In this document: piece after piece, positions 1-64,000 of the stretch
Layout: each line of letters starts with the position of its first letter
How positions within the stretch are numbered: position 1 is the first letter of the stretch
From: a virus
IMG/VR virus record: IMGVR_UViG_3300031722_000008
Location: 96,541-160,540 of that record
Reading direction: 5' to 3' (one strand)
Length of the DNA: 64,000 nt
The notes under the pieces: model-generated
What the model was told of the DNA's origin: nothing
Seen by the model: only the letters and a program-made list of their open reading frames with translations
The model's database searches: none
Program-made: the position numbers and the translations under genes

Positions 1-2
1 TA

Positions 3-602
3 GGTGAATATAAATCCAAAAAAGAGCAAATGGAGAAAGTGGCATCATGTACCGATGTATCCGAAGAAGCTATAAAATTACTTGATGAAGCTATTGATAT
101 TAATGAAAAAATAAGCACAATTAAGAAAACATTAGATTCTCTTAATTCTTATAAAAAGAAGTCTGCATCAGCTAAAGAAATAATTGACAGGGTAAGCATA
201 GAAGATATTAGTGTTGCTATTGAGCAAATCGATGAGATTATATTATTGACAACTAATATTAAAAATATGAAAGATAGAAATGCCCGATTGAAAGAACTAC
301 TCAAAAAGAAATTTGAATTAGAGGAATTACCAAAAAGCGAAGATATTGATTCAGTTATTGAAAATTTAGATAAAGGAATAGAAATTCTAGAATCTCTATC
401 TAGAATAAAACCTGTTAATGATAAATATAAGAAAGAAATTTTAAGAAAAGAAAATGGAGAAAAGGTTATTGAAGATTTAGACAAAAAACATGATGACGTA
501 GTTGAAGAATACAAAAATGGATTACGTGAGTCAAAACGTTGCGAAGTATGTATGTCCGTAATGACAGAAGAACATATTCACAATATAGAAGAATATATGT
601 AG
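3..602 (+). CDS. SbcC/Rad50-like protein, N-terminal piece (5' truncated by window edge); coiled coil ending in CxxC zinc hook
   Basis: Frame is open from position 3 (GEYKSKKEQM...). Heptad-rich coiled coil ends RCEVCMSVMTEEH, like a Rad50 hook. A matching ABC C-terminal half lies at 5372-5974. Confidence 0.7.
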   Translation, partial: GEYKSKKEQMEKVASCTDVSEEAIKLLDEAIDINEKISTIKKTLDSLNSYKKKSASAKEIIDRVSIEDISVAIEQIDEIILLTTNIKNMKDRNARLKELLKKKFELEELPKSEDIDSVIENLDKGIEILESLSRIKPVNDKYKKEILRKENGEKVIEDLDKKHDDVVEEYKNGLRESKRCEVCMSVMTEEHIHNIEEYM

Positions 603-613
603 GAGGGTCAATT

Positions 614-3600
614 ATGGCATGCAAATTTTATCAGTTACACGATCATACAGAGAAAAGCTTAAATGATGGTATGATTAAAGTTAAAAAGCTTGCAAAGAAA
701 TTAAAAGAACAGGGCGTAGATAAATTTGCTGTTACTGAACATGGAGAAATGATGGATATGCCCGCAGCGTATTTAGCGCTTAAAGATGAAGATATCGAAC
801 TTATCGTTGGAATGGAAACATATGTTGCTCCAAGAAAAAGAAGTGATAAGGAAAAAAGCGAAGGTGATGATGCTAATTATCATCTAGTACTTCTTGCGGA
901 AAACAACGAAGGCTATGATAACCTTAAAATCCTTGCATCTGAAGCTGCACTGAACGGATTTTACTATAAGCCTAGAGTAGATAAGGAACTTCTTAGACAA
1001 TACCATAAGGGCATCATAGCATCAAGTGCTTGTCTTGGAGGAAGTATAAATCAATTCCTTTTAGAAGATAAATATGAAGAAGCTAAATTAGAGGCTCTTG
1101 AATATTTAGATATATTTGGTGAAGGGAATTTCTTCTTAGAACTTCAAAGGCATGGACTTAGAGAACAAGAGCAGATTGAGCCTATGATTCTTAGATTAAG
1201 TAGAGAAACTGGAATACCACTCATAGCAACTAATGATTGTCATTACCTAAATAAAGAAGATTGGGAAGCTCACGATATACTTATGGCAATTCAAGCAGGA
1301 ACAACTATTGATGATACTAAGAGAAAAATTTATACTTCTCATGAGTTTTATGTAAAGTCTCCCGAAGAAATGATTCATCTGTTTCGTGACGTACCCGAAG
1401 CTATAGAAAACACCGTAAGAATAGCAGATAGGTGTCACGTTGAATTAGAATTTGGAGTTAATAAAATACCACCATTCAAACTTCCAAATGGATACAAAGG
1501 CACGGAGAATGATTTTTTAAGGGAAATAGTTGAAGGCAATGCTAAAATAAAATATTCAGGAATATCAGAAGAAGTTCAAGAAAGAATAGATTTTGAACTT
1601 GAAGTAATTGAAAGAATGGGATATGTAAACTACTTCCTTATTAATTGGGACTTCTTTAGATTCTGTAGAGAGGGTACTTATGAAATAGAAGATGCTCCAA
1701 ATACTGATTGGGACCCAATACTAACAGGTCCTGGTAGAGGTTCGGGAGCTGGATCAATAGTTGCTTATTGTACTGATATTACTAAAATTGAACCACTCCA
1801 GTTCAATTTATTATTTGAAAGATTCTTATCGCCGGAAAGAGTATCAATGCCGGATATCGATAGTGATTTCGAAGATACTCGAAGACAAGAAGTTATTGAT
1901 TATGTTGTATATAAATATGGAAGAGAATGTATATCTCAAATAATAACTTTTGGAACACTAGCAGCGAGAGCAGTAATAAGAAGAGTGGGGAAAGCATTGG
2001 ATTATCCATACGCAGTATGTGACAAAATAGCAAAATCTATACCTGCAGAAGTTGGAATAACAATAGAAAAGGCACTGGCAGTAAATCAGTCACTTAGAAA
2101 AGCATATGATACTGATAAGAGTATAAAGCGCTTATTGGACTTCTCTATGCAATTAGAAGGTTTAGTTACTAGTTGTAGTACTCATGCGGCAGGAGTACTA
2201 ATAACTGATAAGAAAGGTGTTACAGCCCATGTTCCTTTATGGGAAAATAAAGGTGGAATTGTTGCTCAATTCTCTAAGGATTATATTGAGATGCTAGGAC
2301 TTCTTAAGATGGATTTCTTAGGACTTGGTACATTAGGTATTCTTGGTGATGCAAAAAGAATGATTAGAGCAAATCATGGAGTTAATATTGATTTTGATGA
2401 ATTATATAAACTACCAACAATGGAACCACTACAACTTATAAGGGATGGAAAGACTGAATGCTTATTCCAATTAAATGGAGCAGGTATGACAGCATTTATG
2501 AAAGAATTAAAGCCAAACAGTATAGAAGATATAATTCTAGGTATCTCTATGTACAGACCAGGACCTATGGCTGAAATACCAAAACTTCTATATAGTAAAA
2601 GAAATCCTAATAGTATCACATATGAGGTTGATGGACTTAAATATATTCTTGACCCTACTTATGGAAGTATTGTATATCAGGAACAATGTATGCAAATAGT
2701 TGTTGCGATAGCAGGATTCTCTAAGGCAGACAGCGATAACTTTAGGCGTATTATATCTAAGAAGAAATTAAAAGAAATGCCAAAACAACGTGAATGGTTC
2801 GTTCATGGAAGAAAGAAAGATGATTATGATTATGAAGGGCATCTTAGGCACTACAAAGCAGATATACTAGGAGGAGTAGCTTTAGGTCATAGCGAAGAGG
2901 CACTGAATAAGTTATTCGATAAGATGGTTGACTTCGCCGCTTATGCTTTCAATAAATCCCATGCTGCTGCTTATGCTTTTGTTGGATATTTAACTGCATG
3001 GTTTATGAAATATTATCCTGTAGAATTTATGGCTGCTAATCTTAATGCTGTTCAAAAGAATAGAGCCAAGATTGCGCGGTATATGAATTATGCAAGGAAA
3101 GAATTGAATCTCGAAATTTTAGAGCCTGATATAAATGAATCAGTAGAAAGATTTAAAGCTACAAAAGATGGAAAGATAATGTATACTCTATCAATAAAAG
3201 GAGCATCTATTGATTGTTTAAAGAGAATAGTCGAAGAAAGAGAAACTAATGGTAAATTCGAGAATCTTATCGATTTTATAGCTAGAACGAGAAATTTCCT
3301 AGATAAAAAGACTTATGAGGGATTAATAGGATCAGGAGCATTAAAATGTTTTGGAATAATAAAATCTCAACATTTAGCAGCACTTGATGATTTCTGGGAT
3401 GGATGCCTTAAGAAAACTAAAGATTCCGAAAAGAATGCTTTAAAGAAAAACAAAGACTTTAATTTCGAAGAAATATTGCTAGGAAAAATAGATGGATTAT
3501 TACCAAATATAAATGAATATCCTAAAGATATAGATTTAAGACTTGAAAAAGAGTTCCTAGGAATGTATCTTACTGATAATCCATTATACAGATATGCATA

Positions 3601-4165
3601 TACTATCAAGACTAGCAATAATTTTGAGTTATCTGATGTTGATTATGAAGTTGATGAAGAGACTGGAATTATAATGATGTCGAATGATTCAGTGAGAGAT
3701 AGACAGAAAGTTAGATTTGTAACCATACTAAATGATGTAGCTGAATTAACAACAAAGAAAAAGACTTTAATGGCAAGGCTAGAATTAGAGGATTTAACAG
3801 GAATAGCTGGAGCTTTAATTTGGCCATCAACGTATGATTCAATCAAAAGTAAATTAAAGAAAAATGAAATCTACATGTGTCATGGCTACTTAATGGTATC
3901 ATCAGATGAAGCACCAACCATTGTCGTTGAGGATATGGAACTTATGGAAGAAATGGTTACAGAAAGAGCAATCATTTCAGTTGATAGTAAAGAAGATGCT
4001 GTTGATATCATTAATTACATTAACGATACTGATATGGCAAAAGGTATGACTCCGGTTTATCTAGTTTACAATAATCTCCAAACATTACTAACTAGGAATT
4101 ATTGGATAAACTTAAATCATATGAATCAAAAATATGAAAATAAAATTAAAATAAAGATTTGGTAG
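614..4165 (+). CDS. dnaE: DNA polymerase III alpha subunit (DnaE-type)
   Basis: PHP motifs LHDHTEKSLNDG, FYYKPRVD and ATNDCHY; GPGRGSGAGS; LLFERFLSPERVSMPDIDSDF; FNKSHAAAY; C-terminal OB fold. Start moved to ATG 614 behind RBS AGGAGG. Confidence 0.97.
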   Translation: MACKFYQLHDHTEKSLNDGMIKVKKLAKKLKEQGVDKFAVTEHGEMMDMPAAYLALKDEDIELIVGMETYVAPRKRSDKEKSEGDDANYHLVLLAENNEGYDNLKILASEAALNGFYYKPRVDKELLRQYHKGIIASSACLGGSINQFLLEDKYEEAKLEALEYLDIFGEGNFFLELQRHGLREQEQIEPMILRLSRETGIPLIATNDCHYLNKEDWEAHDILMAIQAGTTIDDTKRKIYTSHEFYVKSPEEMIHLFRDVPEAIENTVRIADRCHVELEFGVNKIPPFKLPNGYKGTENDFLREIVEGNAKIKYSGISEEVQERIDFELEVIERMGYVNYFLINWDFFRFCREGTYEIEDAPNTDWDPILTGPGRGSGAGSIVAYCTDITKIEPLQFNLLFERFLSPERVSMPDIDSDFEDTRRQEVIDYVVYKYGRECISQIITFGTLAARAVIRRVGKALDYPYAVCDKIAKSIPAEVGITIEKALAVNQSLRKAYDTDKSIKRLLDFSMQLEGLVTSCSTHAAGVLITDKKGVTAHVPLWENKGGIVAQFSKDYIEMLGLLKMDFLGLGTLGILGDAKRMIRANHGVNIDFDELYKLPTMEPLQLIRDGKTECLFQLNGAGMTAFMKELKPNSIEDIILGISMYRPGPMAEIPKLLYSKRNPNSITYEVDGLKYILDPTYGSIVYQEQCMQIVVAIAGFSKADSDNFRRIISKKKLKEMPKQREWFVHGRKKDDYDYEGHLRHYKADILGGVALGHSEEALNKLFDKMVDFAAYAFNKSHAAAYAFVGYLTAWFMKYYPVEFMAANLNAVQKNRAKIARYMNYARKELNLEILEPDINESVERFKATKDGKIMYTLSIKGASIDCLKRIVEERETNGKFENLIDFIARTRNFLDKKTYEGLIGSGALKCFGIIKSQHLAALDDFWDGCLKKTKDSEKNALKKNKDFNFEEILLGKIDGLLPNINEYPKDIDLRLEKEFLGMYLTDNPLYRYAYTIKTSNNFELSDVDYEVDEETGIIMMSNDSVRDRQKVRFVTILNDVAELTTKKKTLMARLELEDLTGIAGALIWPSTYDSIKSKLKKNEIYMCHGYLMVSSDEAPTIVVEDMELMEEMVTERAIISVDSKEDAVDIINYINDTDMAKGMTPVYLVYNNLQTLLTRNYWINLNHMNQKYENKIKIKIW

Positions 4166-4178
4166 GGGGATTTTAAAA

Positions 4179-4418
4179 ATGAAAACAATGGTAGAATTAA
4201 CAAATTTAAAGAAAAAGGCAAGTGACTTAAGGGATCAATCAATTCAAGCAAAGGCAACAATGAAAGAAGTAGATATCAATATTGAGAATGAAGAGAAAGA
4301 ATTGAAGTCACTAGGGATAAAAGACATAGAAAAAGCTGATGAGGAAATTGAGGGATTTGAAAAGCAAGCAGAAGATTTATACAATGAAGCCTACAGTAAA
4401 ATAGAAAAGTGGATTTAA
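4179..4418 (+). CDS. small coiled-coil protein, possibly the middle piece of the split SbcC
   Basis: 79 aa, entirely helical and charged; GGGGG RBS; lies between the two SbcC-like pieces. Confidence 0.55.
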   Translation: MKTMVELTNLKKKASDLRDQSIQAKATMKEVDINIENEEKELKSLGIKDIEKADEEIEGFEKQAEDLYNEAYSKIEKWI

Positions 4419-4423
4419 CTTTC

Positions 4424-4458
4424 TAATAAAAAGGGTGTATTATGCGCCCTTTTTATTA
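4424..4458 (+). terminator. intrinsic terminator
   Basis: TAATAAAAAGGGTGTA-tta-TGCGCCCTTTTTATTA hairpin (two G-U pairs on + strand) with T tract. Confidence 0.8.
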
Positions 4459-4485
4459 ATTATGATATGAGTGGGGGGTATATAA

Positions 4486-5394
4486 ATGAAAAGAGGATGG
4501 AGTGATTTACAAGAAGAAATATTAAGAGATATATGTGATATAGATTTTCTAGTTCCAATGACTGTTATATGTTTTTTGGTTCGAAAATCAGAAACATCTA
4601 TCAGATTAAAATTGAAAGAGTTAGGACTTAAACGAGCAATATCAGTATGGTCAAAATCAGATGATAAATATATAGTTGAAAATTATCCAAATAAAAATAT
4701 AATGCTAGGAACTATGAGTATTAAGCTTGGCATGTCAGAGAATGCTATTCATATAAGAGCTTCAAGATTAGGAATTAAGAGGGGAATATCAGATTTAGAT
4801 CAGTATCTGATAGATAATTATGGAAAGGAAGATTGTATTCCTAAGGAAATTGCTAGTAAATTTTGCGTGTCATTATCTCATGTTTATAATCGAGCAGCGG
4901 AGTTGAAATTAGTAACACCTCATGAATATGGAGAAACAACTACATCAAAGTATAATGAAATCACCCAAAGATATAGCAAGGATAATACAGTAGCCCTTGC
5001 TATATCTTTGGGTGTATCTGAATATACAGTAAGAAGGATTGCAAGTAAAGAAAAAATAAGAAAAGCAAAGAAAATTAAGAAACAAAACAAAAAACCTAAA
5101 GTTAAACCTAGATGGACAAAAGAACAAGAACTTTTTCTTAAAGAAAATTATTACAAAATGACATCTAATGATATGATGTCAATATTTCATAAATCATCTT
5201 CATCAATAAATAGTAAACTTAGGCATATGGGATTGCGAGATGGTAGCCTAAAAATATATTGTATTGGATCCATTAAGTTTACTTATATTACCGAGGAAGA
5301 AAAAAGAAGAAAATATGAATATGTTACAATGTATCTACAATTATTAAATCAAAACAAAAGGGGAGATTATTATGTCATCAGAAAAGCTAGCTAA
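4486..5394 (+). CDS. multi-repeat Myb/HTH-like DNA-binding protein
   Basis: Repeated W[ST]x(E/D)xxxLxxNY...S..SI..(K/R)...LGL units (WSDLQEEILR, WSKSDDKYIVENY, WTKEQELFLKENY); basic protein. Confidence 0.65.
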   Translation: MKRGWSDLQEEILRDICDIDFLVPMTVICFLVRKSETSIRLKLKELGLKRAISVWSKSDDKYIVENYPNKNIMLGTMSIKLGMSENAIHIRASRLGIKRGISDLDQYLIDNYGKEDCIPKEIASKFCVSLSHVYNRAAELKLVTPHEYGETTTSKYNEITQRYSKDNTVALAISLGVSEYTVRRIASKEKIRKAKKIKKQNKKPKVKPRWTKEQELFLKENYYKMTSNDMMSIFHKSSSSINSKLRHMGLRDGSLKIYCIGSIKFTYITEEEKRRKYEYVTMYLQLLNQNKRGDYYVIRKAS

Positions 5395-5974
5395 ATATAT
5401 AAGTGATATGAGAACTGATTTAGCAATAAAACAAAGCAAAAAATCAGAATTAGAAAAGAAACAAGTAGGTATAGAGCTTAATATAAAAAATTTAAATATA
5501 GACGTTCTAGAAGAAACTGTAATAGTGTTAAAGAAGTTATCTAAAACTCAGCGTGATTCCGCGAAACTAAGATTAGAGGAGTTAGCTACAGAAGCATTGC
5601 AATATTCTATGAATGATACAAGAAGAGTAGAAATAAGGATAAATGATACATTAAAAAGACAACAAGCTTATGTATGGCTAGTTGATGATGTAACAGGGCA
5701 TGAAACAGACCCATATGAAGATAATGGTGGTGGAGTTATAGATATTTTAGGTATTGGATTACTTATAATATCTCTACAATCAGCTGAACCACCAATAGAC
5801 GGACCAGTACTTATCGATGAACCTTTTAAAATGGTATCCGAGGAATTTATTCCTGCTCTAGCAAACTTTATCAGAAAAATTTCTGATGATTTTGGAAGAC
5901 AAATAATAGTAGTAACTCATAATAAATATCTAGCAAATACTTTTGATACAAAGATTGATTTCAATCTAATATAA
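5372..5974 (+). CDS. SbcC/Rad50-like ABC ATPase, C-terminal half
   Basis: Coiled coil, then signature-like DNGGG, Walker B VLIDEPF, D-loop region and H-loop IIVVTH; no Walker A. Confidence 0.8.
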   Translation: MSSEKLAKYISDMRTDLAIKQSKKSELEKKQVGIELNIKNLNIDVLEETVIVLKKLSKTQRDSAKLRLEELATEALQYSMNDTRRVEIRINDTLKRQQAYVWLVDDVTGHETDPYEDNGGGVIDILGIGLLIISLQSAEPPIDGPVLIDEPFKMVSEEFIPALANFIRKISDDFGRQIIVVTHNKYLANTFDTKIDFNLI

Positions 5975-5991
5975 TAACTGGAGGTATACTT

Positions 5992-6750
5992 ATGAATAAT
6001 AAGAAAGTTTCGACACTAATAGTCATATCATTATTGGCAACCTATAGTGTTGGCGCTACTTATGAATCGCATAGGCAAAGCGTAATTAAACAAGCAACCA
6101 TAGAAAGAGAAGAAACACTTAGAGAGAACATGGAAAAAGAATTAAGCGACGCACGCATTGAAAGTGATACTAATAAGGAAAAGTTAGCCGAATTAGAATC
6201 TCAAGTGCAAGAAAAAACCAATGCATTGGAGTTAGCCAGGCGAAGTATTGAACTCCTTAATACAAGAGTAGAGTTTGATTATAATGATGTAACAAAACCT
6301 TCCCATGCAACTAATATTGATATGAGAAGGGTACTTAAAGGAACTAAAATGTATGATATAGCTGATGCAATAGTTTCTGCTGAGGAGCAATACAAGAATG
6401 TGAATGCTTTTCTCCTTGCAGGAATAATTGCTCAAGAATCAAGTTGGGGAGGAAGTGATAGAGCTGTATATGATAACAACTTAACTGGTTATGGTGTTTA
6501 TAATCCTGCAAGCAGGGGAATTAATCCTAATAGCAGATACCAAAGTGTTATGAATACAGCCAAATTACTTAGTCGAGATTATCTAACCCCAGGAGGAGAA
6601 CACTACAACGGAGTTAGCTTAATAGCTGTGAATGAAAAGTACTGCTATCAAAAGGATATGAAGACTGTTGATTATAGATGGACATCTGGAATATCAAGTA
6701 TAGCTAATGACTTAGTGAAAAAAGCAAATAGTTATAAGAAGGAGAGATAG
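5992..6750 (+). CDS. membrane-anchored or secreted glucosaminidase (GH73-like) peptidoglycan hydrolase
   Basis: N-terminal hydrophobic segment, coiled coil, then VNAFLLAGIIAQESSWGGSDRAVYDNNLTGYG and a terminal Y...W motif. Confidence 0.8.
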   Translation: MNNKKVSTLIVISLLATYSVGATYESHRQSVIKQATIEREETLRENMEKELSDARIESDTNKEKLAELESQVQEKTNALELARRSIELLNTRVEFDYNDVTKPSHATNIDMRRVLKGTKMYDIADAIVSAEEQYKNVNAFLLAGIIAQESSWGGSDRAVYDNNLTGYGVYNPASRGINPNSRYQSVMNTAKLLSRDYLTPGGEHYNGVSLIAVNEKYCYQKDMKTVDYRWTSGISSIANDLVKKANSYKKER

Positions 6751-6755
6751 TTGAT

Positions 6756-7214
6756 ATGGAATTTTGGGTAGATAAATTCACTTTTGAAATAAAAGATTTA
6801 ATTGAAAAAAAGAGAAAACTTATAGCAGAAAGAGATAAGATAAGAGGTAATTTCAAAGCTGCTGAAGCATATTTTACCAAGATAGGCAGTAAGCAAGAAA
6901 TCCAACTTGGAGCAGAAAGAATGTTAGAATTATCTAAGAAATTTTTAGAGATAGATAATGAGATTTCAGATATAGATATAGTAATTGCATCTAATCTTGA
7001 AATCTACCTAGGCAATTTTACTGCAAGAGTTAAAATGCCAGATAGATTGAATGATGCTGGTGATTTAATAAGACATGATTGTGTATATGCAGTTCCGTTT
7101 AAATCCGGCGATGAAAACTTAAAGGAAGTTGTACCTGACGATATATGGTTCTTGAAACTTATCAAAACTGCATTTAAAGCTACCAATGTTACATTTATTG
7201 AAAAGGAAGAGTAG
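6756..7214 (+). CDS. hypothetical protein
   Basis: 152-aa ORF with RBS, tightly packed in the operon. Confidence 0.7.
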   Translation: MEFWVDKFTFEIKDLIEKKRKLIAERDKIRGNFKAAEAYFTKIGSKQEIQLGAERMLELSKKFLEIDNEISDIDIVIASNLEIYLGNFTARVKMPDRLNDAGDLIRHDCVYAVPFKSGDENLKEVVPDDIWFLKLIKTAFKATNVTFIEKEE

Positions 7215-7217
7215 TTT

Positions 7218-7787
7218 ATGGAGAAAGTAACATTTAAGATGCATGGAGATTGGTTTACTGATTATATAAGGACATTATATTATGGAGATGATCTAAACTT
7301 CAATAAGTGTAGAGATTCATTGATACAGAGCCTATGCTTAAATAATATCTCCGAAGAAGAAAAGGAAGAGTTAGCTAAATTAATACTTTTCGGAGAAAAG
7401 AGATTTGTCGGAATAAATAATTTTGATTTGATTGATGATGTTGATTTTGATGTTTATAAATACAGTAGATTTTCAAGACCAACATTTCATTTAAATTGCA
7501 GAGGTATCAGAGGAATACTCACAAGAGAAGGAATATTTGTGCAATGCCCATATGAAGGTCATGCCAGTACAATAGAAAAGATAGGTATCGATAAATGTGA
7601 AGGAGCAATACAATTTTGGATGGGACTTATGGGAGCTGGTGCTAGTAAGGATAAATGGGAAGATAATATAACTAAACAGCAGCACAAATTCTTCTATCAG
7701 AATATACACTATATGCATCCAGAACAAATCAAAAATTGGAAAAACTTAGTTAAACATGAAATACTCATAAGAAAATATAACTTGTAG
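7218..7787 (+). CDS. hypothetical protein
   Basis: 189-aa ORF, packed in the operon. Confidence 0.7.
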   Translation: MEKVTFKMHGDWFTDYIRTLYYGDDLNFNKCRDSLIQSLCLNNISEEEKEELAKLILFGEKRFVGINNFDLIDDVDFDVYKYSRFSRPTFHLNCRGIRGILTREGIFVQCPYEGHASTIEKIGIDKCEGAIQFWMGLMGAGASKDKWEDNITKQQHKFFYQNIHYMHPEQIKNWKNLVKHEILIRKYNL

Positions 7788-7799
7788 GAGGAATTAATT

Positions 7800-8006
7800 A
7801 TGCTGAAGAAAAAGTATTATAAAATGGAAGTAACAATAAAAGCACATGTGTTGGTACCAGCAGATGAATATGACGATAAAGAATTAGCAATAGAATGTAT
7901 TGAAACAGGAGATATCGAGGATATTGCTTCTCAAATTAAAGAATGTAATGATGAACCTTGTTTTGTGTTTGTTAATAAGAATACAGTCAAAGAAGTAGAA
8001 TACTAA
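7800..8006 (+). CDS. hypothetical acidic protein
   Basis: 68 aa, AGGAGG RBS. Confidence 0.7.
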   Translation: MLKKKYYKMEVTIKAHVLVPADEYDDKELAIECIETGDIEDIASQIKECNDEPCFVFVNKNTVKEVEY

Positions 8007-8024
8007 TTCGAAGGAGATAATAAT

Positions 8025-8153
8025 ATGCCCGATAAAATAAATTGCAATTGTAGTATATGTAAAAAATATACTCCATATAGCGAAAAGTGGGTTTTAATAT
8101 CAATTTATTTAGCCAATAGAAAAAATCGAAAAATAAGTAATTCGCAAAACTAA
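8025..8153 (+). CDS. small Cys-containing hypothetical protein (42 aa, not in ORF track)
   Basis: AAGGAG RBS then MPDKINCNCSICKKYTPYSEKWVLISIYLANRKNRKISNSQN*. Confidence 0.5.
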   Translation: MPDKINCNCSICKKYTPYSEKWVLISIYLANRKNRKISNSQN

Positions 8154-8163
8154 TTAATAATTA

Positions 8164-8179
8164 GTATAAGATATTAAAG
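8164..8179 (+). promoter_or_regulatory. conserved intergenic motif GTATAAGATATTAAAG, copy 1 (putative phage promoter)
   Basis: Identical 16-mer at 8164, 8871 and 17801; all intergenic and on the same strand. Confidence 0.6.
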
Positions 8180-8303
8180 AAAGGTGACTTCACCTAGAAG
8201 TGAATAATACTAGGTCAGTAAGATAGTCCGTATAGGGTGACGGAAAAATAACAACTCTATTATTCAAATATAATAAATGTGATGAAAATCACATTTATTT
8301 TTT
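8180..8303 (+). ncRNA. candidate structured small RNA
   Basis: No credible ORF between the 16-mer and a terminator. Several complementary pairs: ACCTAG/CTAGGT, TGAATAATA/TATTATTCA, TCCGT/ACGGA. Confidence 0.4.
8272..8303 (+). terminator. intrinsic terminator
   Basis: AATAAATGTGAT-gaaa-ATCACATTTATT followed by a T tract. Confidence 0.75.
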
Positions 8304-8327
8304 GCTCAAAAATAAGGAGGGGTAATT

Positions 8328-8501
8328 GTGAATTGTAAGGAAAAAGATTGTGGAGCGAGATGTAGTTTCGAGTGCATTGTATGTAGTCAGAACAGAGATA
8401 GTGGAGAAGAAGGTGTAGTTAATTGCTATAGAAAAAAGTCACCATCAATAATTAAAAGTATATTAAGTGTATTCGGAAAGAAGATAAGAGTTATACTGTA
8501 A
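8328..8501 (+). CDS. small Cys-rich protein (57 aa, not in ORF track)
   Basis: AAGGAGG RBS, GTG start, MNCKEKDCGARCSFECIVCSQ...; six Cys and a basic amphipathic C-terminus. Confidence 0.65.
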   Translation: MNCKEKDCGARCSFECIVCSQNRDSGEEGVVNCYRKKSPSIIKSILSVFGKKIRVIL

Positions 8502-8521
8502 GATAAGTAACGAAGGGAGAA

Positions 8522-8854
8522 ATGGTAATGAATTTTTTTTGGATGAATTTTTCATTAGGAATATGTCTATTTATAATAGATAGGACGATGAGTTATTTTA
8601 AGGAAGAAAGAACAGAAACAGAAGAAAAAGAATTAGAATTAGATTTCAAAAGAAATGCTGAACAGTTAGAGGAAATGTTATCTTATATTATCTACAAACC
8701 TGGATTAGCTAATGACATAATAAGCTCTGTAAATATTATTAAGAATAATGTGTTTTTAAAGCAATTTGTAGTGTTTGTCTTTTTTCAAATTCCTGCAATT
8801 AATATATTCATGTTTTTATCGAATTTTAAAAAAGACAAAAATAAACCTTTATAA
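8522..8854 (+). CDS. hypothetical membrane protein
   Basis: Hydrophobic segments at both ends. Confidence 0.6.
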   Translation: MVMNFFWMNFSLGICLFIIDRTMSYFKEERTETEEKELELDFKRNAEQLEEMLSYIIYKPGLANDIISSVNIIKNNVFLKQFVVFVFFQIPAINIFMFLSNFKKDKNKPL

Positions 8855-8870
8855 ATCAAGTAATAATCTA

Positions 8871-8886
8871 GTATAAGATATTAAAG
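8871..8886 (+). promoter_or_regulatory. GTATAAGATATTAAAG motif, copy 2
   Basis: Identical 16-mer upstream of the 9000-14471 gene cluster. Confidence 0.6.
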
Positions 8887-8905
8887 AGAGAAAGGGTTAA
8901 TAACA

Positions 8906-8980
8906 ATTTAACAACAGGAATGTTGTTAAATATGTCCTTAGAGATAAGGGTTTATATTCCTTTGTCTCTTAATTTTATTT
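8906..8980 (+). promoter_or_regulatory. two-hairpin leader; second hairpin is terminator-like
   Basis: ATTTAACAACA-ggaa-TGTTGTTAAAT (8906-8931); AGAGATAAGGG/CCTTTGTCTCT (8940-8969) followed by a T-rich tract. Confidence 0.55.
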
Positions 8981-8999
8981 TAAAAATGGAGGAAGAAAT

Positions 9000-9944
9000 A
9001 TGATAATTAATAATGAAAACTTCGGAGAAGTTGTAGCAAAAATGTTAAGGGCGGCATCAGAATATCACAAGGCAGAGAGATTTGATACTTGTGGTATTAT
9101 TTTTGACAAAGATGATAACTCATTAAAACTAATCTCAGTTTGGTTCTTTGTTAGAGTTACAAATGTAAAGATTGAAATTGATATTCCTAGAGGAAAGCCA
9201 TTTTATAATGTTTTAGGAAAAGTATGGACAGAAATTCCTTATGAGAAACCAGTTGAATATTACATGGAAAAAAGAGCTGAAAGTTATAACTTCGTAGGAA
9301 GAACAGAATACTATGCAAATAATATATTAAATATTATCAACAAGGAAACTGAGAAAGTATTGGATTTAAGAGCAAGATATGTATTTGTTCAAGGATTTTT
9401 ACCTCAAGGCTGTGCAGCAATAACTTTCAAAGAAGAAAATGGAAAGCCAGTATTTAAAGCGCCTAAGATACCAAAGAAATTTGTCATTGATGAAAATTCA
9501 GCAATTCCTGAAAAATTTGTTCAACCTGGGATTACTTATGCATGTACATTAAATGATTGCGGAGATACTGTAACTCTTGATGTAATAACAAAATTCGGAA
9601 AAACTAGATCAGGTATGTTCGTTTCAGAAGTTAAGTATGATAGTAAATGCCTACCTAGATTAAATAATTTAGAAATAATTCACCCTGAACTAACTGTATG
9701 TTCTAATATATTAGAAACATCAGATGAAGAAATTAATATGCCACCAATACATCTAGGTGCTATGTTATTGTATGATTTGCTTAAAATACTTTTAATTTGC
9801 AAAACATCTAAATTCAACCTACATTATCAAGAAAAAATAAATGATGATATATGGATAGAATCTGTACCAGAAGATGATGATGACGCAAAAGTATCTATAT
9901 TCTTCCCTCCTTATGATTACTATAAAAATATTCAAAGAGGATAA
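9000..9944 (+). CDS. hypothetical protein, possibly a divergent DnaN (beta-clamp)-like fold
   Basis: N-terminus MIINNENFGEVVAKMLRA...GIIFDKDDNSLKLIS and C-terminus IHLGAMLLYDLLKIL...KFNLHY...IWIES...KVSIFFP follow the beta/alpha pattern of DnaN domains I and III. By eye only. Confidence 0.4.
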   Translation: MIINNENFGEVVAKMLRAASEYHKAERFDTCGIIFDKDDNSLKLISVWFFVRVTNVKIEIDIPRGKPFYNVLGKVWTEIPYEKPVEYYMEKRAESYNFVGRTEYYANNILNIINKETEKVLDLRARYVFVQGFLPQGCAAITFKEENGKPVFKAPKIPKKFVIDENSAIPEKFVQPGITYACTLNDCGDTVTLDVITKFGKTRSGMFVSEVKYDSKCLPRLNNLEIIHPELTVCSNILETSDEEINMPPIHLGAMLLYDLLKILLICKTSKFNLHYQEKINDDIWIESVPEDDDDAKVSIFFPPYDYYKNIQRG

Positions 9945-9948
9945 ATAA

Positions 9949-10494
9949 ATGCAAGAGGATTACCTAACAATGATTATAGCTAAAGACAAAAACTTATGGC
10001 CTAATCCTGAGAATATAGATGTTGAAGATATAGATAAATCCATATTTAACTACTTGGAAGAAAGAGAGCATTTAAATACTCCTAGGAATCAAGAGAAATT
10101 CTCAGAAACAGTTAACGATTTTTATCACATGGCACAAGAAGAATTTTTCGAAGAGAACGAAGAATACTTGATTCCTTCGCCACAAATAATTAGCGATATG
10201 ATAGATGAAGAAAACATCAATATCATATCGCTATTTGTATTAGATACAGAAAAAAGAAATAGCGAGGATAGGATAGAGAATATAATTAATATTTATATAA
10301 AAGAAATATCCTCTCAACTATTATATTCTGTCATAGAAGCATTAGATACTCTAGGACTACCCTTCTCCGATAAAGATCATCCAAATGATAAGGCAGTATC
10401 GGAGGTGAGAAATAAATGCTTTTATGACCCTTATCAAATAAGAATGTTTGGAGATGAAATATATGACAGAAGGAAAATTGATAGAAATTGTTAG
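9949..10494 (+). CDS. acidic QxxMF-family paralog 1
   Basis: VIEALDTLGLPF ... FYDPYQIRMFGDEI. Confidence 0.7.
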   Translation: MQEDYLTMIIAKDKNLWPNPENIDVEDIDKSIFNYLEEREHLNTPRNQEKFSETVNDFYHMAQEEFFEENEEYLIPSPQIISDMIDEENINIISLFVLDTEKRNSEDRIENIINIYIKEISSQLLYSVIEALDTLGLPFSDKDHPNDKAVSEVRNKCFYDPYQIRMFGDEIYDRRKIDRNC

Positions 10495-11086
10495 CGATAA
10501 ATTACCTGATGGAGTTCAGGATTTTGACAATATAGAAAATAGAATGGTTTTGTCATGGACTGGTGATATGCCAGAAAATATGAAAGAAGTAAATGAATAT
10601 ATAATAGGGGATATATATAAGGAAGAGTGCATAAATAAACAAGGTATCCCTGAATTCGATGATCTTTTGGAAAGTGTTGATATTCTTAATTCTGAATGTA
10701 TGGCAGAGATAGCTCTCATACAAGTAGTTCAAGAATATAATGAACAAGGTATTGATATTGGAGATGTATCGGAAGAGAAACTCTCAGAAGATACAGCAGA
10801 GAAGGAAGCTGGAGTCCTAGACTTCTATAGTTATAATGGAATGATTGATACTAAACAAGAAATATTTAATTATGCTGAAGAAAAAGGTATGAGTTTCATG
10901 ATATCAAATCATACAGAGGAGTATGATAATTTTACATGGGGAATTGAAATGTCAGAAGAATCACAACTAGACATTATAGTTAATGGACCTCAAATACCAA
11001 TGTTTCCAGAATTAGCTGTAGATGAATGTGAAAATGATTTTTGTAGATACGGTGGTTTCTTTCTACATGTATCGGAGGCTGTATAA
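10463..11086 (+). CDS. acidic QxxMF-family paralog 2
   Basis: GIPEFDDL ... IFNYAEEKGMSF ... IVNGPQIPMFPEL. Start placed at ATG 10463 behind GGAG. Confidence 0.7.
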   Translation: MTEGKLIEIVSDKLPDGVQDFDNIENRMVLSWTGDMPENMKEVNEYIIGDIYKEECINKQGIPEFDDLLESVDILNSECMAEIALIQVVQEYNEQGIDIGDVSEEKLSEDTAEKEAGVLDFYSYNGMIDTKQEIFNYAEEKGMSFMISNHTEEYDNFTWGIEMSEESQLDIIVNGPQIPMFPELAVDECENDFCRYGGFFLHVSEAV

Positions 11087-11791
11087 ATGAACGATATTAT
11101 TATAAGATCTGACGAAGATGAAATTGTAGACAAAAGACTAGCTGAATTAACAAATCTACTTATCGTGGATAGTGATGAGTCTTCAGAAAAATATGTCAAG
11201 GAATTAATTGAGGAATTAAATAATATACCAAAATCAGGAATACCATGCTTAAGTGATATTCTTCAACCAATGATAGATAATAACGATACTGTTATTGATA
11301 TTATCATGAAAACCCTAATAGTAAATGATAGAGTTGATATGCCAACAGATTGTGATAGAGGGGCTACAGACAGATCATCATGTGCAGAATGCGAAGAACT
11401 CTGCGAGTGCTATGAAGATTTAGATTACGAGATAAGACTTGATGAATTTCCACAATGTGATGATACTCACTTGGCATACTTATTATATTACATTCTTGTG
11501 AATACAGGTATGAGTATGATTATGGAAAAGGATGATTACAATGCGTTCCCAGACTTCTGTATGCATTTTGATTACGATAATGAGGGAATTTTATCAGACT
11601 ACTTCACTGGAACAGAAAATAAAAACAAGGTAATAGTAAATCATGCTCAACAAATGATGTTCTCTGAAATATTTATGGAAGAGAATAATCAGAATGGGAG
11701 TTGCTATTGTTATGGGCAAAACTTCGCAATAATGTTTGATAATTACAATATACAGGAAGAAAGATTAGCCTTAAAGGAAGGAGGTAAATAA
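11087..11791 (+). CDS. acidic QxxMF-family paralog 3, with Cys-rich insert
   Basis: GIPCLSDI ... CAECEELCEC ... YILVNTGMSM ... IVNHAQQMMFSEI. Confidence 0.7.
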   Translation: MNDIIIRSDEDEIVDKRLAELTNLLIVDSDESSEKYVKELIEELNNIPKSGIPCLSDILQPMIDNNDTVIDIIMKTLIVNDRVDMPTDCDRGATDRSSCAECEELCECYEDLDYEIRLDEFPQCDDTHLAYLLYYILVNTGMSMIMEKDDYNAFPDFCMHFDYDNEGILSDYFTGTENKNKVIVNHAQQMMFSEIFMEENNQNGSCYCYGQNFAIMFDNYNIQEERLALKEGGK

Positions 11792-12417
11792 TGTCAATAC
11801 AATTAAGAGAGGATATTTTCTCAGAATATATAGATGAAAAAAATCCAGAAATAATATATACAGCGAATCCAAATTCTTTACTTATGATAAAGGATATCAT
11901 TCTGGAACAACTTAATAACAGAGGAGAGGCTTCGTTAGAATGGATAATAAGTGATATTCATTTTGGTAATGCAAGAGTATTTGAAAATATAGCAGCTAAA
12001 GGTTTTGATACAGGGAAATTTGATATAGGTAACTTTGATAATTATGGTGATGGAATTACTGAAATGGCTGATGATATAGAACAATGGTATTTTGTTGAAG
12101 ATGAATTAACAGAATTAGAAAACCTAATATATGAGTCAGCTAAACAATTTGACTTACCTGTATATATGACAGCAGAGCAGGTAGATGAATACCCAACTTT
12201 TATAAGAAGATTCTCTGAAGAAAATTCTTATCTGGACTGCATAGCTAAAGAAAAAGAGATAAAGGTCAATGCATTCCATGCACAAATTCCAATGTTTGAT
12301 GATCTATTCGATAACTGCGGAAGTTGTTTTTATGGAAGAGAAAATGTGCTATTAATTGATGAATACAATAAAAATAGGAATTATGGATTAATGGAGGGTA
12401 GCGATGAAAGAAGATAA
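11791..12417 (+). CDS. acidic QxxMF-family paralog 4
   Basis: IYESAKQFDLPV ... VNAFHAQIPMFDDL. Confidence 0.7.
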   Translation: MSIQLREDIFSEYIDEKNPEIIYTANPNSLLMIKDIILEQLNNRGEASLEWIISDIHFGNARVFENIAAKGFDTGKFDIGNFDNYGDGITEMADDIEQWYFVEDELTELENLIYESAKQFDLPVYMTAEQVDEYPTFIRRFSEENSYLDCIAKEKEIKVNAFHAQIPMFDDLFDNCGSCFYGRENVLLIDEYNKNRNYGLMEGSDERR

Positions 12418-13090
12418 ATCTCTCCGGATAATAAATCCAGACATCGATATGCTTGAAATGCAATCAGAAATTATAGGCATAAATGAAGATAATTTCGAAA
12501 GAGATAAGAACACTATATTGGAAATGTATAAATCGGAATATACGAAATATAAGGATCGCGCAAACATACCTCTTTTTTCTGATATAGAAAATTCTGTTCT
12601 CGCTTATAATTATGACAAGTGTTATGAAATATCAGTTATTGAATTTGAAACATTTGATAAAGCAGAAGTTATGAATACATTTTATAGCTCTGCTTATTGT
12701 TCCACAATGGACATAAATGATAGAATACAGGCGATACTAGATCAGAAGACAGGTAATATGATGAATGATATAGGGTGGTCACATTCCGAAGCTATAAGAA
12801 TGTGTATAAGGAATTCACTAAATGAATTGGGTGTTATTTATGAAGATAATGATCCTTGTAATCCATTCCTCCGAAATATATTTGCAGATTTTAATATTTT
12901 CAGAATAGTAGCTAATAATGCTCAAATAGTAATGTTTCCGGACATACATAGACAGGAGTATATGTATGATGCGGACTTAATCAATGATACTTTAGATGAT
13001 ATTACAAACTATGTCATAGAAAGAAGAACACAGAGCGCAATAAAAGATAGGTTGCTTGGTTCTGGGGGTGATAAAAATGTCCCAAAGTAA
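12404..13090 (+). CDS. acidic QxxMF-family paralog 5
   Basis: NIPLFSDI ... IRNSLNELGVIY ... VANNAQIVMFPDI. Confidence 0.7.
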   Translation: MKEDKSLRIINPDIDMLEMQSEIIGINEDNFERDKNTILEMYKSEYTKYKDRANIPLFSDIENSVLAYNYDKCYEISVIEFETFDKAEVMNTFYSSAYCSTMDINDRIQAILDQKTGNMMNDIGWSHSEAIRMCIRNSLNELGVIYEDNDPCNPFLRNIFADFNIFRIVANNAQIVMFPDIHRQEYMYDADLINDTLDDITNYVIERRTQSAIKDRLLGSGGDKNVPK

Positions 13091-13436
13091 AGAGATAACT
13101 AAATCTATGCTCCGAAACAGAGGACTAATTATGCAAGATACGGAAAACAATACTTTTGTTGAAATCGTATCATCAAATTATATAGTTTGTATAAATCGAA
13201 GAATAAAAAAGGGACAAACTATAGTTCCTGAATATTACGAAATCAGCGACGAGTGCTTGGAGTTCATTGCTGACCATGGAATAAAAACTGTTACATGGAA
13301 CGGCATGATATTAAATGCTATGTCAGCTCTAGATTTATCATTAAAAGATGTACTTGAAGATGAAGGTTTTATTTTTGAATATAACCGAGAAATAGTGAAT
13401 CCTTATCAGCAGATTATGTTCGAGGATTTAAATTAA
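13077..13436 (+). CDS. QxxMF-family paralog 6
   Basis: IVPEYYEI ... LKDVLEDEGFIF ... IVNPYQQIMFEDLN*. Start placed at ATG 13077 behind GGGGGTG. Confidence 0.7.
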   Translation: MSQSKEITKSMLRNRGLIMQDTENNTFVEIVSSNYIVCINRRIKKGQTIVPEYYEISDECLEFIADHGIKTVTWNGMILNAMSALDLSLKDVLEDEGFIFEYNREIVNPYQQIMFEDLN

Positions 13437-13450
13437 GGAAGGTGTAAATA

Positions 13451-13825
13451 ATGAGTAAAAGCATTATAGAAATAGAAGATAGTCAGCTTCAAAAAGAAGC
13501 TAGATGGGAGGACGTAGAAAAGATTATACTCAACACATACAATGAACTTTTTGATAAGGATAAGAAAGAACCGAGCATAAGCAGAGTATTCGATGAAATT
13601 AAATATAAGTTTGAAACTGAAGCATATGACATTATCTACGGAATATCAGCAGAAGACATTACAGAAGAAATGATAATGGTATGTCTTACGAAAAAGGGCT
13701 GTGTATTCACATGGTGCGGAACAGTATGTTGTGAAGCGCAACAAGTGATGTTTGGGGAGATATACGAACAATTAGAAGGAGATTTCATCAGCTACAATAA
13801 TAATATCATAGGTCTTCATGAGTGA
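13451..13825 (+). CDS. acidic QxxMF-family paralog 7
   Basis: EPSISRV ... IMVCLTKKGCVF ... VCCEAQQVMFGEI. Confidence 0.7.
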   Translation: MSKSIIEIEDSQLQKEARWEDVEKIILNTYNELFDKDKKEPSISRVFDEIKYKFETEAYDIIYGISAEDITEEMIMVCLTKKGCVFTWCGTVCCEAQQVMFGEIYEQLEGDFISYNNNIIGLHE

Positions 13826-14471
13826 TATAGATAAAAGTGATGTTGTATTTAAATCTCTGTCATGTTTTAAATCCATGTTAAAATATGACAGAGTTAATCC
13901 CCAAATATTTCTTCATAATAAATCAGCTTATATGCTCGGAGAAAAAACGAAAGGAAAGATAGAATTTTTAAATAGGAGCTTTGAAACTTTAGTGGGTATA
14001 CCATTCAATAAAGGTTTCGAGTATTCAGAAAATATAACAAACAAGATTTTAAGTGAGAATATCAATATAATTAATAAGTTAGCCAGGACTTATTGCGAAA
14101 CTCTATTTTATATTGATAAGGTAAAGTTAATTAAATTCATTGACGATAATTATAATTCTTTAGCAAAGTTAAATAAAATGAAATTAACTATAACAACTGT
14201 GCCTCATATAAGGTTTAATTTTAAGCCTATAAAAAAATCTACTTCAGTGTTTGAGAGTGAATATATTATTTCAGAACCTGTAAGAGTGAGTCCAAACTTT
14301 AGAGTAAAAGATGAAGAGATTGTTTTAAATTCTCTTCTTTTTTATGAAGTTATAAATAATGAACTTTTTTCACAAATAATAAAAATGGAGATAAACAAAG
14401 AAAAGAAATTTATAAGATTAGCTTGTGTTAATGATAATGTAAAAGTTAAGTTTATAATTAACCAAAGATAA
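13818..14471 (+). CDS. hypothetical protein, possibly a short divergent DnaN-like clamp subunit
   Basis: C-terminal half FYIDKVKLIKFID...KMKLTI...EEIVLNSLLFYEVIN...IIKMEIN...FIRLA...VKFIINQR parallels DnaN domain III. By eye only. Confidence 0.4.
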   Translation: MSDIDKSDVVFKSLSCFKSMLKYDRVNPQIFLHNKSAYMLGEKTKGKIEFLNRSFETLVGIPFNKGFEYSENITNKILSENINIINKLARTYCETLFYIDKVKLIKFIDDNYNSLAKLNKMKLTITTVPHIRFNFKPIKKSTSVFESEYIISEPVRVSPNFRVKDEEIVLNSLLFYEVINNELFSQIIKMEINKEKKFIRLACVNDNVKVKFIINQR

Positions 14472-14552
14472 AGTCTAGAAATTGCTTAACGTGTTCGGCA
14501 AATAATGGTATCATTAACATTGAACACTAAAAAGAGATGGGGGATTGGCACA

Positions 14553-17500
14553 ATGGATAAACTAGAATGGTACGAGAGCGTTGAAAATAAGATCAATGAA
14601 GATATTGATTTGTTTTATGGTGAGTTTTATAGCGGAGCAAAACCTAAAAAGATAGGACCTGATAGCTATAGAATTAATCCATGTCCAGTATGTGGACATT
14701 CTAATAGTTGCACATTAACAGGAAATACTGTTCATTGTTTCAGTGGTGAATGTGGATGGAAAGGAACACATATTACGGCATGGTATGAATATGCAAAAGA
14801 AAAGCTCAATTTGTCACTTTACGAGGCGGTGGCGAAGTTAGAAAAATTCACAGGATATAAGTTTCCAGCTGGAACAAAAGAAGAAATAGAAGCTTATGAG
14901 AAGCATCAGAAACAACAAGCAATTTTGAGAATTTCAGAAGATTTTTACCACAAACAGCTTTTAATATGTAATTTGACTTTTCCTTTCAAAGATAAGAGAT
15001 ACACACCACTTGATTATATGTTACAAGTAAGAAAAAGAAAGATAGAAACCTTGAAGGATTTTAAAGTTGGATTTGCTATTAATTACTTTGGATTAAGAAG
15101 TGAATTATTGGAACAAGGATTTACGAAAGAAGAAATTAAAGAAGGAAAAGCATGGCAACCAGAAGGAACTTTTGTGTTCTTCTATAGGCATCCATTAACA
15201 AAGGATATTGTAAGGACAAATATTAAAAATCCATTTGGGTCAAAATCTAAAGAAAAAAATGAGTTAGGTCAAAGTATAGATGGCGATGTTATTGTTGGAT
15301 ATTCTACTGGAAGTAAGTTTATGTATTTTCCTCCGAATTTCTCCTTCGATAAAGATATTACTATAGTTGAAGGGGAGCATGATGTATTTGCTGCCTATGA
15401 AAATGGATTTAATGTAGCTGGTGTTGGAGGACAAATAGAAAGAGAATACCAATTATCTGTATTGGATAAGGCAAAAGAAAATATAACCTTTCATACGATG
15501 TATGATAATGATGATGCTGGAAGTAAATATACTGAATTCACTAATGAATATTTTGCTGACAGGCCAGTAAAGAAAATAAAATATGATGAAGCATTCAATG
15601 ATCCTGATGAATATTTCAGAGAGTGCGAAAATCACAAATCCCTTGAAGAATTATTTGAATTTGCAGAAACATTAACTACTGACAAATATAAGATTCGCAG
15701 ACAAGGTAACTTATGGACTGTAGCAACGAGAGAAAGAAAACTTGAATTTACCATGAAAGGCAAAAATGATAAAGGTTCTTTCAGTGGAAATGCTGTATAT
15801 TATTATAATGGTCTATTAAGCGATAGAGATGATAATATACAACTCGTAAAATGCAAAGCTAAGATAAAGCCATTAAACTTTTATTTATATGACCATATAG
15901 AAGAGTATTTTAATAGTAATTTAGATAAGAAAAGCATCGATGAATTAATATTGATATATTCAATGTCAGCGAAGAAAGATGAGATAATTAAAAGATTAGC
16001 CGAAATGTTATTTGAGTCAGAAAATGATGAGTCTATTATAAATAACATGAAAGTTCAATTAAGTAAGCATGTAACGAATCATGAGAATGTTGTTGATGAA
16101 ATACTTAAAGAGGTTAATGATATACAGAATAAGGCTAATACAACATCGTTATCGAACATACCTAAAATGCGTGTTGGACAATACTACAATGTGAGAAACG
16201 GTGATGCTTATATGTATTTTACTTATGTAAAAATCGATGGTGATATAAAAAGAAAATTACCTTTCCTGCTTAGGAATGATGGAACACTAATAAGACTCGA
16301 TCTATTAAAAAGAAAGGATTCTCAATGCTTGCTTCTTATTGATAATAAGTATGAACTTCCATGGGAAATAAATGATGCTATTCTAGAACTTAATGAGTGT
16401 TGCTTGACTCAAGAATGGGTAGAGAAATATAAAGATGGCAAAATATCAGATAGTGAATTAGAACCTTCAATACTTATAAAGAGAATAGAGGGTTATATTA
16501 GGAAATTTTATTATACTAATGATTCAAATATCTACAAGGTGCTATCTCTCTATATATATTCAACCTACTCATATGAATTATTTGCACAAATACCATATCT
16601 TTATTTAAATGGTTCTAAGGGTTCAGGTAAGTCAATTCTAGATGAATGCATTAGATTATTATCCTTTAATTCAAAGATGGCTGTAGACATAACTGAAGCA
16701 GCATTATTCAGAACACTATCTGTTGAAGGAGGAGTATTAATACTTGATGAGCAGGAAAACTTAAATTCTAAAAATGCGAGAACTACTGATAGTGGTATGG
16801 CAGCAATACTGAAAGGTGGCTACGCAAGAAGTGGTGCAGTATATAGAGTTAACAATGAAAAAGGGGGCATAGTAGAGAAATATACTATCTACGGACCTAA
16901 GGTTATATCCAACATAATGGGAATGGATGATGTAATTGAGGATAGATGTATAATAATTGAAACATATGCCCTTAAATTGACTAAAGAAACTAAAATGGAA
17001 GATCCTAAATATTACGCGGAAGAAAGATTAGATGAAATAAGAGAACTCACAAGTAAATGTGCGATCTCTGCCCTGAAAAATTTCAAGACGCTATATGATA
17101 TATATAATGGTAACTTATTCGAAACAGGGAATGCACGTTTATCGCAAATACTAACTCCTATATTAGCTGTAGCTAAATTGGTTGATTTGAGAGAAAAAGA
17201 AAATGCATTATCTACTAATCCAGATATAAAAGATTATATCGGAGAATATGAAAGATCATTAATGGATTATTTTGTTATACTGAATGAGCTTAAAAAGAAT
17301 ACTGCTCAAAGTACTCCAGAGGGTATAATAAAATCTTCTGTATCTACAGTTGCAAAAGAACTCTGGGGATTAGTTCCACCTCACAATATAGAATTTATAG
17401 ATTCGTCATCACATAAATATACCGAAGCTATAAAATGCGATAAGGAGCAAGGCTGGTTCGAAATCAATGTACTTCACTTTAAATGTTTCATCGAAGAAGT

Positions 17501-17765
17501 TAAACCTGGAGAAACAGCTTATGCTAGATATATTCCTAAATGGATTAAGACTGTTTTCAAAATCGATGCATGCGATATAAAAAGAAAAGCTGTGCATATT
17601 GAAAATGAAGATTTGATGAAAGAATTTAAAGGTAATGTAAAACCTAAGGTAAACTTTTATAGGTTTTATTTTAAAGACTATATAAACATGGATGAAGCAT
17701 TTTTCGGCAACAGCAAAGAAAATGATTCAGCTATTAAGACCGATAAAGGGGCAGAACTATTTTAG
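14553..17765 (+). CDS. primase-helicase fusion (Zn finger + TOPRIM + C-terminal P-loop ATPase)
   Basis: CPVCGH...HCFSGEC; IVEGEHD, YDNDDAG, DPDEY; YLNGSKGSGKS and VLILDEQE. Start moved to ATG 14553 behind a GGGG RBS. Confidence 0.88.
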   Translation: MDKLEWYESVENKINEDIDLFYGEFYSGAKPKKIGPDSYRINPCPVCGHSNSCTLTGNTVHCFSGECGWKGTHITAWYEYAKEKLNLSLYEAVAKLEKFTGYKFPAGTKEEIEAYEKHQKQQAILRISEDFYHKQLLICNLTFPFKDKRYTPLDYMLQVRKRKIETLKDFKVGFAINYFGLRSELLEQGFTKEEIKEGKAWQPEGTFVFFYRHPLTKDIVRTNIKNPFGSKSKEKNELGQSIDGDVIVGYSTGSKFMYFPPNFSFDKDITIVEGEHDVFAAYENGFNVAGVGGQIEREYQLSVLDKAKENITFHTMYDNDDAGSKYTEFTNEYFADRPVKKIKYDEAFNDPDEYFRECENHKSLEELFEFAETLTTDKYKIRRQGNLWTVATRERKLEFTMKGKNDKGSFSGNAVYYYNGLLSDRDDNIQLVKCKAKIKPLNFYLYDHIEEYFNSNLDKKSIDELILIYSMSAKKDEIIKRLAEMLFESENDESIINNMKVQLSKHVTNHENVVDEILKEVNDIQNKANTTSLSNIPKMRVGQYYNVRNGDAYMYFTYVKIDGDIKRKLPFLLRNDGTLIRLDLLKRKDSQCLLLIDNKYELPWEINDAILELNECCLTQEWVEKYKDGKISDSELEPSILIKRIEGYIRKFYYTNDSNIYKVLSLYIYSTYSYELFAQIPYLYLNGSKGSGKSILDECIRLLSFNSKMAVDITEAALFRTLSVEGGVLILDEQENLNSKNARTTDSGMAAILKGGYARSGAVYRVNNEKGGIVEKYTIYGPKVISNIMGMDDVIEDRCIIIETYALKLTKETKMEDPKYYAEERLDEIRELTSKCAISALKNFKTLYDIYNGNLFETGNARLSQILTPILAVAKLVDLREKENALSTNPDIKDYIGEYERSLMDYFVILNELKKNTAQSTPEGIIKSSVSTVAKELWGLVPPHNIEFIDSSSHKYTEAIKCDKEQGWFEINVLHFKCFIEEVKPGETAYARYIPKWIKTVFKIDACDIKRKAVHIENEDLMKEFKGNVKPKVNFYRFYFKDYINMDEAFFGNSKENDSAIKTDKGAELF

Positions 17766-17780
17766 TCTGTCCCTTTTATT
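17745..17780 (+). terminator. intrinsic terminator overlapping the primase stop
   Basis: AAAGGGGCAGA ... TCTGTCCCTTT followed by TATT. Confidence 0.65.
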
Positions 17781-17800
17781 GTCTTTAGGTAGATAACTTG

Positions 17801-17816
17801 GTATAAGATATTAAAG
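17801..17816 (+). promoter_or_regulatory. GTATAAGATATTAAAG motif, copy 3
   Basis: Identical 16-mer just after a terminator and before a two-gene unit. Confidence 0.6.
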
Positions 17817-17840
17817 TAAAAGAAAGAGAGGAAAAATAAT

Positions 17841-18068
17841 ATGAAAATAATAAGTAAATTAATAACACTAGGACTAGGAGGAATTATAGGAATAGGAGCA
17901 ATTGCAGCACAAGGAGCAATAAGCAGAAAAAAGATTAGGTTAGAAAAAAATGAAACAAAATCTTCAAAGGAAGAAGAAAAAGTGATAGAGGAAGAAATAT
18001 CAGCAGAAGAAGAAATTAATAACAACGAGAATAATATCAATATTGATGATTCAGACATAAAAGCTTAA
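17841..18068 (+). CDS. small membrane-associated protein (Gly-rich hydrophobic N-terminus, acidic tail)
   Basis: LITLGLGGIIGIGAIAA; GAGG RBS. Confidence 0.7.
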   Translation: MKIISKLITLGLGGIIGIGAIAAQGAISRKKIRLEKNETKSSKEEEKVIEEEISAEEEINNNENNINIDDSDIKA

Positions 18069-18121
18069 ATAACATTAAGATGTAAAGTGGAAAAAATAAG
18101 ATGATAAAGTGAGGAATTAAG

Positions 18122-18331
18122 ATGAATAGTTTATTTTTAAAGAAAATTGGAAAGATAGCAATTGAAGGTGGAAAAATAATAATAATCGAAGGGATAATAA
18201 GTTTAGTTAGTCAAAGACTAAGAGAAACAAGTAGAACAAATTACAACAATGTAAAAGACAGCACAAGACAAGGAATAAATTTAACAAAGAATGAATTGAC
18301 AGGAGCAAGTCCAGAAGATTGGGATTTATAG
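18122..18331 (+). CDS. small amphipathic protein
   Basis: MNSLFLKKIGKIAIEGGKIIIIEGIISLV; GAGG RBS. Confidence 0.7.
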   Translation: MNSLFLKKIGKIAIEGGKIIIIEGIISLVSQRLRETSRTNYNNVKDSTRQGINLTKNELTGASPEDWDL

Positions 18332-18339
18332 TAAAACAT

Positions 18340-18369
18340 AAAACAGGAACGGTAAACGTTCCTGTTTTT
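18340..18369 (+). terminator. intrinsic terminator
   Basis: AAAACAGGAACG-gtaaa-CGTTCCTGTTTT. Confidence 0.85.
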
Positions 18370-18398
18370 CATTATTTAAAAATGGGAGGAAGATTAGT

Positions 18399-19205
18399 AT
18401 GCTAATGATGTTTGGCTCTGCTTTAAGGAGGGCACCATTTGAAAGAGCAATGCCTTTCAATGACAGCGATTTGATGATACTTGTAAATCCAGATTATGGA
18501 TTTAGATTGTGTAATATTACTACTGAAGATGGCGAAAAATTTGGGATTAAAAATTTCATGATATCAGAAACTGAGGTTTCTGGACAAAAGCCAAAAGATA
18601 TATTTGGGAAAAAGCCATTCGAAGAAAGAGTTAAAGAATTTGGTGAAATCTTTAATGGGAGAGTTGAAAGATTTTTTGAAACTGAGAAGAGCGACTATAT
18701 CTTCTTTGATTTAGAGGAACAAAAATATCTAAGAAAATTAATGTCCAAAAAAGGATTGAGTTGCTCTGTTGAGATATATAAGTATCATAAAAATAAACCA
18801 CCAGAAAAAATAGAGTATCTTGATTTGCCTTATGAAGAAGCAATCATGATAACTAAATTTTTATCATCGTGCAAAGTTAGAACTGTTTTAAATTGCAGAG
18901 ATTATTATTATATGAACAAGGCCAATCATGAAAAAAGTAGGGAAAGGCGTTCAAAATATAGTAATTTTAATAATAAAAGGGATAGTGAAATGGAAATTCT
19001 ATTCAATAGGTACAAGCAGTTAAGGGATTTGACAAGCAAAGAAAGAGTTGATAAGTATTTCAAGGCACTTACTGTTAAGTATCATCCTGACAGAGAGGGA
19101 GGTGACGCAGAAATATGCGCAACCATCAGAGAAGATTTTGGAAATATTAAGGAAGGCAGATGGTATATAAATCTTAAGGATAAAGAGGATGGGGGCGAAA
19201 AATAA
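18399..19205 (+). CDS. protein with C-terminal J-domain-like (HPD) module
   Basis: VDKYFKALTVKYHPDREGGDAEICATIREDF. Confidence 0.7.
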   Translation: MLMMFGSALRRAPFERAMPFNDSDLMILVNPDYGFRLCNITTEDGEKFGIKNFMISETEVSGQKPKDIFGKKPFEERVKEFGEIFNGRVERFFETEKSDYIFFDLEEQKYLRKLMSKKGLSCSVEIYKYHKNKPPEKIEYLDLPYEEAIMITKFLSSCKVRTVLNCRDYYYMNKANHEKSRERRSKYSNFNNKRDSEMEILFNRYKQLRDLTSKERVDKYFKALTVKYHPDREGGDAEICATIREDFGNIKEGRWYINLKDKEDGGEK

Positions 19206-19837
19206 TGAATATGGACGACATGATTAATCAGCTGAATCAGCAATATGAGGAAGTTGATTCCAAGGAAACTGTTAAAGAAGAGAAGATAGATCTCAATGAA
19301 ATATTAAAAGCTAATGAAATTACCGAGAAATGGTTGGATGAAGAAAGAGAGTTCCAAAAGAATTCTAAGGATGATAATTTCAGTAAAGATGCATTTACTA
19401 AGAAAAGAAGTTCTTCTTATGAGAAGAAAGAGGAAAAGAAAGAGGAGAAACGAAGTTCGTATGGTTATTATAAGAGCAGTGAAGACGAAAAGAAATCCTC
19501 ATATAGCAGCAAGTACAGTTCTTCATCTTCTTCAAAGAAGAGTTCTGACGATATTTTCTATGAGAAAGTGGAAAATGCATTTATTGAAAAAGTAAATAAA
19601 ATGGTGGATGGATTATTCGATAAGAATCTAAATAAAATAGAACATGAAGGCGAGTGGGATATGCTAGACCTTCAATATGAACTTAACAGAAAAAGGATTA
19701 CTGATAGGGATTATGAGGATAAAATCATCACAAAAGAATTTAATAAAGCTATGGAAAAGCATAGCAATAGTTGTTCAAGAAAAGTTGATATAGCCGAATT
19801 AATGATACTATTAAAAGTTAATCCACATAGATATTAA
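19205..19837 (+). CDS. hypothetical charged, Ser-rich low-complexity protein
   Basis: 210 aa with K/E/S-rich centre; translationally coupled to the upstream gene. Confidence 0.7.
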   Translation: MNMDDMINQLNQQYEEVDSKETVKEEKIDLNEILKANEITEKWLDEEREFQKNSKDDNFSKDAFTKKRSSSYEKKEEKKEEKRSSYGYYKSSEDEKKSSYSSKYSSSSSSKKSSDDIFYEKVENAFIEKVNKMVDGLFDKNLNKIEHEGEWDMLDLQYELNRKRITDRDYEDKIITKEFNKAMEKHSNSCSRKVDIAELMILLKVNPHRY

Positions 19838-19858
19838 TAAAATTTAGGAGGAATTGTA

Positions 19859-20152
19859 ATGGGTTTTTTAAAGAAGATAGGTAAAAGAATAACAGGCAAT
19901 GTAAAAAAAGATATTGATTATTTGAGAGGTGAGGGGGCTGATGAAAAGGCTGACCTAGTTTATGACAGAATCAAATCTTTCCTTTCAGGTGGATGGAATA
20001 TAATGATAGACAAGATAGTTAATTTATTGTTAAAATCAGCAGAGAAAGATGTTAGAATAATAATATCAGAATGTAAGGCTCATGGTGTTGATCCATATGA
20101 ACGTTTTCCAGCAAATTTAAGAGATAAATTGAAAAAGAATTACGCAATGTAA
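19859..20152 (+). CDS. hypothetical protein with amphipathic N-terminus
   Basis: AGGAGG RBS; MGFLKKIGKRITG. Confidence 0.7.
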   Translation: MGFLKKIGKRITGNVKKDIDYLRGEGADEKADLVYDRIKSFLSGGWNIMIDKIVNLLLKSAEKDVRIIISECKAHGVDPYERFPANLRDKLKKNYAM

Positions 20153-20185
20153 TTCTTTTTCAATGAGGGGTGGGGTGTTTAGTAA

Positions 20186-20371
20186 GTGACAAAAGAGAAC
20201 AGCAATGACAACAAAATTATCCCCAAAGATATTACCTCAAAACTATTAAGCATAATCCTAATAGCAATAGGAAATGTTCTCATCATTGTAGGGGAAAACT
20301 TAATAGAAAAAGGTAAGGGGAATCTAAATCTGGATCGATACAGTGATGATTTTCTTTCAGACAATAAATAG
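20186..20371 (+). CDS. small membrane protein
   Basis: GTG start after G-rich RBS; hydrophobic LLSIILIAIGNVLIIVG. Confidence 0.55.
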   Translation: MTKENSNDNKIIPKDITSKLLSIILIAIGNVLIIVGENLIEKGKGNLNLDRYSDDFLSDNK

Positions 20372-20388
20372 TTAGAGGAGGAGAAATT

Positions 20389-22371
20389 TTGTTAGTACTT
20401 AAAGTCGAGGGGAAATTCAAGATACTGAAAATAGAATGCTCAGCTGGCATGGCCAGCGACGTTCTATTTTCGCTTTCTGAAATCCCAAAAGAAGTTGATA
20501 CAACAAATAACAATGTCTGTACAATACTTATCGACATGAAATATATCGATAAGTGTAACACTACTCTTAATAAATATAAGGGCAGTGTGAAATTTGATAG
20601 TAGTTTTCTTGAATGGAAGAAAAAATTCCATAAGAAAACACCAATACTAATCAGAAGCGCAGTTATAAATACCAAAATATATAGAAGTCCTGATTTCGAA
20701 GTACCACATCAAGCAATAGAAGATGCAACGAAATACTTTTTTAAACCTGCAGTAAATATGAAATCTTATAAAGACAAGAAGTGGGATGGATATGTAAAAT
20801 TATACGAGAGAAGATTCTATAAGTTCCCAACAGGACTAATAGACAGAGTTTTAGAGGTATTTGATAAAGAAGAAATACCATATACATTAGAACATGTGCA
20901 TGATGAGAGTCCACCTAAAGAATTTGATTGGGAACCAAAAGAACTATTTGTTCCATCGGAAGACCAATTAGAAGCTGTTGATATTTGCATGAAATATGGA
21001 AGAGGAGTAGTTAAGGCAGCCACAGGATTTGGTAAAACTGCAATGCTTGCGAGATACTTAACTGCAAGTCATGGTGTTCCTACCCTCTTTATAGCCAATA
21101 AGAAGATACTTTTAGATGATGCAGCCAATGACTTTAGAAATGGAATAGAGGGTCTCCTTGAGGGTGATATAGCTCAAATTAAGGATGGTAAGTTTGGTGA
21201 TATTAATTTGAGAAAGAAAGAAAGTTTTACTCAATATGATTTAGATAATGCACTGTCAGATAAAAAGATAATCGTAGCAACAATACAAAGTCTACATGCA
21301 AGAGTGGAGGATACAAAAACTAGGGGTGCATTAATTCATTGGCTTCATAATACTTGTAAGTTTGTGATGATTGATGAGAGCCAAGCTATCAATGATAAGC
21401 AATGGCAAGATGTATTGAATGAAGTAAGAGCGCCATATAGAATTGCCCTATCTGCTACACCAAGACGTACAGATGGAGCTACATTACTCATAGCAGCACA
21501 ATCAGGACCACTAATATATGAAACTACTGCTGATGAACAAATAAGAAAAGGTAGACTCTGTGATTTAAAAATTGATTGTTGGCCATTCGATCATAAGCTA
21601 TATAACGACAATGACAAGGAACTTAACTATGCAGAAGTGTATACTCAATGTATAGTTGAGAATGAAGAGAGAAATAGATTCTTAATTGAGAGAACTTTAG
21701 AAATGTTAGATGAGGAAAGGCAAGTATTAATGTTAGTCCTTAGGATAGAACATGGACATATACTAAAAGAAATGCTACTAGAGAAAGGATTGAGTTTAGA
21801 TGAAGTTAACTTCGTATGGGGGGATACACCAGATAAGGTTAGAACAAAAGCCGTTGAAGACTTTAGAAAAGGGAAATACAAAATACTTATCGGAAGCACC
21901 GTTGCTGATGCCGGACTCAATATCCCCTCCATCTCTGGAGTCATACTCTGCGGAGCTGGAAATTCTGACATCACGCATATACAACGGATTGGGCGTGGAT
22001 CAAGAACTTTTGACTACCTCAAAAACTGGGGCTTCGAACCTAAATTTATCCATGATGCAAATGGAGAAAAGATTACGAGAATCATTGATCCAATTGATAT
22101 TAACATCGCCTTTTTTAAGAAGCAATCTAAAAATAGATACTATAATGCCTGTGAAGAGTTCGGAGCCGATAGAGTCCATCTGATAGGTGTTGACGCGTCT
22201 ATATTTAGATACAGAAGTAAAAAGACGGAAAGCAAAAAAGATATCGATGACCAAAAAGCATTAGAAGATATGTTTAATGCATTCAGTGGCGTAGATAATG
22301 AGGAAACCGAGGAAAATACTATGAGTCAAAATGATGCAGTTGATAATTTCATAAGTATATTCAAAAGGTAG
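20389..22371 (+). CDS. superfamily 2 DNA helicase (UvsW/XPB-like)
   Basis: AATGFGKT, MIDESQ, ALSATP, DAGLNIP, QRIGRGSR. Confidence 0.92.
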   Translation: MLVLKVEGKFKILKIECSAGMASDVLFSLSEIPKEVDTTNNNVCTILIDMKYIDKCNTTLNKYKGSVKFDSSFLEWKKKFHKKTPILIRSAVINTKIYRSPDFEVPHQAIEDATKYFFKPAVNMKSYKDKKWDGYVKLYERRFYKFPTGLIDRVLEVFDKEEIPYTLEHVHDESPPKEFDWEPKELFVPSEDQLEAVDICMKYGRGVVKAATGFGKTAMLARYLTASHGVPTLFIANKKILLDDAANDFRNGIEGLLEGDIAQIKDGKFGDINLRKKESFTQYDLDNALSDKKIIVATIQSLHARVEDTKTRGALIHWLHNTCKFVMIDESQAINDKQWQDVLNEVRAPYRIALSATPRRTDGATLLIAAQSGPLIYETTADEQIRKGRLCDLKIDCWPFDHKLYNDNDKELNYAEVYTQCIVENEERNRFLIERTLEMLDEERQVLMLVLRIEHGHILKEMLLEKGLSLDEVNFVWGDTPDKVRTKAVEDFRKGKYKILIGSTVADAGLNIPSISGVILCGAGNSDITHIQRIGRGSRTFDYLKNWGFEPKFIHDANGEKITRIIDPIDINIAFFKKQSKNRYYNACEEFGADRVHLIGVDASIFRYRSKKTESKKDIDDQKALEDMFNAFSGVDNEETEENTMSQNDAVDNFISIFKR

Positions 22372-22382
22372 GAGGGATTAAT

Positions 22383-22610
22383 TTGAGTAAAGTATGTCTT
22401 CATTCAATATGGAAATGTATAGATAATGATGATGAGATGTATGAAAGATATTGCATTGTAAAAAGTATAGATGATGATCCTGATTATAATGGAGAAGGAA
22501 CCATAGAATTATTATATGCTAATAATATCAGGAGTTATGGTAAGGTGCGTAGATTCATGCCGGGCATAACTCATAGATTTATAAAGATGTACGAGGGTAG
22601 GAGGGATTAA
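22383..22610 (+). CDS. hypothetical protein
   Basis: AGGAGG RBS, TTG start. Confidence 0.6.
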   Translation: MSKVCLHSIWKCIDNDDEMYERYCIVKSIDDDPDYNGEGTIELLYANNIRSYGKVRRFMPGITHRFIKMYEGRRD

Positions 22611-22611
22611 T

Positions 22612-23289
22612 ATGGACATTGAATTAGAAATGGAGCGTTTCACTTTTAAATTAGATTCTATTCATATTCAGTCAACATGTTCAAAATTTGATGATATAAA
22701 AAGGAGTTTGGACATTTTCAAGAAGAGTACTCTTCTTGAAAATGTCTTCGAAGCTCACCTAAAGGATAATTTAATTAAACAAATAAAAAGAGATTCTTAT
22801 TGGAGATACAAAAAATATTTAGAAAATCACCTGGACGAGATTTTAGAGAAAGCAAAGTCATGCTATGTATTCCGCATGGATACTGAATTATCGAGATCAT
22901 ATTGGATTGATGGAGAGAGTGATAATCATTACAATGAATATGATATTACCAATATGTGTTCAACGAACGAATGGTTTTATGAACGCGAAGATGGTAGCAC
23001 AATCATCGTATATGATTTGAATGGCGATATTAAGGCGACATTCAAAATTAAGATAGATAGTCAGCGTACCTTTACTGGTAATTGGATTAGTCATCAAGAT
23101 TTTATATTTACTTATATTCCCGAAGGAATTATTGGTAACGAGGAAACAGATAGTTTTAAAGCAGGTTATTTAGATGGTTTTAGAGTTAGGAAATTTCGCA
23201 CTAGACCATGTCCACAATATCCGCGTGGATACGAAAAAATGGACCAAGAAGAATATGACAGAGGATACAATAAAGGATTGGAGGGATAA
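22612..23289 (+). CDS. hypothetical protein
   Basis: 225 aa with RBS; C-terminal FKAGYLDG / YDRGYNKG helices. Confidence 0.7.
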   Translation: MDIELEMERFTFKLDSIHIQSTCSKFDDIKRSLDIFKKSTLLENVFEAHLKDNLIKQIKRDSYWRYKKYLENHLDEILEKAKSCYVFRMDTELSRSYWIDGESDNHYNEYDITNMCSTNEWFYEREDGSTIIVYDLNGDIKATFKIKIDSQRTFTGNWISHQDFIFTYIPEGIIGNEETDSFKAGYLDGFRVRKFRTRPCPQYPRGYEKMDQEEYDRGYNKGLEG

Positions 23290-23293
23290 ATAA

Positions 23294-23635
23294 ATGAATC
23301 AAGATATGGAAATAAAATTCAATGATTATGAAAAAGAAAAAGTGGGGGAAATATTTGAAAAGCATATAGCTAAAACTACATTAAATATCGAAGGAATAGA
23401 AGGCAAGCTAATTAACGGAAAAAGAAAATATGGACTTAAATGGGACTTAGTTAAATTATATAAGGATGAAAAATTTTTAGAGGGACATATTGATATGACA
23501 AGGATAGGAGCATTAAATTCCATATTAAAAGATATGATATGCCTAAATAATGATGACAATGAATCATTATTTGAAGAAGTAAAAATAACAAAGGAATATA
23601 TAACTGGTATAATCAATGATGAATACTTTAAATAA
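23294..23635 (+). CDS. hypothetical protein
   Basis: 113 aa, GGAGG RBS. Confidence 0.7.
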   Translation: MNQDMEIKFNDYEKEKVGEIFEKHIAKTTLNIEGIEGKLINGKRKYGLKWDLVKLYKDEKFLEGHIDMTRIGALNSILKDMICLNNDDNESLFEEVKITKEYITGIINDEYFK

Positions 23636-23657
23636 ATGATGGTGGGGGATATAAAAA

Positions 23658-24794
23658 ATGAAACAAAAATTTGAATTAACATTAACAAGTAAGTATGCTG
23701 CTGAGTGGGGAATACAAGATGCTCTTAGGGAATTTATGCAAAACTGCTATGACCAATCTAAAAAGCAAGAGGGTAATGATTGGGGAGTTCATTATGATAA
23801 AGATACGCAATCATTATTTATCACTAATAAAAAATCAGTTCTCAAAAAACAATCATTACTTCTTGGATATACAACAAAGCAAGATGATGATGAAACTATA
23901 GGACAATTTGGAGAAGGATATAAGATAGCTCTATTAGTACTTACAAGGCTAGAGAAAACAGTAACTATTTATACTGGTGAGGCTAATAAAAAAGAAGAAT
24001 GGTCGTCTAGATTTGTTACTTCCAAAAGGTATAATTATGAGAAGATATTAACAGTATTTGTTGATACAGACACTAAGCAAAATTATGATAATAATCTAAC
24101 TATAAAAATAGATAATATAACTGAAGACGAATATAATGATTTTACTTCAAGAGTATTACATCTTCAAAAGGATGTAGGTGAATTTTTAACGTGTAGCGAA
24201 GGAGAGATATTATTAGGCGAAAAACACAAAGGAAAGATATACGTAAATGGATTATATGTAAGTAAAATAAAAGATTTCCTTTTTGGTTATGATATAAAAC
24301 CTGCTTATCTTAAAATAGGCAGAGATAGAAACCTAGTTGATTCTTTTGATATACAATTTCAGACTTCTAGAATGTGGAAGCAACATAACAATGAAAAACT
24401 AGCAATAATGATATCAGCACAATCTCCAGATATAAAATATATATGGTTGCCTGGAGAAGAAAATGTAGAAGAACTAAAAACAGTAAGTGATGATGTCTAT
24501 GAAGAGATTAAAAAGGAAAACGAGGATAAAGATATATATCCAGTAACAAACCAAGAAGAATATAATATGGCTAAAGAAGCTTACCCTAGTGCAACTCCTG
24601 TTATTGTAAATGAACTTCAAAAGAAAGTAATAAATAATAGCGAGAAATTTAAGGAGAAAGTCGCTTCTTACAAAAAGGAAGAGACTTCTCCAATTAAAGA
24701 ATATGAATTATGGAAAAATAAATATATGGGTGAGAGAGTTTATCAAACGGCATTTAGGGAACTTGATGATATTATAGAAAGAATAATGAAGTAG
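23658..24794 (+). CDS. GHKL (Hsp90/MutL-type) ATPase-domain protein
   Basis: N-box ALREFMQNCYD; G-box LGYTTK...IGQFGEGYKIALL. Confidence 0.8.
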   Translation: MKQKFELTLTSKYAAEWGIQDALREFMQNCYDQSKKQEGNDWGVHYDKDTQSLFITNKKSVLKKQSLLLGYTTKQDDDETIGQFGEGYKIALLVLTRLEKTVTIYTGEANKKEEWSSRFVTSKRYNYEKILTVFVDTDTKQNYDNNLTIKIDNITEDEYNDFTSRVLHLQKDVGEFLTCSEGEILLGEKHKGKIYVNGLYVSKIKDFLFGYDIKPAYLKIGRDRNLVDSFDIQFQTSRMWKQHNNEKLAIMISAQSPDIKYIWLPGEENVEELKTVSDDVYEEIKKENEDKDIYPVTNQEEYNMAKEAYPSATPVIVNELQKKVINNSEKFKEKVASYKKEETSPIKEYELWKNKYMGERVYQTAFRELDDIIERIMK

Positions 24795-24805
24795 GAGATA
24801 ATGAG

Positions 24806-24922
24806 ATGCTGAATTATAGTCAGAGGTATTGTGAGAAATGCAAAAAATGGTATATACCTAAAGATTTATCAGAATGTATGAGATGCTCTATATGTAATGG
24901 TGAGGTACATGGAGATGAGTGA
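24806..24922 (+). CDS. 38-aa zinc-ribbon protein (not in ORF track)
   Basis: AGGAG RBS; MLNYSQRYCEKCKKWYIPKDLSECMRCSICNGEVHGDE*; fills the intergenic gap. Confidence 0.6.
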   Translation: MLNYSQRYCEKCKKWYIPKDLSECMRCSICNGEVHGDE

Positions 24923-24933
24923 GGTGAGAGTAG

Positions 24934-25428
24934 ATGAGAATATTAAATGATATAATTGCAGATCTAAAAGAAGGAAAAGAAGTAGAATATGAAGAAGCAA
25001 GGCTAGCGGCGATTGTGTATTCTAATCTTTTATTCTTTGCTAATAATAACATAAAACAATTACTAGGAACCAAAAATCCACTTGTAAAATCTTTAGTTGA
25101 AGAAGACTATATCCGAAGACATCACAATGCACTTAAAAAATCTCCAGAGGAATGGCTTGGCAATGACCACCCCGACAACGAGGAGCATAAGAAGTTCATG
25201 GAGATTGGAAATAAAATATTTGACCATGTTATAGAGAAGATAATGAAGGATCAAATGATTGTAGATGAAAAAAGAAGAGAAGAAAGTGTTCCACTTAAAC
25301 CATATAATATACATCATTCTAATAATACTACGATTGGATTATGTCCTTCATGTGATACAAGAGTCAGGAATGGTATAGGTGGCAGAGATGAAGAATGTCC
25401 TAGATGTAAAAGAAAGATGAAGTGGTAG
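24934..25428 (+). CDS. hypothetical protein with C-terminal zinc ribbon
   Basis: CPSC...CPRCKRKMKW. Confidence 0.7.
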   Translation: MRILNDIIADLKEGKEVEYEEARLAAIVYSNLLFFANNNIKQLLGTKNPLVKSLVEEDYIRRHHNALKKSPEEWLGNDHPDNEEHKKFMEIGNKIFDHVIEKIMKDQMIVDEKRREESVPLKPYNIHHSNNTTIGLCPSCDTRVRNGIGGRDEECPRCKRKMKW

Positions 25429-25437
25429 GAGGCATAT

Positions 25438-26136
25438 ATGAATAATAAAATCAAAAATAAAAGAACAAGAAGAAAGAGAGAATTGCAAGCTAAGGAGAGA
25501 GTGCAGTTCTCTCTTGAGCAAAAAAGGATAGATGAAAATATAGCGAAGGCATCGTTACTAGGATATGATATGAGCGTTAAAGCGATTAACTATGAAGATA
25601 GTCCGATTATAGGAGTAGATTGGGGTAGAGAAGAAAGTTATAGTGTTCCAGTAACAACATTGAGAGGTAAGGCGTATCCTGGATGGATTGATGATGCTTC
25701 ATTCATGGCTGACAAAGAAATTCAAAAGGCTATGGAGATATTACAGAATCAAGGCGTTGCGTTCCATGCTAGCACTGATAAATATGTGAGGGAAGAAATT
25801 ATAGTTCATGCAGTACAATATAACCTCAGTAAAGGAAGAGGATTGGAAGATGGATTTACATTGGAAGATTATATGTCCGAAAAAGTTAATCTTTACAATA
25901 AAGCATTTTCTAGCTTTGGACATATAACAAAAGTTCCTGAACTATTTACTGATGAAAATCTAAAGAGATTAGTTTTTCCGTATATAATAGATAAGGATAA
26001 GAAAACTGTATATATAGAAAAGGATGATTATATTGTTATTGATAATGAGGGAAATAAAGGTCTTATAAACAAGGAAGATTTTGAAAAGAATTTTAGGAGG
26101 GCTAGGCTTTATGAAGAAGTCAAAGAAAGATTATGA
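25438..26136 (+). CDS. hypothetical protein with a C-terminal small beta domain common in phages
   Basis: KYVREEIIVHAVQY...KDDYIVIDNEG...KEDFEKNFR. Confidence 0.65.
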   Translation: MNNKIKNKRTRRKRELQAKERVQFSLEQKRIDENIAKASLLGYDMSVKAINYEDSPIIGVDWGREESYSVPVTTLRGKAYPGWIDDASFMADKEIQKAMEILQNQGVAFHASTDKYVREEIIVHAVQYNLSKGRGLEDGFTLEDYMSEKVNLYNKAFSSFGHITKVPELFTDENLKRLVFPYIIDKDKKTVYIEKDDYIVIDNEGNKGLINKEDFEKNFRRARLYEEVKERL

Positions 26137-26275
26137 AAACTTTCTAAATGAATTAGGAATACCTAATAGCGATTTAATAAGCAATGGAGGAAGAATAAGG
26201 GATGGAAGTAAATATGGCTCATGGCTTCGTAGAAATGACTCTATTGCTTTTGAGGTTGGTTATAGGGAATGGTAA
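26111..26275 (+). CDS. hypothetical protein
   Basis: AGGAGG RBS then MKKSKKDYENFLN...YGSWLRRNDSIAFEVGYREW. Confidence 0.65.
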   Translation: MKKSKKDYENFLNELGIPNSDLISNGGRIRDGSKYGSWLRRNDSIAFEVGYREW

Positions 26276-26354
26276 AATAAATATATACAAAGCTAATAAC
26301 AAATGTTAAAATTGGCTTAGATAGAATTAAATGTTAAACGGAGGGGTATGAAAA

Positions 26355-26798
26355 GTGAGTAATGAAGTTTCAATACAAGATGAAGTAAAAGTTGATACCG
26401 AAAGTAATATTGAAATTGAAATAAAAGAAAAGGTCTTCGCTAGGATGTGTCAAATACTTGACGAAAAGGGCATATTAATTCCTGGGATAATAGTTGAAAA
26501 CAAAAAGAAAGAGAAGAAATCAATAACAGTTCCTTTTAATGAATATGATAAGATAGAGAGATATATCAAAGAATCTTTCTTTGAGGAAACAAAAAAGGAC
26601 ATTAGTTTCTTTTCTAAAGATTTAATAGATAGAATAACAGTGTTAATGATTCTTGAACATCATACTAAGTGTGAAGCCATCGATACATTAGATGATATAA
26701 TTGACGCAATTATAAATCCAATGATTCTTAAAGGTAAAACAATTGAAGCTAGAGAAGATGAAAAAGGTATGTTTGTAATGTATACATTAAATAAATAA
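26355..26798 (+). CDS. hypothetical protein
   Basis: 147 aa, GGAGG RBS, GTG start. Confidence 0.7.
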   Translation: MSNEVSIQDEVKVDTESNIEIEIKEKVFARMCQILDEKGILIPGIIVENKKKEKKSITVPFNEYDKIERYIKESFFEETKKDISFFSKDLIDRITVLMILEHHTKCEAIDTLDDIIDAIINPMILKGKTIEAREDEKGMFVMYTLNK

Positions 26799-26801
26799 AA
26801 A

Positions 26802-27029
26802 ATGGGGGTTTTGGACATGAGTGCAACAAAAAAACAAGAAAAGGTTAATTGCTCATGTCCTTTATGTAATTCTATGTCAAAATTACTAAAGGGAAATACA
26901 AGAAAAACTTTTTTTTGTGACCAATGTTGCATTGAGTTCAAAACCGACGATAAGTACAAAGTGGTCAATGTGTTTCGTGTAACAGAAAATGGAGATGTAG
27001 AAGAGGTAAAGGACTGGAAAAAAAAATAG
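26802..27029 (+). CDS. zinc-ribbon protein
   Basis: CPLC...FFCDQC; true start may be ATG 26817. Confidence 0.7.
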   Translation: MGVLDMSATKKQEKVNCSCPLCNSMSKLLKGNTRKTFFCDQCCIEFKTDDKYKVVNVFRVTENGDVEEVKDWKKK

Positions 27030-27054
27030 AGCGGCATTGCCGCTCTATTTTTTT
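27020..27054. terminator. bidirectional terminator at the convergence of the two gene blocks
   Basis: AAAAAAATAGAGCGGCA-t-TGCCGCTCTATTTTTTT. Confidence 0.9.
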
Positions 27055-27057
27055 CGC

Positions 27058-27423
27058 TTACTTATTCTCTATATTTTTATCTGTATCTGATTCTCCAACC
27101 ATAAGTGTACCAAAAGAACTTCCTATATTTAATGCAGCTGATTCCAGTAAAGCTTCTATCTGTTCATCAGTTAATTTGCCTCCGAACATCTTAGTCATAA
27201 ACTTAACAACATAGTCTTTCTTAAGGCTACTCTTATCGTCACCAGTATACTTCTGATACATTTTCTCAGCAGCTTCAGCTGCAATGCCTGCCCATGATTT
27301 ATATTTATTAAGATTTTCTGCACCAATCTTTTTTACTATAAATGGCACAGCAGTTACGCCTGCAACAGATACTACTAATTTGATTATAAGATTTGAAATT
27401 TCATATATTTGATCACTTGTCAT
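27058..27423 (-). CDS. holin (LL-H-like family)
   Basis: Single N-terminal TM, WAGIAAEAAEKMY...KKDYV...QIEALLESA; adjacent to endolysin. Confidence 0.75.
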   Translation of the reverse strand: MTSDQIYEISNLIIKLVVSVAGVTAVPFIVKKIGAENLNKYKSWAGIAAEAAEKMYQKYTGDDKSSLKKDYVVKFMTKMFGGKLTDEQIEALLESAALNIGSSFGTLMVGESDTDKNIENK

Positions 27424-27457
27424 AATGAATTACCTCCTAAATTTTATTCTATAGATA

Positions 27458-27485
27458 ATTATATCACAACATGTTTCAGAATCAA
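27458..27485 (-). promoter_or_regulatory. sigmaA-like promoter upstream of holin
   Basis: On - strand TTGATT-16 nt-TATAAT with a TG extension. Confidence 0.55.
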
Positions 27486-27490
27486 TGATT

Positions 27491-28336
27491 TTATTTTGTC
27501 CAGGCTCCTGATTCATCAACTTTGAACCCATCAGGAGTAACCATGTTTGAAGCCATGACACCATCACTAAAGAAATAGTAACATTCTCCATTAATCCATA
27601 TCCATTCGTTCTTAGCCATCTTACATGAAGATTTTAACCAATACCAACGTCCTCCATCTTGAACCCATGAAGATTGTTTAGCATATCCATCGATATCAAA
27701 TAAATAATATTCTCCATCAATGAACTTCCATTGATCCTTGTAGTAATATTCATTAGCAACATCAGTACAATACCACCAACCTTTAGGATAAAGATTCCAG
27801 CCTAAATTAACTACTGATTGACCAGTTAATCCTTTTACTATTGCATTAGCTATCGCTTCTGCTCCTAATGAATTATATTGATTTGTATCAGATTCATTGT
27901 CACAGAAACATATTTCTATTAGCATCGCAGTCATTGAAGGCCTTGCAACCATAGCTAAATGACTACCATCTTTTATTCCTCTATCAGTGAATCCCATATT
28001 AACTATATTATTTAGTACATTTCTAGCTTGTGGCACCTCTTTGGCATTATAAGTAAACACTTCTGTTCCATGCCCATTTCCATCACTTGCGTTAGCATGA
28101 ATACTAATACAGTAATCACAGTTGTTATTATTTGCTTCAATGTATCTTTGATATAAGCTATTACTTACACTTGAAGCATAAGATGGTCTTGTTTGAATTA
28201 CCTCATTACCAATAGCAACTAATTTAGATACCACTAATTCACCAACCATATCGATTATAGTTTCTTCAGGTATATATCCACCAGCACCTCTATCTTGGCC
28301 AACGCCATGACCAAAATCTATCGCATATTTACTCAT
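27491..28336 (-). CDS. endolysin: N-acetylmuramoyl-L-alanine amidase (Amidase_3) with cell-wall-binding repeats
   Basis: IDFGHG, ISIHANA, GTEV, AMLIEICFCDN; C-terminal W-rich repeats. Confidence 0.93.
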   Translation of the reverse strand: MSKYAIDFGHGVGQDRGAGGYIPEETIIDMVGELVVSKLVAIGNEVIQTRPSYASSVSNSLYQRYIEANNNNCDYCISIHANASDGNGHGTEVFTYNAKEVPQARNVLNNIVNMGFTDRGIKDGSHLAMVARPSMTAMLIEICFCDNESDTNQYNSLGAEAIANAIVKGLTGQSVVNLGWNLYPKGWWYCTDVANEYYYKDQWKFIDGEYYLFDIDGYAKQSSWVQDGGRWYWLKSSCKMAKNEWIWINGECYYFFSDGVMASNMVTPDGFKVDESGAWTK

Positions 28337-28351
28337 CTATATCATCCTTTC

Positions 28352-29347
28352 TTATTTAACTTCTACTATAAAGCAGTCATATCCTAATTCTTTTAATTTG
28401 TTTTGCATAGCTACAGCGTTATCTCTGACTTTAAATACTCCACATTGAACCTTGAATAAGTCAGGGTATATTCTTACGCAGCTGTCGATACCTTTCTTGC
28501 TTAATTCTAAAACTAATTCGTCAGCATATGCTCTAACTTTAAATGCACCAAGTTGTACTCTGTAAAGAATGCTACCTACTGGTGTAGGTCCTGGTGTTGG
28601 AGTAGGAGGTTTAACTACTTTCTCATCTGTAAGTGTCCATAATTCTTTGATTATTGATGAACTTAAATCCAAATGAACATAACCATTATCACCTAAGTTA
28701 CCCCAACTATTAAGGATTTTTAATTTATCACCTTTAAATCCAACGATTAACATACAGTGACCTCCACAAAGTTTTCCTGAAGGTTCACTAGGAATATTAC
28801 CGCCATTTGTTTGAAGTTCATAGAAGTTATCATATACTTTAACTGTTATGATAATAGGCTTTTTCTCTACAGTTAAATATCTCTTTATATCTTCAACATT
28901 TAACCTCACATATCCCTTACTCTTATTCGAAGTTGCCTTTTGGAATAATAATTCCTTTCCATATTTATCAAGGAAAGCAATTATCCCAGGATACTCTTCA
29001 TTAACAGGAAAGTCTTTATTTAAAACATTTCCTTCTTTTACTAAATGTGCAAGTGCTTCTCTAACTATCATTCCTGAACCTTGGAAATCAGAATCAGATC
29101 TATTTGCATAAATAAATCCAACAGAGAATTGTTCATTAGCTTGCTTGACAATTTCCTCACATTCACTCAAGGAATGAGCTACGCAACTACCTACTTTGAA
29201 TTGATTCTTTGGCCCAAATTGATATGGCACATCTAACTCATAAGGTATTGTGACCTCACCATCAGCGCAAGCGATGTCTGAGTAAAGCACATCCCTCTCA
29301 TCGTCTGGTGAACCTAAACAAGTTAATTTATAATTTTTAATATCCAT
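28352..29347 (-). CDS. papain-like (C1) cysteine peptidase with C-terminal tandem SPOR repeats
   Basis: NQFKVGSCVAHS, GGHCMLIVGF, ILNSWG; PT linker; LYRVQLGAF / FKVQCGVF. Confidence 0.88.
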   Translation of the reverse strand: MDIKNYKLTCLGSPDDERDVLYSDIACADGEVTIPYELDVPYQFGPKNQFKVGSCVAHSLSECEEIVKQANEQFSVGFIYANRSDSDFQGSGMIVREALAHLVKEGNVLNKDFPVNEEYPGIIAFLDKYGKELLFQKATSNKSKGYVRLNVEDIKRYLTVEKKPIIITVKVYDNFYELQTNGGNIPSEPSGKLCGGHCMLIVGFKGDKLKILNSWGNLGDNGYVHLDLSSSIIKELWTLTDEKVVKPPTPTPGPTPVGSILYRVQLGAFKVRAYADELVLELSKKGIDSCVRIYPDLFKVQCGVFKVRDNAVAMQNKLKELGYDCFIVEVK

Positions 29348-29757
29348 TATTTATTTTCCTCCTCATTATCATTTTTATCATTATCTTTTTTCTTTCCAAT
29401 ACTTATATTAAACCTTTTTAATATAAAGTCCAATATCTCTCCATTATAAAATTTATAAATATATTTATAACCACCAGCACCAGCTACAAAACTATAAAAT
29501 ATTAATGCTTTGTAACCTCCATAAGAAGCGATTATAGTATTCTCGAAAAAAAACAATGCGAATGTTGATGTAATACTTGTTATAATTATTTTATTTACTT
29601 CGACTTTGTCATTTTTATTTCTTATTAACTCATATATTTCATGCAGATATGAGCCAATCAAGGCAAAAATAAATATCAATAGAAAAATAATAATTGAATT
29701 AAGAACGTCGTTGACTTGAAGCCCCATGGCATTTAATGTATCTAGTAATATCTGCAT
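29347..29757 (-). CDS. multi-TM holin-like membrane protein
   Basis: About three hydrophobic segments and a charged C-terminus. Start placed at ATG 29757 behind GGAGG. Confidence 0.6.
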   Translation of the reverse strand: MQILLDTLNAMGLQVNDVLNSIIIFLLIFIFALIGSYLHEIYELIRNKNDKVEVNKIIITSITSTFALFFFENTIIASYGGYKALIFYSFVAGAGGYKYIYKFYNGEILDFILKRFNISIGKKKDNDKNDNEEENK

Positions 29758-29776
29758 ATCATCTCCTCCATTATTT

Positions 29777-30721
29777 TCAAACTTTACTAACACCTCTTGC
29801 TATTCCAATGAAACCTAGTAATAGGATTATTGTTATTAATATCCCAGTACCTTTTAGGTTATTGTTTATAGTGTCATATTTATCTTCAGTATTTTTTATT
29901 GTACTTTCATAGTATTGAAGTAAATCTGCATGATTTGCTTTTAAATCATCATATACGTTGAATCCTTGAATGAATACAATTTTATCATTATCTGTTTTAA
30001 TGCCATTCTGATCTATATCTTCTATGCCAAAAATATCAGAATCTTGTCTTAGGTAACTTGCAGTTAAAAATTCTACGTATTCGAATCCTTTAGCTCCATA
30101 CTTATCGAATAATTTTTGTAGTTCGGACTCATCCATTTTTACTGGCAGATAATATCCATCAGGTGTAGGTAAGTACATCCAGAAGCTATAATCTTTATTT
30201 GTCTGATTCATGAAACCATTTATGGCTATTCTTGCAAGAGGTTTATTATTTTGTTTAGCTATCTCATTGTCTATTGTAAACACTTCACCCAATTCAAATG
30301 CACAATTATGAGATGTATCAGCTACCTTTCCTAATTTAGTCCAAACATTCATATCATTGTTATCATTTTTTACATTCAGAAATTTGCCCTGTATATTACT
30401 TTTCAATATATGATATATTGGGTAATCTCCTATGACACTCAAATCATGCTTCAACGCATCTTTATTTGGGTATGCTTTGAGTATATCTTTTTCTGCTGAA
30501 TCTTTAACGATATCTGCTTGCACTTTTGCTTTGTCAATATTTTCATCAACGATAGCCATGATAGCGATGTACTCTTGTTCCTTTGTCCTTTCTATATCAT
30601 TCCTCTTTAGTTCTTCCATAGTCTGCGACGTAGTTAAAACTGAATAAATATTAGCTCCTAATATTAAAGCTATTATTACTGAAACTACCATTATTGTTAT
30701 TGAATATTTTCTTTCTTTCAT
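29777..30721 (-). CDS. membrane protein with two terminal TMs and a large extracytoplasmic domain
   Basis: TM at about residues 8-28 and at the C-terminus, around a soluble domain of about 260 aa. Confidence 0.7.
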   Translation of the reverse strand: MKERKYSITIMVVSVIIALILGANIYSVLTTSQTMEELKRNDIERTKEQEYIAIMAIVDENIDKAKVQADIVKDSAEKDILKAYPNKDALKHDLSVIGDYPIYHILKSNIQGKFLNVKNDNNDMNVWTKLGKVADTSHNCAFELGEVFTIDNEIAKQNNKPLARIAINGFMNQTNKDYSFWMYLPTPDGYYLPVKMDESELQKLFDKYGAKGFEYVEFLTASYLRQDSDIFGIEDIDQNGIKTDNDKIVFIQGFNVYDDLKANHADLLQYYESTIKNTEDKYDTINNNLKGTGILITIILLLGFIGIARGVSKV

Positions 30722-30785
30722 CTATTTTTATCCTCCTATTAAATTTAATATTCAATTATTATTTCTATCACTTAATTCTAACATC

Positions 30786-30843
30786 AAAATAACTAAATAA
30801 AAAGGAAGGTGAAATTTCACCTTCCTTTTTATTTAGTTATTTT
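30786..30843. repeat. perfect 58-bp palindrome (probably includes the tail-fibre operon terminator)
   Basis: AAAATAACTAAATAAAAAGGAAGGTGAAA immediately followed by its exact reverse complement. Confidence 0.9.
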
Positions 30844-30849
30844 TAACTA

Positions 30850-31020
30850 CTAAGCAACTACTGTTTGCATAGCTATATACTCAGCTACAGCAGCTCTGTA
30901 ATCTAGTTTCGGATCAGTATTAGTTGGTACTACTGGCTTAGTGCTACCTTCTACTGGTTCTAAATCCCATCTACCACCCTTAACTAAAATAGCATAGCAT
31001 GTTATTAAATATGGTTTCAT
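30850..31020 (-). CDS. CD1375-like small protein (56 aa, not in ORF track)
   Basis: GGAGG RBS; MKPYLITCYAILVKGGRWDLE...YRAAVAEYIA; usual position after tail-fibre genes. Confidence 0.7.
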   Translation of the reverse strand: MKPYLITCYAILVKGGRWDLEPVEGSTKPVVPTNTDPKLDYRAAVAEYIAMQTVVA

Positions 31021-31073
31021 TATATTGCACCTCCCAAAATATTACTTTTACATACTTATTCTACGCTTTATTT

Positions 31074-31349
31074 CTAAGAAAGTCCAGCATTTGCTTTTAA
31101 AATTTCAACTTCCATTGTAAGTGAAATTATTGCTTCTGCCATATCCATACTGCCTTGGTCTACTGGGTCATTCATCATAGGCGTATCTATTTGAGGTTGT
31201 GGTTTGCCGTCAGGGTATTTAGCCCTGAATTCAGCAAACATTGCTTTCTCTGTTTCTGTTGCTCCTTCTTCGTATATGCACTTTGTGCCATCTTCACTAT
31301 CGATATATAATATTCCATCTCTTAAATCTGTTTTGTCAAAATTTAACAC
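31074..31349 (-). CDS. putative tail-fibre chaperone or accessory protein
   Basis: Position after fibres; C-terminal short coiled coil DMAEAIISLTMEVEILKA. Confidence 0.55.
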   Translation of the reverse strand: MLNFDKTDLRDGILYIDSEDGTKCIYEEGATETEKAMFAEFRAKYPDGKPQPQIDTPMMNDPVDQGSMDMAEAIISLTMEVEILKANAGLS

Positions 31350-31360
31350 TTGAGCACCTC

Positions 31361-34036
31361 CTATACTTTTTCTCTACAATCTATAGTTATTTTCCAAGTT
31401 CCGAGTCCTTGAACATATACGCCCCTAGTAGGAACTTGACTTTTTAATGCAGGATTATTATTTAAAACTGATATAACTATACCATTTTCCTGAATCCTAA
31501 CTAAGGTTAAATAACTGTCATTAAGTGTTCCAACGCCTGGACACCAAATACCACCTACTTTAACAGTAACATTTGGCTTGGCAACTTTTTTAGGTGACAT
31601 AGGAACAAATAACAAAAGACCTACAGGATAACCATCTGTTATTGCCCATGTAATAGGATATCCATCCATTAAATAAATTTCCTCGTATATACTTTTATCT
31701 ATTAATGTATCCAGAACGGTATCGTGTACTTGTCTGCTGTCAACTTCTTCTTGTACTTGATTTAATACACTTATTATATCATAAACATAACTACAAGCTA
31801 TGCTACCTATTTGCGGTGCTTGCGTTGCTAGTATCTTGTAGTCAACGGTATAGGCTGCTGATGCGTCAAATCCGTTAGTACTTGCAAGCATATTTGCTTT
31901 ACCATATCCATTTGAATAGGCAGGATTAGTAGTCTGGTATATATTCCAAGCTGAACTATTATATATGCCATTCTTAAATATATTCAATACCCAATCTGAC
32001 TTATATCTAAACATACTACCACCAAGATCATTCATGTAGTAGAGACTATCAGTAGAGTTATACCATGGAGAATTAGCTTCCCCAATAACAATACCGCTGT
32101 CAATAAATAAATAATTGTCTCCTTCTTCTATTTGAGGTATATCTCCATGCACTCTACAATTAGCGTCTGTAAGTGTCTCAGGGTTAGTTAATTTGTAGTG
32201 CAATTGGTACCCCTCATATCCTGGGGCAATATTATTTATACAATAGCTAAGTATTCTTGTGTCAGTAGAACCATTATCTATCCTTACAACTTGTGAACCT
32301 GAAGGGGAACTAGCACCACAAGGAGTAGATAATGTCAAAGTGTTACCACTTATACTTCCTATAATTGCAGAACCTACTGTTCCTATATATACTGATTCAC
32401 CTGCAATAAACTTTGAACCATCTGCAACTACTAAGGTTGTTGAATTAGCCGCATAAGCTGAAGTCGCAGTGGTTTGAGGTACTACTAAAGGTAAACTTCC
32501 ATCAACTAAACTTGCCCATATGAAGTATCTATTGCTAGCATTTGGACCTCCCCATGACTTCCAACCATTCATCCATGCTTTTATCTCGTTTGAATTAGGA
32601 TTTATTCCTTCTGCAAATCCTGTATCCACATCTTTAACTGCTAAATACATGTCGTTGAGAGCATCAAGACAACTTACATCTTTTGAGTTTGCATCAAATA
32701 CGTCTTGATGTGCCAATACACTTCCATCATATTTGACAACTTTTTCTGAGAACGCAACTCCTCTTAAAGCAGAAACCGAGCTTGGAATTCTTATGGATTT
32801 TGCACCAGTTAAATCAGAGCCAAATTGCCAAGCATAGTCTTTACCGAACAAAGGCGATGGGTGCTTCACATTCTTTGACCCATCTACTTTTCCATTTTCG
32901 TAAGTAACGCTATCACCGTCAGCTAGTTTAGTTTCTAGAACTACTCTTTCTATCTCACTTGATTTATAGAAAGCTGGAGCAACTGTTCCTTCTACCAACA
33001 TAATGGAATCAAAATAAGCAGTTCCGACAGTAGAGGAATATCTAACAATTCTTATAGATGTATTGTTTCCACTATTGAATGTTCCAACTCCATTGAATAA
33101 TGTGACAGAGCCATCCAAATTATCAACCTTAATTTTAGCAGTCCCAGTACCATTACTTAGGTTTGCACTTAAGACGTAATCAGTATTAGGTCTAACATTA
33201 ATTATTTCAAATTCTGAATCGCTTATTGCGGAATTTGAAAACTTGAATTTACCGTTTTCCACTATCGATTTACCATTAGCATATGACACCCATCCTGCTG
33301 ATCCGTCTTCAGTGTTACCATTTATGACTAAGTTATTATGGCGAATCTCAAAATAAGGATTAGTAAGGCAAGCATAGCTGTCAACGTAAGGCGAAGGTAC
33401 AAAACTAGAATCTGCATACTGTGCTGCGGTTATCTCTTCTAACATAGCGCCATCAACATATGCATACTTACCATTTTCAGTGAATCCAAATGGGTGCAAC
33501 AGTATACTAGTTGCGTTCACTAGTTCACTTGGTTGTAGCTTTATAAAACACCTAGTAAACTTAGTTGAATCAGTAACTACTCCTGCACCTTTCCATCCTT
33601 TCGGATTAGCTCCATTAATTATTTCTGCCGATAATTGAATTCCCGCTGCAGTATTTCCATTTTTAATATATGAACTAAGACAGTAATATTTTGTTTTGTC
33701 CATTATTGATATTGCTTCTTTGAATAAATTTGAACCCTCTGCGCTATTACCCGTAACTTTTATTCCATTGCTACCAAACACTTTGTTTGAAGAGTCCAAT
33801 GTTAATACTGCATTCCATGTGCCCCATTTACTCACATCTTCACAATTCCCATCACGCCCCAATAAATTAACAATTGTCTTTCCCTTTATAGTGAACTTAG
33901 GAGAAGTGTTAGTTCTCCCAGTACTCTTTATTACATTATTCATACCGAACCCTATTACAGGGTTCACTGTATTTACTTTATCAAGTTCTGCTAAGAACTC
34001 TGGACTCATATCTTCTCTTTTTAATATTCCTGACAT
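31361..34036 (-). CDS. tail fibre / receptor-binding protein with carbohydrate-binding-like beta domains
   Basis: NLLGRDGNCED...YVDGAML and NLVINGNTE...YFDSIML jelly-roll-type repeats; position in tail module. Confidence 0.7.
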   Translation of the reverse strand: MSGILKREDMSPEFLAELDKVNTVNPVIGFGMNNVIKSTGRTNTSPKFTIKGKTIVNLLGRDGNCEDVSKWGTWNAVLTLDSSNKVFGSNGIKVTGNSAEGSNLFKEAISIMDKTKYYCLSSYIKNGNTAAGIQLSAEIINGANPKGWKGAGVVTDSTKFTRCFIKLQPSELVNATSILLHPFGFTENGKYAYVDGAMLEEITAAQYADSSFVPSPYVDSYACLTNPYFEIRHNNLVINGNTEDGSAGWVSYANGKSIVENGKFKFSNSAISDSEFEIINVRPNTDYVLSANLSNGTGTAKIKVDNLDGSVTLFNGVGTFNSGNNTSIRIVRYSSTVGTAYFDSIMLVEGTVAPAFYKSSEIERVVLETKLADGDSVTYENGKVDGSKNVKHPSPLFGKDYAWQFGSDLTGAKSIRIPSSVSALRGVAFSEKVVKYDGSVLAHQDVFDANSKDVSCLDALNDMYLAVKDVDTGFAEGINPNSNEIKAWMNGWKSWGGPNASNRYFIWASLVDGSLPLVVPQTTATSAYAANSTTLVVADGSKFIAGESVYIGTVGSAIIGSISGNTLTLSTPCGASSPSGSQVVRIDNGSTDTRILSYCINNIAPGYEGYQLHYKLTNPETLTDANCRVHGDIPQIEEGDNYLFIDSGIVIGEANSPWYNSTDSLYYMNDLGGSMFRYKSDWVLNIFKNGIYNSSAWNIYQTTNPAYSNGYGKANMLASTNGFDASAAYTVDYKILATQAPQIGSIACSYVYDIISVLNQVQEEVDSRQVHDTVLDTLIDKSIYEEIYLMDGYPITWAITDGYPVGLLLFVPMSPKKVAKPNVTVKVGGIWCPGVGTLNDSYLTLVRIQENGIVISVLNNNPALKSQVPTRGVYVQGLGTWKITIDCREKV

Positions 34037-34051
34037 TATTCATTCCTCCTT

Positions 34052-36616
34052 CTATGCTATAGTAGTAGCTACAATTACATTAGAGCTGTTTAATGACCAA
34101 TATACTATATATCCATCACTTCTTTTCTCTATAGTAGTAGTATAATCTCTGCTTTCTAGAGCTGTCACAGCAGATATATTTTTAGTTCTCATAAATTTTA
34201 CGAGTAAATTTGCCTTGTTATTTCCAAATGTATTTCCGTTTACGGAACTTTGTAGGTGATTATAGTTGCAGACTGTTCCAAATATATTATAACTACAGTC
34301 ACAAGATAAATTGTTTCCACCGCATCCATTACCAAACGTGTTGTTAAAACTATCACTTGCCATATAATTGTCATTACAGCTATCCCCAAATGTATTATGA
34401 TGACATCCACCAGCAAAACTGTTATTACAACAACTTGAGACAAAATTATTTGAATAGCATGTTGAACCGAATGTGTTACTACCACAGTTTGCACCAAATG
34501 TATTATTGTTACAATTTGCTCCAAATATATTAGAGGCACAACCAGTTCCAAATGTAGTATGGTGACAATCACTACCAAAAACATTTCCACTACAGTTGTC
34601 TGCTAGCACAGAGGCGTTAAAGGCTACTCCAAATATGTTATTGCAACATGTAGTACCTAAAATATTATTATAGAAGCTACTCATGAACATATTACTATTA
34701 CTATTTCTGCCTATTATATTTGAATAACAGTTAGCTCCAAATGTATTAGCTCCACAGCCACTCTTTAGTATATTATTATAACAAGCCCCTCCAAATATAT
34801 TATTCCCAACTGATGCTTCAAATGTATTATCATAGCAACTTGAACCAAAGGAGTTATAATTGCAGTTATTTCCAAATATATTTCTGAAACAGTTTGAACC
34901 AAATGAGTTTCTCATAGTGTCACCTAAAAATGTATTGAGGTCAAACTCACTACCAAAGTCACAACTATAGCAGTATCCAAAGAAAGTATTACTGTAACAG
35001 CCACTTCCAAATGAACAAGTCATTACATCTCCCATAAAGACATTATTAGGTAATAAATATTTGGGATTGTATGATCCATATATAGTAGCTCCGATAGTAA
35101 TTCTATCATGACTCTTCATAAATGTTAGGTATTCTTTATACGTGGCAGACTTCTGCAAGGTGATATCCTGTGTTCCTGTAGTACTGACCTTTAAATCTCT
35201 TAGCATAGCTCCTACAGTTATGTCTTGATATACTGGTATAAAAAATGCACTATCTGTAGCACTTGAAGGTGCAGTATCAAATCTCCAAGCTTTGTATATT
35301 GCGTTGCCACTCTTATATAAAACATTAGGGAGGGCTATTCCGCTAGTCCACACTGAATAGTTAGTTAGTGTTGTGCCTATTAGATATTGACTAGGATTTG
35401 GTAGATACCTAGCCCACAACATTGTTCTCCAGTCCAGAGGTGCATTTGTGCTAACATTAGGACTTTCATCTATTCTTCTAAGTATAAATCCTGTCCTGCT
35501 TGTAGTACCATCTTCGCACAAGTTTAATGAAAAATCATAGTGGATTGTGTCCTGTGGGTAGTCCAGTGAACTACATACTTTTGCAAATGTACTGTCGCTA
35601 ATAGCTGTAAGAACTAATCTTTCAACTGCCATTTCTTTTATAGCAAGTGTATCAGGTTGTTGATACTTAGTTCTGTAATCACTAAGTACGTATTGAGTTC
35701 CTGGAACTAATGTCTTGTTAGTGACCATCAAAGCTAATTCTGTATAAGTCTTGGTTTGTTGTTTCATATCATCAAGACCTTGAACTCTGTTCGAAGGAAC
35801 TGAATTAATTGCTAAAACTGCTCCTGCTACAGCTCCTTCTGTTCCCATTGGAACATTCTTAAATATATACATTTGAACCCAAGAGCCTATCGATACACCT
35901 TCAGTTAATGTTATATATCCTTTTGTTATAGAGTTATCAGGATTCTCAATTGGATTAGTTATAGAAAAACCAGTCCGAAGTGGAATTGCACTATTCTTTG
36001 CAAGAATCAATGTATCTGTATCTTTATCAAACTGCTCATAAGGAATATCAAACTTAGTTTGATTATTCACAGTAGCTTGCTTTTCATATGGGTAAACAAC
36101 TAATTTAGGTATTCCTGTTTCTGTAACCAATTGTACTTGATTATCAGTATATTGCTTTGCGTGTTCTTCAACCAAAGCAATGTTCTCTTGTATAACTTCG
36201 TCAATATAAACACTCATATCCTTAAGAGATAATAGTGCCTTAGCTACATCAATAGATATAATCTTCATGTTAGCCATATTGATTGTCGCAATTGTAAGTG
36301 CGGTTTCATCAGTAGATTCAGCATTTGATATTGTAAATTCAACCCTTTTATCAACATGAGTGTAAGTCATTTGAAGATATAATTTTCCGAAAGATAACAT
36401 CGAAGGATCGATTTCTATAATTCTTGTTGCAGCATCTTCTTCTATAAATGCACCAGTAATTACGCATCTTCCTGGAGGCAACGAAATCGATGTGTCCGAA
36501 GCTTTCGTTGCCTCGAAGCCAAACATTCTTGCATTGCTACCAACAATAAGATCAATCTTATCATTCAATGCTTTACTTGTTAATTTTTCTTGAAATTTAG
36601 TATTTATAATAATCAT
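34052..36616 (-). CDS. tail fibre/spike protein with C-terminal 9-residue repeat solenoid
   Basis: Baseplate-anchor-like N-terminus; 31 consecutive NxFGxxCxx-type repeats. Confidence 0.7.
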   Translation of the reverse strand: MIIINTKFQEKLTSKALNDKIDLIVGSNARMFGFEATKASDTSISLPPGRCVITGAFIEEDAATRIIEIDPSMLSFGKLYLQMTYTHVDKRVEFTISNAESTDETALTIATINMANMKIISIDVAKALLSLKDMSVYIDEVIQENIALVEEHAKQYTDNQVQLVTETGIPKLVVYPYEKQATVNNQTKFDIPYEQFDKDTDTLILAKNSAIPLRTGFSITNPIENPDNSITKGYITLTEGVSIGSWVQMYIFKNVPMGTEGAVAGAVLAINSVPSNRVQGLDDMKQQTKTYTELALMVTNKTLVPGTQYVLSDYRTKYQQPDTLAIKEMAVERLVLTAISDSTFAKVCSSLDYPQDTIHYDFSLNLCEDGTTSRTGFILRRIDESPNVSTNAPLDWRTMLWARYLPNPSQYLIGTTLTNYSVWTSGIALPNVLYKSGNAIYKAWRFDTAPSSATDSAFFIPVYQDITVGAMLRDLKVSTTGTQDITLQKSATYKEYLTFMKSHDRITIGATIYGSYNPKYLLPNNVFMGDVMTCSFGSGCYSNTFFGYCYSCDFGSEFDLNTFLGDTMRNSFGSNCFRNIFGNNCNYNSFGSSCYDNTFEASVGNNIFGGACYNNILKSGCGANTFGANCYSNIIGRNSNSNMFMSSFYNNILGTTCCNNIFGVAFNASVLADNCSGNVFGSDCHHTTFGTGCASNIFGANCNNNTFGANCGSNTFGSTCYSNNFVSSCCNNSFAGGCHHNTFGDSCNDNYMASDSFNNTFGNGCGGNNLSCDCSYNIFGTVCNYNHLQSSVNGNTFGNNKANLLVKFMRTKNISAVTALESRDYTTTIEKRSDGYIVYWSLNSSNVIVATTIA
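34208..35044 (-). repeat. 27-bp / 9-aa degenerate coding repeat, 31 copies
   Basis: NVFMGDVMT, CSFGSGCYS ... NTFGANCGS, NTFGSTCYS ... NTFGNNKAN, without indels. Confidence 0.9.
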
Positions 36617-36634
36617 TTAAATTCTCCTTTCATC

Positions 36635-37141
36635 CTAGAATTCTATAGCCCAAGATATTTGAAGTGAAAAGTTAGAGCTACTCTTAAGTGAAACAGTGTC
36701 GAAAGTATGTCTCGCAAATATCGTAGCATCTCCAAAGTGTAAACCACATTCATTTACTAATGAATCTATTTCGTCACAATCAAATAATGCAGTGAATGTA
36801 ACCTTTGGATTTGTACCAGCTAAGTTAGTAGTTGCAGCTGCAATATTGACTGCTTTGATTTTACTTAATAAATCTGTATCACCATCAACAGGGTCTATTG
36901 GATTAAATGCATTAACACCTAAATCAGAAGTTCCTCCTTTTCCGATAGACATATCAGTAATTTTAACATCTAGGTTTTCACCTGCTAATGCTCTGATTAG
37001 GAATGAACGTCCGAGCTTAACTATTAGATTGTGATCTGTATGCTCATATGCAATCTCACCAGTTGTTTTATTTATAAGCCTTTTAGTAACTGTTCCTTTT
37101 CCCGAAAAGGAATCTTTAAATATTTTTCCATTTTGAATCAT
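36635..37141 (-). CDS. baseplate / tail-fibre attachment protein
   Basis: HNLIVKLGR...MSIGKGG...VNECGLH...FARHTF...LQISWAIEF, typical of fibre-proximal baseplate proteins. Confidence 0.7.
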   Translation of the reverse strand: MIQNGKIFKDSFSGKGTVTKRLINKTTGEIAYEHTDHNLIVKLGRSFLIRALAGENLDVKITDMSIGKGGTSDLGVNAFNPIDPVDGDTDLLSKIKAVNIAAATTNLAGTNPKVTFTALFDCDEIDSLVNECGLHFGDATIFARHTFDTVSLKSSSNFSLQISWAIEF

Positions 37142-37159
37142 CTTTTTACCTCCTCATGA

Positions 37160-39286
37160 TTAGCTTTTTGGGATAAACTTCAATTCTATTGTATCATTCA
37201 TTACAATCATATCACAATAATCCTCACCATCAAAGATTGAATCACGATCTATATTTTTATTAGTGTAACACCTATCCAATACCATTAGTCCTAGTGATAA
37301 CTTAGCTGTATCCCTTGTATCAATCTTATCACAATAATTAGAATTATCAAAGTCAGTATTGTTATCAAAATAAAGATCCTTTAGGATCTGATTAGTATTT
37401 AGGATATCTCCTATTTCTATGCTGATGCTTGATTTGATTTCTTCTTGTGGATTTATATTGTCTAATATTATTGCTACAGATGTCATATTAAGTCCGTTAT
37501 CAGTTAAGCTTATTTGGTCAGCTAAATCCTCGCCATCGAAGCTCATATTATTATCTGTAACTTTATTGCTCTCATATACATCCGCTATTTTTAAATCCAA
37601 TATCAAATCTAAAGTATCTTTTGGGTCAATACTATCGCAATTACAATCTCCATCGCACTCTGCATTTTCATCAAAATAATATTCGGGAGATTTATTATTA
37701 ATATTGAAAATATCTTGAACTGCCAAATCTAAATCTGACTTTATCCAATTTTGCGATGTTAAATTATCTTTTAATTTTGATATTGTTTCTATCGATATTT
37801 CTGTATCCGTAAAACTTGCTGCATCGCAATAATTTTCTCCATCAACATAAAATTCATTATCCAAGTTTGCGTTGCTAATATTTTTTTCTGTTATCTCTAA
37901 TACTACATCTTTCTTAGTCTCATCAAAGCCAATTACAAAATCAAGATGAGTATCATCAATAGTTTCATCATAGTATCTATCTTCGTCAGTATAGATACCC
38001 CTACTATAGTAATAATCACATACGTCAGTAATATTCAGACCTAATGTAAATTTCTCAAATGATTCTTTATATTCTAATATTTCTCTTAGTACTTTTACTG
38101 ATGTCATTATTACCTCAGAATCATTCATAACCATCTTGTCGCATTCAGCGCTATCACTGTCTGCGTAAAGTTCACCATCTAACCATGTAGGACATTTACC
38201 ATCTTTTCTATATACTTCCCATCCATCGTAAAGAGTTAATCCTTGTAATAATTGTTGACTATCCGAATAGTTAAGTTTATCATTACCATCTATTTTCATT
38301 AATGTAGTTAGATTAACAACATCTTCCATATATTTTAAATTCAAAATATCGCTAATTATAAGCTTAGGAGAGAATATGAAATTAGTGTGAGCTGGTTTTA
38401 TCTCTGAGAAAAATTTTCTGATGTATTGTAATTTTTCTGATTTATACAAAAACGAAACTGGCATGGATATCACAAAATCATTAGAAGTGTAATCCTTTAT
38501 TGTTTGGTTATAGCTCCAAAATTTCTTATCTATTGTGGCATTGTATTTATCTATAATTTTTATATCTTCTAATGATTTATACTTACCTAATGAAGTTTCC
38601 AGTTTACTTATAGTTGGACCACCTGCCGCAGCTTCAATAAAACCTTTCATCGTTTCATTATAATCAGGTTTAGTGAAATCTTCACAGAATGGTATATCTA
38701 ATGGCAATCCAAGTTTATTTTCCGAAACATTAGCATCTACAACTATATTTTTTAAAATTAAGAATTTTCTTTGATAAGCATCATCTAAAGAAAATTCTTT
38801 AAGTAGAATTATTTTATTATCTCTAAAAACATAATCCACATCTAGAACAAAAGGATTGTTAGTCATATCACATAATTCAAAATCTATTATGTCATAATTC
38901 ATTACCTCTGTTTTATTATTATCAGGTAATTTAATTACACTTGTGAGTATTATGGAATACCCTGCTATATCTAATAGATTAGCTTTTTCTGTTTTTGACA
39001 TATTATCCCACATTTCTCTCTTCGCATCAAAAGAGAGATGTGGACTGATACCTATAGATGTTAGTAGTGTCGTGTTATTAAGTAATGAATTTATTGTATA
39101 CATTACACTTGTTACATCTATTCTTTGAAAACGTATTGTTTTATAAGTTAATATTTTCGAAACGATACTATTTCTATCAACTTCCCTGACTTGAGCATTA
39201 AGTATATCAAAGATACCTTTATAGGCTTTTTCTAAAATAGAAACCTGATCTTTGTTATACAGAAAGTCTTTGTAGAAATCATTCAT
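37160..39286 (-). CDS. baseplate wedge protein with Asp-rich repeated C-terminus
   Basis: GGPTISKL...EIKPAHT motif typical of gpI/gp7-like wedge proteins; follows the baseplate J-like gene. Confidence 0.65.
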   Translation of the reverse strand: MNDFYKDFLYNKDQVSILEKAYKGIFDILNAQVREVDRNSIVSKILTYKTIRFQRIDVTSVMYTINSLLNNTTLLTSIGISPHLSFDAKREMWDNMSKTEKANLLDIAGYSIILTSVIKLPDNNKTEVMNYDIIDFELCDMTNNPFVLDVDYVFRDNKIILLKEFSLDDAYQRKFLILKNIVVDANVSENKLGLPLDIPFCEDFTKPDYNETMKGFIEAAAGGPTISKLETSLGKYKSLEDIKIIDKYNATIDKKFWSYNQTIKDYTSNDFVISMPVSFLYKSEKLQYIRKFFSEIKPAHTNFIFSPKLIISDILNLKYMEDVVNLTTLMKIDGNDKLNYSDSQQLLQGLTLYDGWEVYRKDGKCPTWLDGELYADSDSAECDKMVMNDSEVIMTSVKVLREILEYKESFEKFTLGLNITDVCDYYYSRGIYTDEDRYYDETIDDTHLDFVIGFDETKKDVVLEITEKNISNANLDNEFYVDGENYCDAASFTDTEISIETISKLKDNLTSQNWIKSDLDLAVQDIFNINNKSPEYYFDENAECDGDCNCDSIDPKDTLDLILDLKIADVYESNKVTDNNMSFDGEDLADQISLTDNGLNMTSVAIILDNINPQEEIKSSISIEIGDILNTNQILKDLYFDNNTDFDNSNYCDKIDTRDTAKLSLGLMVLDRCYTNKNIDRDSIFDGEDYCDMIVMNDTIELKFIPKS

Positions 39287-39301
39287 TTAACGCTCACCAC
39301 C

Positions 39302-41125
39302 TTAAGAATTAATTATAGATATCGAAAATCTATTTGCGTTCAATATTGGGTATTCTATTTTCTCAATAGGTAATACACCATCAATTGCTTTTTGACTTCC
39401 ATCTGTAGGTATCTCTTCTTTAATATCGCTTGGCATATAAAATACTTCAAAAGGTAATGGAATGTAATTTATCATATCTTTAACCGATACATCTGTATAT
39501 AGCCAACCAACTAAATCAGATTCTTCTACGGTATCACCCATTTTGTAATTACTGAAATATGAAATTATAGAAGCTTTTATTCTAGTTTCAAGAACCTTCC
39601 TATCCATACTCTTATATACTGCTGTAGGCTTAACTCTAAATTGAATACTTACTGGAACTGGTATAGCTTCCTTACCTATTACATCAGTAGTTATAATTCT
39701 GTTATTGACTAAATTTAATGAATCTCTTAAACGCCTTAATGTCCTGTTCGATGTATATCCAATTAATATTGGCATTCCATTGAAAAATTCCGAGCATTCC
39801 TCACTCTTTATTACTAGGGTACACTCTTCATTTGTAGTACCTGAAATGCCCACTTTGTTTATACTTATTCTTCTATCCATTTCAGTTATAGTAGTTCCCT
39901 TTACATCAATTAAAGAATCTACTGATACTACTGGACTAGCTAGATTTGTTTCGGTTAAGCCAATATCGAAATATCTTTCGCTGTCAGTTTGAACTCCACT
40001 TATTTTGTACGAATATGCTATTTTCATTTGACTTAATATTCCGTTGGAATAAGAACATTCTCCGGTATTATCAATAACTAATCTTGTCTTTCCGGTGCTT
40101 TCTCCAAAAAACTGACTATCTGTTACTGCTGTCACTTCTTTTATTTTTACAGTTTTTGTTGAGTCAGTTAGATTGTATATTTTTATACTGTTTTCAGGAT
40201 TTACTACATCCATTAGGTCAGCAAATTTACAATCAAGAAGTAAAACATCATTATTCAATGTTGTTGATATTTGATTCGTATCATAAACACAACCCTTAAG
40301 ATATAAGTCTACCATTCCACCTACATGTCTAGGTACAATTTCTCCACTATCGCTGAGAACTTTTAAAATATCTCTGGTCATATATTTGTCCTTATATCCA
40401 GAAACATAAACATCTTCAATTTCATTGAATAATTCAAGTATGAAATTTTTATATCCAGGGGCTGTACCTAACTGTCTTGATAAATAGAATTCCCTAATTC
40501 TATTAGCATAATCAACATTAGTTTCTTGATCCAAGCCATCAATGACATCAAACTTATTTACGCAAGAAACCATCGAGTTTGATATAAATGTTTTTGTGAA
40601 AATTATTTCTCCCGCGGTGATGTTATATTTTGTCCCAATTTCTATCGCTGTAATAGGAATGTCTATTTCATATGCAAGATTATTCTTGTTGTAATTTCTT
40701 TGCATATCTGCGGCATACAGAAGTATCGTTGATTTAGTTTGATATTGCAATCCTGAATTTGTAGTAAATGTTGCTCCTGTAGGAATTTTTATAACGAAGT
40801 CAGGATCGTCTAAATTTAAATTAGTGAATTTAAGAGTCAAAGCTGTCGTTGCTGCATAGCCCTTTTTTCTGATTGTAAAATAATTACCTTCACCTATTTC
40901 GTCTAGCTCTGATTCTGTTAAATATTGAGCATTTGATAAGTTAGATTTTAACTCCAATCTATTTAACGATTCAACGAATGGAGTGATTAATTTGATGATT
41001 GGTTTTATGAATAAATCATCAAAAGGAGAATTATCGCTTGTATCTATGTCAGGGTAATATTGTTTAATTGTATCAATTATATATCCCCTAACTATGCTTT
41101 CTAAGTCTAGAACATTTGTAACCAT
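39302..41125 (-). CDS. baseplate J-like wedge protein
   Basis: IPTGATFTT, AIEIGTKYNI, GLDQETNVDYANRI, GGMVDLY. Confidence 0.85.
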   Translation of the reverse strand: MVTNVLDLESIVRGYIIDTIKQYYPDIDTSDNSPFDDLFIKPIIKLITPFVESLNRLELKSNLSNAQYLTESELDEIGEGNYFTIRKKGYAATTALTLKFTNLNLDDPDFVIKIPTGATFTTNSGLQYQTKSTILLYAADMQRNYNKNNLAYEIDIPITAIEIGTKYNITAGEIIFTKTFISNSMVSCVNKFDVIDGLDQETNVDYANRIREFYLSRQLGTAPGYKNFILELFNEIEDVYVSGYKDKYMTRDILKVLSDSGEIVPRHVGGMVDLYLKGCVYDTNQISTTLNNDVLLLDCKFADLMDVVNPENSIKIYNLTDSTKTVKIKEVTAVTDSQFFGESTGKTRLVIDNTGECSYSNGILSQMKIAYSYKISGVQTDSERYFDIGLTETNLASPVVSVDSLIDVKGTTITEMDRRISINKVGISGTTNEECTLVIKSEECSEFFNGMPILIGYTSNRTLRRLRDSLNLVNNRIITTDVIGKEAIPVPVSIQFRVKPTAVYKSMDRKVLETRIKASIISYFSNYKMGDTVEESDLVGWLYTDVSVKDMINYIPLPFEVFYMPSDIKEEIPTDGSQKAIDGVLPIEKIEYPILNANRFSISIINS

Positions 41126-41144
41126 GATTACACCACCTTTTAAA

Positions 41145-41885
41145 TTAATTGTTTACCATGAACGAGAAGGCTACGGTCTTGCCTAATTTGTTTCGCACTT
41201 GAGTTGTTATATAACAAGTACACTCCTCTCTAACAAATATTATATCTTTTACCTCAACAGAATCCAAAGCCTCTTCCAGAGAAACGGCATTTCCTGCATT
41301 AATTTGTTCTAATTGAGATCTCATAATTTGATCTCCAACATCTTGTATTGATGATGAAATTGATAAAGATAATTCTATTTCATTATACACATTTTCAGCT
41401 AATATATCAGTTATGTTGCTTCCATAACCATCAGCTTGTTTCTCTGTAAAAAGAACTTTAATAAAATCTTGTGATAGTTTCGCAACACCACTAATTGTTT
41501 CAGCATCATTTGAATTAAATAAATCTACGTACCATCCATTATTACCACATCTCTCGCATATCTCACTCTTAGATTTTCTTGTTACTGTTTTTACATAAGC
41601 ACCCCTTATATAATAATTTTGTCCTACAGAAGGACAATTATTATTTTGGTCAATCCATTCTATTATATTGATTGATACCTTTTGTTTGTAATCAACATTT
41701 GGGGAATATTCCGTATTCTTTGATTCATTCAAAAGCTCATCTATTCTGATAAATTCAATATTAGTAGGAACCTTGTCAGGGAAACCTACAATCACATTTC
41801 TTGTCATTAAAATATCTCCATATTCTTTTGTTGTATCTACAATGATGTGGTCACAAGGATAAACTATTTTAGGCGCTAAACTCAT
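41145..41885 (-). CDS. gp25-like baseplate / sheath-initiator protein with Zn-binding motif
   Basis: CDH...CERCGNNG; KLSQDFIKVLFTE...YGSNI. Start placed at ATG 41885. Confidence 0.6.
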   Translation of the reverse strand: MSLAPKIVYPCDHIIVDTTKEYGDILMTRNVIVGFPDKVPTNIEFIRIDELLNESKNTEYSPNVDYKQKVSINIIEWIDQNNNCPSVGQNYYIRGAYVKTVTRKSKSEICERCGNNGWYVDLFNSNDAETISGVAKLSQDFIKVLFTEKQADGYGSNITDILAENVYNEIELSLSISSSIQDVGDQIMRSQLEQINAGNAVSLEEALDSVEVKDIIFVREECTCYITTQVRNKLGKTVAFSFMVNN

Positions 41886-42544
41886 TGCAATTCTCCTTTC
41901 CAATCAATACACTCTTTTGTCAATATACTGATAATTGACTCTCTTGTTTCTTCTAAGAGAGGAGGGTAGGCTTCTGCACTTATATAATTTTTATTTAAAT
42001 AATAAATACAAAAACTACATGCCTCTAAAAGATAGTCTGATTCTTTAATTTTCATTCTTATATTGTTACATAGTGATGCCAACTCTTCTGCTTTTGTCCT
42101 AGCAGAGATTACGAAATCCACCACTTTACTTGAAGATATAGGACTTATATCAACTGACTTTTTTATATCATACTTAATTATTGAAGAAATCCTAGATTGG
42201 ATATTCTCAAGTTGAGTACATAGATTTTGGTCATTAGAATAAGTAATCCTGGTTGATATGTTGCTAGTTAAATTTGTTAGTGCCGAAATTTTATCATTCT
42301 CTAAAGTTTTATTATTTGTATCTATTATTGCATCAATCAAGAAATCAATGTATTCAGAACATATAGTTCTAGTACTAAAATTTATTGCGTCTTGTATCTC
42401 TGAATTGACGTACGTTAGTTCAGAGAGTAATGAGGCCTCTATATCAAGAGCAGATTGTTTTATTTTAGCAATGCTATTTACATTTTCTGTAAATAGCATT
42501 GCTAACGAATATTCCACTATTGATTTTATATCTTCACTATTCAT
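41882..42544 (-). CDS. hypothetical helical protein
   Basis: 220 aa, coupled to both neighbours. Confidence 0.7.
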   Translation of the reverse strand: MNSEDIKSIVEYSLAMLFTENVNSIAKIKQSALDIEASLLSELTYVNSEIQDAINFSTRTICSEYIDFLIDAIIDTNNKTLENDKISALTNLTSNISTRITYSNDQNLCTQLENIQSRISSIIKYDIKKSVDISPISSSKVVDFVISARTKAEELASLCNNIRMKIKESDYLLEACSFCIYYLNKNYISAEAYPPLLEETRESIISILTKECIDWKGELQ

Positions 42545-43452
42545 TAAATCATCCCTTTATTTTCATAAAATTTCCTGAAATTCTCTAAAAGTTGATTTGC
42601 TCTGTAGAATGATAATCCATTTTCTATTGCTATCTTTGAAGACAATCCTTTTAATTTACTTCCTTTGAATTCACCAATTCCCAAATAAGCCATTAAGAAT
42701 CTTCTCTCATTCTTGTTAGTTGTAAAACTTCTTATATGCTCTATTGCCTGTCTTGATTTTACATCATTATTTAAGATATCATTTATATCTTCCGTTCCAT
42801 GCATAACATCTTCAAAAGTTAAACTCTCAGCCCCCGAAGCATTTTCTTTTCCTATAATAGCAGAGCCGCTTAATTCCTTTGTATCATAATGTCTAATTCT
42901 TTCAATTTCTTTTAAGGTTAAGCTTGGAGCATATCCCATATCTTTTTGAATGAAATCTAGCAACTCTTTATCTGTTGGCTTTCTTCCTAGTTTTGGATTT
43001 AGCATAGATTCAGCGTTAACTATATTATTCTTGTAACTATTAAGATTAGATGCCATCTGTATTGTATTTTGCGATGTTTCTTTCTTATAAAGTTTATCAA
43101 GTTCAAAGTTTATCTTATTAGTGAAATAAGTTATAGGTTTTATTCCACTCTTTAAATCAAAACTTCTAATACCATTCTTCAATGCACCTACAGCTAATTG
43201 ATATGTCATATCATAACCTACAACTTTCTTTGCTCTTGAAGCATTAACTAATCTTGATATTTGACCTCTGTACATTGATAGTAATTGCTCTTCTGCGAAG
43301 AAATCTTTGTATAGTTGGACCTGCTGTATTAATACCAATTCTTTTTTAGTTTGCATATCTGTTATATTATCGAAATTACTTTTTACTGTATTCTGCTCGT
43401 TAGAGAAACTGCTCATTCCTAATTTTTCTAGTAAATTCCCATATTCTTTCAT
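42544..43452 (-). CDS. sigma70-family (SigF/sigma28-like) RNA polymerase sigma factor
   Basis: Region 2-like GALKNGIRSFDLKSGIKPITYFTNKI; region 3 KLGRKPTDKEL; region 4-like ERRFLMAYLG...KIAIENGLS. Confidence 0.75.
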   Translation of the reverse strand: MKEYGNLLEKLGMSSFSNEQNTVKSNFDNITDMQTKKELVLIQQVQLYKDFFAEEQLLSMYRGQISRLVNASRAKKVVGYDMTYQLAVGALKNGIRSFDLKSGIKPITYFTNKINFELDKLYKKETSQNTIQMASNLNSYKNNIVNAESMLNPKLGRKPTDKELLDFIQKDMGYAPSLTLKEIERIRHYDTKELSGSAIIGKENASGAESLTFEDVMHGTEDINDILNNDVKSRQAIEHIRSFTTNKNERRFLMAYLGIGEFKGSKLKGLSSKIAIENGLSFYRANQLLENFRKFYENKGMI

Positions 43453-44409
43453 TTATTGAACCTCCTTCTCGACAATAAAATCCTTACACTTTATTTTAAT
43501 TGTACCATCTTTATTGAAATAAAATGAACCTTTTTCAATATTATCTTTTTTATACTTCACAGAGAAAGCAATGTTGCCTTGCAAATTATATTCAGTATCA
43601 CCTTTCTCTACTGTCAGAGATTCTGTTTCAATATCTGAATTATAATTAGTTACAATATTATTTTTCAGCTCCTTAAGTTTTTCTATTGAAGCTGAATCTC
43701 CTAACTCTATGTTATTATTAAAATTTTCAACCACCTCTATCAAAGAGCCTAGTTTATTTATCAAAGTTATACTGTCATTAATAACTTCTGTTTTTGTACT
43801 GCTATCTATTTCAGAATTATTTATAAATGCTGTTTTATCCTTTTGATAATTCTTTTTTGATGTATTGAAAAAAATTTCTTTTGAACTCCCCATATTAACA
43901 TTATTAAGATTTTCTTTATATGACCTAGAGAACCCATCCCCTTCAAGTAATTCATTTTTCGTTGATATCTTGACCTCCCCATCTCTCATTGAAAGCATTG
44001 AATTCAATGCTTTCAATGAGAGAGAATGATCCTTAGATAACTTAAGAAATACATTATCATTACCTATTCTAGCTTCTCCGGTAAGTAAAGTTTCATCTGT
44101 TAATGAGTCTGGGATTGTTGCAATCAGAATTGGCTTGTGCTGACTAGAAATTAGAACAACACCAATCTGTTTAATTGTTGGAAACATCTTAAATGACATA
44201 TCGCTACCTATTATATTTGTTCCAATAAGTACATCTTTCATTAGGGAACTTGTAGAGGGGATAGATATATTTACTGTCATTTTAGACTCATTAATAGATT
44301 CAACCTTGCATATTAGCGTTGCAGCATTAGTATCTTTTTTAAATCTATTGAAAGTTTGTATATTTTCATTTATTTGTCTTCTTGTTTCATTTATTTCAGA
44401 GTAATTCAT
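43453..44409 (-). CDS. baseplate central spike-like protein
   Basis: OB-like N-terminus CKVESINESKMTVNI...FP; LLTGEARI; beta-rich C-terminus; follows the hub gene. Confidence 0.55.
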   Translation of the reverse strand: MNYSEINETRRQINENIQTFNRFKKDTNAATLICKVESINESKMTVNISIPSTSSLMKDVLIGTNIIGSDMSFKMFPTIKQIGVVLISSQHKPILIATIPDSLTDETLLTGEARIGNDNVFLKLSKDHSLSLKALNSMLSMRDGEVKISTKNELLEGDGFSRSYKENLNNVNMGSSKEIFFNTSKKNYQKDKTAFINNSEIDSSTKTEVINDSITLINKLGSLIEVVENFNNNIELGDSASIEKLKELKNNIVTNYNSDIETESLTVEKGDTEYNLQGNIAFSVKYKKDNIEKGSFYFNKDGTIKIKCKDFIVEKEVQ

Positions 44410-44426
44410 ATCTTCACATCCTCTAT

Positions 44427-47393
44427 TTATAATTTTCCTGAATTACTAAAACCCGTATTTACTGCAAATGGAGCATCTGCATATCTACCAATAGACACTG
44501 AACTTATTAGATCATTAGCTCTCTTTACGGTAGTCGCAAGTCTAACAATTCTATCTGATACTGTTTTATTTTGTGAAGCGCCACTAGTACATAATGCGTA
44601 CTTCTGATTCAATTTTAACTGTACTTCTTCTATTGTCATATCAGAACCTAAGTCTGCGGTTGATGAAGAAGATGAATATTGAGATGTAATTGGAGGAGTA
44701 TCTGTTGGTGATGCAATTGCACTAGCTGGTTCGGAAGTTTTTGTGATGTAATTAGCGCTTGACCATGCATCAGCACCATTCCAAACAATATTATACCAAC
44801 CATCATTTTCTGCGATTATTTGTACGGTGTCTCCATCCCACAAAGAACCTATTTGTCCAAAATTAGTTCCTGGACCAGTTCTTACACAAAGACCAATACT
44901 ACTTACGTGAACCGTTCCTGCTCCATAACCACCACCAGAACCTGAACTAGCACTTGTTGACCCACCTCCTGTAGACGAAGTAAGTTTTGCCCAAGTCAAT
45001 GGTCCAATTTGTCCATCTACAGATAATGAATTGTCTGTTTGATATGACATGACAGCACTTTGAGTTTGAGGACCATACCAACCATCTATATTTCCAGGAC
45101 TATAACCTGCATTATTTAATAGGTTTTGAGCGCTTGTTACATCTTCACCTTGAAGCATAGGGCTCGTAACTTTCAATAACCTATCTAACGTTGGTGCATT
45201 AGATATAGATGAACCTCCACTAGAACTGGTAGTTGTTACTGGTTCTGAAATAGCTTGAGCATATGCAGTTCCAGCTGACTTATTTGAATAAAAATATTCA
45301 AAGTATGGATCATTAGAGAGAACTTCTTGCGTAGTTGTTTTTGTAGCTGAATAAAAACCCTTAACTTTAGTACTTACCTCAGCATAATTACAAGCTTCAC
45401 CAAAACTTGTTGGTGTAACAAGCAGTGTATTTACGAAAATATCATCTGATTTTCCAGGTTTTAATCCACCAACAGAATTAGCATTGTTTACAAAATCATC
45501 TTTTCTTCTTCCAAATGACATATTTAAAGAAGTATAGTTTCCTGAAGCATTGCCATAATGATTAACTGAATTAACATAGAATATCTTGTTTACTCTTACA
45601 GGATCAATCCAAACATTAAATCCTGGTCTTATCCATGGCATAGCCATAGTTTGTACACTAGCAACAGTAACACTAGAATTAAGATAGTTAATCATATATC
45701 TTGCATACTTTGCTAATGCCCAATAAGCACTACCATGATTAGATGAAGCCCAATATCCACCTCCAGCAACTACATTTGCAGTAGAGAATTTAATTAATGG
45801 TTGCGAACATTCATAAATTAATGGTCCAAACTTTTTTTCTAAATAGGTTGGTTGAAGTAATGTATCTTCACCAACACTATCAGGAGCAACTTCTACTTTT
45901 GATTGCATTATATTTGCAACACCATCAGACTCAACTAATCTTCTTATGTGCCAGAAACTAGATGGCATAGCTCTTGTTAATACGTTTGTTCCTGATTGTT
46001 GAGCTTCGACTATCTCTGTTTTACTTATAGCCATATATACATGATGGTCACTAGGTAATATTATATCCCCAGGAATAACATCTTCTAAATTTTGAACTTC
46101 CCTACCTTTATTGATTAGAGTGTATGTTGTTTGTCGTTCTCCTCCAAAGCCAACATATCCTGCTTGCCTATAAACATAATCTATAAGTCCAGAACAATCA
46201 TAAGAACTAGGACCTTCTGTTCCCCATATATATGGTTTTCCTACTTGTTGGAGAGCAATAGCTACTGCTCCTTGAGCTATATCTGACCCAGCACTTGCAC
46301 CCCCTGCTGCTGTTGATGCTGATATGGATACTAGACATCCTGTATTGGATTCAGTTCCACCTGACGTAACAGCGACAACTGGAGTGATTAGTGATATTGT
46401 TCTTTCACTTGCGTTCTCATCTGAATGCCATTCATCAAGAGCACCTGTAGCTATTGTTCTTGTGTACATTTGACTAAAATTAGAACTTTCAGTATATGAT
46501 AAAATTAATGCTGGATCTATAACATGATTTTTTAATACATGTTCATTCCAAAATGGAGGTTTAATTCTTATGGTTTCATCTCTGTCTTGATAAAATTCAA
46601 ACATTAGTGATTTCAAAATGTTATTTATCATAACATAAGTTGAATCTACTGAAGTTATAGATGATGTAATTACAAAATCTATAACTTCGATTTTTCTTAA
46701 ATTCTCATCTATATCTCCCATAACAACAACTCTACTAAGTGCATCATCCCATTTAGATACAGTATCATCACCATAATATAAACCATTACTTTTGAGTGTT
46801 TGGTTTGATATTTCTTGCCATGTTTGTGATAAAGTTTTTCCTTTAAATGTAACATCTGCTGATGTATGAACCTTGGATACTGAATCTAATTTTATTCCCT
46901 GAGCTTTCCATTTTAATCTATCTCCAGTAGATAGACTCCCATCAAAAGGAACGGCTATTGGACATACAGTTCTTGTAAGCCAATACATAAAGTCTTGTGC
47001 TTGAAATGATAATTTCTTTTGTCCTCCACTTATAGTTGTTGATTTTCCAGTAATGTTTCCTCCAAATATCTGAACATATTTTCCATTAAAAATATTTTTA
47101 ACAAAAATTCTTACATTGGTCATATTCTCAATACCATCATCTAATCCACCATTCATATAGGTAGCTCCGTCAATTACAGTGTAATTAGGTCCTTGTTCAT
47201 GAATTCTTTTATCAAAATCCGGAACATAAACCATATTGATTGTAGCTGATCCTATACCTACATCAACTCCCATATTTACAGAATAATCTGTTACAAATTG
47301 GTCAACTCTTACATTGTCAAAAAACACTAAATATCCACCATTACCAATAACGACTGGAATTTTTAGATTTTCTGCTGCTACTACATCTGCCAT
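44427..47393 (-). CDS. baseplate hub / tail lysin with NlpC/P60, peptidoglycan-binding and SH3b domains
   Basis: GKPYIWG...YDCSGL...HHV; LQGEDV...IDGWYGPQT...VDGQIGPLTW; LCVRTGPGTNF...GWYNI. Confidence 0.88.
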   Translation of the reverse strand: MADVVAAENLKIPVVIGNGGYLVFFDNVRVDQFVTDYSVNMGVDVGIGSATINMVYVPDFDKRIHEQGPNYTVIDGATYMNGGLDDGIENMTNVRIFVKNIFNGKYVQIFGGNITGKSTTISGGQKKLSFQAQDFMYWLTRTVCPIAVPFDGSLSTGDRLKWKAQGIKLDSVSKVHTSADVTFKGKTLSQTWQEISNQTLKSNGLYYGDDTVSKWDDALSRVVVMGDIDENLRKIEVIDFVITSSITSVDSTYVMINNILKSLMFEFYQDRDETIRIKPPFWNEHVLKNHVIDPALILSYTESSNFSQMYTRTIATGALDEWHSDENASERTISLITPVVAVTSGGTESNTGCLVSISASTAAGGASAGSDIAQGAVAIALQQVGKPYIWGTEGPSSYDCSGLIDYVYRQAGYVGFGGERQTTYTLINKGREVQNLEDVIPGDIILPSDHHVYMAISKTEIVEAQQSGTNVLTRAMPSSFWHIRRLVESDGVANIMQSKVEVAPDSVGEDTLLQPTYLEKKFGPLIYECSQPLIKFSTANVVAGGGYWASSNHGSAYWALAKYARYMINYLNSSVTVASVQTMAMPWIRPGFNVWIDPVRVNKIFYVNSVNHYGNASGNYTSLNMSFGRRKDDFVNNANSVGGLKPGKSDDIFVNTLLVTPTSFGEACNYAEVSTKVKGFYSATKTTTQEVLSNDPYFEYFYSNKSAGTAYAQAISEPVTTTSSSGGSSISNAPTLDRLLKVTSPMLQGEDVTSAQNLLNNAGYSPGNIDGWYGPQTQSAVMSYQTDNSLSVDGQIGPLTWAKLTSSTGGGSTSASSGSGGGYGAGTVHVSSIGLCVRTGPGTNFGQIGSLWDGDTVQIIAENDGWYNIVWNGADAWSSANYITKTSEPASAIASPTDTPPITSQYSSSSSTADLGSDMTIEEVQLKLNQKYALCTSGASQNKTVSDRIVRLATTVKRANDLISSVSIGRYADAPFAVNTGFSNSGKL

Positions 47394-47411
47394 TAATTTT
47401 CCTCCTCCCTT

Positions 47412-48209
47412 TTATTTAATTGATAATATATTGGAAAGTCTATAAGCTGCTTTTGCTGCTGACGATAATGAAGATGTTTGAGATAAAATCGAAGATACCG
47501 TAGTCATTATATTTCCTGTAGCTGCAGATGTTAATATATTAGCTACACCAGATGCTAATACTTGAATATCTTCTGCTGACTGAGGACTACTATCTATTGC
47601 TTTGTTTAATCCCATTTGGTCTTTCATTTCGCTCACGCTCATTGATGAAGAACTTATATTGTAAGCTGATGTTGTTTTATAAAACAAAAAGTTCATTGTA
47701 TATTGATACATAAATTGTTGATTGGATGATTTGGTTAAATTTATACTTTGAAGTACTCCATAGTAATAATTTCCCTCTATCAATATTATTTGCGAATAGT
47801 CGCTAACAAAATCCATATATTTATCTTGTTGATCTTCAATGAGATTTGCATACATTTCTAAAAATCTCATTCTCTCTGGAGCATATAAAGTATCAAGGAA
47901 GTATCCTCCAAGACTTAAACTTCCAAGTGCTGGGCCACCTCTACTAATAAACCACCCTGCCATTGTTTTATTGGTTTGTACATCATTCGATTTTTGCATT
48001 GTTAGCGTAGATGGTGACATAAGAAATCCCCAGCTTTGAGTCTCTTGAGTTATTCTGTTTTTAAATATAAGTCTACAGTTTTGATATCCAGGAAGTTTAA
48101 AATCATGTGTCTGCCAACTAGGAAAAGGTTTGCCTCCAAACATAGTTGGGCTTTCCACTACATTTTTATAATATGATGACTTACTTTTTTTCTTTCTAAT
48201 CGAGCTCAT
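47412..48209 (-). CDS. tail tube initiator-like baseplate protein
   Basis: MSPSTL...KTMAGW...SLSLGG...YYGVLQSINLT...YQYTMNF; position. Confidence 0.55.
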   Translation of the reverse strand: MSSIRKKKSKSSYYKNVVESPTMFGGKPFPSWQTHDFKLPGYQNCRLIFKNRITQETQSWGFLMSPSTLTMQKSNDVQTNKTMAGWFISRGGPALGSLSLGGYFLDTLYAPERMRFLEMYANLIEDQQDKYMDFVSDYSQIILIEGNYYYGVLQSINLTKSSNQQFMYQYTMNFLFYKTTSAYNISSSSMSVSEMKDQMGLNKAIDSSPQSAEDIQVLASGVANILTSAATGNIMTTVSSILSQTSSLSSAAKAAYRLSNILSIK

Positions 48210-48966
48210 TATTAATCACCTCACTCACTAATACTTCGCAATTATTATATATAACTTCTGCATTCTTATTTACACTTAAGGCAGTAATTTTACCAGCTAT
48301 TGCTGTTGTCTTCGGAATAAAGATTGTATCTGTTTTCTTTAATCTGTCACTATCTAAATGCGGATTAAATTCAATTAAAATCGAAGCTGGGAGAGAGTAT
48401 TTATCAGCAAATAGACTTATCTTACTGAACCCATATCTATTATCTGTAATTATTATATCTTTATTAATCACAACTTCTCCACTAATAATAGTCTCGAATA
48501 TATTGAAGATTGGCTCTGTGTCATTTCTTTTCGCTATAGCTTTCATCATAATGTTATTTATTTGTTTTGTATCCGAAGAATTTTTAGCAAATTTTTTATA
48601 TACAATTTTATCACTTATTTTCATAGAATATTTTATTGATAAATCAGCAATAAGATCTGCTATTTCGTCTTCTTTAAACTTTAGTAAATCATCACTCATG
48701 AGGAGTATTTTTATATCATTGTTATATATTGATAATTCTCCATTATCATGATGAGCTAAATTTGTAGATTTTAATTCCACTATTTCATCATCAGTAATTA
48801 TATAATGATATGGTGGTTTATCCAAAATACTATCACTGTATTTATTATTTAAAAGAATCAATAAATTATACACTGTAAGTTTATGATATTTTTCAAGTGA
48901 TTCTAAAGTAGACGAGCATATCACAACAGTATCTCTAACTTCGGGATTATATTGATTTAGAATCAT
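48196..48966 (-). CDS. LysM-containing protein with degenerate Amidase_2-like N-terminus
   Basis: YHYIITDDEIV...AHH; FADKYSLPASILIEFNPHL...TIFIP. Confidence 0.5.
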   Translation of the reverse strand: MILNQYNPEVRDTVVICSSTLESLEKYHKLTVYNLLILLNNKYSDSILDKPPYHYIITDDEIVELKSTNLAHHDNGELSIYNNDIKILLMSDDLLKFKEDEIADLIADLSIKYSMKISDKIVYKKFAKNSSDTKQINNIMMKAIAKRNDTEPIFNIFETIISGEVVINKDIIITDNRYGFSKISLFADKYSLPASILIEFNPHLDSDRLKKTDTIFIPKTTAIAGKITALSVNKNAEVIYNNCEVLVSEVINNELD

Positions 48967-48969
48967 ACA

Positions 48970-49593
48970 CTATATACCTCCTCTCACATTTATGCCTTTA
49001 ATGGTTAATTGACCATATACATTGTTGTTATTACTTATCGAGATATCTAAATTATATTCGTATGGTGTTTGAGGGCTTATAAAATCAGATATTGCTACCA
49101 CTAATTTACCTTTGATAGTAGGAATCGATTCGTTGATTATATATTGTTTTTCAACTCTCTCATTTACAACTGTATTGTATAATGCAATATCAACTTTATC
49201 TCCAATATTAATACCAGAAAAGCCAAGATTTATTATATCTAATGAAAACTGTGGTATTACTTCGCTACGGTTCAATATACGCTTTATAGTAACATTATTT
49301 ATTATAGCATTGTGCTTGACTGTATTTTTAAAATTATTGAAATCATCTGCTGTGTATTGAACCTTCGATGCGTACATATTTATTGAACTAACTATATCCT
49401 TGATTTTTGTTTGATTATAATTCGCATCCTCTAATTTCTTAATTAGGAATTCGTAATCTATCTTCTTGCCATTATTATATTGATTGAATATATTAATAAT
49501 TTCTTCTTGGCATTCAATAATATTATCAATTATATATAATGACTGTAATCCTTCAATTACAAAATTCTCATTTTTTTTAGATATTTCATCCAT
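48970..49593 (-). CDS. hypothetical virion-module protein
   Basis: ORF with AAGGAG RBS before ATG 49593. Confidence 0.65.
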   Translation of the reverse strand: MDEISKKNENFVIEGLQSLYIIDNIIECQEEIINIFNQYNNGKKIDYEFLIKKLEDANYNQTKIKDIVSSINMYASKVQYTADDFNNFKNTVKHNAIINNVTIKRILNRSEVIPQFSLDIINLGFSGINIGDKVDIALYNTVVNERVEKQYIINESIPTIKGKLVVAISDFISPQTPYEYNLDISISNNNNVYGQLTIKGINVRGGI

Positions 49594-49615
49594 TCTTTTC
49601 ACTCCTTTATAAACA

Positions 49616-49645
49616 AATTAGACTAGAAACATTTCTAGTCTAATT
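49616..49645 (-). terminator. hairpin / terminator after tape measure gene
   Basis: AATTAGACTAGAAA-ca-TTTCTAGTCTAATT. Confidence 0.7.
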
Positions 49646-49675
49646 GTAAATCATTATATAATTTTGAGCAATTCA

Positions 49676-52600
49676 TTATGGAGTAACGGTAGGATAAGAG
49701 CCTCCATTTGGATTATAGTATTGAACTACTGTGCTATTTCCCATAGAGTTTATTCTGTTATTCATAGTTGTAATAGCGTTTCCGATTGAAGTATCGTAAC
49801 TTTTCATTGTAGATTCAAATGAACTAGCTAATTTTTCTGAATTAGTTTTGGCATCATCTATTTTTGAAGCACCATCTTTTTGTTGATCTGTTAATGTTTT
49901 AAGTGATTCATCATATACTTTAACTACACCATCAACTAATTGCTTTTGCTGGTCCTTTAGGTCATTTTGTTTTTGTTCGTCTTCTTTAGATAAACCTCCA
50001 CTCTCTTTAGCTTTTTTTACAAATTCCTCTATTTGAGTATTAATTTTTTCTAGGTCTTTATTTGCTTGCTCGAAAGAAACTGCCTTAGCGTTTTCTCCAT
50101 CACCTTCTGTTACTGGCTTAGTATCTTTCAACGCATTGACTATGGCTTTGTAAGTTCCCGAATCTTCAAAACTCTTTTGTCCAGTACTTGAAGACAATGT
50201 ATCAGTTAATGTTTTTTGTGTAGCCTCGGCCATAGCTGCTGAAAGAGCCTGTATGCTATCTGCCGACAGAACGATAGGCTTCTTGTCTTCCCCTTTTATT
50301 CCTGTGTTACCTCCGTTCTCTAATATCTTCATTAAGTCGCTTGTCTTTAAATTATTATCTTTTATTAGCTTTCCAAGTTCAGTATCTTCTCCGAAGGTAG
50401 ATTTTACAGTACCATTAGCTTTACTTTCAAAGTTACCTTTAAATCCATCACCTAGTTCTGCTTCTAAAATTGTAGTTGTCTTACCAATATCAACTGCTCT
50501 CTCTTCTATTTTATCAAGTTCAGCAGTAAGCTTAGATAAGTTTGTAACATCAACCCCACCAACAGTTTTAGCAAATTCTATATATTTAGTTAATGTACCT
50601 TCATCAATAGAACCCTTTAATGCTTCTCCAAGCTTCTTAAGATCATCAACATCCCCACTGCTAATATCGCTTGCGATTTGTTTTCTGTACTCTTCACTAA
50701 CCCCTTTCAGTGCATCTTCTTTATTTTCTTTTATGCTCCTGACAGTATCCATAACTCCGCCTTCTTTATTTATTTCTATATCGTTTTTGGCAGTTATTTC
50801 ATCTATAGTTGCGGATATCTTACTTTTCATAGAGCTAATACTTTTTCCTTTTTCTTGTAAGTCAGTATTAGTACCATCTAATCCAATATTGCCATTTGCT
50901 ATAGTTTTAAATGCAGAATTTATACTACTGACTTCATCTCTTTTTTCTCCTTGCTTTCTCCAAGCACTATAATCATCCCATGTAGCAGCTGTACCACCGA
51001 CAGTACTCCCATCTTGATTAGGTCCTTGTTTAGAGGAATCATATTCTGAATCATATATAAATCCACCATTCTTTTGTTTTTTTAGATGAGTTAAAAGTTT
51101 ATTTTCATCATCAGTATGTGTCCAATTTTTTCCTTTTTCTTCTACTAAACTTTCAGATGTCTTTCCTCCACCCAATTCTTTTGCTCTATCAGAACCTATT
51201 ACCATTCCTACTTTTTTAAGCATAGCTAAAGTGTTCTCCTTATCGGCAGCACTTTTACCTCTCCATGCAAGAAAGTTTTCACTTCCATATTCTTCATTTG
51301 AAAAAGAATTAAGTTGTTTCATCTCTGTTCCGTAATAATTTTCCATAGCTGTATCTACTGTCATATTGTATTTTCCTATATTACCTTCAAAATCCTCAAT
51401 TCTTACTCCCATATAATCTCTCGCAAAAGATTTTCTTATACCTTCTTTTTCGGCTGTACTATTAGATGTGTTTTTTGCTAAGACTCTTTGTTTGGATTGC
51501 ACTTCTGCTTCTCCGTTTAGTCCTTGAATATAATTCTCTGCATCTGCGCCATCTTTGAACTTTCCAACTAATGTCTTTTTGTAGTCAGCTAATTTTTTAT
51601 CAGAGAGGGCATCGCTTGCGCTGTTGTAGTCGCCACTAGTCAATAACTCATCTAATCTTTTAGAGTAACTGGTTATTGAATCAATGTATCCAGCTTTCTC
51701 TGGATTATAACCAGTTGACCTACCATGTTCCACAATTGCATGGCCTCCGTCACCTTTAAGTCTTTTATCGGACAATAGTTTTTCAATATCAGCTGCATAA
51801 TCTTTACGAGTTTCGGTACTATTTTTGTTTACTTCATCAGAAGATAAAAGTTTAACTTCGCTTAAGAATTTATCTTGAGAACTTACAAGCTTATCATTTT
51901 GAGTTGATGCAAATCCTTTTTGTCCAAGTAAATATTCCTTTGCTCCAGCTTCTGTTGTACCTAGTGCCTTAGCGATGTCTATTTCTTTTAAAACTTTACT
52001 TCCATCAAAGTTCCTAGTTACGGATTCTTTTTTGGTATTTACTCCACTTTCTGTAGTTGTAGAACTCCCTGCTCCTGTTTGAGTATAGTCATGAAACTCC
52101 TTCATTAATTGCCCATTTAAGTTTGACCAGTTTGGGTCTGTAGCATAATTATGCCATCCTGCTTTATCATTAACCATAGCATTTAGTGTGTTTTGTTGAT
52201 GTTTAGGATCGTTGACATAATTATCAGCAATCCATTTAGCTCCACCGATAATTCCAGCTTCTGCTGTTCCATAACCATAAGCAGAAGAATATGCACTATT
52301 ATCAAATGCTCCTATCCCAAACCAGTTATTCTTATTCTTAGTTATTTGAGATGTTCCCCAAGCACTTTCATTACCCGCATGAGCAACTAAGTATGCAACA
52401 TCTAATCCTGATTCTTGTGAAGCTTTTAAAAATGTTGCTCCTTTTCCTGTCATGTTAGATTGTCTACCACCAACCTTGTCAGCAATGAAGGCATCGACCT
52501 GTTCGGCAGTTACACTGGTTTGGCTTTTTAAATTTTGATTTCTCATTTGATCAACAGTTACAGAACCTGAACCAGAACTTACGGATGTAGTAGTTGATTG

Positions 52601-55066
52601 ACCTATTTTTTCATTAAAGATTTCTTTGACTCTATTTGATACTTCATCTCCTAATTTTAAACTATCTATATTTATATCTTTTACTGAACCTTGTCCTCCG
52701 ACTGTTCTTAATGCACCCATATCATAACCCAGATTTTTAAATGCTTTATCTACGCTATCTTGGCTTGCGCCACCCACAGTAACAGCTAATGCTGCTCCAT
52801 AATTTCCTCCATACTTAAATACTTGATCTCCTAGCTTGCTTGATGTTTGGTCAATATTTAATTGTTGCCCTTGTGGTTTTGATTGATTGTATTTAGCTAA
52901 GGCAGCAACAATAACTTCTGATAAATCATTCTTCTTTGAATTTTCGATAATAGAACTCTTTTGTTCTTTTATGCCACTTGAAACTTCATCCCAATTAGAT
53001 ATTATATCCCTATCATAATTTACTTGCTTGCTAGAATTTTTAAATTTATTACTAACGAAATGCATTATATTATCATCTATTTGATAACCCTTATCTTGCA
53101 AATCATTTAGTGATGATAAGCTTGAAGCAATAACATTATTGGTTTCATTTGATTTTCTTATAACTTCATCGTAAGATGTACTTTTCAAATCAGATTTAGT
53201 TTTAGAAGATCTATCATATCTTTGTGGGATATCAAGTGTGCCTGCCATCCAATCTTGAGTATATTGAAGTTTTTCGCCAACCCAACTATCTAAATCTACA
53301 GCTCCTTGAGTTATTGAATCTTTTGTTCTATCCCACCAAGCACTTAATCTTTCTGTTACTGATGGAGCATTAGCCAATTGACTTGTTGTAGTTGATTGCC
53401 ATGCTTCTTGTAAACTAATCTGTTTAGCTAATTGTGGATTTTTCTTTTTATAGTCAAAGAATCCATTTAAAAGATTTTGAACTCCCATATCCTTAACTCC
53501 GAAATAATCACTCATTATGGTTCTATCATCAAACCCTTGAGCTTTCAGTTCCTTGTCATTAGTGTAAGTACTTACAGCTTTAGCTATAGCATCAGTCATA
53601 TCCCCTTCTGACATAGCATTTTTTATATAAGTTCCAGCTCCACTATCCCATTTCTTGATTGCATCTCCTTGCCCACTTTGCTCGTACCCTTGAAGTTTCT
53701 TTTCTGCTATTTCTGTTATTTGCTCAACACTTAAGTTCTTATTTTTATAATCATTAAACTTACTTTGATTAAATACAAAATCTTTTTGTTTTGCATCCCA
53801 ATCAAAGTAACCTAACGCAGATGTTGTTACTGAATGTTGGTCAACCATCTTTTCAAGTGTCGCTTGAGTATACATTGATGCTTGTGTTGGTCCACCAAGA
53901 TTTGTTATCATATTTCTGTTTTGTGTTTCTTGTACGGTCATAGAATCTTTATCTGTGTTAAATTTATTATCAAGTTCATTAAAATAACTAGCGACATAAG
54001 CTGTTGTATCTTCTGTTCTTGATGTAGTTTTTGAACCATCATTTGATGTGCCGGAATTTAATTGTTGAACAAAATCAGTGATTGATCTTGCTACAGAACT
54101 ACCACTTTCTCCAGTAAGACCTCCAAGTATGTTACTCTTACCCATTAAATCTTTGTAGTCCTTTTGGTCTATTCCAGCTTTTTTCATTGCAGACATAAGT
54201 TCAGCAACACTGTCATAGGTTTCATTGAGCATTAAGGCTCCTTCTTTTACTGTTTTTGTTAAAGAAGCCATTTTCTTTTTGAACCCATCTAAATCCTTAG
54301 TATCTTTAAGTAATCCACCCTCTGTATATTTTTGGAGCAACATCATTGTATCATCATCACTCATATGAAAATCATCATTCATCTTTCTAACATAGTTAGC
54401 AGCATTGTCTGATTCTTTCCTTGAGAACCCAAGAAGTCCTCTTTCATTATTACTCTCAGATGAATCAATAAACATCCCTGAATTTTTGTATAGATATTTC
54501 TTCAATGAACTGTTTTTTTGAATCTCATCGTTAGCTATATCTACATAACCACCCACAAGTGCCCCTCCGAGGATTCCTGTGCCTATTCCAGCCATTCCAG
54601 GTAACATTGCACCTAATCCAAACGAAGATGCTGTAGAGGCTACAGCGCCCATTCCTGTCATTGCTGTTTGACTAAGCCTAGCGCTATAGTCCATACCCAT
54701 TAAAACTCTTGATGTGTCTGAAGAGTTTGTTGTTGGCGCTGCAACTCCTAAGAATCCATATTGACCTTGTTTTCCTGCTAGCGACGACACTGAGTTCGCA
54801 AAGTTTGCATTCATACTTTGAGCATAAGAACTTATCATTGGTGATGGGCCAAATTGTACTTGTCCTGTATTGTTGCCAAAATTTTGAGAAACATTTTGAT
54901 ACATTGCTGGCGTATCAAAATTAACTTTTTGTTGATTTTCCCTAGCAGTTTTAAGTGCATTCTCTGTTTCATTACTTGCACTCATATTCTTCAATATATT
55001 TACTTGTTCTGTTTGTATTCTTGCTAGATTTTCTAACTCCAGTTTTAGTGAATCTTGTTGTTCCAA
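49676..55066 (-). CDS. tape measure protein with internal glucosaminidase domain
   Basis: 1796 aa, helical, Gly-rich hydrophobic patch; YLVAHAGNESAWGTS...KNNWFGIGAFD...YATDPNW; follows the chaperone genes. Confidence 0.88.
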   Translation of the reverse strand: MEQQDSLKLELENLARIQTEQVNILKNMSASNETENALKTARENQQKVNFDTPAMYQNVSQNFGNNTGQVQFGPSPMISSYAQSMNANFANSVSSLAGKQGQYGFLGVAAPTTNSSDTSRVLMGMDYSARLSQTAMTGMGAVASTASSFGLGAMLPGMAGIGTGILGGALVGGYVDIANDEIQKNSSLKKYLYKNSGMFIDSSESNNERGLLGFSRKESDNAANYVRKMNDDFHMSDDDTMMLLQKYTEGGLLKDTKDLDGFKKKMASLTKTVKEGALMLNETYDSVAELMSAMKKAGIDQKDYKDLMGKSNILGGLTGESGSSVARSITDFVQQLNSGTSNDGSKTTSRTEDTTAYVASYFNELDNKFNTDKDSMTVQETQNRNMITNLGGPTQASMYTQATLEKMVDQHSVTTSALGYFDWDAKQKDFVFNQSKFNDYKNKNLSVEQITEIAEKKLQGYEQSGQGDAIKKWDSGAGTYIKNAMSEGDMTDAIAKAVSTYTNDKELKAQGFDDRTIMSDYFGVKDMGVQNLLNGFFDYKKKNPQLAKQISLQEAWQSTTTSQLANAPSVTERLSAWWDRTKDSITQGAVDLDSWVGEKLQYTQDWMAGTLDIPQRYDRSSKTKSDLKSTSYDEVIRKSNETNNVIASSLSSLNDLQDKGYQIDDNIMHFVSNKFKNSSKQVNYDRDIISNWDEVSSGIKEQKSSIIENSKKNDLSEVIVAALAKYNQSKPQGQQLNIDQTSSKLGDQVFKYGGNYGAALAVTVGGASQDSVDKAFKNLGYDMGALRTVGGQGSVKDINIDSLKLGDEVSNRVKEIFNEKIGQSTTTSVSSGSGSVTVDQMRNQNLKSQTSVTAEQVDAFIADKVGGRQSNMTGKGATFLKASQESGLDVAYLVAHAGNESAWGTSQITKNKNNWFGIGAFDNSAYSSAYGYGTAEAGIIGGAKWIADNYVNDPKHQQNTLNAMVNDKAGWHNYATDPNWSNLNGQLMKEFHDYTQTGAGSSTTTESGVNTKKESVTRNFDGSKVLKEIDIAKALGTTEAGAKEYLLGQKGFASTQNDKLVSSQDKFLSEVKLLSSDEVNKNSTETRKDYAADIEKLLSDKRLKGDGGHAIVEHGRSTGYNPEKAGYIDSITSYSKRLDELLTSGDYNSASDALSDKKLADYKKTLVGKFKDGADAENYIQGLNGEAEVQSKQRVLAKNTSNSTAEKEGIRKSFARDYMGVRIEDFEGNIGKYNMTVDTAMENYYGTEMKQLNSFSNEEYGSENFLAWRGKSAADKENTLAMLKKVGMVIGSDRAKELGGGKTSESLVEEKGKNWTHTDDENKLLTHLKKQKNGGFIYDSEYDSSKQGPNQDGSTVGGTAATWDDYSAWRKQGEKRDEVSSINSAFKTIANGNIGLDGTNTDLQEKGKSISSMKSKISATIDEITAKNDIEINKEGGVMDTVRSIKENKEDALKGVSEEYRKQIASDISSGDVDDLKKLGEALKGSIDEGTLTKYIEFAKTVGGVDVTNLSKLTAELDKIEERAVDIGKTTTILEAELGDGFKGNFESKANGTVKSTFGEDTELGKLIKDNNLKTSDLMKILENGGNTGIKGEDKKPIVLSADSIQALSAAMAEATQKTLTDTLSSSTGQKSFEDSGTYKAIVNALKDTKPVTEGDGENAKAVSFEQANKDLEKINTQIEEFVKKAKESGGLSKEDEQKQNDLKDQQKQLVDGVVKVYDESLKTLTDQQKDGASKIDDAKTNSEKLASSFESTMKSYDTSIGNAITTMNNRINSMGNSTVVQYYNPNGGSYPTVTP

Positions 55067-55079
55067 TTTTTTTCACTCC

Positions 55080-55636
55080 TTATTCCCCAAACCCAAGCTT
55101 AGGTTTTTTTGCATCAGCAGATCTTTCAACTATCTTGGCTTTTTGGGCATCTAAAATATCTTGTCTACTTCGTTTAGGTAGTAAGTATTTATCTTGTTTC
55201 TTCATATCCTCTGTCAACTTCATTGTTGTTGGCTGAGTCTTCATGAATGACCATAATTCTTTTTCTTCATCAGATAATAAATCAGGTACGTCTTCGTCTT
55301 GAACTTTTTTATTAGTATCTTTAACAACTTTATTTTCTTGTTTATCATTAAGTCTATCTTCTCTTCTTTTTGCTTTTGATTTTCCTAATGAATCAATTAA
55401 AGTACTTGCATTGGTCTTATCTACTAATAAATAGAAAGCTTGAACGCTTGTTTCTAAATCATCTAATTTATCGAAGAATGCCATCTTTTCAGGCATAGAT
55501 TCTTCTTTCATATTAATTATTTCTATATAATGAAATAACCATTGAAAAGCATTCATATCTTTGAACCTGTCTTCGGTAATCACACCATTCTTATGATACA
55601 ATACGGTTTGAACCACATCTCCAAATGGTGTTTCTA
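55080..55636 (-). CDS. tail assembly chaperone, frameshift (GT-like) extension
   Basis: In the -1 frame relative to the upstream gene, open from the slippery site (LETPFGDVVQTVL...); no good RBS of its own. Confidence 0.75.
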
Positions 55637-56089
55637 AAAATTTTTTATTTTTTCTACCGTTTCTTGAAAGTTCTCAAATTTATTATTTTGATCTTTCACA
55701 CATTTGATATAAAAAGCATATGCCTTTTCAATTACCATAGCTGGCATTTTCAATAATTGTTTGTACAATAAAGACCTTCTCATTCTTGATTCTTGAGCAT
55801 CATAATCATCTCTCTCTATTGGTATACTGTTTATGGATATCAGTGCTTGAGATAATATACTTGCTGCTCTAACTCTCGCAACGATATCTGATGGTGCTGT
55901 ACTGCTATTCATTATTGATTCTGCGATAAGTAATTCTCCAGTATCTAGTACTTTAACTTTTATCTTAAATCCAGGAACAACCTCTTCCTCGTCTTCAACG
56001 GCACCTGATTTTATGAAATTTTCAAAAAAATTATTTAAATCAGCATTCATGTTTTCATCTTCCATAGTTTCTTTTTCTTTATTACTCAT
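55634..56089 (-). CDS. tail assembly chaperone (G-like)
   Basis: Between tube and tape measure genes; ends IKNF*. Confidence 0.8.
   Translation of the reverse strand: MSNKEKETMEDENMNADLNNFFENFIKSGAVEDEEEVVPGFKIKVKVLDTGELLIAESIMNSSTAPSDIVARVRAASILSQALISINSIPIERDDYDAQESRMRRSLLYKQLLKMPAMVIEKAYAFYIKCVKDQNNKFENFQETVEKIKNF
55637..55646 (-). other. programmed -1 ribosomal frameshift site
   Basis: A AAA AAT TTT just before TAG contains two overlapping X XXY YYZ heptamers. Confidence 0.75.
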
Positions 56090-56130
56090 AATTAAACCCT
56101 CCTAAAATATTTATGCTTTTATTATATAAC

Positions 56131-56155
56131 AAAAAAAAGAAGGCTAAAAGCCTTC
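56131..56155 (-). terminator. intrinsic terminator after tail tube gene
   Basis: GAAGGC-tttta-GCCTTC followed by T8 on the - strand. Confidence 0.8.
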
Positions 56156-56167
56156 CCTCAAATAGTT

Positions 56168-56755
56168 CTAACTAAATGAATAGTTTGAACAGAATTCATA
56201 TACGATAGAAACTGATTCAGCAACAAGGATTTGTCCTGCTGAAATACTTTCTTGTCTTGATTGTATCCAACAATTTTTAAATAGTCTTGTGTATCTAGCG
56301 TCATATTTATCTTTAGTAGCACCTTGACCATAGAATACATACATCATATCTAAAGGAATATTAATATCTCTCAAACTTCTGATCCATGTACTTGGTGTTG
56401 CTTGTTTACCACTAAAGCTATTTGGTTGGTATACAAGATTTAAGAAATCTTCTCCTGATAATAGAATTTTTTGGATTTGAATTTGACCTGTTGTTCTTCC
56501 TGGAATGTAATATGGAATATCTGAACCAAGTTCAAATACCATTTCCATTTGTTTATTTTCTCCCCAAGAATATCCTTGAACAACACCAACTCTTGTAAAT
56601 TCATCACTATCATTAGTTCCACTTTTACTTGCTGGTTTTACATACAAAACGCAACGTGCTGCCGATAAAAAACAGTCTGCATCAGCAGCATCTATATTAG
56701 GATCTAAATGGGAATCCTTAAATTCCCAAACATCAGTTAGTCCTCTATTAGCCAT
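56168..56755 (-). CDS. tail tube protein
   Basis: VGVVQGYS...VFELGS...IPGRT...FKNCWIQS...VAESVSI; follows sheath. Confidence 0.8.
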   Translation of the reverse strand: MANRGLTDVWEFKDSHLDPNIDAADADCFLSAARCVLYVKPASKSGTNDSDEFTRVGVVQGYSWGENKQMEMVFELGSDIPYYIPGRTTGQIQIQKILLSGEDFLNLVYQPNSFSGKQATPSTWIRSLRDINIPLDMMYVFYGQGATKDKYDARYTRLFKNCWIQSRQESISAGQILVAESVSIVYEFCSNYSFS

Positions 56756-56779
56756 TTAAAATCACCTCTCTCTTTAAAA

Positions 56780-58141
56780 TTATTCAGTCATAATAGTTAA
56801 CTTGATGTAGTTACATGGATATGGAACTTTAACTCTTACATCTAAGATTAATGAATCTGGATTAAATTCATCTTGAGCTAAATTTACTATTTGACCTTCG
56901 ATAAGATACTGATCAGTAATTAATGAAGCAAAAGCTGCATTAACAGAGCCTGTTATCTTTGTTATTGTATCAGCAGTAACATTATACTTACCGATATAAG
57001 TTTCTAATATACTTCTTAGGTATTTAGAAGTATAATCCTTACATGCTAATATAGAATTTTCTCTATATTCTGCTGAATCCATATTTGTAGTTAATTGATG
57101 TCTACAAATTATATTTGTGTCTGCACCACCTGGTTGCTCAAATATAATAACACCTTTTTCAGCTAACTTATTCTTTTCTCTTCTAGTTAATTGAACACCT
57201 AAAAGTTGATCGAATATTCCTGTTGTTGCTCTTGTTTTTGATTTATATAATGGTAAGGTAAACTCTAATCCTACATAAGCTGCTGCTATAAATTGACCAG
57301 TAAGAGTTTCTTGCGCTCCACTATTCATAGTCATTGTTGCAGTCGCAGGGTAGATAGTAGATATTCTTTCATTATATTTAGAGTGAGCGTAAGCTCCAAC
57401 CTTTTCGATTACATCTTCTGCAGTAGTTAATGTCGAAGCATCTTCTCTTGCATAGACAGCACATCTTTCTTTTCTTTCTTCGTAAGAAGAACATTTAGTA
57501 ACATGGCCATCAATGACAGCATTGATATCAGTTCCTAAATCTGCTGGAACTATTCTCCAAATTTCCTCAATATATTGAGCATATTTATCGAGTGCTTTTT
57601 GGTAATCTGTACCAGTGATAACTCCTTCTTCTCCTGGATCAACTTGAAGCATTATGAATTCACTAACACCCATTTTAACTAAAATTTCACCAGCTATAAA
57701 GATGTTGTTTAATGTACCATCAACTTTATATTCTGTTCCATAATAAGTTTCTAATTGCTCATACTTTTCAATTACTCTAGGTACATATTGATCCGCAGGT
57801 ACTGCTGATATATAAGTAACACTATAGCTTTCTCCAGCTGCTGGTGCTTTCGCTCCAACGGTTGCTAACCATTCAACTTTTGAAGCATCAGCTTCATTAA
57901 TCTTGTAGTCAGTTCCTAATGTAAAATCTGCTTTCCTTGAAGTATAACCAACTGATAATATTTCCAAAGCTTGTTTTGGTAATGTGTCTGTAACTCCGCT
58001 ACCTCTAGTTAAAACCTCTATGCTTTTTATTTTTGTGTCACCTGATCCGATAACTAATGGTACTAATCTAGGTCCACCTGTTCCTGTATTAGGTCTTAAC
58101 GATACGGTTTTGGAGTAGACGCCTGGTTCTAAATATGCCAT
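56780..58141 (-). CDS. tail sheath protein
   Basis: MAYLEPGVYS; C-terminal CRHQLTT...YIGK...VKVPYPCNYIKLT. Confidence 0.88.
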   Translation of the reverse strand: MAYLEPGVYSKTVSLRPNTGTGGPRLVPLVIGSGDTKIKSIEVLTRGSGVTDTLPKQALEILSVGYTSRKADFTLGTDYKINEADASKVEWLATVGAKAPAAGESYSVTYISAVPADQYVPRVIEKYEQLETYYGTEYKVDGTLNNIFIAGEILVKMGVSEFIMLQVDPGEEGVITGTDYQKALDKYAQYIEEIWRIVPADLGTDINAVIDGHVTKCSSYEERKERCAVYAREDASTLTTAEDVIEKVGAYAHSKYNERISTIYPATATMTMNSGAQETLTGQFIAAAYVGLEFTLPLYKSKTRATTGIFDQLLGVQLTRREKNKLAEKGVIIFEQPGGADTNIICRHQLTTNMDSAEYRENSILACKDYTSKYLRSILETYIGKYNVTADTITKITGSVNAAFASLITDQYLIEGQIVNLAQDEFNPDSLILDVRVKVPYPCNYIKLTIMTE

Positions 58142-58160
58142 AATTCAAACACCTCTCTTA

Positions 58161-58751
58161 TTAATTAAATTTGATATTGATATTTTTTAATGGTTTATCT
58201 ATATCGTATAGTGCATCTTCTGGTCCTTTTGTTCCTATCCAATATAATGTTCCTGATAATTGGATTGGTGTATCCCAAATCTTTTCCGGATATTGTTTAG
58301 AAGGTGATGCATTACCTTTTGATATATTTGATATTTGAAGTCCTAATTTCTCACTTAAATAGTTTATTGCGGCAAACGATGTATACCAATGAACTCTGCT
58401 CGCTAAATCTTTTGACGTATTTTGCTGACCAGAACAAACTAATGTTAATGAGTATGGTATTATATACGCATACTGCTGAGCTCCATTGACTATACCATTG
58501 TATGTTACATCTTTATAGAAATTATACCCAAATGTTGTTTGTGGATTATTCTGTAATGTAACCTGAGAAACTATTATGTGTGGCAGCTTTTCTGCTACCA
58601 CTAAAGAGTCAGGGTAATCTATTGTTATTAATAGCTGAGACTCTTCCTGATTTTTATTATATACAAACTTCTTATCTTTTTCAAATATAGCTCTAAGTCC
58701 TCTTGTAATTCTTGATTCAATTTCATATTCTGCGTCAAAATATTCAGACAT
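58161..58751 (-). CDS. tail terminator / completion protein
   Basis: KLPHIIVS motif; position before sheath. Start placed at ATG 58751. Confidence 0.55.
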   Translation of the reverse strand: MSEYFDAEYEIESRITRGLRAIFEKDKKFVYNKNQEESQLLITIDYPDSLVVAEKLPHIIVSQVTLQNNPQTTFGYNFYKDVTYNGIVNGAQQYAYIIPYSLTLVCSGQQNTSKDLASRVHWYTSFAAINYLSEKLGLQISNISKGNASPSKQYPEKIWDTPIQLSGTLYWIGTKGPEDALYDIDKPLKNINIKFN

Positions 58752-58752
58752 T

Positions 58753-59547
58753 TTATTCACCACCTATAATTGGAATTTTATAAAATAGACTTGCTTCTGG
58801 TATTTTATTCATAGAAATTGTTTGCCTTAAAAGAAAGCCATTTTTATAACTTGGTTGCCATGACATCACCGTTGCTCTGTCTTTTGTCATGGTGTCAACT
58901 ATAATATCATTCTCTTGAATTAATGGATATCCTACAGTCCAGAATTGAACTTGTGATTCTTCTTGAGTTGTTCCTGATGGATTCATACCTTCAGTTAATG
59001 AAGAAGCATTTGCAAAATTAACTTTGATTGGAATTGGAGGATAATATCCCCCCTTAAATCCAGTACCAAAGCATATAGTACATCTATCTGCCTCTCTAGA
59101 ACCTCTAACATCATCATAACACTCGCATCGTTCTCCACTTCTAATTCTTTTAAGTAGGTACATTTTCCTATTATTAGTGACATTATCTAAATAAACATTA
59201 TACACAAAATTTAAATAATAAGAATAATTATCAGCATTTATTGATGGTGTTGAGAAAAAATCTGAAAAAATAAATTCATTCGTATCTAAATTAACAGCTT
59301 TTATTTTATAGTATTGATGTATTTCTTCATTTAATAAATTTGCTGAATAATCGTTAAATTCAAAATTTTTGATATCACAATAAATAACTTTGAAATCTCC
59401 ATTCTCTGCAAGGCTCATATATAAATCAAATCTATATCTTGTTAAATCTTCCACCGTATCTTCTAGTGAAAAAGATATATTTATAAAATCTACACCAAAC
59501 GATGCATCAGCTTTTAATTCTTTGAAACTAATCAAAATAATATCCAA
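58753..59547 (-). CDS. neck / head-closure protein with Zn-finger insert
   Basis: RCECYD...RCTICFGTGFKGGY...YPLIQENDIIV. Confidence 0.6.
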   Translation of the reverse strand: MDIILISFKELKADASFGVDFINISFSLEDTVEDLTRYRFDLYMSLAENGDFKVIYCDIKNFEFNDYSANLLNEEIHQYYKIKAVNLDTNEFIFSDFFSTPSINADNYSYYLNFVYNVYLDNVTNNRKMYLLKRIRSGERCECYDDVRGSREADRCTICFGTGFKGGYYPPIPIKVNFANASSLTEGMNPSGTTQEESQVQFWTVGYPLIQENDIIVDTMTKDRATVMSWQPSYKNGFLLRQTISMNKIPEASLFYKIPIIGGE

Positions 59548-60037
59548 ATTCAGAACTAATACCTACGAAGATACTTGGACTATTAGTTCCGATATAAGCT
59601 GCTTTGAATTCAGCTTTATCTCTCATATAATTTTGTAATAAGAAACCTGCCCAACCTTGATATTCTGGAGACTTATTGAATAGAGCTATTGATAATCCAG
59701 AATCACTGTAATCAACCTTATTGCTTAATTGCAATATTCCCTCAGCAATCATGGAGAATACAACAGTGCCATCAATTAAAAGTGAATCATCAGTAAAGTC
59801 ATAAATGGTAAATTTGGTTAATGGCTGTCCACCATTGATATCTTTTATGGCTCTTTCGAGCAATTTGATTACTTGTTTATCTGAATATCTACTTGTTTTT
59901 TTATTTAAAATATTTCTTTCAGGATCATCATCACTGATAGAAACTCTGAATAAATCTATTAAAGAAGTTAATCTTTCTTTTTGCTCATCAGTATAATTTC
60001 CATCGAGAGAATATTTCCTTTTCATAACTATAGGCAT
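59528..60037 (-). CDS. head-tail adaptor-like protein
   Basis: FRVSISDDDPERN...YSDSGLSI; position after head genes. Confidence 0.55.
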   Translation of the reverse strand: MPIVMKRKYSLDGNYTDEQKERLTSLIDLFRVSISDDDPERNILNKKTSRYSDKQVIKLLERAIKDINGGQPLTKFTIYDFTDDSLLIDGTVVFSMIAEGILQLSNKVDYSDSGLSIALFNKSPEYQGWAGFLLQNYMRDKAEFKAAYIGTNSPSIFVGISSEFGYYFD

Positions 60038-60588
60038 TATAGCACCGTCCTTTCGAATGATACTGAAATAAAGCCATCTTTCTCAAAAGTAAAAAAGTAT
60101 GTTCCTTGAGGGATCATCATACTCCATTCACCTGTCTGATTTGATTGAGATACACCAATTATTTCTTTGGTATCTTTATTGTAACATGATATTTTTACTC
60201 CTATTATTGGATTACTATTAATATCTAATAATATTGAGTTTGTACCATCTTGATTTAAAAATAAAGAGCTATCTATTTTGATAGGTATTCCACCATTTTC
60301 TTTCATAGACTCAATACCTATTATTTGGCTATAAATATTATTTGTAGCACGTATTGTTAATGAAAAAATCGATTCTGTTTCTGGAACAAATACAAATGAA
60401 TATACTCCACTACCGATATGAGGCATAGTGATTTCACATTCATCTTCTGTCCATATTATTCCATTGAAATAAATTTTTCTTCTTGTATCATAAATAGATA
60501 CTATGACTGTATCATCTCCAACCAGTCCTCCGGTTGAATCTGTTATCGTGGCTTGAACTTGATATTCTTGCCCAACATCAACGAACAT
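60037..60588 (-). CDS. virion protein with two Ig/prealbumin-like beta domains
   Basis: NPIIGVKIS...SNQTGEWSMMIPQGTYFFTFEKDGF. Confidence 0.55.
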   Translation of the reverse strand: MFVDVGQEYQVQATITDSTGGLVGDDTVIVSIYDTRRKIYFNGIIWTEDECEITMPHIGSGVYSFVFVPETESIFSLTIRATNNIYSQIIGIESMKENGGIPIKIDSSLFLNQDGTNSILLDINSNPIIGVKISCYNKDTKEIIGVSQSNQTGEWSMMIPQGTYFFTFEKDGFISVSFERTVL

Positions 60589-60608
60589 AAAATCACCAAC
60601 CTTTCATA

Positions 60609-61136
60609 TTATTTAGTAGCTGTTTTCTTTTGACCCTTTTTTTCTTCAACCTTTTCTTCTACTTTTTCTTCTACTTTTTCTTCAACCTTTTCTTCAACCT
60701 TTTCTTCAACCTTTTCTTCAACCTTTTCTTCAACCTTTTCTTCAACCTTTTCTTCAACCTTTTCTTCAACCTTTTCTTCTACTTTTTCTTCTATATTTAC
60801 AGAAGCTGATTCACCCTCTACCTTATCTTCTACCTTATCTTCTACCTTATCTTCTGCATCAACACCTGGTGCGTTTAGAGAAGCAACTTCTTCTTCCACT
60901 GCTACTTTATCAGCATTAATATCAATTCCTCTTGATGATAAGAATCTAGCATAATTGTCTTCTGTGATTTTAAACCATCCGCTTTCTTCTCCATTTTTTA
61001 AGAACTTAAATGTTTTTTCATCAACATTAGCAACTTTAGCTGGTAAATTTGGTAGGAAAGGAATCCCTCCAACCATTACTCCTCTTCTTTCTCTTCCTGT
61101 GTATTGTCCTTTAATTGTTATAACTTTTAATATCAT
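60609..61136 (-). CDS. head-associated protein with EEKV repeat tail
   Basis: Directly after MCP; start placed at ATG 61136; (EDKV)3 and (EEKV)12. Confidence 0.7.
   Translation of the reverse strand: MILKVITIKGQYTGRERRGVMVGGIPFLPNLPAKVANVDEKTFKFLKNGEESGWFKITEDNYARFLSSRGIDINADKVAVEEEVASLNAPGVDAEDKVEDKVEDKVEGESASVNIEEKVEEKVEEKVEEKVEEKVEEKVEEKVEEKVEEKVEEKVEEKVEEKVEEKKGQKKTATK
60639..60791 (-). repeat. 12-bp coding tandem repeat (EEKV), about 12.75 copies
   Basis: TTTTCTTCAACC / TTTTCTTCTACT units on the + strand. Confidence 0.95.
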
Positions 61137-61157
61137 TTTTATTTCCCCTTTCAAAAT

Positions 61158-61195
61158 TAATATAGGAGTAAGGCATCTGCCTTACTCCTATATTA
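61158..61195 (-). terminator. hairpin / terminator after major capsid gene
   Basis: TAATATAGGAGTAAGGCA-tc-TGCCTTACTCCTATATTA. Confidence 0.8.
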
Positions 61196-61206
61196 TAAAC
61201 TTAAAA

Positions 61207-62238
61207 CTATCTTCCTTCAAGAGAACCGTAACCTTTTGTTTCAGTTTCAAATCCCTTAGCCATAATATCTTCATCGTAGAATGCAATTTTATCTGATCCA
61301 TCAACGAATTCAAGAATTAATTTTGCAACAGCTTTTTGAGAAGCTAAATACATTCCTATGAATTCAAACATGAATAATCCTTGTTCAAGCTTGTTTGTTA
61401 CTTGAGTAAGTCTTACTGTTAAATCCTTTAATACTGGCATTCTACCAACATATTGAGGTTCAGCATAAGCATAAACTACATTTTCATTAACAATTCTTGA
61501 TGGGATTAATTTAATACCACCCCAGATTGAATACTTAGCTCCTGATTCCAATATTTCTCTTTGAGTTAATTGGTCGATTTCAGTTGTAGCCCAAGTTAAG
61601 ATATCATCAATTCTGATTTGATTCATAACGAAATTAGATAATGGAACATCATGTCTAGAAAGACATTTCTTTAATTCTACTAAATGATTTTTAGATAGAA
61701 TTGTATCAGCAGATGTTACTATTTGCTTAATATTTTCTGGAACTTTAGCTGTTCCATTACCTAATATTAATTTTTCAGTAAGATCAAGTAATTTTGTATC
61801 TTCTGCTTTTACCATAGATTGAGAACTTAATTCTCTAACTCTTTCTAAGTAGTTAAACTTTTGAACTAATAATCTCTTAAGATTAATAGTTGTATCATCT
61901 GAACTGATAGTGATGATACCAACGTTAACTCCGTCACCTTCAATTTGGTAACGAGGAACTTGCATATCGTCACCATAGAACGCAGAGTGTGAATCAAAAT
62001 CTTTAGGGTAGTAAACATAAGGTTCATTGTTAATCATTTGAACTTCGTCACCTGTAACATTATGAACAACTAAGATCTGTCTACCGAAAGATTCATAATC
62101 TCTTGTCTCTCTAATAAATTGTGGTAATTTTTCTGATGCAAATTTTTCAAAAGCACCAGGTGTCTCCAATAATCTAGATACATTATAATCAGCTGAATTC
62201 GTTTCAGCCGCTGTTTTTATAGCCATTATTCCTGCCAT
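61207..62238 (-). CDS. major capsid protein
   Basis: 343 aa, HK97-like layout (IRETRDYESFGRQIL...KAEDTKLL...FVMN...IWGGIKLIPS...YVGRMPV...FEFIGM); followed by a strong hairpin. Confidence 0.8.
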   Translation of the reverse strand: MAGIMAIKTAAETNSADYNVSRLLETPGAFEKFASEKLPQFIRETRDYESFGRQILVVHNVTGDEVQMINNEPYVYYPKDFDSHSAFYGDDMQVPRYQIEGDGVNVGIITISSDDTTINLKRLLVQKFNYLERVRELSSQSMVKAEDTKLLDLTEKLILGNGTAKVPENIKQIVTSADTILSKNHLVELKKCLSRHDVPLSNFVMNQIRIDDILTWATTEIDQLTQREILESGAKYSIWGGIKLIPSRIVNENVVYAYAEPQYVGRMPVLKDLTVRLTQVTNKLEQGLFMFEFIGMYLASQKAVAKLILEFVDGSDKIAFYDEDIMAKGFETETKGYGSLEGR

Positions 62239-62259
62239 TTTTAATCCATCCCCTCTCTA

Positions 62260-62655
62260 TTATACTGTTATTCTTAAGAATCCATTTACAGGTTTGCCAA
62301 TAGCATAACCTACAATTAATTCTCCTGCTGCTGCTGGACATACATTTCCAGCTACAACTGTTAATGGTGTCATATCATCTGAATAAGTCTTAGTTGTATC
62401 AAATTTGTTTGTAGAAACAATTAAGTTACCAACTAAGAATGAAATTTTCCCTACTATTCTTCCGCTAACTTGATCTCTTCCTGGTCTATTTGAACCAATT
62501 GCCATAAAAGCTTTTACATCAGCCTTATTAGCTAAAACTAATTTCCCCGCTTTAATTGTTACGAATTGACCTTCTTCTACTACCACTCCTGGAGTTAAGT
62601 CCATTGAAGCATCTCTGTATGAATATTCGTCAAATCTTTTCTCTGCTCTAATCAT
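62260..62655 (-). CDS. capsid decoration / cement protein
   Basis: 131 aa, beta/Gly-rich, immediately upstream of MCP. Confidence 0.6.
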   Translation of the reverse strand: MIRAEKRFDEYSYRDASMDLTPGVVVEEGQFVTIKAGKLVLANKADVKAFMAIGSNRPGRDQVSGRIVGKISFLVGNLIVSTNKFDTTKTYSDDMTPLTVVAGNVCPAAAGELIVGYAIGKPVNGFLRITV

Positions 62656-62676
62656 TTAATATTCACTCCCTTTAAA

Positions 62677-63144
62677 TTATTTTACATATTCCTCTAATGC
62701 TGAGTTTAAATTTTCTTTCCCTTTAATATTATTACCCTGATATAAAAAAGTCAAATCTGATAAACCTTCGTTAGCTGTTTTGACTGGTATACGATTTATA
62801 GTATCCTCCATAACATCGAGTGCATCGCTTGCTATTTTCATTAACTCGTCTTTTTTAGACTTTATATCAGATTTTTTGATTAATCCCTTATTGAACATGG
62901 AATCAGTCAAATTATCTACTTTGTCCTTTTTTACTGCAAGTTCTTTTTCTTTCTTATAGCTACTGATTTCAGATTCCAAACTTGCAACTTTTTGATTTAG
63001 ACCCTTTATGTCTTCGGCAGCAACTTTTAACATTGTTGATGCTAATTTTAAAACTTTTTTTTGTTCTGCTGCCGTTTTTTCCATATCTTGAATTTCTATG
63101 CAGTTAGCAATTTTATTTATTAAATTTTCCTTATCATTACCCAT
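62677..63144 (-). CDS. scaffold-like coiled-coil head protein
   Basis: Helical and charged; seven K-x-A-[SAN] motifs. Confidence 0.55.
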   Translation of the reverse strand: MGNDKENLINKIANCIEIQDMEKTAAEQKKVLKLASTMLKVAAEDIKGLNQKVASLESEISSYKKEKELAVKKDKVDNLTDSMFNKGLIKKSDIKSKKDELMKIASDALDVMEDTINRIPVKTANEGLSDLTFLYQGNNIKGKENLNSALEEYVK

Positions 63145-63619
63145 TCATATCACCATCTCCCTTGTTGCCTAAAAGATGATTTGCAAGTGTCATAGAACCA
63201 ACAAATGGCACAACCTTATCTTTACTTTTAGATAGAGGATTCAATGCTCCAGTAGATTTAACTTTAATATATTCGCTTGGTAATCCATTCTTTCCTTCGT
63301 TCTTTAAGATATCATGTTCTTGCACGAAAGAATTTTTTAAAGATTGAGATATCTTCCCTTTTCTCTTGTCGAGAAAATCATACGCCTTTCCTCCAGCTTT
63401 CATATCAATATCCGTAAGCTTTCTTTGGAAATTTTTGTAAGTAGGATTATTACCAGCTTTATTTTTAGTTAAAAAATCCAATATCATTGAACCAGTGCCA
63501 TTCTTAGCAAACATAGTATCATCAATTATCTTTTTGTGATCTCCCTTAATCCCACTTTTAGCTAAAGTAGAGGCAAAATCCTCAATTGATTTTACTGGAA
63601 CACTAGCCTCCTTCTTCAT
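63137..63619 (-). CDS. hypothetical basic head-module protein
   Basis: 160 aa, Lys-rich, overlaps the next gene. Confidence 0.65.
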   Translation of the reverse strand: MKKEASVPVKSIEDFASTLAKSGIKGDHKKIIDDTMFAKNGTGSMILDFLTKNKAGNNPTYKNFQRKLTDIDMKAGGKAYDFLDKRKGKISQSLKNSFVQEHDILKNEGKNGLPSEYIKVKSTGALNPLSKSKDKVVPFVGSMTLANHLLGNKGDGDMNG

Positions 63620-63623
63620 ATTA

Positions 63624-64000
63624 TTATCCTAATTTTTCTGATAAAGTACTTAAAATTTCATCGGCAACTTGAAGTATTGGTTTGTCTGATAAGGAAGCTA
63701 ACTTCTCTGCATTTTCAGCTATAAATAATGAAACTTCTTCGTTTGCGCATTTTTCAAATACGAAATCTGCAACAGAAAAACCATTAGATGCTAATTTTTG
63801 TTCTGCTAATTCATATGCTTGCTTAATGACTTCTTCATCTTTTTCGCAATCATCAGCAGATTCTTTCTCTTCTTTATCTTTCTCTTCTTTGTCCTTTTCA
63901 GAATCATCAGCAGATTCTTTCTCTTCTTTATCTTTCTCTTCTTTGTCCTTTTCAGAATCATCAGCAGATTCTTTCTCTTCTTTATCTTTCTCTTCTTTGT
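63624..64000 (-). CDS. acidic scaffold-like protein, C-terminal part (truncated by window edge; not in ORF track)
   Basis: Open frame ...DKEEKDKEEKESADDCEKDEEVIKQAYELAEQKLASNGF...STLSEKLG*. Confidence 0.75.
   Translation of the reverse strand, partial: KEEKDKEEKESADDSEKDKEEKDKEEKESADDSEKDKEEKDKEEKESADDCEKDEEVIKQAYELAEQKLASNGFSVADFVFEKCANEEVSLFIAENAEKLASLSDKPILQVADEILSTLSEKLG
63848..64000 (-). repeat. 54-bp coding tandem repeat (DKEEKDKEEKESADDSEK), at least 2.8 copies
   Basis: Identical units start at 63848, 63902 and 63956. Confidence 0.95.

What the first reader, a model, noticed from the sequence alone, without database searches (positions are those of the whole stretch)
9000..14471. The QxxMF array is bracketed by two candidate divergent sliding-clamp genes: a possible clamp-plus-clients cassette
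Seen: the genes on either side of the array lack QxxMF but share a C-terminal pattern. The 314-aa protein has IHLGAMLLYDLLKIL..KFNLHY..IWIES..KVSIFFP; the 217-aa protein has IVLNSLLFYEVIN..IIKMEI..FIRLA..VKFIINQ. Known: DnaN domain III ends with beta(IxFN)-helix(YLLDAL)-beta-beta-beta(YLIMP), and the 314-aa N-terminus also follows the DnaN domain I pattern. The cassette lies directly upstream of the primase-helicase and about 5 kb from dnaE, and no other clamp is visible in the window. Inference: two unequal clamp-fold subunits (a heteromeric or repurposed ring) are co-transcribed with seven ligands. I know of no described phage system with this layout. The fold assignment is by eye and uncertain.
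Basis: inference. Interest (0 to 1): 0.85.

Follow-up and report, generated by a model that had tools for sequence, protein, structure and literature searches.

The report
Phage clamp pair with docked paralogs
A 160-kb peat phage has two very divergent DNA-sliding-clamp-like genes flanking seven acidic sister genes, each of which carries a clamp-docking peptide; modelling places that peptide in the larger clamp's pocket, and I found no description of this layout.

Summary

- **Array.** All seven genes between them carry QxxMF. Genome-wide the motif occurs once more, in an NrdD-like gene, which I take as chance.
- **One family.** The seven are diverged acidic paralogues (pI 4.0-4.6), not unrelated clients. 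Q, M and F are their only invariant residues.
- **Docking.** Modelling places the motif of one paralogue in the canonical inter-domain/C-tail pocket of the 314-aa protein: ipSAE 0.76, best control 0.00. That includes the control in which only the 314-aa chain was replaced.
- **Synteny.** The order clamp A, 6-8 acidic genes, basic clamp B, Toprim primase is kept in relatives down to about 20% identity. The motif flavour is specific to each lineage.
- **No loader.** The complete genome shows no canonical clamp or clamp loader. Clamp B is basic, as in UL42/UL44-type factors.
- **Open questions.** Ring or heteromer formation, DNA loading and the activity of the paralogues were not tested.

The parts
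8871..8885 (+). Exact copy of the 15-bp motif GTATAAGATATTAAA, a candidate phage promoter heading the unit. The next copy, at 17801-17815, follows the primase gene.
   Evidence: exact copies at 8164, 8871 and 17801 only, all on the + strand. Promoter function is inferred, not shown.
8940..8969 (+). Hairpin of 11 pairs followed by a T-rich run, lying between the 15-bp motif and the first start codon. Its role is unknown.
9000..9944 (+). Clamp A, 314 aa, pI 5.4. It is a two-domain sliding-clamp fold with a small beta-barrel inserted at about residues 134-200, and it is the modelled docking hub for the QxxMF motif.
9949..10494 (+). Array gene 1, 181 aa, pI 4.35, motif QIRMF at residue 163.
   Evidence: Its relationship to the other six is marginal: hhalign probability 61% to gene 6.
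10448..11086 (+). Array gene 2, 202-212 aa depending on the start chosen, pI 4.05, net charge -38, motif QIPMF.
   Evidence: It is a paralogue of genes 3-5 (probability 97-98%).
11087..11791 (+). Array gene 3, 234 aa, pI 4.05, motif QQMMF.
   Evidence: probability 99.4% to gene 4.
11791..12417 (+). Array gene 4, 208 aa, pI 4.2, motif QIPMF.
12404..13090 (+). Array gene 5, 228 aa, pI 4.47, motif QIVMF.
   Evidence: probability 96.8% to gene 7.
13056..13436 (+). Array gene 6, 119-126 aa, pI 4.55, motif QQIMF four residues from the C-terminus. This is the client used in the docking job.
13451..13825 (+). Array gene 7, 124 aa, pI 4.38, motif QQVMF.
   Evidence: probability 96.3% to gene 6.
13818..14471 (+). 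Clamp B, 217 aa, basic (pI 9.39). It is a compact two-domain sliding-clamp fold.
14505..17765 (+). Toprim-domain protein of 1086 aa, the primase-helicase-like last gene of the unit.
   Evidence: Pfam Toprim_2, E 6e-7. It holds the same position in all relatives.
539..4165 (+). DnaE-type Pol III alpha, 1208 aa. At the position of the internal clamp-binding motif it reads KDFNFEE instead of QxxLF/QADMF.
   Evidence: Pfam domains, alignment to Taq alpha, and conservation of [FI][ND]FxE in relatives. A gut-phage DnaE about 45% identical keeps QMTLF.

Best explanation
The cassette encodes a phage-specific sliding-clamp module with its own family of docked proteins.

**Clamp A (314 aa, acidic)** is a two-domain clamp-fold subunit with an inserted small beta-barrel. 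It acts as a docking hub. The seven acidic paralogues each present a beta-clamp-type motif, N-x-[AP]-Q-[ILQM]-x-M-F-x-[DE]-[LI]. That motif inserts into the pocket formed by the first domain, the inter-domain connector and the C-terminal tail of clamp A. This is the same site that PCNA and beta use for their clients.

**Clamp B (217 aa, basic)** is the second clamp-fold protein. It most likely contacts DNA directly, as a loader-independent processivity or anchoring factor of the UL42/UL44 kind. It could act alone or paired with clamp A, because the genome has no recognisable clamp loader.

**Context.** The module appears to be transcribed with the primase-helicase and lies close to DnaE, so it probably works at the phage replication fork.

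**What is shown and what is inferred**
- Shown: the fold, the motif, the paralogy, the synteny, and the lineage-specific motif flavours.
- Modelled only: motif-to-pocket docking.
- Inferred: DNA engagement, oligomeric state, and what the paralogues do.

My best guess for the paralogues is that they are exchangeable, clamp-tethered accessory or anti-host factors. Their charge density would fit DNA mimics held on replicating phage DNA.
For: **Fold**
- The AF2 models are confident: pLDDT 88.7 and 81.0.
- Foldseek hits in the PDB are all clamps at probability 1.0.
- In an unfiltered scan of 48,161 chains, ranks 1-38 for clamp A are clamps or viral processivity factors.
- BFVD and the ESM Atlas agree.

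**Motif**
- It is present in 7 of 7 array genes here and in 44 of 44 across six loci of this clade.
- In every locus it occurs only in array genes.
- Q, M and F are the only invariant columns among 24 paralogues that share 14-29% identity.
- Every paralogue within a lineage shares one flavour: QxxMF here, QNxL[FL] in L012/L013, Q[SA]x[LI]F in L011. That is what a single common receptor would produce.

**Docking**
- ipSAE was 0.81, 0.76 and 0.58 (median 0.76); the best of three controls was 0.00.
- The control that kept the client and clamp B but replaced clamp A also scored 0.00.
- At this mark, 58 of 80 solved complexes and 2 of 110 mismatched pairs pass.
- The runs share at least 54% of their contacts, and the partner's pLDDT is at least 68.
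- Client residues 108-119 (NPYQQIMFEDLN) touch clamp A at 45-50, 88, 92, 121-126, 251-256, 281-283 and 301-310.
- The interface includes R126 (44 of 48 sequences) and H251 (43 of 48), two of the family's most conserved residues.

**Linkage**
- The same gene order is kept in L001, L004, L005, L007, L009 and L012, and in the partial loci L002, L006, L011 and L013.
- Clamp B homologues are basic throughout, pI 7.65-9.39.

**No canonical clamp or loader** in the complete genome.

**Published precedent.** Viral clamp homologues with raised pI and no loader are predicted to bind DNA directly, like UL42/UL44 (PMC3201878, read).
Against: - No binding, ring formation or DNA loading was measured. Docking used one client only and shallow alignments (6-17 rows).
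- The tool warns that pairs resembling solved clamp-peptide complexes can score from memory.
- Neither clamp family has any sequence-level link to DnaN, PCNA or gp45.
- Because the seven are paralogues, the motif could be partly a structural element of their fold. In genes 2-4 it is followed by a C-x(1-3)-C-x-YG element, and it lies up to 50 residues from the C-terminus.
- No enzyme of known function in the genome carries QxxMF, and DnaE has lost the canonical motif. So it is unclear that clamp A serves the polymerase at all.
- An acidic clamp with no loader has no obvious way onto DNA.
- The activity of the paralogues is unknown: no Pfam, PHROG or NCBIfam match, and no usable Atlas lead.
Confidence: 0.62

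Rival explanations
1. The QxxMF paralogues target the host beta clamp, not the phage clamp. They would block or hijack host DnaN to shut down host replication or to recruit it. The two divergent phage clamps would then be insensitive replacements serving the phage DnaE.
For: - Q-[LIM]-x-M-F is very close to the bacterial consensus QL[SD]LF and to E. coli alpha's QADMF (quoted in PMC3201878).
- Phage proteins that bind host beta are known; PDB 7evp, the Gp168-beta-clamp complex, appears among the fold hits.
- The phage DnaE has lost the canonical motif, whereas a gut-phage DnaE about 45% identical keeps QMTLF.
Against: - Docking to clamp A scored 0.76 against 0.00 for the controls.
- The residue at motif position 4 is fixed within each phage lineage: M in 44 of 44 here, L elsewhere. 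The array is always syntenic with clamp A. That fits co-evolution with a phage-encoded receptor.
- Seven stably kept positional orthologues are more than an inhibitor role would need.
- The host is unknown, so host beta could not be tested.
Confidence: 0.15
2. Clamps A and B form one heteromeric clamp: a PCNA1-2-3 or 9-1-1-like ring, or a UL44-like C-shaped heterodimer. It would be the DnaE processivity factor. The paralogues would be regulators that compete for, or take turns on, the pocket of the A subunit.
For: - Two distinct two-domain clamp subunits are always encoded together in one unit.
- Their secondary-structure order is the same, including a broken third helix.
- One is acidic and one basic, which would favour pairing.
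- Heterotrimeric PCNA and 9-1-1 chains are among the fold matches.
Against: - The A-B contact was not scored by any job here.
- A1 and A2 show no significant profile similarity.
- Two subunit types of two domains each do not give a symmetric six-domain ring without 2:1 stoichiometry.
- No loader was found for a closed ring.
Confidence: 0.3
3. The module couples transcription to replication, as T4 gp45 does with gp33/gp55 or Mu MuC does with host beta. The acidic paralogues would be clamp-docked co-activators or specificity factors for the phage's own RNA polymerase.
For:
- Clamp-dependent late transcription is documented for Mu (PMC12867686).
- From my own knowledge, T4 gp33 is a small acidic protein that docks to gp45 through a C-terminal peptide.
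Against: - The paralogues show no similarity to sigma, gp33, gp55 or Mor/MuC.
- The cassette sits in the replication module.
- Seven factors are many for this role.
- There is no evidence of any contact with the RNA polymerase.
Confidence: 0.1
4. The QxxMF element is only a conserved core segment of the paralogue family's fold. The clamp-like genes are neighbours that do not contact it physically.
For: - The seven are homologous over 90-190 columns.
- The motif is preceded by a conserved hydrophobic-x-N stretch and, in genes 2-4, followed by a Cys-x-x-Cys-x-YG element.
- Conserved motifs in tandem phage paralogue arrays have turned out to be structural elsewhere in this scan (e1-181570).
Against: - It is the only invariant element at 14-29% identity.
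- It sits at the extreme C-terminus in genes 1 and 6.
- Its flavour changes in concert across all paralogues of a lineage.
- It docks with high model confidence into the canonical clamp pocket, while the controls score 0.00.
Confidence: 0.1

Closest known systems
Bacterial beta clamp (DnaN) with its clamp-binding-motif clients (QL[SD]LF; E. coli alpha QADMF)
   Same: - The array motif Q-[LIM]-x-M-F matches the five-residue consensus.
- The modelled site uses the inter-domain cleft and the C-terminal tail.
- The polymerase next door is a DnaE.
   Different: - Each subunit has two domains, not three.
- No Pfam, NCBIfam or PDB sequence match.
- Clamp A has an inserted beta-barrel.
- No clamp loader was found.
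- The clients are seven paralogues of one orphan acidic family rather than diverse enzymes.
- DnaE itself lacks the motif.
T4/RB69 gp45 clamp with gp43, gp33, gp55 and ligase peptides
   Same: - Small acidic proteins dock to it through short hydrophobic peptides (own knowledge).
   Different: - T4 has one clamp gene and the gp44/62 loader.
- Its clients are unrelated proteins and are not arrayed beside the clamp.
- No gp45 Pfam match in this genome.
Herpesvirus UL42 / UL44 / BMRF1 / PF-8 non-ring processivity factors
   Same: - They have the clamp fold without a loader and with a basic DNA-binding face.
- PMC3201878 predicts direct DNA binding for viral clamp homologues with raised pI and no loader.
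   Different: - DNA binding was not tested here.
- The partner polymerase is C-family, not B-family.
- A second, acidic clamp paralogue accompanies it.
Heterotrimeric PCNA of Sulfolobus and the eukaryotic 9-1-1 clamp
   Same: Several distinct two-domain clamp subunits are encoded by one genome. Both kinds are among the fold matches.
   Different: - Here there are two subunit types, not three.
- Heteromer formation is untested.
- No dedicated loader was found.
Phage clamp-docking modules seen earlier in this scan (e1-3641115, e1-5353208: acidic QLALF micro-protein in front of phage dnaN; e1-5699393: Phe-Phe tails on DNA-modifying enzymes)
   Same: A phage-encoded clamp gene is physically linked to small acidic proteins or enzymes that carry a clamp-docking peptide.
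   Different: - Those clamps are recognisable DnaN or gp45-type.
- Those systems have a single peptide gene or unrelated enzymes.
- Here there are two orphan clamps bracketing a 6-8-member paralogue array.

Membership tests
DNA sliding-clamp fold (beta / PCNA / gp45 / 9-1-1 / UL44 superfamily) | Tandem domains, each built of two beta-alpha-beta-beta-beta units | tested here: met
   [not shown]
DNA sliding-clamp fold (beta / PCNA / gp45 / 9-1-1 / UL44 superfamily) | Closed six-domain ring around duplex DNA (homodimer, homotrimer or heterotrimer) | not tested
No oligomer model was made.
DNA sliding-clamp fold (beta / PCNA / gp45 / 9-1-1 / UL44 superfamily) | Hydrophobic client pocket between the two domains, closed by the C-terminal tail | tested here: met
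   In silico only, and only for clamp A. The motif of gene 6 contacts residues 45-50, 88, 92, 121-126, 251-256, 281-283 and 301-310. ipSAE 0.76 against 0.00 for the best control. Whether clamp B has a pocket is unresolved.
Pfam DnaN (PF00712/PF02767/PF02768), PCNA, gp45 (PF02916) sequence families | Match to the family HMM at or above the curated cut-off | tested here: not met
   - No match for either protein.
- No clamp family matched any of 48 clamp A relatives.
- No match anywhere in the genome.
- Profile searches of PDB sequences found no clamp.
Loader-dependent replicative clamp | A cognate AAA+ clamp loader (DnaX/delta/delta' or gp44/62, RFC-like) in the same genome | tested here: not met
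   - PF00004: no match.
- PF13177: one sub-threshold 14-bit match with a stop inside it.
- PF06144: none.
- A very divergent loader, or use of the host's, cannot be excluded.
Bacterial beta-clamp-binding motif (QL[SD]LF / QxxLF class) | Q at position 1, aliphatic residue at position 4, F at position 5 | tested here: met
   QxxMF in 44 of 44 array proteins of this clade; QNxL[FL] and Q[SA]x[LI]F in distant lineages.
Bacterial beta-clamp-binding motif (QL[SD]LF / QxxLF class) | Lies in an accessible terminal or linker segment and binds the clamp pocket | tested here: inconclusive
   The motif is 4-50 residues from the C-terminus. It docked in the pocket for one client in silico. The other six clients have no structure models and nothing was measured.
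UL42/UL44-type non-ring processivity factor (for clamp B) | Clamp fold with raised pI and no clamp loader in the genome | tested here: met
   [not shown]
UL42/UL44-type non-ring processivity factor (for clamp B) | Direct DNA binding and binding of the polymerase's C-terminal region | not testable with these tools
   This needs EMSA and polymerase processivity assays.

The most novel reading that the evidence does not exclude
This would be a previously unrecognised, loader-independent phage replisome hub. An acidic clamp-fold protein carries an inserted OB/S1-like barrel and pairs with a basic clamp-fold partner on DNA. It acts as a mobile platform dedicated to a family of 6-8 strongly acidic, DNA-mimic-like paralogues that co-evolve with its pocket. 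These would ride on replicating phage DNA and neutralise host DNA-binding defence or repair proteins: a clamp-tethered anti-host shield.
Probability: 0.15. Interest if true: 0.9.

Novelty: new variant of a known kind. Interest (0 to 1): 0.72.

Why it matters
**A dedicated client family.** Sliding clamps are universal hubs, and their clients are normally scattered, unrelated enzymes. Here the hub and a whole family of clients are encoded together and appear to co-evolve. That gives a compact natural system for studying how clamp pockets and docking peptides diversify.

**Two orphan clamp families.** Neither is visible to sequence methods. One of them has about 49 clusters at 50% identity.

**A loader question.** This DnaE-type phage replisome has no recognisable loader, and its polymerase has lost the canonical clamp motif. 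How processivity is achieved is therefore open.

**The paralogues.** If they prove to be clamp-tethered anti-host factors, or replication-coupled regulators, that would be a new strategy in large phages.

Tried and rejected
- **Sequence families.** Pfam, PHROGs and NCBIfam gave nothing significant for any of the nine proteins.
- **Similar DNA or protein.** blastn of the cassette and tblastn of clamp A against 50,697 phage records found no match. An IMG/VR pattern scan with A1 found no related locus.
- **Profile searches.** A1 and A2 against PDB sequences found no clamp. A1 against A2 by hhalign was not significant.
- **Wider search for the array family.** The profile A4 found only members of the same clade.
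- **ESM Atlas.** Gene 5 has a poor stored model (pLDDT 0.35) and no usable hits. Gene 6 has no stored model.
- **The eighth Q..MF ORF.** It lies at genome 8030-10210 and is an NrdD-like glycyl-radical reductase, so I rejected it as a client.
- **Possible loader.** The weak DNA_pol3_delta2 match at genome 10368-10514 scores 14 bits, has an internal TGA and falls among short ORFs. I rejected it as a clamp loader.
- **Sigma-70 promoter scan.** It found no more sites than in shuffled sequence: 64 against 65.5.
- **Sequencing runs.** No RNA holder is listed for the cassette.
- **Clamp B and the client.** The docking job gives no verdict on whether clamp B binds the client, beyond the control in which clamp A was replaced.
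- **P0077.** Its context could not be fetched because the sample's file is too large.

Full report
**Setting**

The window is the last 64 kb of a complete 160,540-bp virus record with direct terminal repeats. Its G+C content is 28-37% in 2-kb windows. The DNA is held mainly in peat metagenomes.

The + strand region 1-26,000 is a replication module. It holds a DnaE-type Pol III alpha at 539-4165, with PHP, core, finger, HhH and OB domains. It also holds a Toprim protein of 1086 aa at 14505-17765 and a DEAD/ResIII helicase at 20389-22371.

**The observation**

ORF listing confirms nine tightly packed + strand genes between 9000 and 14471.
- The seven middle genes each contain Q..MF, 4-50 residues from the C-terminus. 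The two outer genes do not.
- Genome-wide, the pattern occurs in one further ORF of 50 aa or more. That ORF is an NrdD-like reductase ending in the glycyl-radical signature, so I take it as chance.
- The expected count is about 0.01 per array protein.
- An exact 15-bp motif, GTATAAGATATTAAA, lies at 8871 and next at 17801, just after the Toprim gene. This fits one transcription unit of ten genes. Promoter function is inferred.

**What the flanking proteins are**

Neither protein matches any Pfam, PHROG or NCBIfam model. Profiles of their families do not find clamps among PDB sequences.

The structures tell a different story.

*Clamp A (314 aa)*
- The AlphaFold2 model, built on 17 homologues, has pLDDT 88.7.
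- Foldseek against the PDB returns only sliding clamps at probability 1.0.
- The family's near-invariant F143 and invariant Y180 lie in the insert. In the closer clade the KFGKTRSG stretch at 198-205 adjoins it.

*Clamp B (217 aa)*
- The model, built on 8 homologues, has pLDDT 81.0.
- In BFVD it matches phage beta clamps, viral PCNAs and 216-217-aa Bacillus phage factors, one of them named a 'PolIII beta-like processivity factor'.

It is also the top, non-significant, hhalign alignment between the two families.

*Charge.* Clamp A is acidic (pI 5.0-6.0 in the close loci). Clamp B is basic, pI 9.39 here and 7.65-9.06 in relatives.

**What the array is**

- The seven proteins are strongly acidic: pI 4.05-4.55, net charge -8 to -38.
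- Profile-profile comparison of positional orthologue groups shows one paralogous family. Genes 2-5 match each other at 90-99% probability, 5-7 at 97% and 6-7 at 96%. Gene 1 is marginal.
- In an alignment of 24 paralogues sharing 14-29% identity, the only invariant columns are Q, M and F.
- The extended consensus is N-x-[AP]-Q-[ILQM]-x-M-F-x-[DE]-[LI]-[FY].
- Each position in the array has its own orthologue in relatives. These orthologues evolve faster (23-64% identity) than clamp A (49-68%).

**Conservation and co-variation**

Clamp A relatives form 49 clusters at 50% identity in 1.84 billion representatives. All but two short entries are about 300-400 aa. None hits a clamp Pfam model.

Wherever enough DNA was available, the order is the same: clamp A, then 6-8 acidic genes, then a basic clamp B, then a Toprim primase.
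- Complete examples: L001, L004, L005, L007, L009, L012.
- Truncated examples: L002, L006, L011, L013.
- The basic protein in L009 and L012 is a clamp B homologue, at E 4e-7 and 1e-5 in a small database.

The motif flavour is uniform within a genome and differs between lineages.

| Lineage | Motif | Count |
|---|---|---|
| This clade (six loci) | QxxMF | 44 of 44 |
| L012 / L013 | QNxL[FL] | 8 of 8 |
| L011 | Q[SA]x[LI]F | 5 of 5 |
| L009 | diverged (INPxLL, QIPLF) | mixed |

 In each locus the motif is confined to array genes. Concerted change of one short peptide across all paralogues of a genome is what a single shared receptor would produce.

**Docking**

One complex job was available. I gave it clamp A, clamp B and array gene 6, each with its alignment, and scored the client.
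- ipSAE was 0.81, 0.76 and 0.58 (median 0.76). The best of three controls scored 0.00.
- That includes the control that kept the client and clamp B but replaced clamp A.
- In the tool's calibration, 58 of 80 solved complexes and 2 of 110 mismatched pairs reach this mark. It holds only roughly here, because I supplied my own alignments and three chains.
- The runs share at least 54% of their contacts. The partner's pLDDT is at least 68.
- Client residues 108-119 (NPYQQIMFEDLN) contact clamp A at 45-50, 88, 92, 121-126, 251-256, 281-283 and 301-310. These are the first-domain strand and helix, the inter-domain connector and the C-terminal strand and tail, which is the canonical client site of PCNA and beta.
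- R126 (44 of 48) and H251 (43 of 48), two of the most conserved residues of the family, lie in this interface. The conserved tail residue Q312 (39 of 48) lies just beyond it.

This supports binding but does not show it. Many clamp-peptide complexes have been solved, so part of the score may reflect likeness to them.

**The replicase context**

- The complete genome has no match to DnaN domains 1-3 or to the gp45 N-domain.
- It has no match to AAA (PF00004) or delta. The only delta' signal is a 14-bit noise hit.
- At the position of the internal clamp-binding motif (E. coli QADMF), this DnaE reads KDFNFEE. Relatives conserve [FI]-[ND]-F-x-E there.
- A human-gut phage DnaE about 45% identical keeps a canonical QMTLF and has no such array within 17-20 kb on either side.
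- No enzyme of known function in this genome carries QxxMF.

So the pocket of clamp A appears dedicated to the paralogue family. The polymerase may use a different peptide and perhaps the other clamp.

Kazlauskas and Venclovas (PMC3201878) argued that viral clamp homologues with raised pI, in genomes without loaders, bind DNA directly like UL42/UL44. Clamp B meets both criteria.

**Most likely mechanism**

- Clamp A is a docking hub for the seven acidic paralogues through their QxxMF peptides. This step is modelled.
- Clamp B engages DNA without a loader, alone or paired with clamp A. This step is inferred.
- The module works at the phage fork together with the primase-helicase and DnaE. This is inferred from gene order and the shared unit.
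- The biochemical role of the paralogues is unknown. Their charge density, fast evolution and stable sevenfold retention are compatible with clamp-tethered DNA-mimic or other anti-host factors. They are also compatible with replication-coupled regulators. I put neither above about 0.2.

**Rivals**

- The motif targets the host beta clamp (0.15).
- A and B form one heteromeric clamp (0.3). This is compatible with the main model.
- The module couples transcription to replication, in the manner of T4 or Mu (0.1).
- The motif is merely structural (0.1).

**Novelty**

- Phage clamps, clamp-binding peptides and heteromeric clamps are all known.
- I found no description of two sequence-orphan clamp paralogues bracketing a co-evolving array of acidic clamp-docking paralogues, in a loaderless DnaE phage (paper searches).
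Simpler clamp-plus-peptide pairs have been followed up elsewhere (e1-3641115, e1-5353208, e1-5699393).
- I class this as a new variant of a known kind.

Noticed in passing
window 8164-8178, 8871-8885, 17801-17815: Three exact + strand copies of GTATAAGATATTAAA, each just upstream of a gene block. This is a candidate phage promoter and was also noted by other readers of this genome.
   Followed up: partly
window 539-4165 (DnaE residues about 960-985): The phage DnaE has KDFNFEE where E. coli alpha has QADMF and Taq alpha has GLVGLF. Relatives conserve [FI][ND]FxE. A gut-phage DnaE about 45% identical (MT835501.1, L008 16847-20308) keeps QMTLF.
   Followed up: partly
L002 3390-8189; L006 1602-6613; L012 2826-7586: In relatives the dnaE gene is interrupted or split: an intein with a LAGLIDADG domain (L002), a free-standing LAGLIDADG ORF (L006) and an HNH-repeat ORF (L012). 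The window's copy is intact.
   Followed up: no
[not shown]
   Followed up: partly
window 10448-12417 (array genes 2-4): A Cys-x(1-3)-Cys-x-Tyr-Gly element lies 7-14 residues after QxxMF: CENDFCRYGG, CYCYGQ, CGSCFYGR. His or Cys often precedes the motif (NHAQ, NHCQ). This could be a small metal-binding knuckle.
   Followed up: no
window 8940-8969: An 11-pair hairpin followed by a T-rich run sits between the candidate promoter and the first start codon. It could be a leader structure, an attenuator or the terminator of the upstream unit.
   Followed up: no
window 4486-5974 and genome 95832-97142 (window 3-602): ABC/SMC-type ATPase pieces (weak AAA_15 and AAA_21 matches; AAA_23 in relatives) flank dnaE. 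One is a 436-aa gene upstream. The other is a 302-aa plus 200-aa overlapping pair downstream that may be one split or frameshifted gene.
   Followed up: no
genome 8030-10210 (outside the window): An NrdD-like anaerobic ribonucleotide reductase with a C-terminal zinc ribbon and the glycyl-radical motif. It is the only other ORF with Q..MF.
   Followed up: partly
window 18399-19205: A 268-aa protein with a sub-threshold J-domain (DnaJ) match at residues 211-238, conserved as a gene of about 259 aa downstream of the primase in relatives.
   Followed up: no
L001 8921-9671: One relative has eight array genes instead of seven, through duplication of the gene 7 type (L001_g7 and L001_g8 both match W_g7).
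   Followed up: partly

Follow-up and report, generated by a model that had tools for sequence, protein, structure and literature searches.

The locus examined here raises the question of what is recognized by a Q-x-x-M-F pentapeptide that recurs in seven consecutive genes of an uncultured 160-kb gut phage (genome 160,540 bp). The original prediction, made from a 64,000-nucleotide stretch of this genome (hereafter, the window), was that these genes are expanded, acidic paralogs that use the pentapeptide to dock onto a sliding clamp.

Organization of the locus

The seven genes, g1 to g7, form the central part of an operon (Table 1) in which the gene for a 314-residue protein is followed by the motif-bearing genes, a gene for a protein with a predicted sliding-clamp fold, and the primase-helicase gene. 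Neighboring genes of the array are coupled translationally, with intergenic gaps of -47 to +14 nt. The start of g6 is most likely the ATG at 13077, as in its orthologues, and that of g2 is probably the ATG at 10463, with GGAG 9 nt upstream and a TTG at 10448 as the alternative. The same gene order, with six to eight motif genes, is kept across related lineages. The related loci analyzed (L005-L012, L015 and L016) represent about ten metagenomic phage lineages, whose clamp-fold proteins diverge to an E-value of 1e-13.

Table 1. Genes of the operon. Positions are those of the window.
Gene or product	Position	Strand	Features
314-aa protein, first gene of the operon	9000..9944	+	Fold not recognised; 19 homologues; no Pfam/PHROG match
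g1, 181 aa	9949..10494	+	Charge -22; QIRMF 10435-10449, 14 residues before the C-end; family outlier
g2, about 207 aa	10463..11086	+	Charge about -38; QIPMF 10991-11005
g3, 234 aa	11087..11791	+	Charge -34; QQMMF 11648-11662
g4, 208 aa	11791..12417	+	Charge -26; QIPMF 12283-12297
g5, 228 aa	12404..13090	+	Charge -17; QIVMF 12923-12937
g6, 119 aa	13077..13436	+	QQIMF 13407-13421, four residues before the C-end
g7, 124 aa	13451..13825	+	Charge -14; QQVMF 13739-13753
Predicted sliding-clamp-fold protein, 217 aa, two domains per protomer	13818..14471	+	First 8 nt lie within g7
Zn-finger/Toprim primase fused to a P-loop helicase-like part, 1086 aa	14505..17765	+	Toprim_2, phrog_239

Neither close relatives nor a prophage copy were found when the IMG/VR and GTDB genomes were scanned with primase, DnaE and 314-aa protein profiles. 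A relative of the clamp-fold protein was absent from 50,697 phage records searched by megablast and tblastn, among which the primase gave only a 28% fragment match. The seven paralogs and both flanking genes yielded nothing above threshold in Pfam or PHROGs, and no significant match was obtained among PDB sequences with profiles of the clamp-fold protein, the 314-aa protein, g4/g3, g6 or g7. The array is absent from two distant phages with DnaE (L003 and L004). A MerR-type protein encoded beside the DnaE gene of L004 contains QLTMF, which could be due to chance.

The motif is conserved as a peptide

As originally described, the seven Q-x-x-M-F motifs are all in frame, one per ORF, between positions 9949 and 13825. 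Elsewhere in the window the pattern matches once, at 45625 on the minus strand, in a short frame (<60 aa). Across the genome (196 non-overlapping ORFs, 49,537 aa), NrdD is the one protein outside the array with Qxx[ML]F; the expectation by chance, given the amino-acid composition of the phage, is 0.044 QxxMF per 1300 residues. The form of the bacterial clamp-binding pentapeptide, Q-x-x-[L/M]-F, is present in 7/7 array proteins of the window and in all 61 of the 61 examined in the related loci, as well as in 14 further g7-type proteins. Q and F are the same throughout the first 46 proteins tabulated, of which 41 have M and 5 have L at the fourth position. The motif is retained in the g1 orthologues of L007, L008, L010, L015 and L016, in all 14 intact members that were read of the 21 found for the g7 family, and in the alignment of seven g6 orthologues (A9), whose C-terminus reads ...INP[YF]Q..MF[ED]DL.

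This conservation persists in proteins whose bodies have diverged to less than 25% identity. Orthologues of the paralogs share 52-71% identity, compared with 83% for the primase, and the motif has therefore been held against fast divergence. In one related phage (L011), four of the six paralogs have switched from M to L together, and the switch is seen also in L012; such a joint change fits a single shared partner. Because the Q and F codons vary synonymously and the x positions vary, selection acts on the peptide and not on a DNA word. A DNA-level repeat was rejected on the same grounds, together with the distance from motif to gene end, which ranges from 4 to 50 codons.

The conserved element is longer than the pentapeptide. 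Its extended form is hydrophobic-x-N-x-A-Q-x-x-[M/L]-F-x-[D/E]-[L/I]-[Y/F], with conserved flanks at -3 (N), +6 (acidic), +7 (L/I) and +8 (aromatic), and in g2-g5 and g7 an additional conserved segment (GSC[FY].YG...) lies beyond the motif. In g3, which also has a Cys-rich insert and a 51% identical orthologue on L005 (P0002), this downstream segment reads GSCY.YG. Two weaker motifs, said to occur in the same order in the seven proteins, are visible in alignment A7; in the g7 model one corresponds to a helix start and the other to a helix-Gly-strand element. The proteins are acidic, with net charges of -7 to -38 over the seven ORFs.

Paralogy of the array genes

Single-sequence comparisons of all against all (BLAST, phmmer and hhalign) gave a significant match for g3-g4 only, so that orthologues were needed to trace any wider paralogy. 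With orthologue profiles, the proposal of one paralog family held for g2-g7 (hhalign probabilities of 91-99.7% over 37-194 columns) and was marginal for g1; reversed-alignment controls reached 2.1% at best, with a score of 21.7. Among the longer proteins, g2-g5 matched at 91-99.4% over 141-194 columns, including 99.4% over 194 columns for g3-g4 and 96-98% for g2 against g3, g4 and g5. The shorter ones were joined at 93-99.7% over 37-103 columns (g5, g6, g7 and gX). Judged from these profiles, g5 connects the long paralogs (g2-g4) with the short ones (g6 and g7), as it matched g2 at 96.9%, g3 at 95.9%, g6 at 93.5% and g7 at 94.7%. For g1, the values against g4, g5 and g6 were 18-39%, with scores of 28-32 (its controls, 15). 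At the level of sequence profiles, then, g2-g7 are old, strongly diverged true paralogs, and g1 is doubtful.

The motif lies outside the predicted folds

Whether the motif is buried was assessed with AlphaFold2 models of g7 (m314be2fcb974) and g4 (ma671e5f6e2b4). In the former, the body spans residues 12-96, with four helices and a hairpin at 86-93 (pLDDT 74-91); the motif, at 97-101, begins 3-4 residues after the hairpin, and together with the tail has a pLDDT below 50. In the latter, a helical body comprises residues 7-141 (pLDDT 85-95), and residues 142-208, which include the motif at 165-169, have pLDDT values of 29-48. The confident bodies and the low-scoring tails were modeled from the same alignments, although the small depth of these (4-12 rows) may account for part of the low values. 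In both predictions the motif is outside the confident body and looks exposed. From these tails, and from the positions of the motif in g1 and g6, it looks to be in a flexible segment or near a terminus.

A related suggestion was that the motif is part of a winged-helix fold. With its helices and beta-hairpin, the body of g7 gives many winged-helix rows, at VIA-align Z-scores of 5-6 (the best being FurB, Z 6.2, rmsd 2.6, 65 residues aligned), all under the noise mark of this tool at about 8, and with Foldseek E-values above 1; the best match of g4, at Z 5.4, is likewise below noise. Neither model matched anything above noise in Foldseek against the PDB, VIA-align or the Atlas search. The suggestion is thus half right: the body of g7 may be of this type, but the motif itself is not predicted to belong to it.

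More generally, the motif could belong to a C-terminal element packed back against the body, or to one through which the paralogs form homo- or hetero-oligomers, with no role toward an external client. The conserved flanks and the GSC[FY].YG segment of g2-g5 and g7 would be in line with such a structural role. However, confidence is lowest at the motif and tail in the models of both g7 and g4, g1 and g6 have hardly any residues beyond the motif, and core positions vary freely among paralogs, unlike the constant Q, [M/L] and F. A common partner would also account more easily for the joint M-to-L switch. We regard a purely structural role as improbable.

The downstream gene encodes a predicted sliding clamp

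The ESM Atlas model of the 13818-14471 product (pTM 0.76) superposes over residues 5-217 on phage and bacterial beta clamps, PCNA and Rad9, with TM-scores of 0.68-0.71; the clusters matched are PF00712/PF02767/PF02768, PF00705/PF02747 and PF04139. On the basis of this one predicted model and its structural matches, the product is assigned a divergent sliding-clamp fold. Its sequence does not place it in the curated clamp families: neither the protein nor any of 13 family members matched Pfam, and its profile found no PDB chain. Only 12 homologues were identified among 1.84 billion representatives. The phage genome contains neither PF00712 nor PF02768. A search for a clamp loader returned nothing for PF00004 and only a 14-bit P-loop match for PF13177; a loader may be present in diverged form or be supplied by the host. 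When full-length g6 (A9) was paired with the clamp family (A8) in a complex prediction, the score was 0.01, against a mark of 0.32; the prediction was run without controls, and counts neither for nor against binding.

Our best explanation is that Q-x-x-M-F is a docking peptide for this divergent clamp of the phage itself, which we advance tentatively and with slightly less than even confidence. In the proposed mechanism, each paralog would consist of an acidic helical body closed by a beta-hairpin and of a flexible tail, which starts within 3-4 residues of the hairpin and bears the motif, and this peptide would dock the protein into a hydrophobic pocket of a sliding clamp. The clamp involved would most likely be that encoded immediately downstream in the same coupled operon, which could thereby carry six to eight alternative clients on replicating phage DNA. 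We infer the peptide-clamp binding, the identity of the clamp and the roles of the acidic bodies. The support for docking is circumstantial, consisting of a motif that lies outside the fold and is invariant across lineages, a neighboring gene with a predicted clamp fold in a conserved, coupled gene order, and a published consensus.

Several observations speak against docking to the phage clamp. The conserved flanks and post-motif segment make the element longer than a classical pentapeptide, and it could fold or pair otherwise. The phage DnaE, which would be the expected prime client, is without a Qxx[ML]F-type motif, and neither PF13177 nor PF00004 revealed a clamp loader. In addition, a motif of the bacterial beta-clamp type would here be paired with a phage clamp that has the two-domain size of PCNA or gp45.

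Other candidate partners

The peptide might instead dock into the beta clamp of the host, DnaN, so that the paralogs would ride on, hijack or block it. The polymerase of the phage is a C-family DnaE, and enzymes of this family normally work with DnaN. That no phage clamp loader was found would also fit, as would the motif itself, which is not a PIP-box but follows the bacterial pattern Q-x-x-[L/M]-F (PMC12867686), with QxxLF in L011 and L012. Nevertheless, the array is always in a common operon with the clamp of the phage itself, six to eight distinct and individually conserved paralogs exceed what a decoy would need, and the DnaE does not itself carry the motif. We therefore consider the host clamp a rather unlikely target. 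For the further proposals that the array proteins are host-clamp decoys, DNA mimics or anti-defense factors loaded at the fork, nothing was found in support.

Alternatively, the motif may be a tag for another shared partner, with the 314-aa product, the primase-helicase, DnaE, or a host machine such as RNA polymerase or SSB as candidates. In every lineage, the 314-aa gene comes first in the coupled operon, immediately before the array, and it has this position in L010, L015, L016, L017 and L018; its product, at 36-82% identity, is better conserved than the paralogs, and its fold is not recognised. Operon membership favors the clamp no more than it does these neighbors. On the other hand, none of the candidates has a known Qxx[ML]F pocket, which clamps do have, and the likeness to a well-defined clamp motif would be a coincidence. 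A partner other than a clamp is, in our estimate, unlikely, if somewhat less so than either the host clamp or a structural role.

We also considered whether the 314-aa product (9000-9944) is a second clamp, given weak hints of a beta-clamp domain in a poor Atlas model (pTM 0.39); hhalign against the clamp family gave 6% and then 3%, and this assignment was not adopted. The primase, for its part, has a variable polar linker near its end and, beyond it, a conserved ...LF-COOH, the last residues being GAELF, EQGLF, DDQLF, ENQLF and DMPLF in five phages.

Comparison with known clamp systems

Published clamp-binding peptides follow the consensus QL[SD]LF, or Qx[D/E][L/M]F in phage Mu Mor/MuC (PMC12867686). 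As in bacterial beta-clamp clients, phage proteins included, Q-x-x-[L/M]-F is located here near the terminus or in a flexible segment of unrelated or diverged proteins. Unlike those clients, the present candidates are six to eight paralogs in one operon, with a strong preference for M over L and with extra flanks (N at -3 and [DE][LI][YF] at +6 to +8); the adjoining clamp is a two-domain phage protein and not DnaN, and docking is predicted.

In phage T4, the clamp gp45 carries the polymerase gp43, the ligase, gp33 and gp55 through their C-terminal clamp-binding tails; among these, gp33 is small, acidic and helical, with a short linker before its tail (PMC7892883). The system described here is similar in having a predicted phage clamp of about 220 residues per protomer and putative clients with short C-terminal peptides on short linkers. 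The array bodies resemble gp33, whose body binds the RNA polymerase beta-flap, in size, charge and linker, though not in sequence or, to a significant degree, in fold. The system differs in that its proteins do not resemble gp45, gp33 or gp55 in sequence, Q-x-x-M-F is not the form of the T4 tails, the T4 clients are unrelated and scattered in the genome rather than a paralog array, and T4 has a clamp loader, gp44/62, of which no equivalent was found here.

Clients of PCNA, whose protomers likewise have two domains, carry the PIP-box, Qxx[ILM]xx[FY][FY]. The array motif resembles it in the initial Q and in the hydrophobic M or L at position 4, but positions 7 and 8 are [D/E] in 36 of 46 and [L/I] in 35 of 46 proteins, with an aromatic residue only at position 9, and position 5 is always F, in agreement with the bacterial motif.

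Sensitive searches have revealed remote clamp homologues in phages, and large phages often encode clamps that routine annotation misses; the C-family polymerases of phages are divergent in their C-terminal regions, and Clostridium phage c-st yielded no processivity factor (Kazlauskas and Venclovas 2011, PMC3201878). In contrast to those clamps, the present family comprises 12 representatives with no detectable sequence link to clamp families and has fixed, motif-bearing neighbors. Clamp-docking peptides and phage clamps are already known; full-text literature searches found nothing similar to a conserved operon in which a duplicated, individually maintained family of putative clients precedes a clamp gene, and to our knowledge none has been reported.

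Implications

In its broadest form, our proposal is that, in a lineage of large gut phages, a private, highly diverged clamp is served by a fixed set of six to eight paralogous acidic adaptors that plug in through Qxx[M/L]F, with each body recruiting a different host or phage machine. This more elaborate scheme is doubtful, though we think it worth stating. The adaptors might act, for example, in replication-coupled late transcription, as do T4 gp33 and gp55, or in fork protection, and the clamp would be a 'tool belt' whose tools arose through gene duplication.

If the peptide does bind the neighboring clamp, it would define a new clamp family missed by sequence methods, provide seven natural ligands ready for mapping the pocket of that clamp, and make it worth asking what the seven acidic adaptors contribute at a phage replication fork. 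With its obvious point mutants, the system is a clean and inexpensive test case of peptide-clamp binding.

Gene organization and the shared motif

The window covers positions 96,541-160,540 of the phage record. This record of 160,540 bp (~31% G+C) bears direct terminal repeats, and a tail sheath and major head proteins are among its products; among 50,697 records of isolated phages, none resembles it. Its replication module is on the plus strand. Within 9000-14471, neighbouring genes overlap by up to 47 nt or are separated by up to 14 nt, with GGAGG-type ribosome sites at most of the junctions. These genes make up one translationally coupled unit, which reaches from 9000 at least as far as 14471 and probably through the primase. 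The seven tandem acidic genes of this unit, g1 to g7 (the array), and their QxxMF motifs were found at exactly the positions of the original prediction; the start of g6 was corrected, and g2 probably also starts elsewhere (see table). The codons of the g1 motif and tail, QIRMFGDEIY, contain what are likely to be the ribosome site and start of g2 (GGAG...ATG), so that the sequence of the g1 tail is also constrained by translational coupling.

Coordinates of the features discussed (window positions unless a locus or the genome is named; G000, whole phage genome; L019, part of it)
Feature	Position	Strand	Remarks
DnaE-type Pol III alpha	539-4165	plus	1208 aa; PHP, alpha, finger, HHH, OB domains
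314-aa protein	9000-9944		first operon gene
g1 to g7	9949-13825		array
g1 motif/tail codons	10435-10465		likely g2 ribosome site and start inside
g2 start	10463		ATG, probable correction
g3 Cys-rich insert	11340-11420		residues about 85-112
g6 start	13077		ATG
gX (eighth paralog)	L010:8921-9331; L016:7270-7674; L011:2269-2694		134-141 aa
Clamp-like protein	13818-14471		217 aa
Primase-helicase	14505-17765	plus	Zn-finger/Toprim primase fused to P-loop part
Primase-helicase C-ends	17676-17765; L005, L010, L016, L017		GAELF, EQGLF, DDQLF, ENQLF, DMPLF
SNF2/DEAD helicase	20389-22371	plus	replication module
PF13177 match	genome 10368-10514		14 bits
Pam3_Gp34-like protein	G000:C1:6312-7154 (L019:813-1655)		280 aa; outside window
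HTH protein after dnaE	L004:12426-13103		225 aa; distant DnaE phage

The array proteins are indeed acidic, with net charges of -7 to -38. At this amino-acid composition 0.044 QxxMF would be expected per 1300 residues; one was observed in each of seven consecutive genes. The motif is also rare elsewhere: in the whole phage only one further protein, the anaerobic ribonucleotide reductase, contains it, and QxxLF does not occur in any of the phage's proteins. The Q and F codons differ between copies (CAA/CAG, TTT/TTC) and the distance from motif to stop varies from 4 to 50 codons. That is, the feature is at the peptide level. In g3 and its orthologues there is, in addition, a Cys-rich insert (C..., SSCAECEELCEC), with further Cys after the motif (GSCYCYG); judged from sequence, these residues may form a metal site.

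Paralogy and conservation across lineages

Single-sequence comparison showed significant likeness for g3-g4 only, the remaining pairs matching across 12-35 columns around the motif. Because single sequences were too weak beyond g3-g4, relatives were collected for profiles. A g3 homologue, 51% identical, led to the 11.9-kb contig L005; a full HMMER scan with the clamp-like protein returned 12 homologues in 1.84 billion representatives, and a profile of the 314-aa protein found 19 further proteins. The same cassette is present on the contigs of these homologues (L006-L012, L015-L018); L008 and L017 represent a single phage, and L016 shares 78% DNA identity with L010.

Using orthologue profiles, hhalign related g2, g3, g4 and g5 to one another at 91-99.4% probability over 141-194 columns, and g5, g6, g7 and gX at 93-99.7%; the top value among 56 reversed control alignments was 2.1%. 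Against g4, g5 and g6, g1 reached just 18-39%, which exceeds its own controls and is not convincing. The proposal that all seven genes are paralogs thus holds for g2 to g7 and is only marginal for g1. Complete cassettes hold 7 to 8 array genes, the variation in copy number arising from gX, a close g7 paralog (hhalign probability 99.7%) located between g6 and g7 in three lineages. In every lineage the paralogs have their own orthologues in the same order; the duplications are therefore older than the split of these phages. Between the window and L005, orthologous array bodies are 52-71% identical (primase, 83%), and in more distant lineages body identity falls to 22-45%.

Across all loci, every complete array protein has exactly one Qxx[ML]F (61/61), as do 14/14 intact proteins of the g7 type retrieved from the protein database; it is never present in the clamp-like or 314-aa proteins of these loci. 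In its extended form the motif reads hydrophobic-hydrophobic-x-N-x-A-Q-x-x-[M/L]-F-x-[D/E]-[L/I]-[Y/F], with acidic residues after it. In L011, the most distant lineage, 4/6 paralogs have QxxLF, and so does the L012 fragment; if the paralogs had a binding partner in common, such a joint M-to-L shift in several of them within one phage would be expected. One g7-family member, P0055 (a 756-bp ENA contig), is wholly divergent past residue 93 and lacks the motif, and appears to come from an assembly that is frameshifted or chimeric. A protein directly after dnaE in L004, with a MerR/excisionase-type N-terminal HTH, has QLTMFDL near its C-end, a single case that could be due to chance.

Predicted structures of the array proteins

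AlphaFold2 models g7 (12-row family alignment) as four helices and a beta-hairpin at residues 12-96, with block pLDDT of 74-91; for the motif (97-101) and all residues beyond, pLDDT is below 50. In the g4 model (four alignment rows), the helical part, residues 7-141, has pLDDT 85-95, against 29-48 for residues 142-208, within which the motif (165-169) lies. In both, the motif begins 3-4 residues past a strand, which in g7 is the last one of the confident body and in g4 is itself of low confidence. As to whether the motif is exposed or buried, these models, built on shallow alignments of 12 and four rows, place it in low-confidence segments beyond the confident body, and it looks exposed. The alternative that the motif is a structural element, as the original note considered, or that it serves oligomerisation draws on its conserved flanks and on the conserved post-motif segment in g2-g5 and g7; we regard it as rather improbable. 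Of the two weaker motifs said to be shared in the same order, one falls at the start of helix 2 and the other on a helix-Gly-strand element that precedes the hairpin. Both are structural, which supports a common fold. Searches for similar folds with the two models gave no match above noise: the g7 search returned many winged-helix-type rows (top Z 6.2, below noise level), and the top Z for g4, 5.4, was likewise below it.

A clamp-like protein downstream of the array

Sequence searches of Pfam, PHROG and PDB gave no match for the 217-aa product, also when a 13-member profile was used. Its exact sequence is modelled in the ESM Atlas (pTM 0.76), and residues 5-217 of that model give TM 0.68-0.71 to clusters of phage and bacterial beta clamps, PCNA and Rad9. 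Judged by this model, the protein very probably has a sliding-clamp fold with two domains per protomer. Residues conserved among its homologues include P62, Y112, K120, K139, S141 and E191. The phage genome contains none of the standard DnaN Pfam families. For an AAA+ clamp loader, PF00004 had no match in the whole genome and PF13177 just the one listed; that is, there is no loader match despite the phage apparently encoding a clamp.

Given an invariant, apparently exposed Qxx[M/L]F on 6-8 co-translated paralogs whose genes immediately precede that of a clamp, the simplest reading is that the array proteins would be clients of this adjacent phage clamp, docking by the motif. We hold it tentatively, at slightly less than an even chance. 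The motif is of bacterial type, the bacterial clamp-binding form being Qxx[L/M]F, with the consensus QL[SD]LF and, in the Mor/MuC family, Qx[D/E][L/M]F (PMC12867686); this would favor host DnaN as the partner, which we nevertheless consider quite unlikely. Another partner, for example a different product of the operon (the 314-aa protein, for one), is also unlikely, if somewhat less so; structural resemblance of the 314-aa protein to a clamp domain is weak and of low confidence, and profile comparison with the clamp family showed no similarity.

For clients of the phage clamp there is a paradigm in T4, whose clamp has several clients on short terminal peptides; one, gp33, is small, acidic and helical, with a three-residue linker to its clamp-binding peptide (PMC7892883). 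The charge of the acidic bodies argues against their being DNA binders; that they act as adaptors which recruit, e.g., RNA polymerase or other machinery is speculative. The paralog, clamp and 314-aa families have no curated family and were found only in raw metagenome assemblies. A clamp with peptide-tethered clients is a known type of system, of which a fixed set of paralogs joined to the phage's own clamp, one that matches no known family by sequence, is a new form.

C-terminal tails of replication proteins

Two further facts fit the docking of clients on the phage clamp. The primase-helicase, whose gene follows that of the clamp directly, ends in ...LF-COOH in 5/5 lineages with a known end, past a variable, poorly conserved polar linker; judged from sequence, this end appears to be a terminal docking tail of a second kind. 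In the phage DnaE, Qxx[LM]F is absent both from the usual internal site and from the C-end, and polymerase tethering must therefore differ in this phage; the C-end of DnaE, ...[IL]-[KQ]-[IT]-[WY]-COOH, is kept in four lineages.

Genome-wide, [ML]F occurs within the last six residues only in the primase, g6, two hydrophobic membrane-like ORFs and a Pam3_Gp34-like protein (PF23977, E 1e-16). The last of these ends in ...GKDGELF-COOH, similar to the primase tail, ...DKGAELF. In L015, the DnaE gene encodes 1599 aa and contains an intein with a LAGLIDADG domain.
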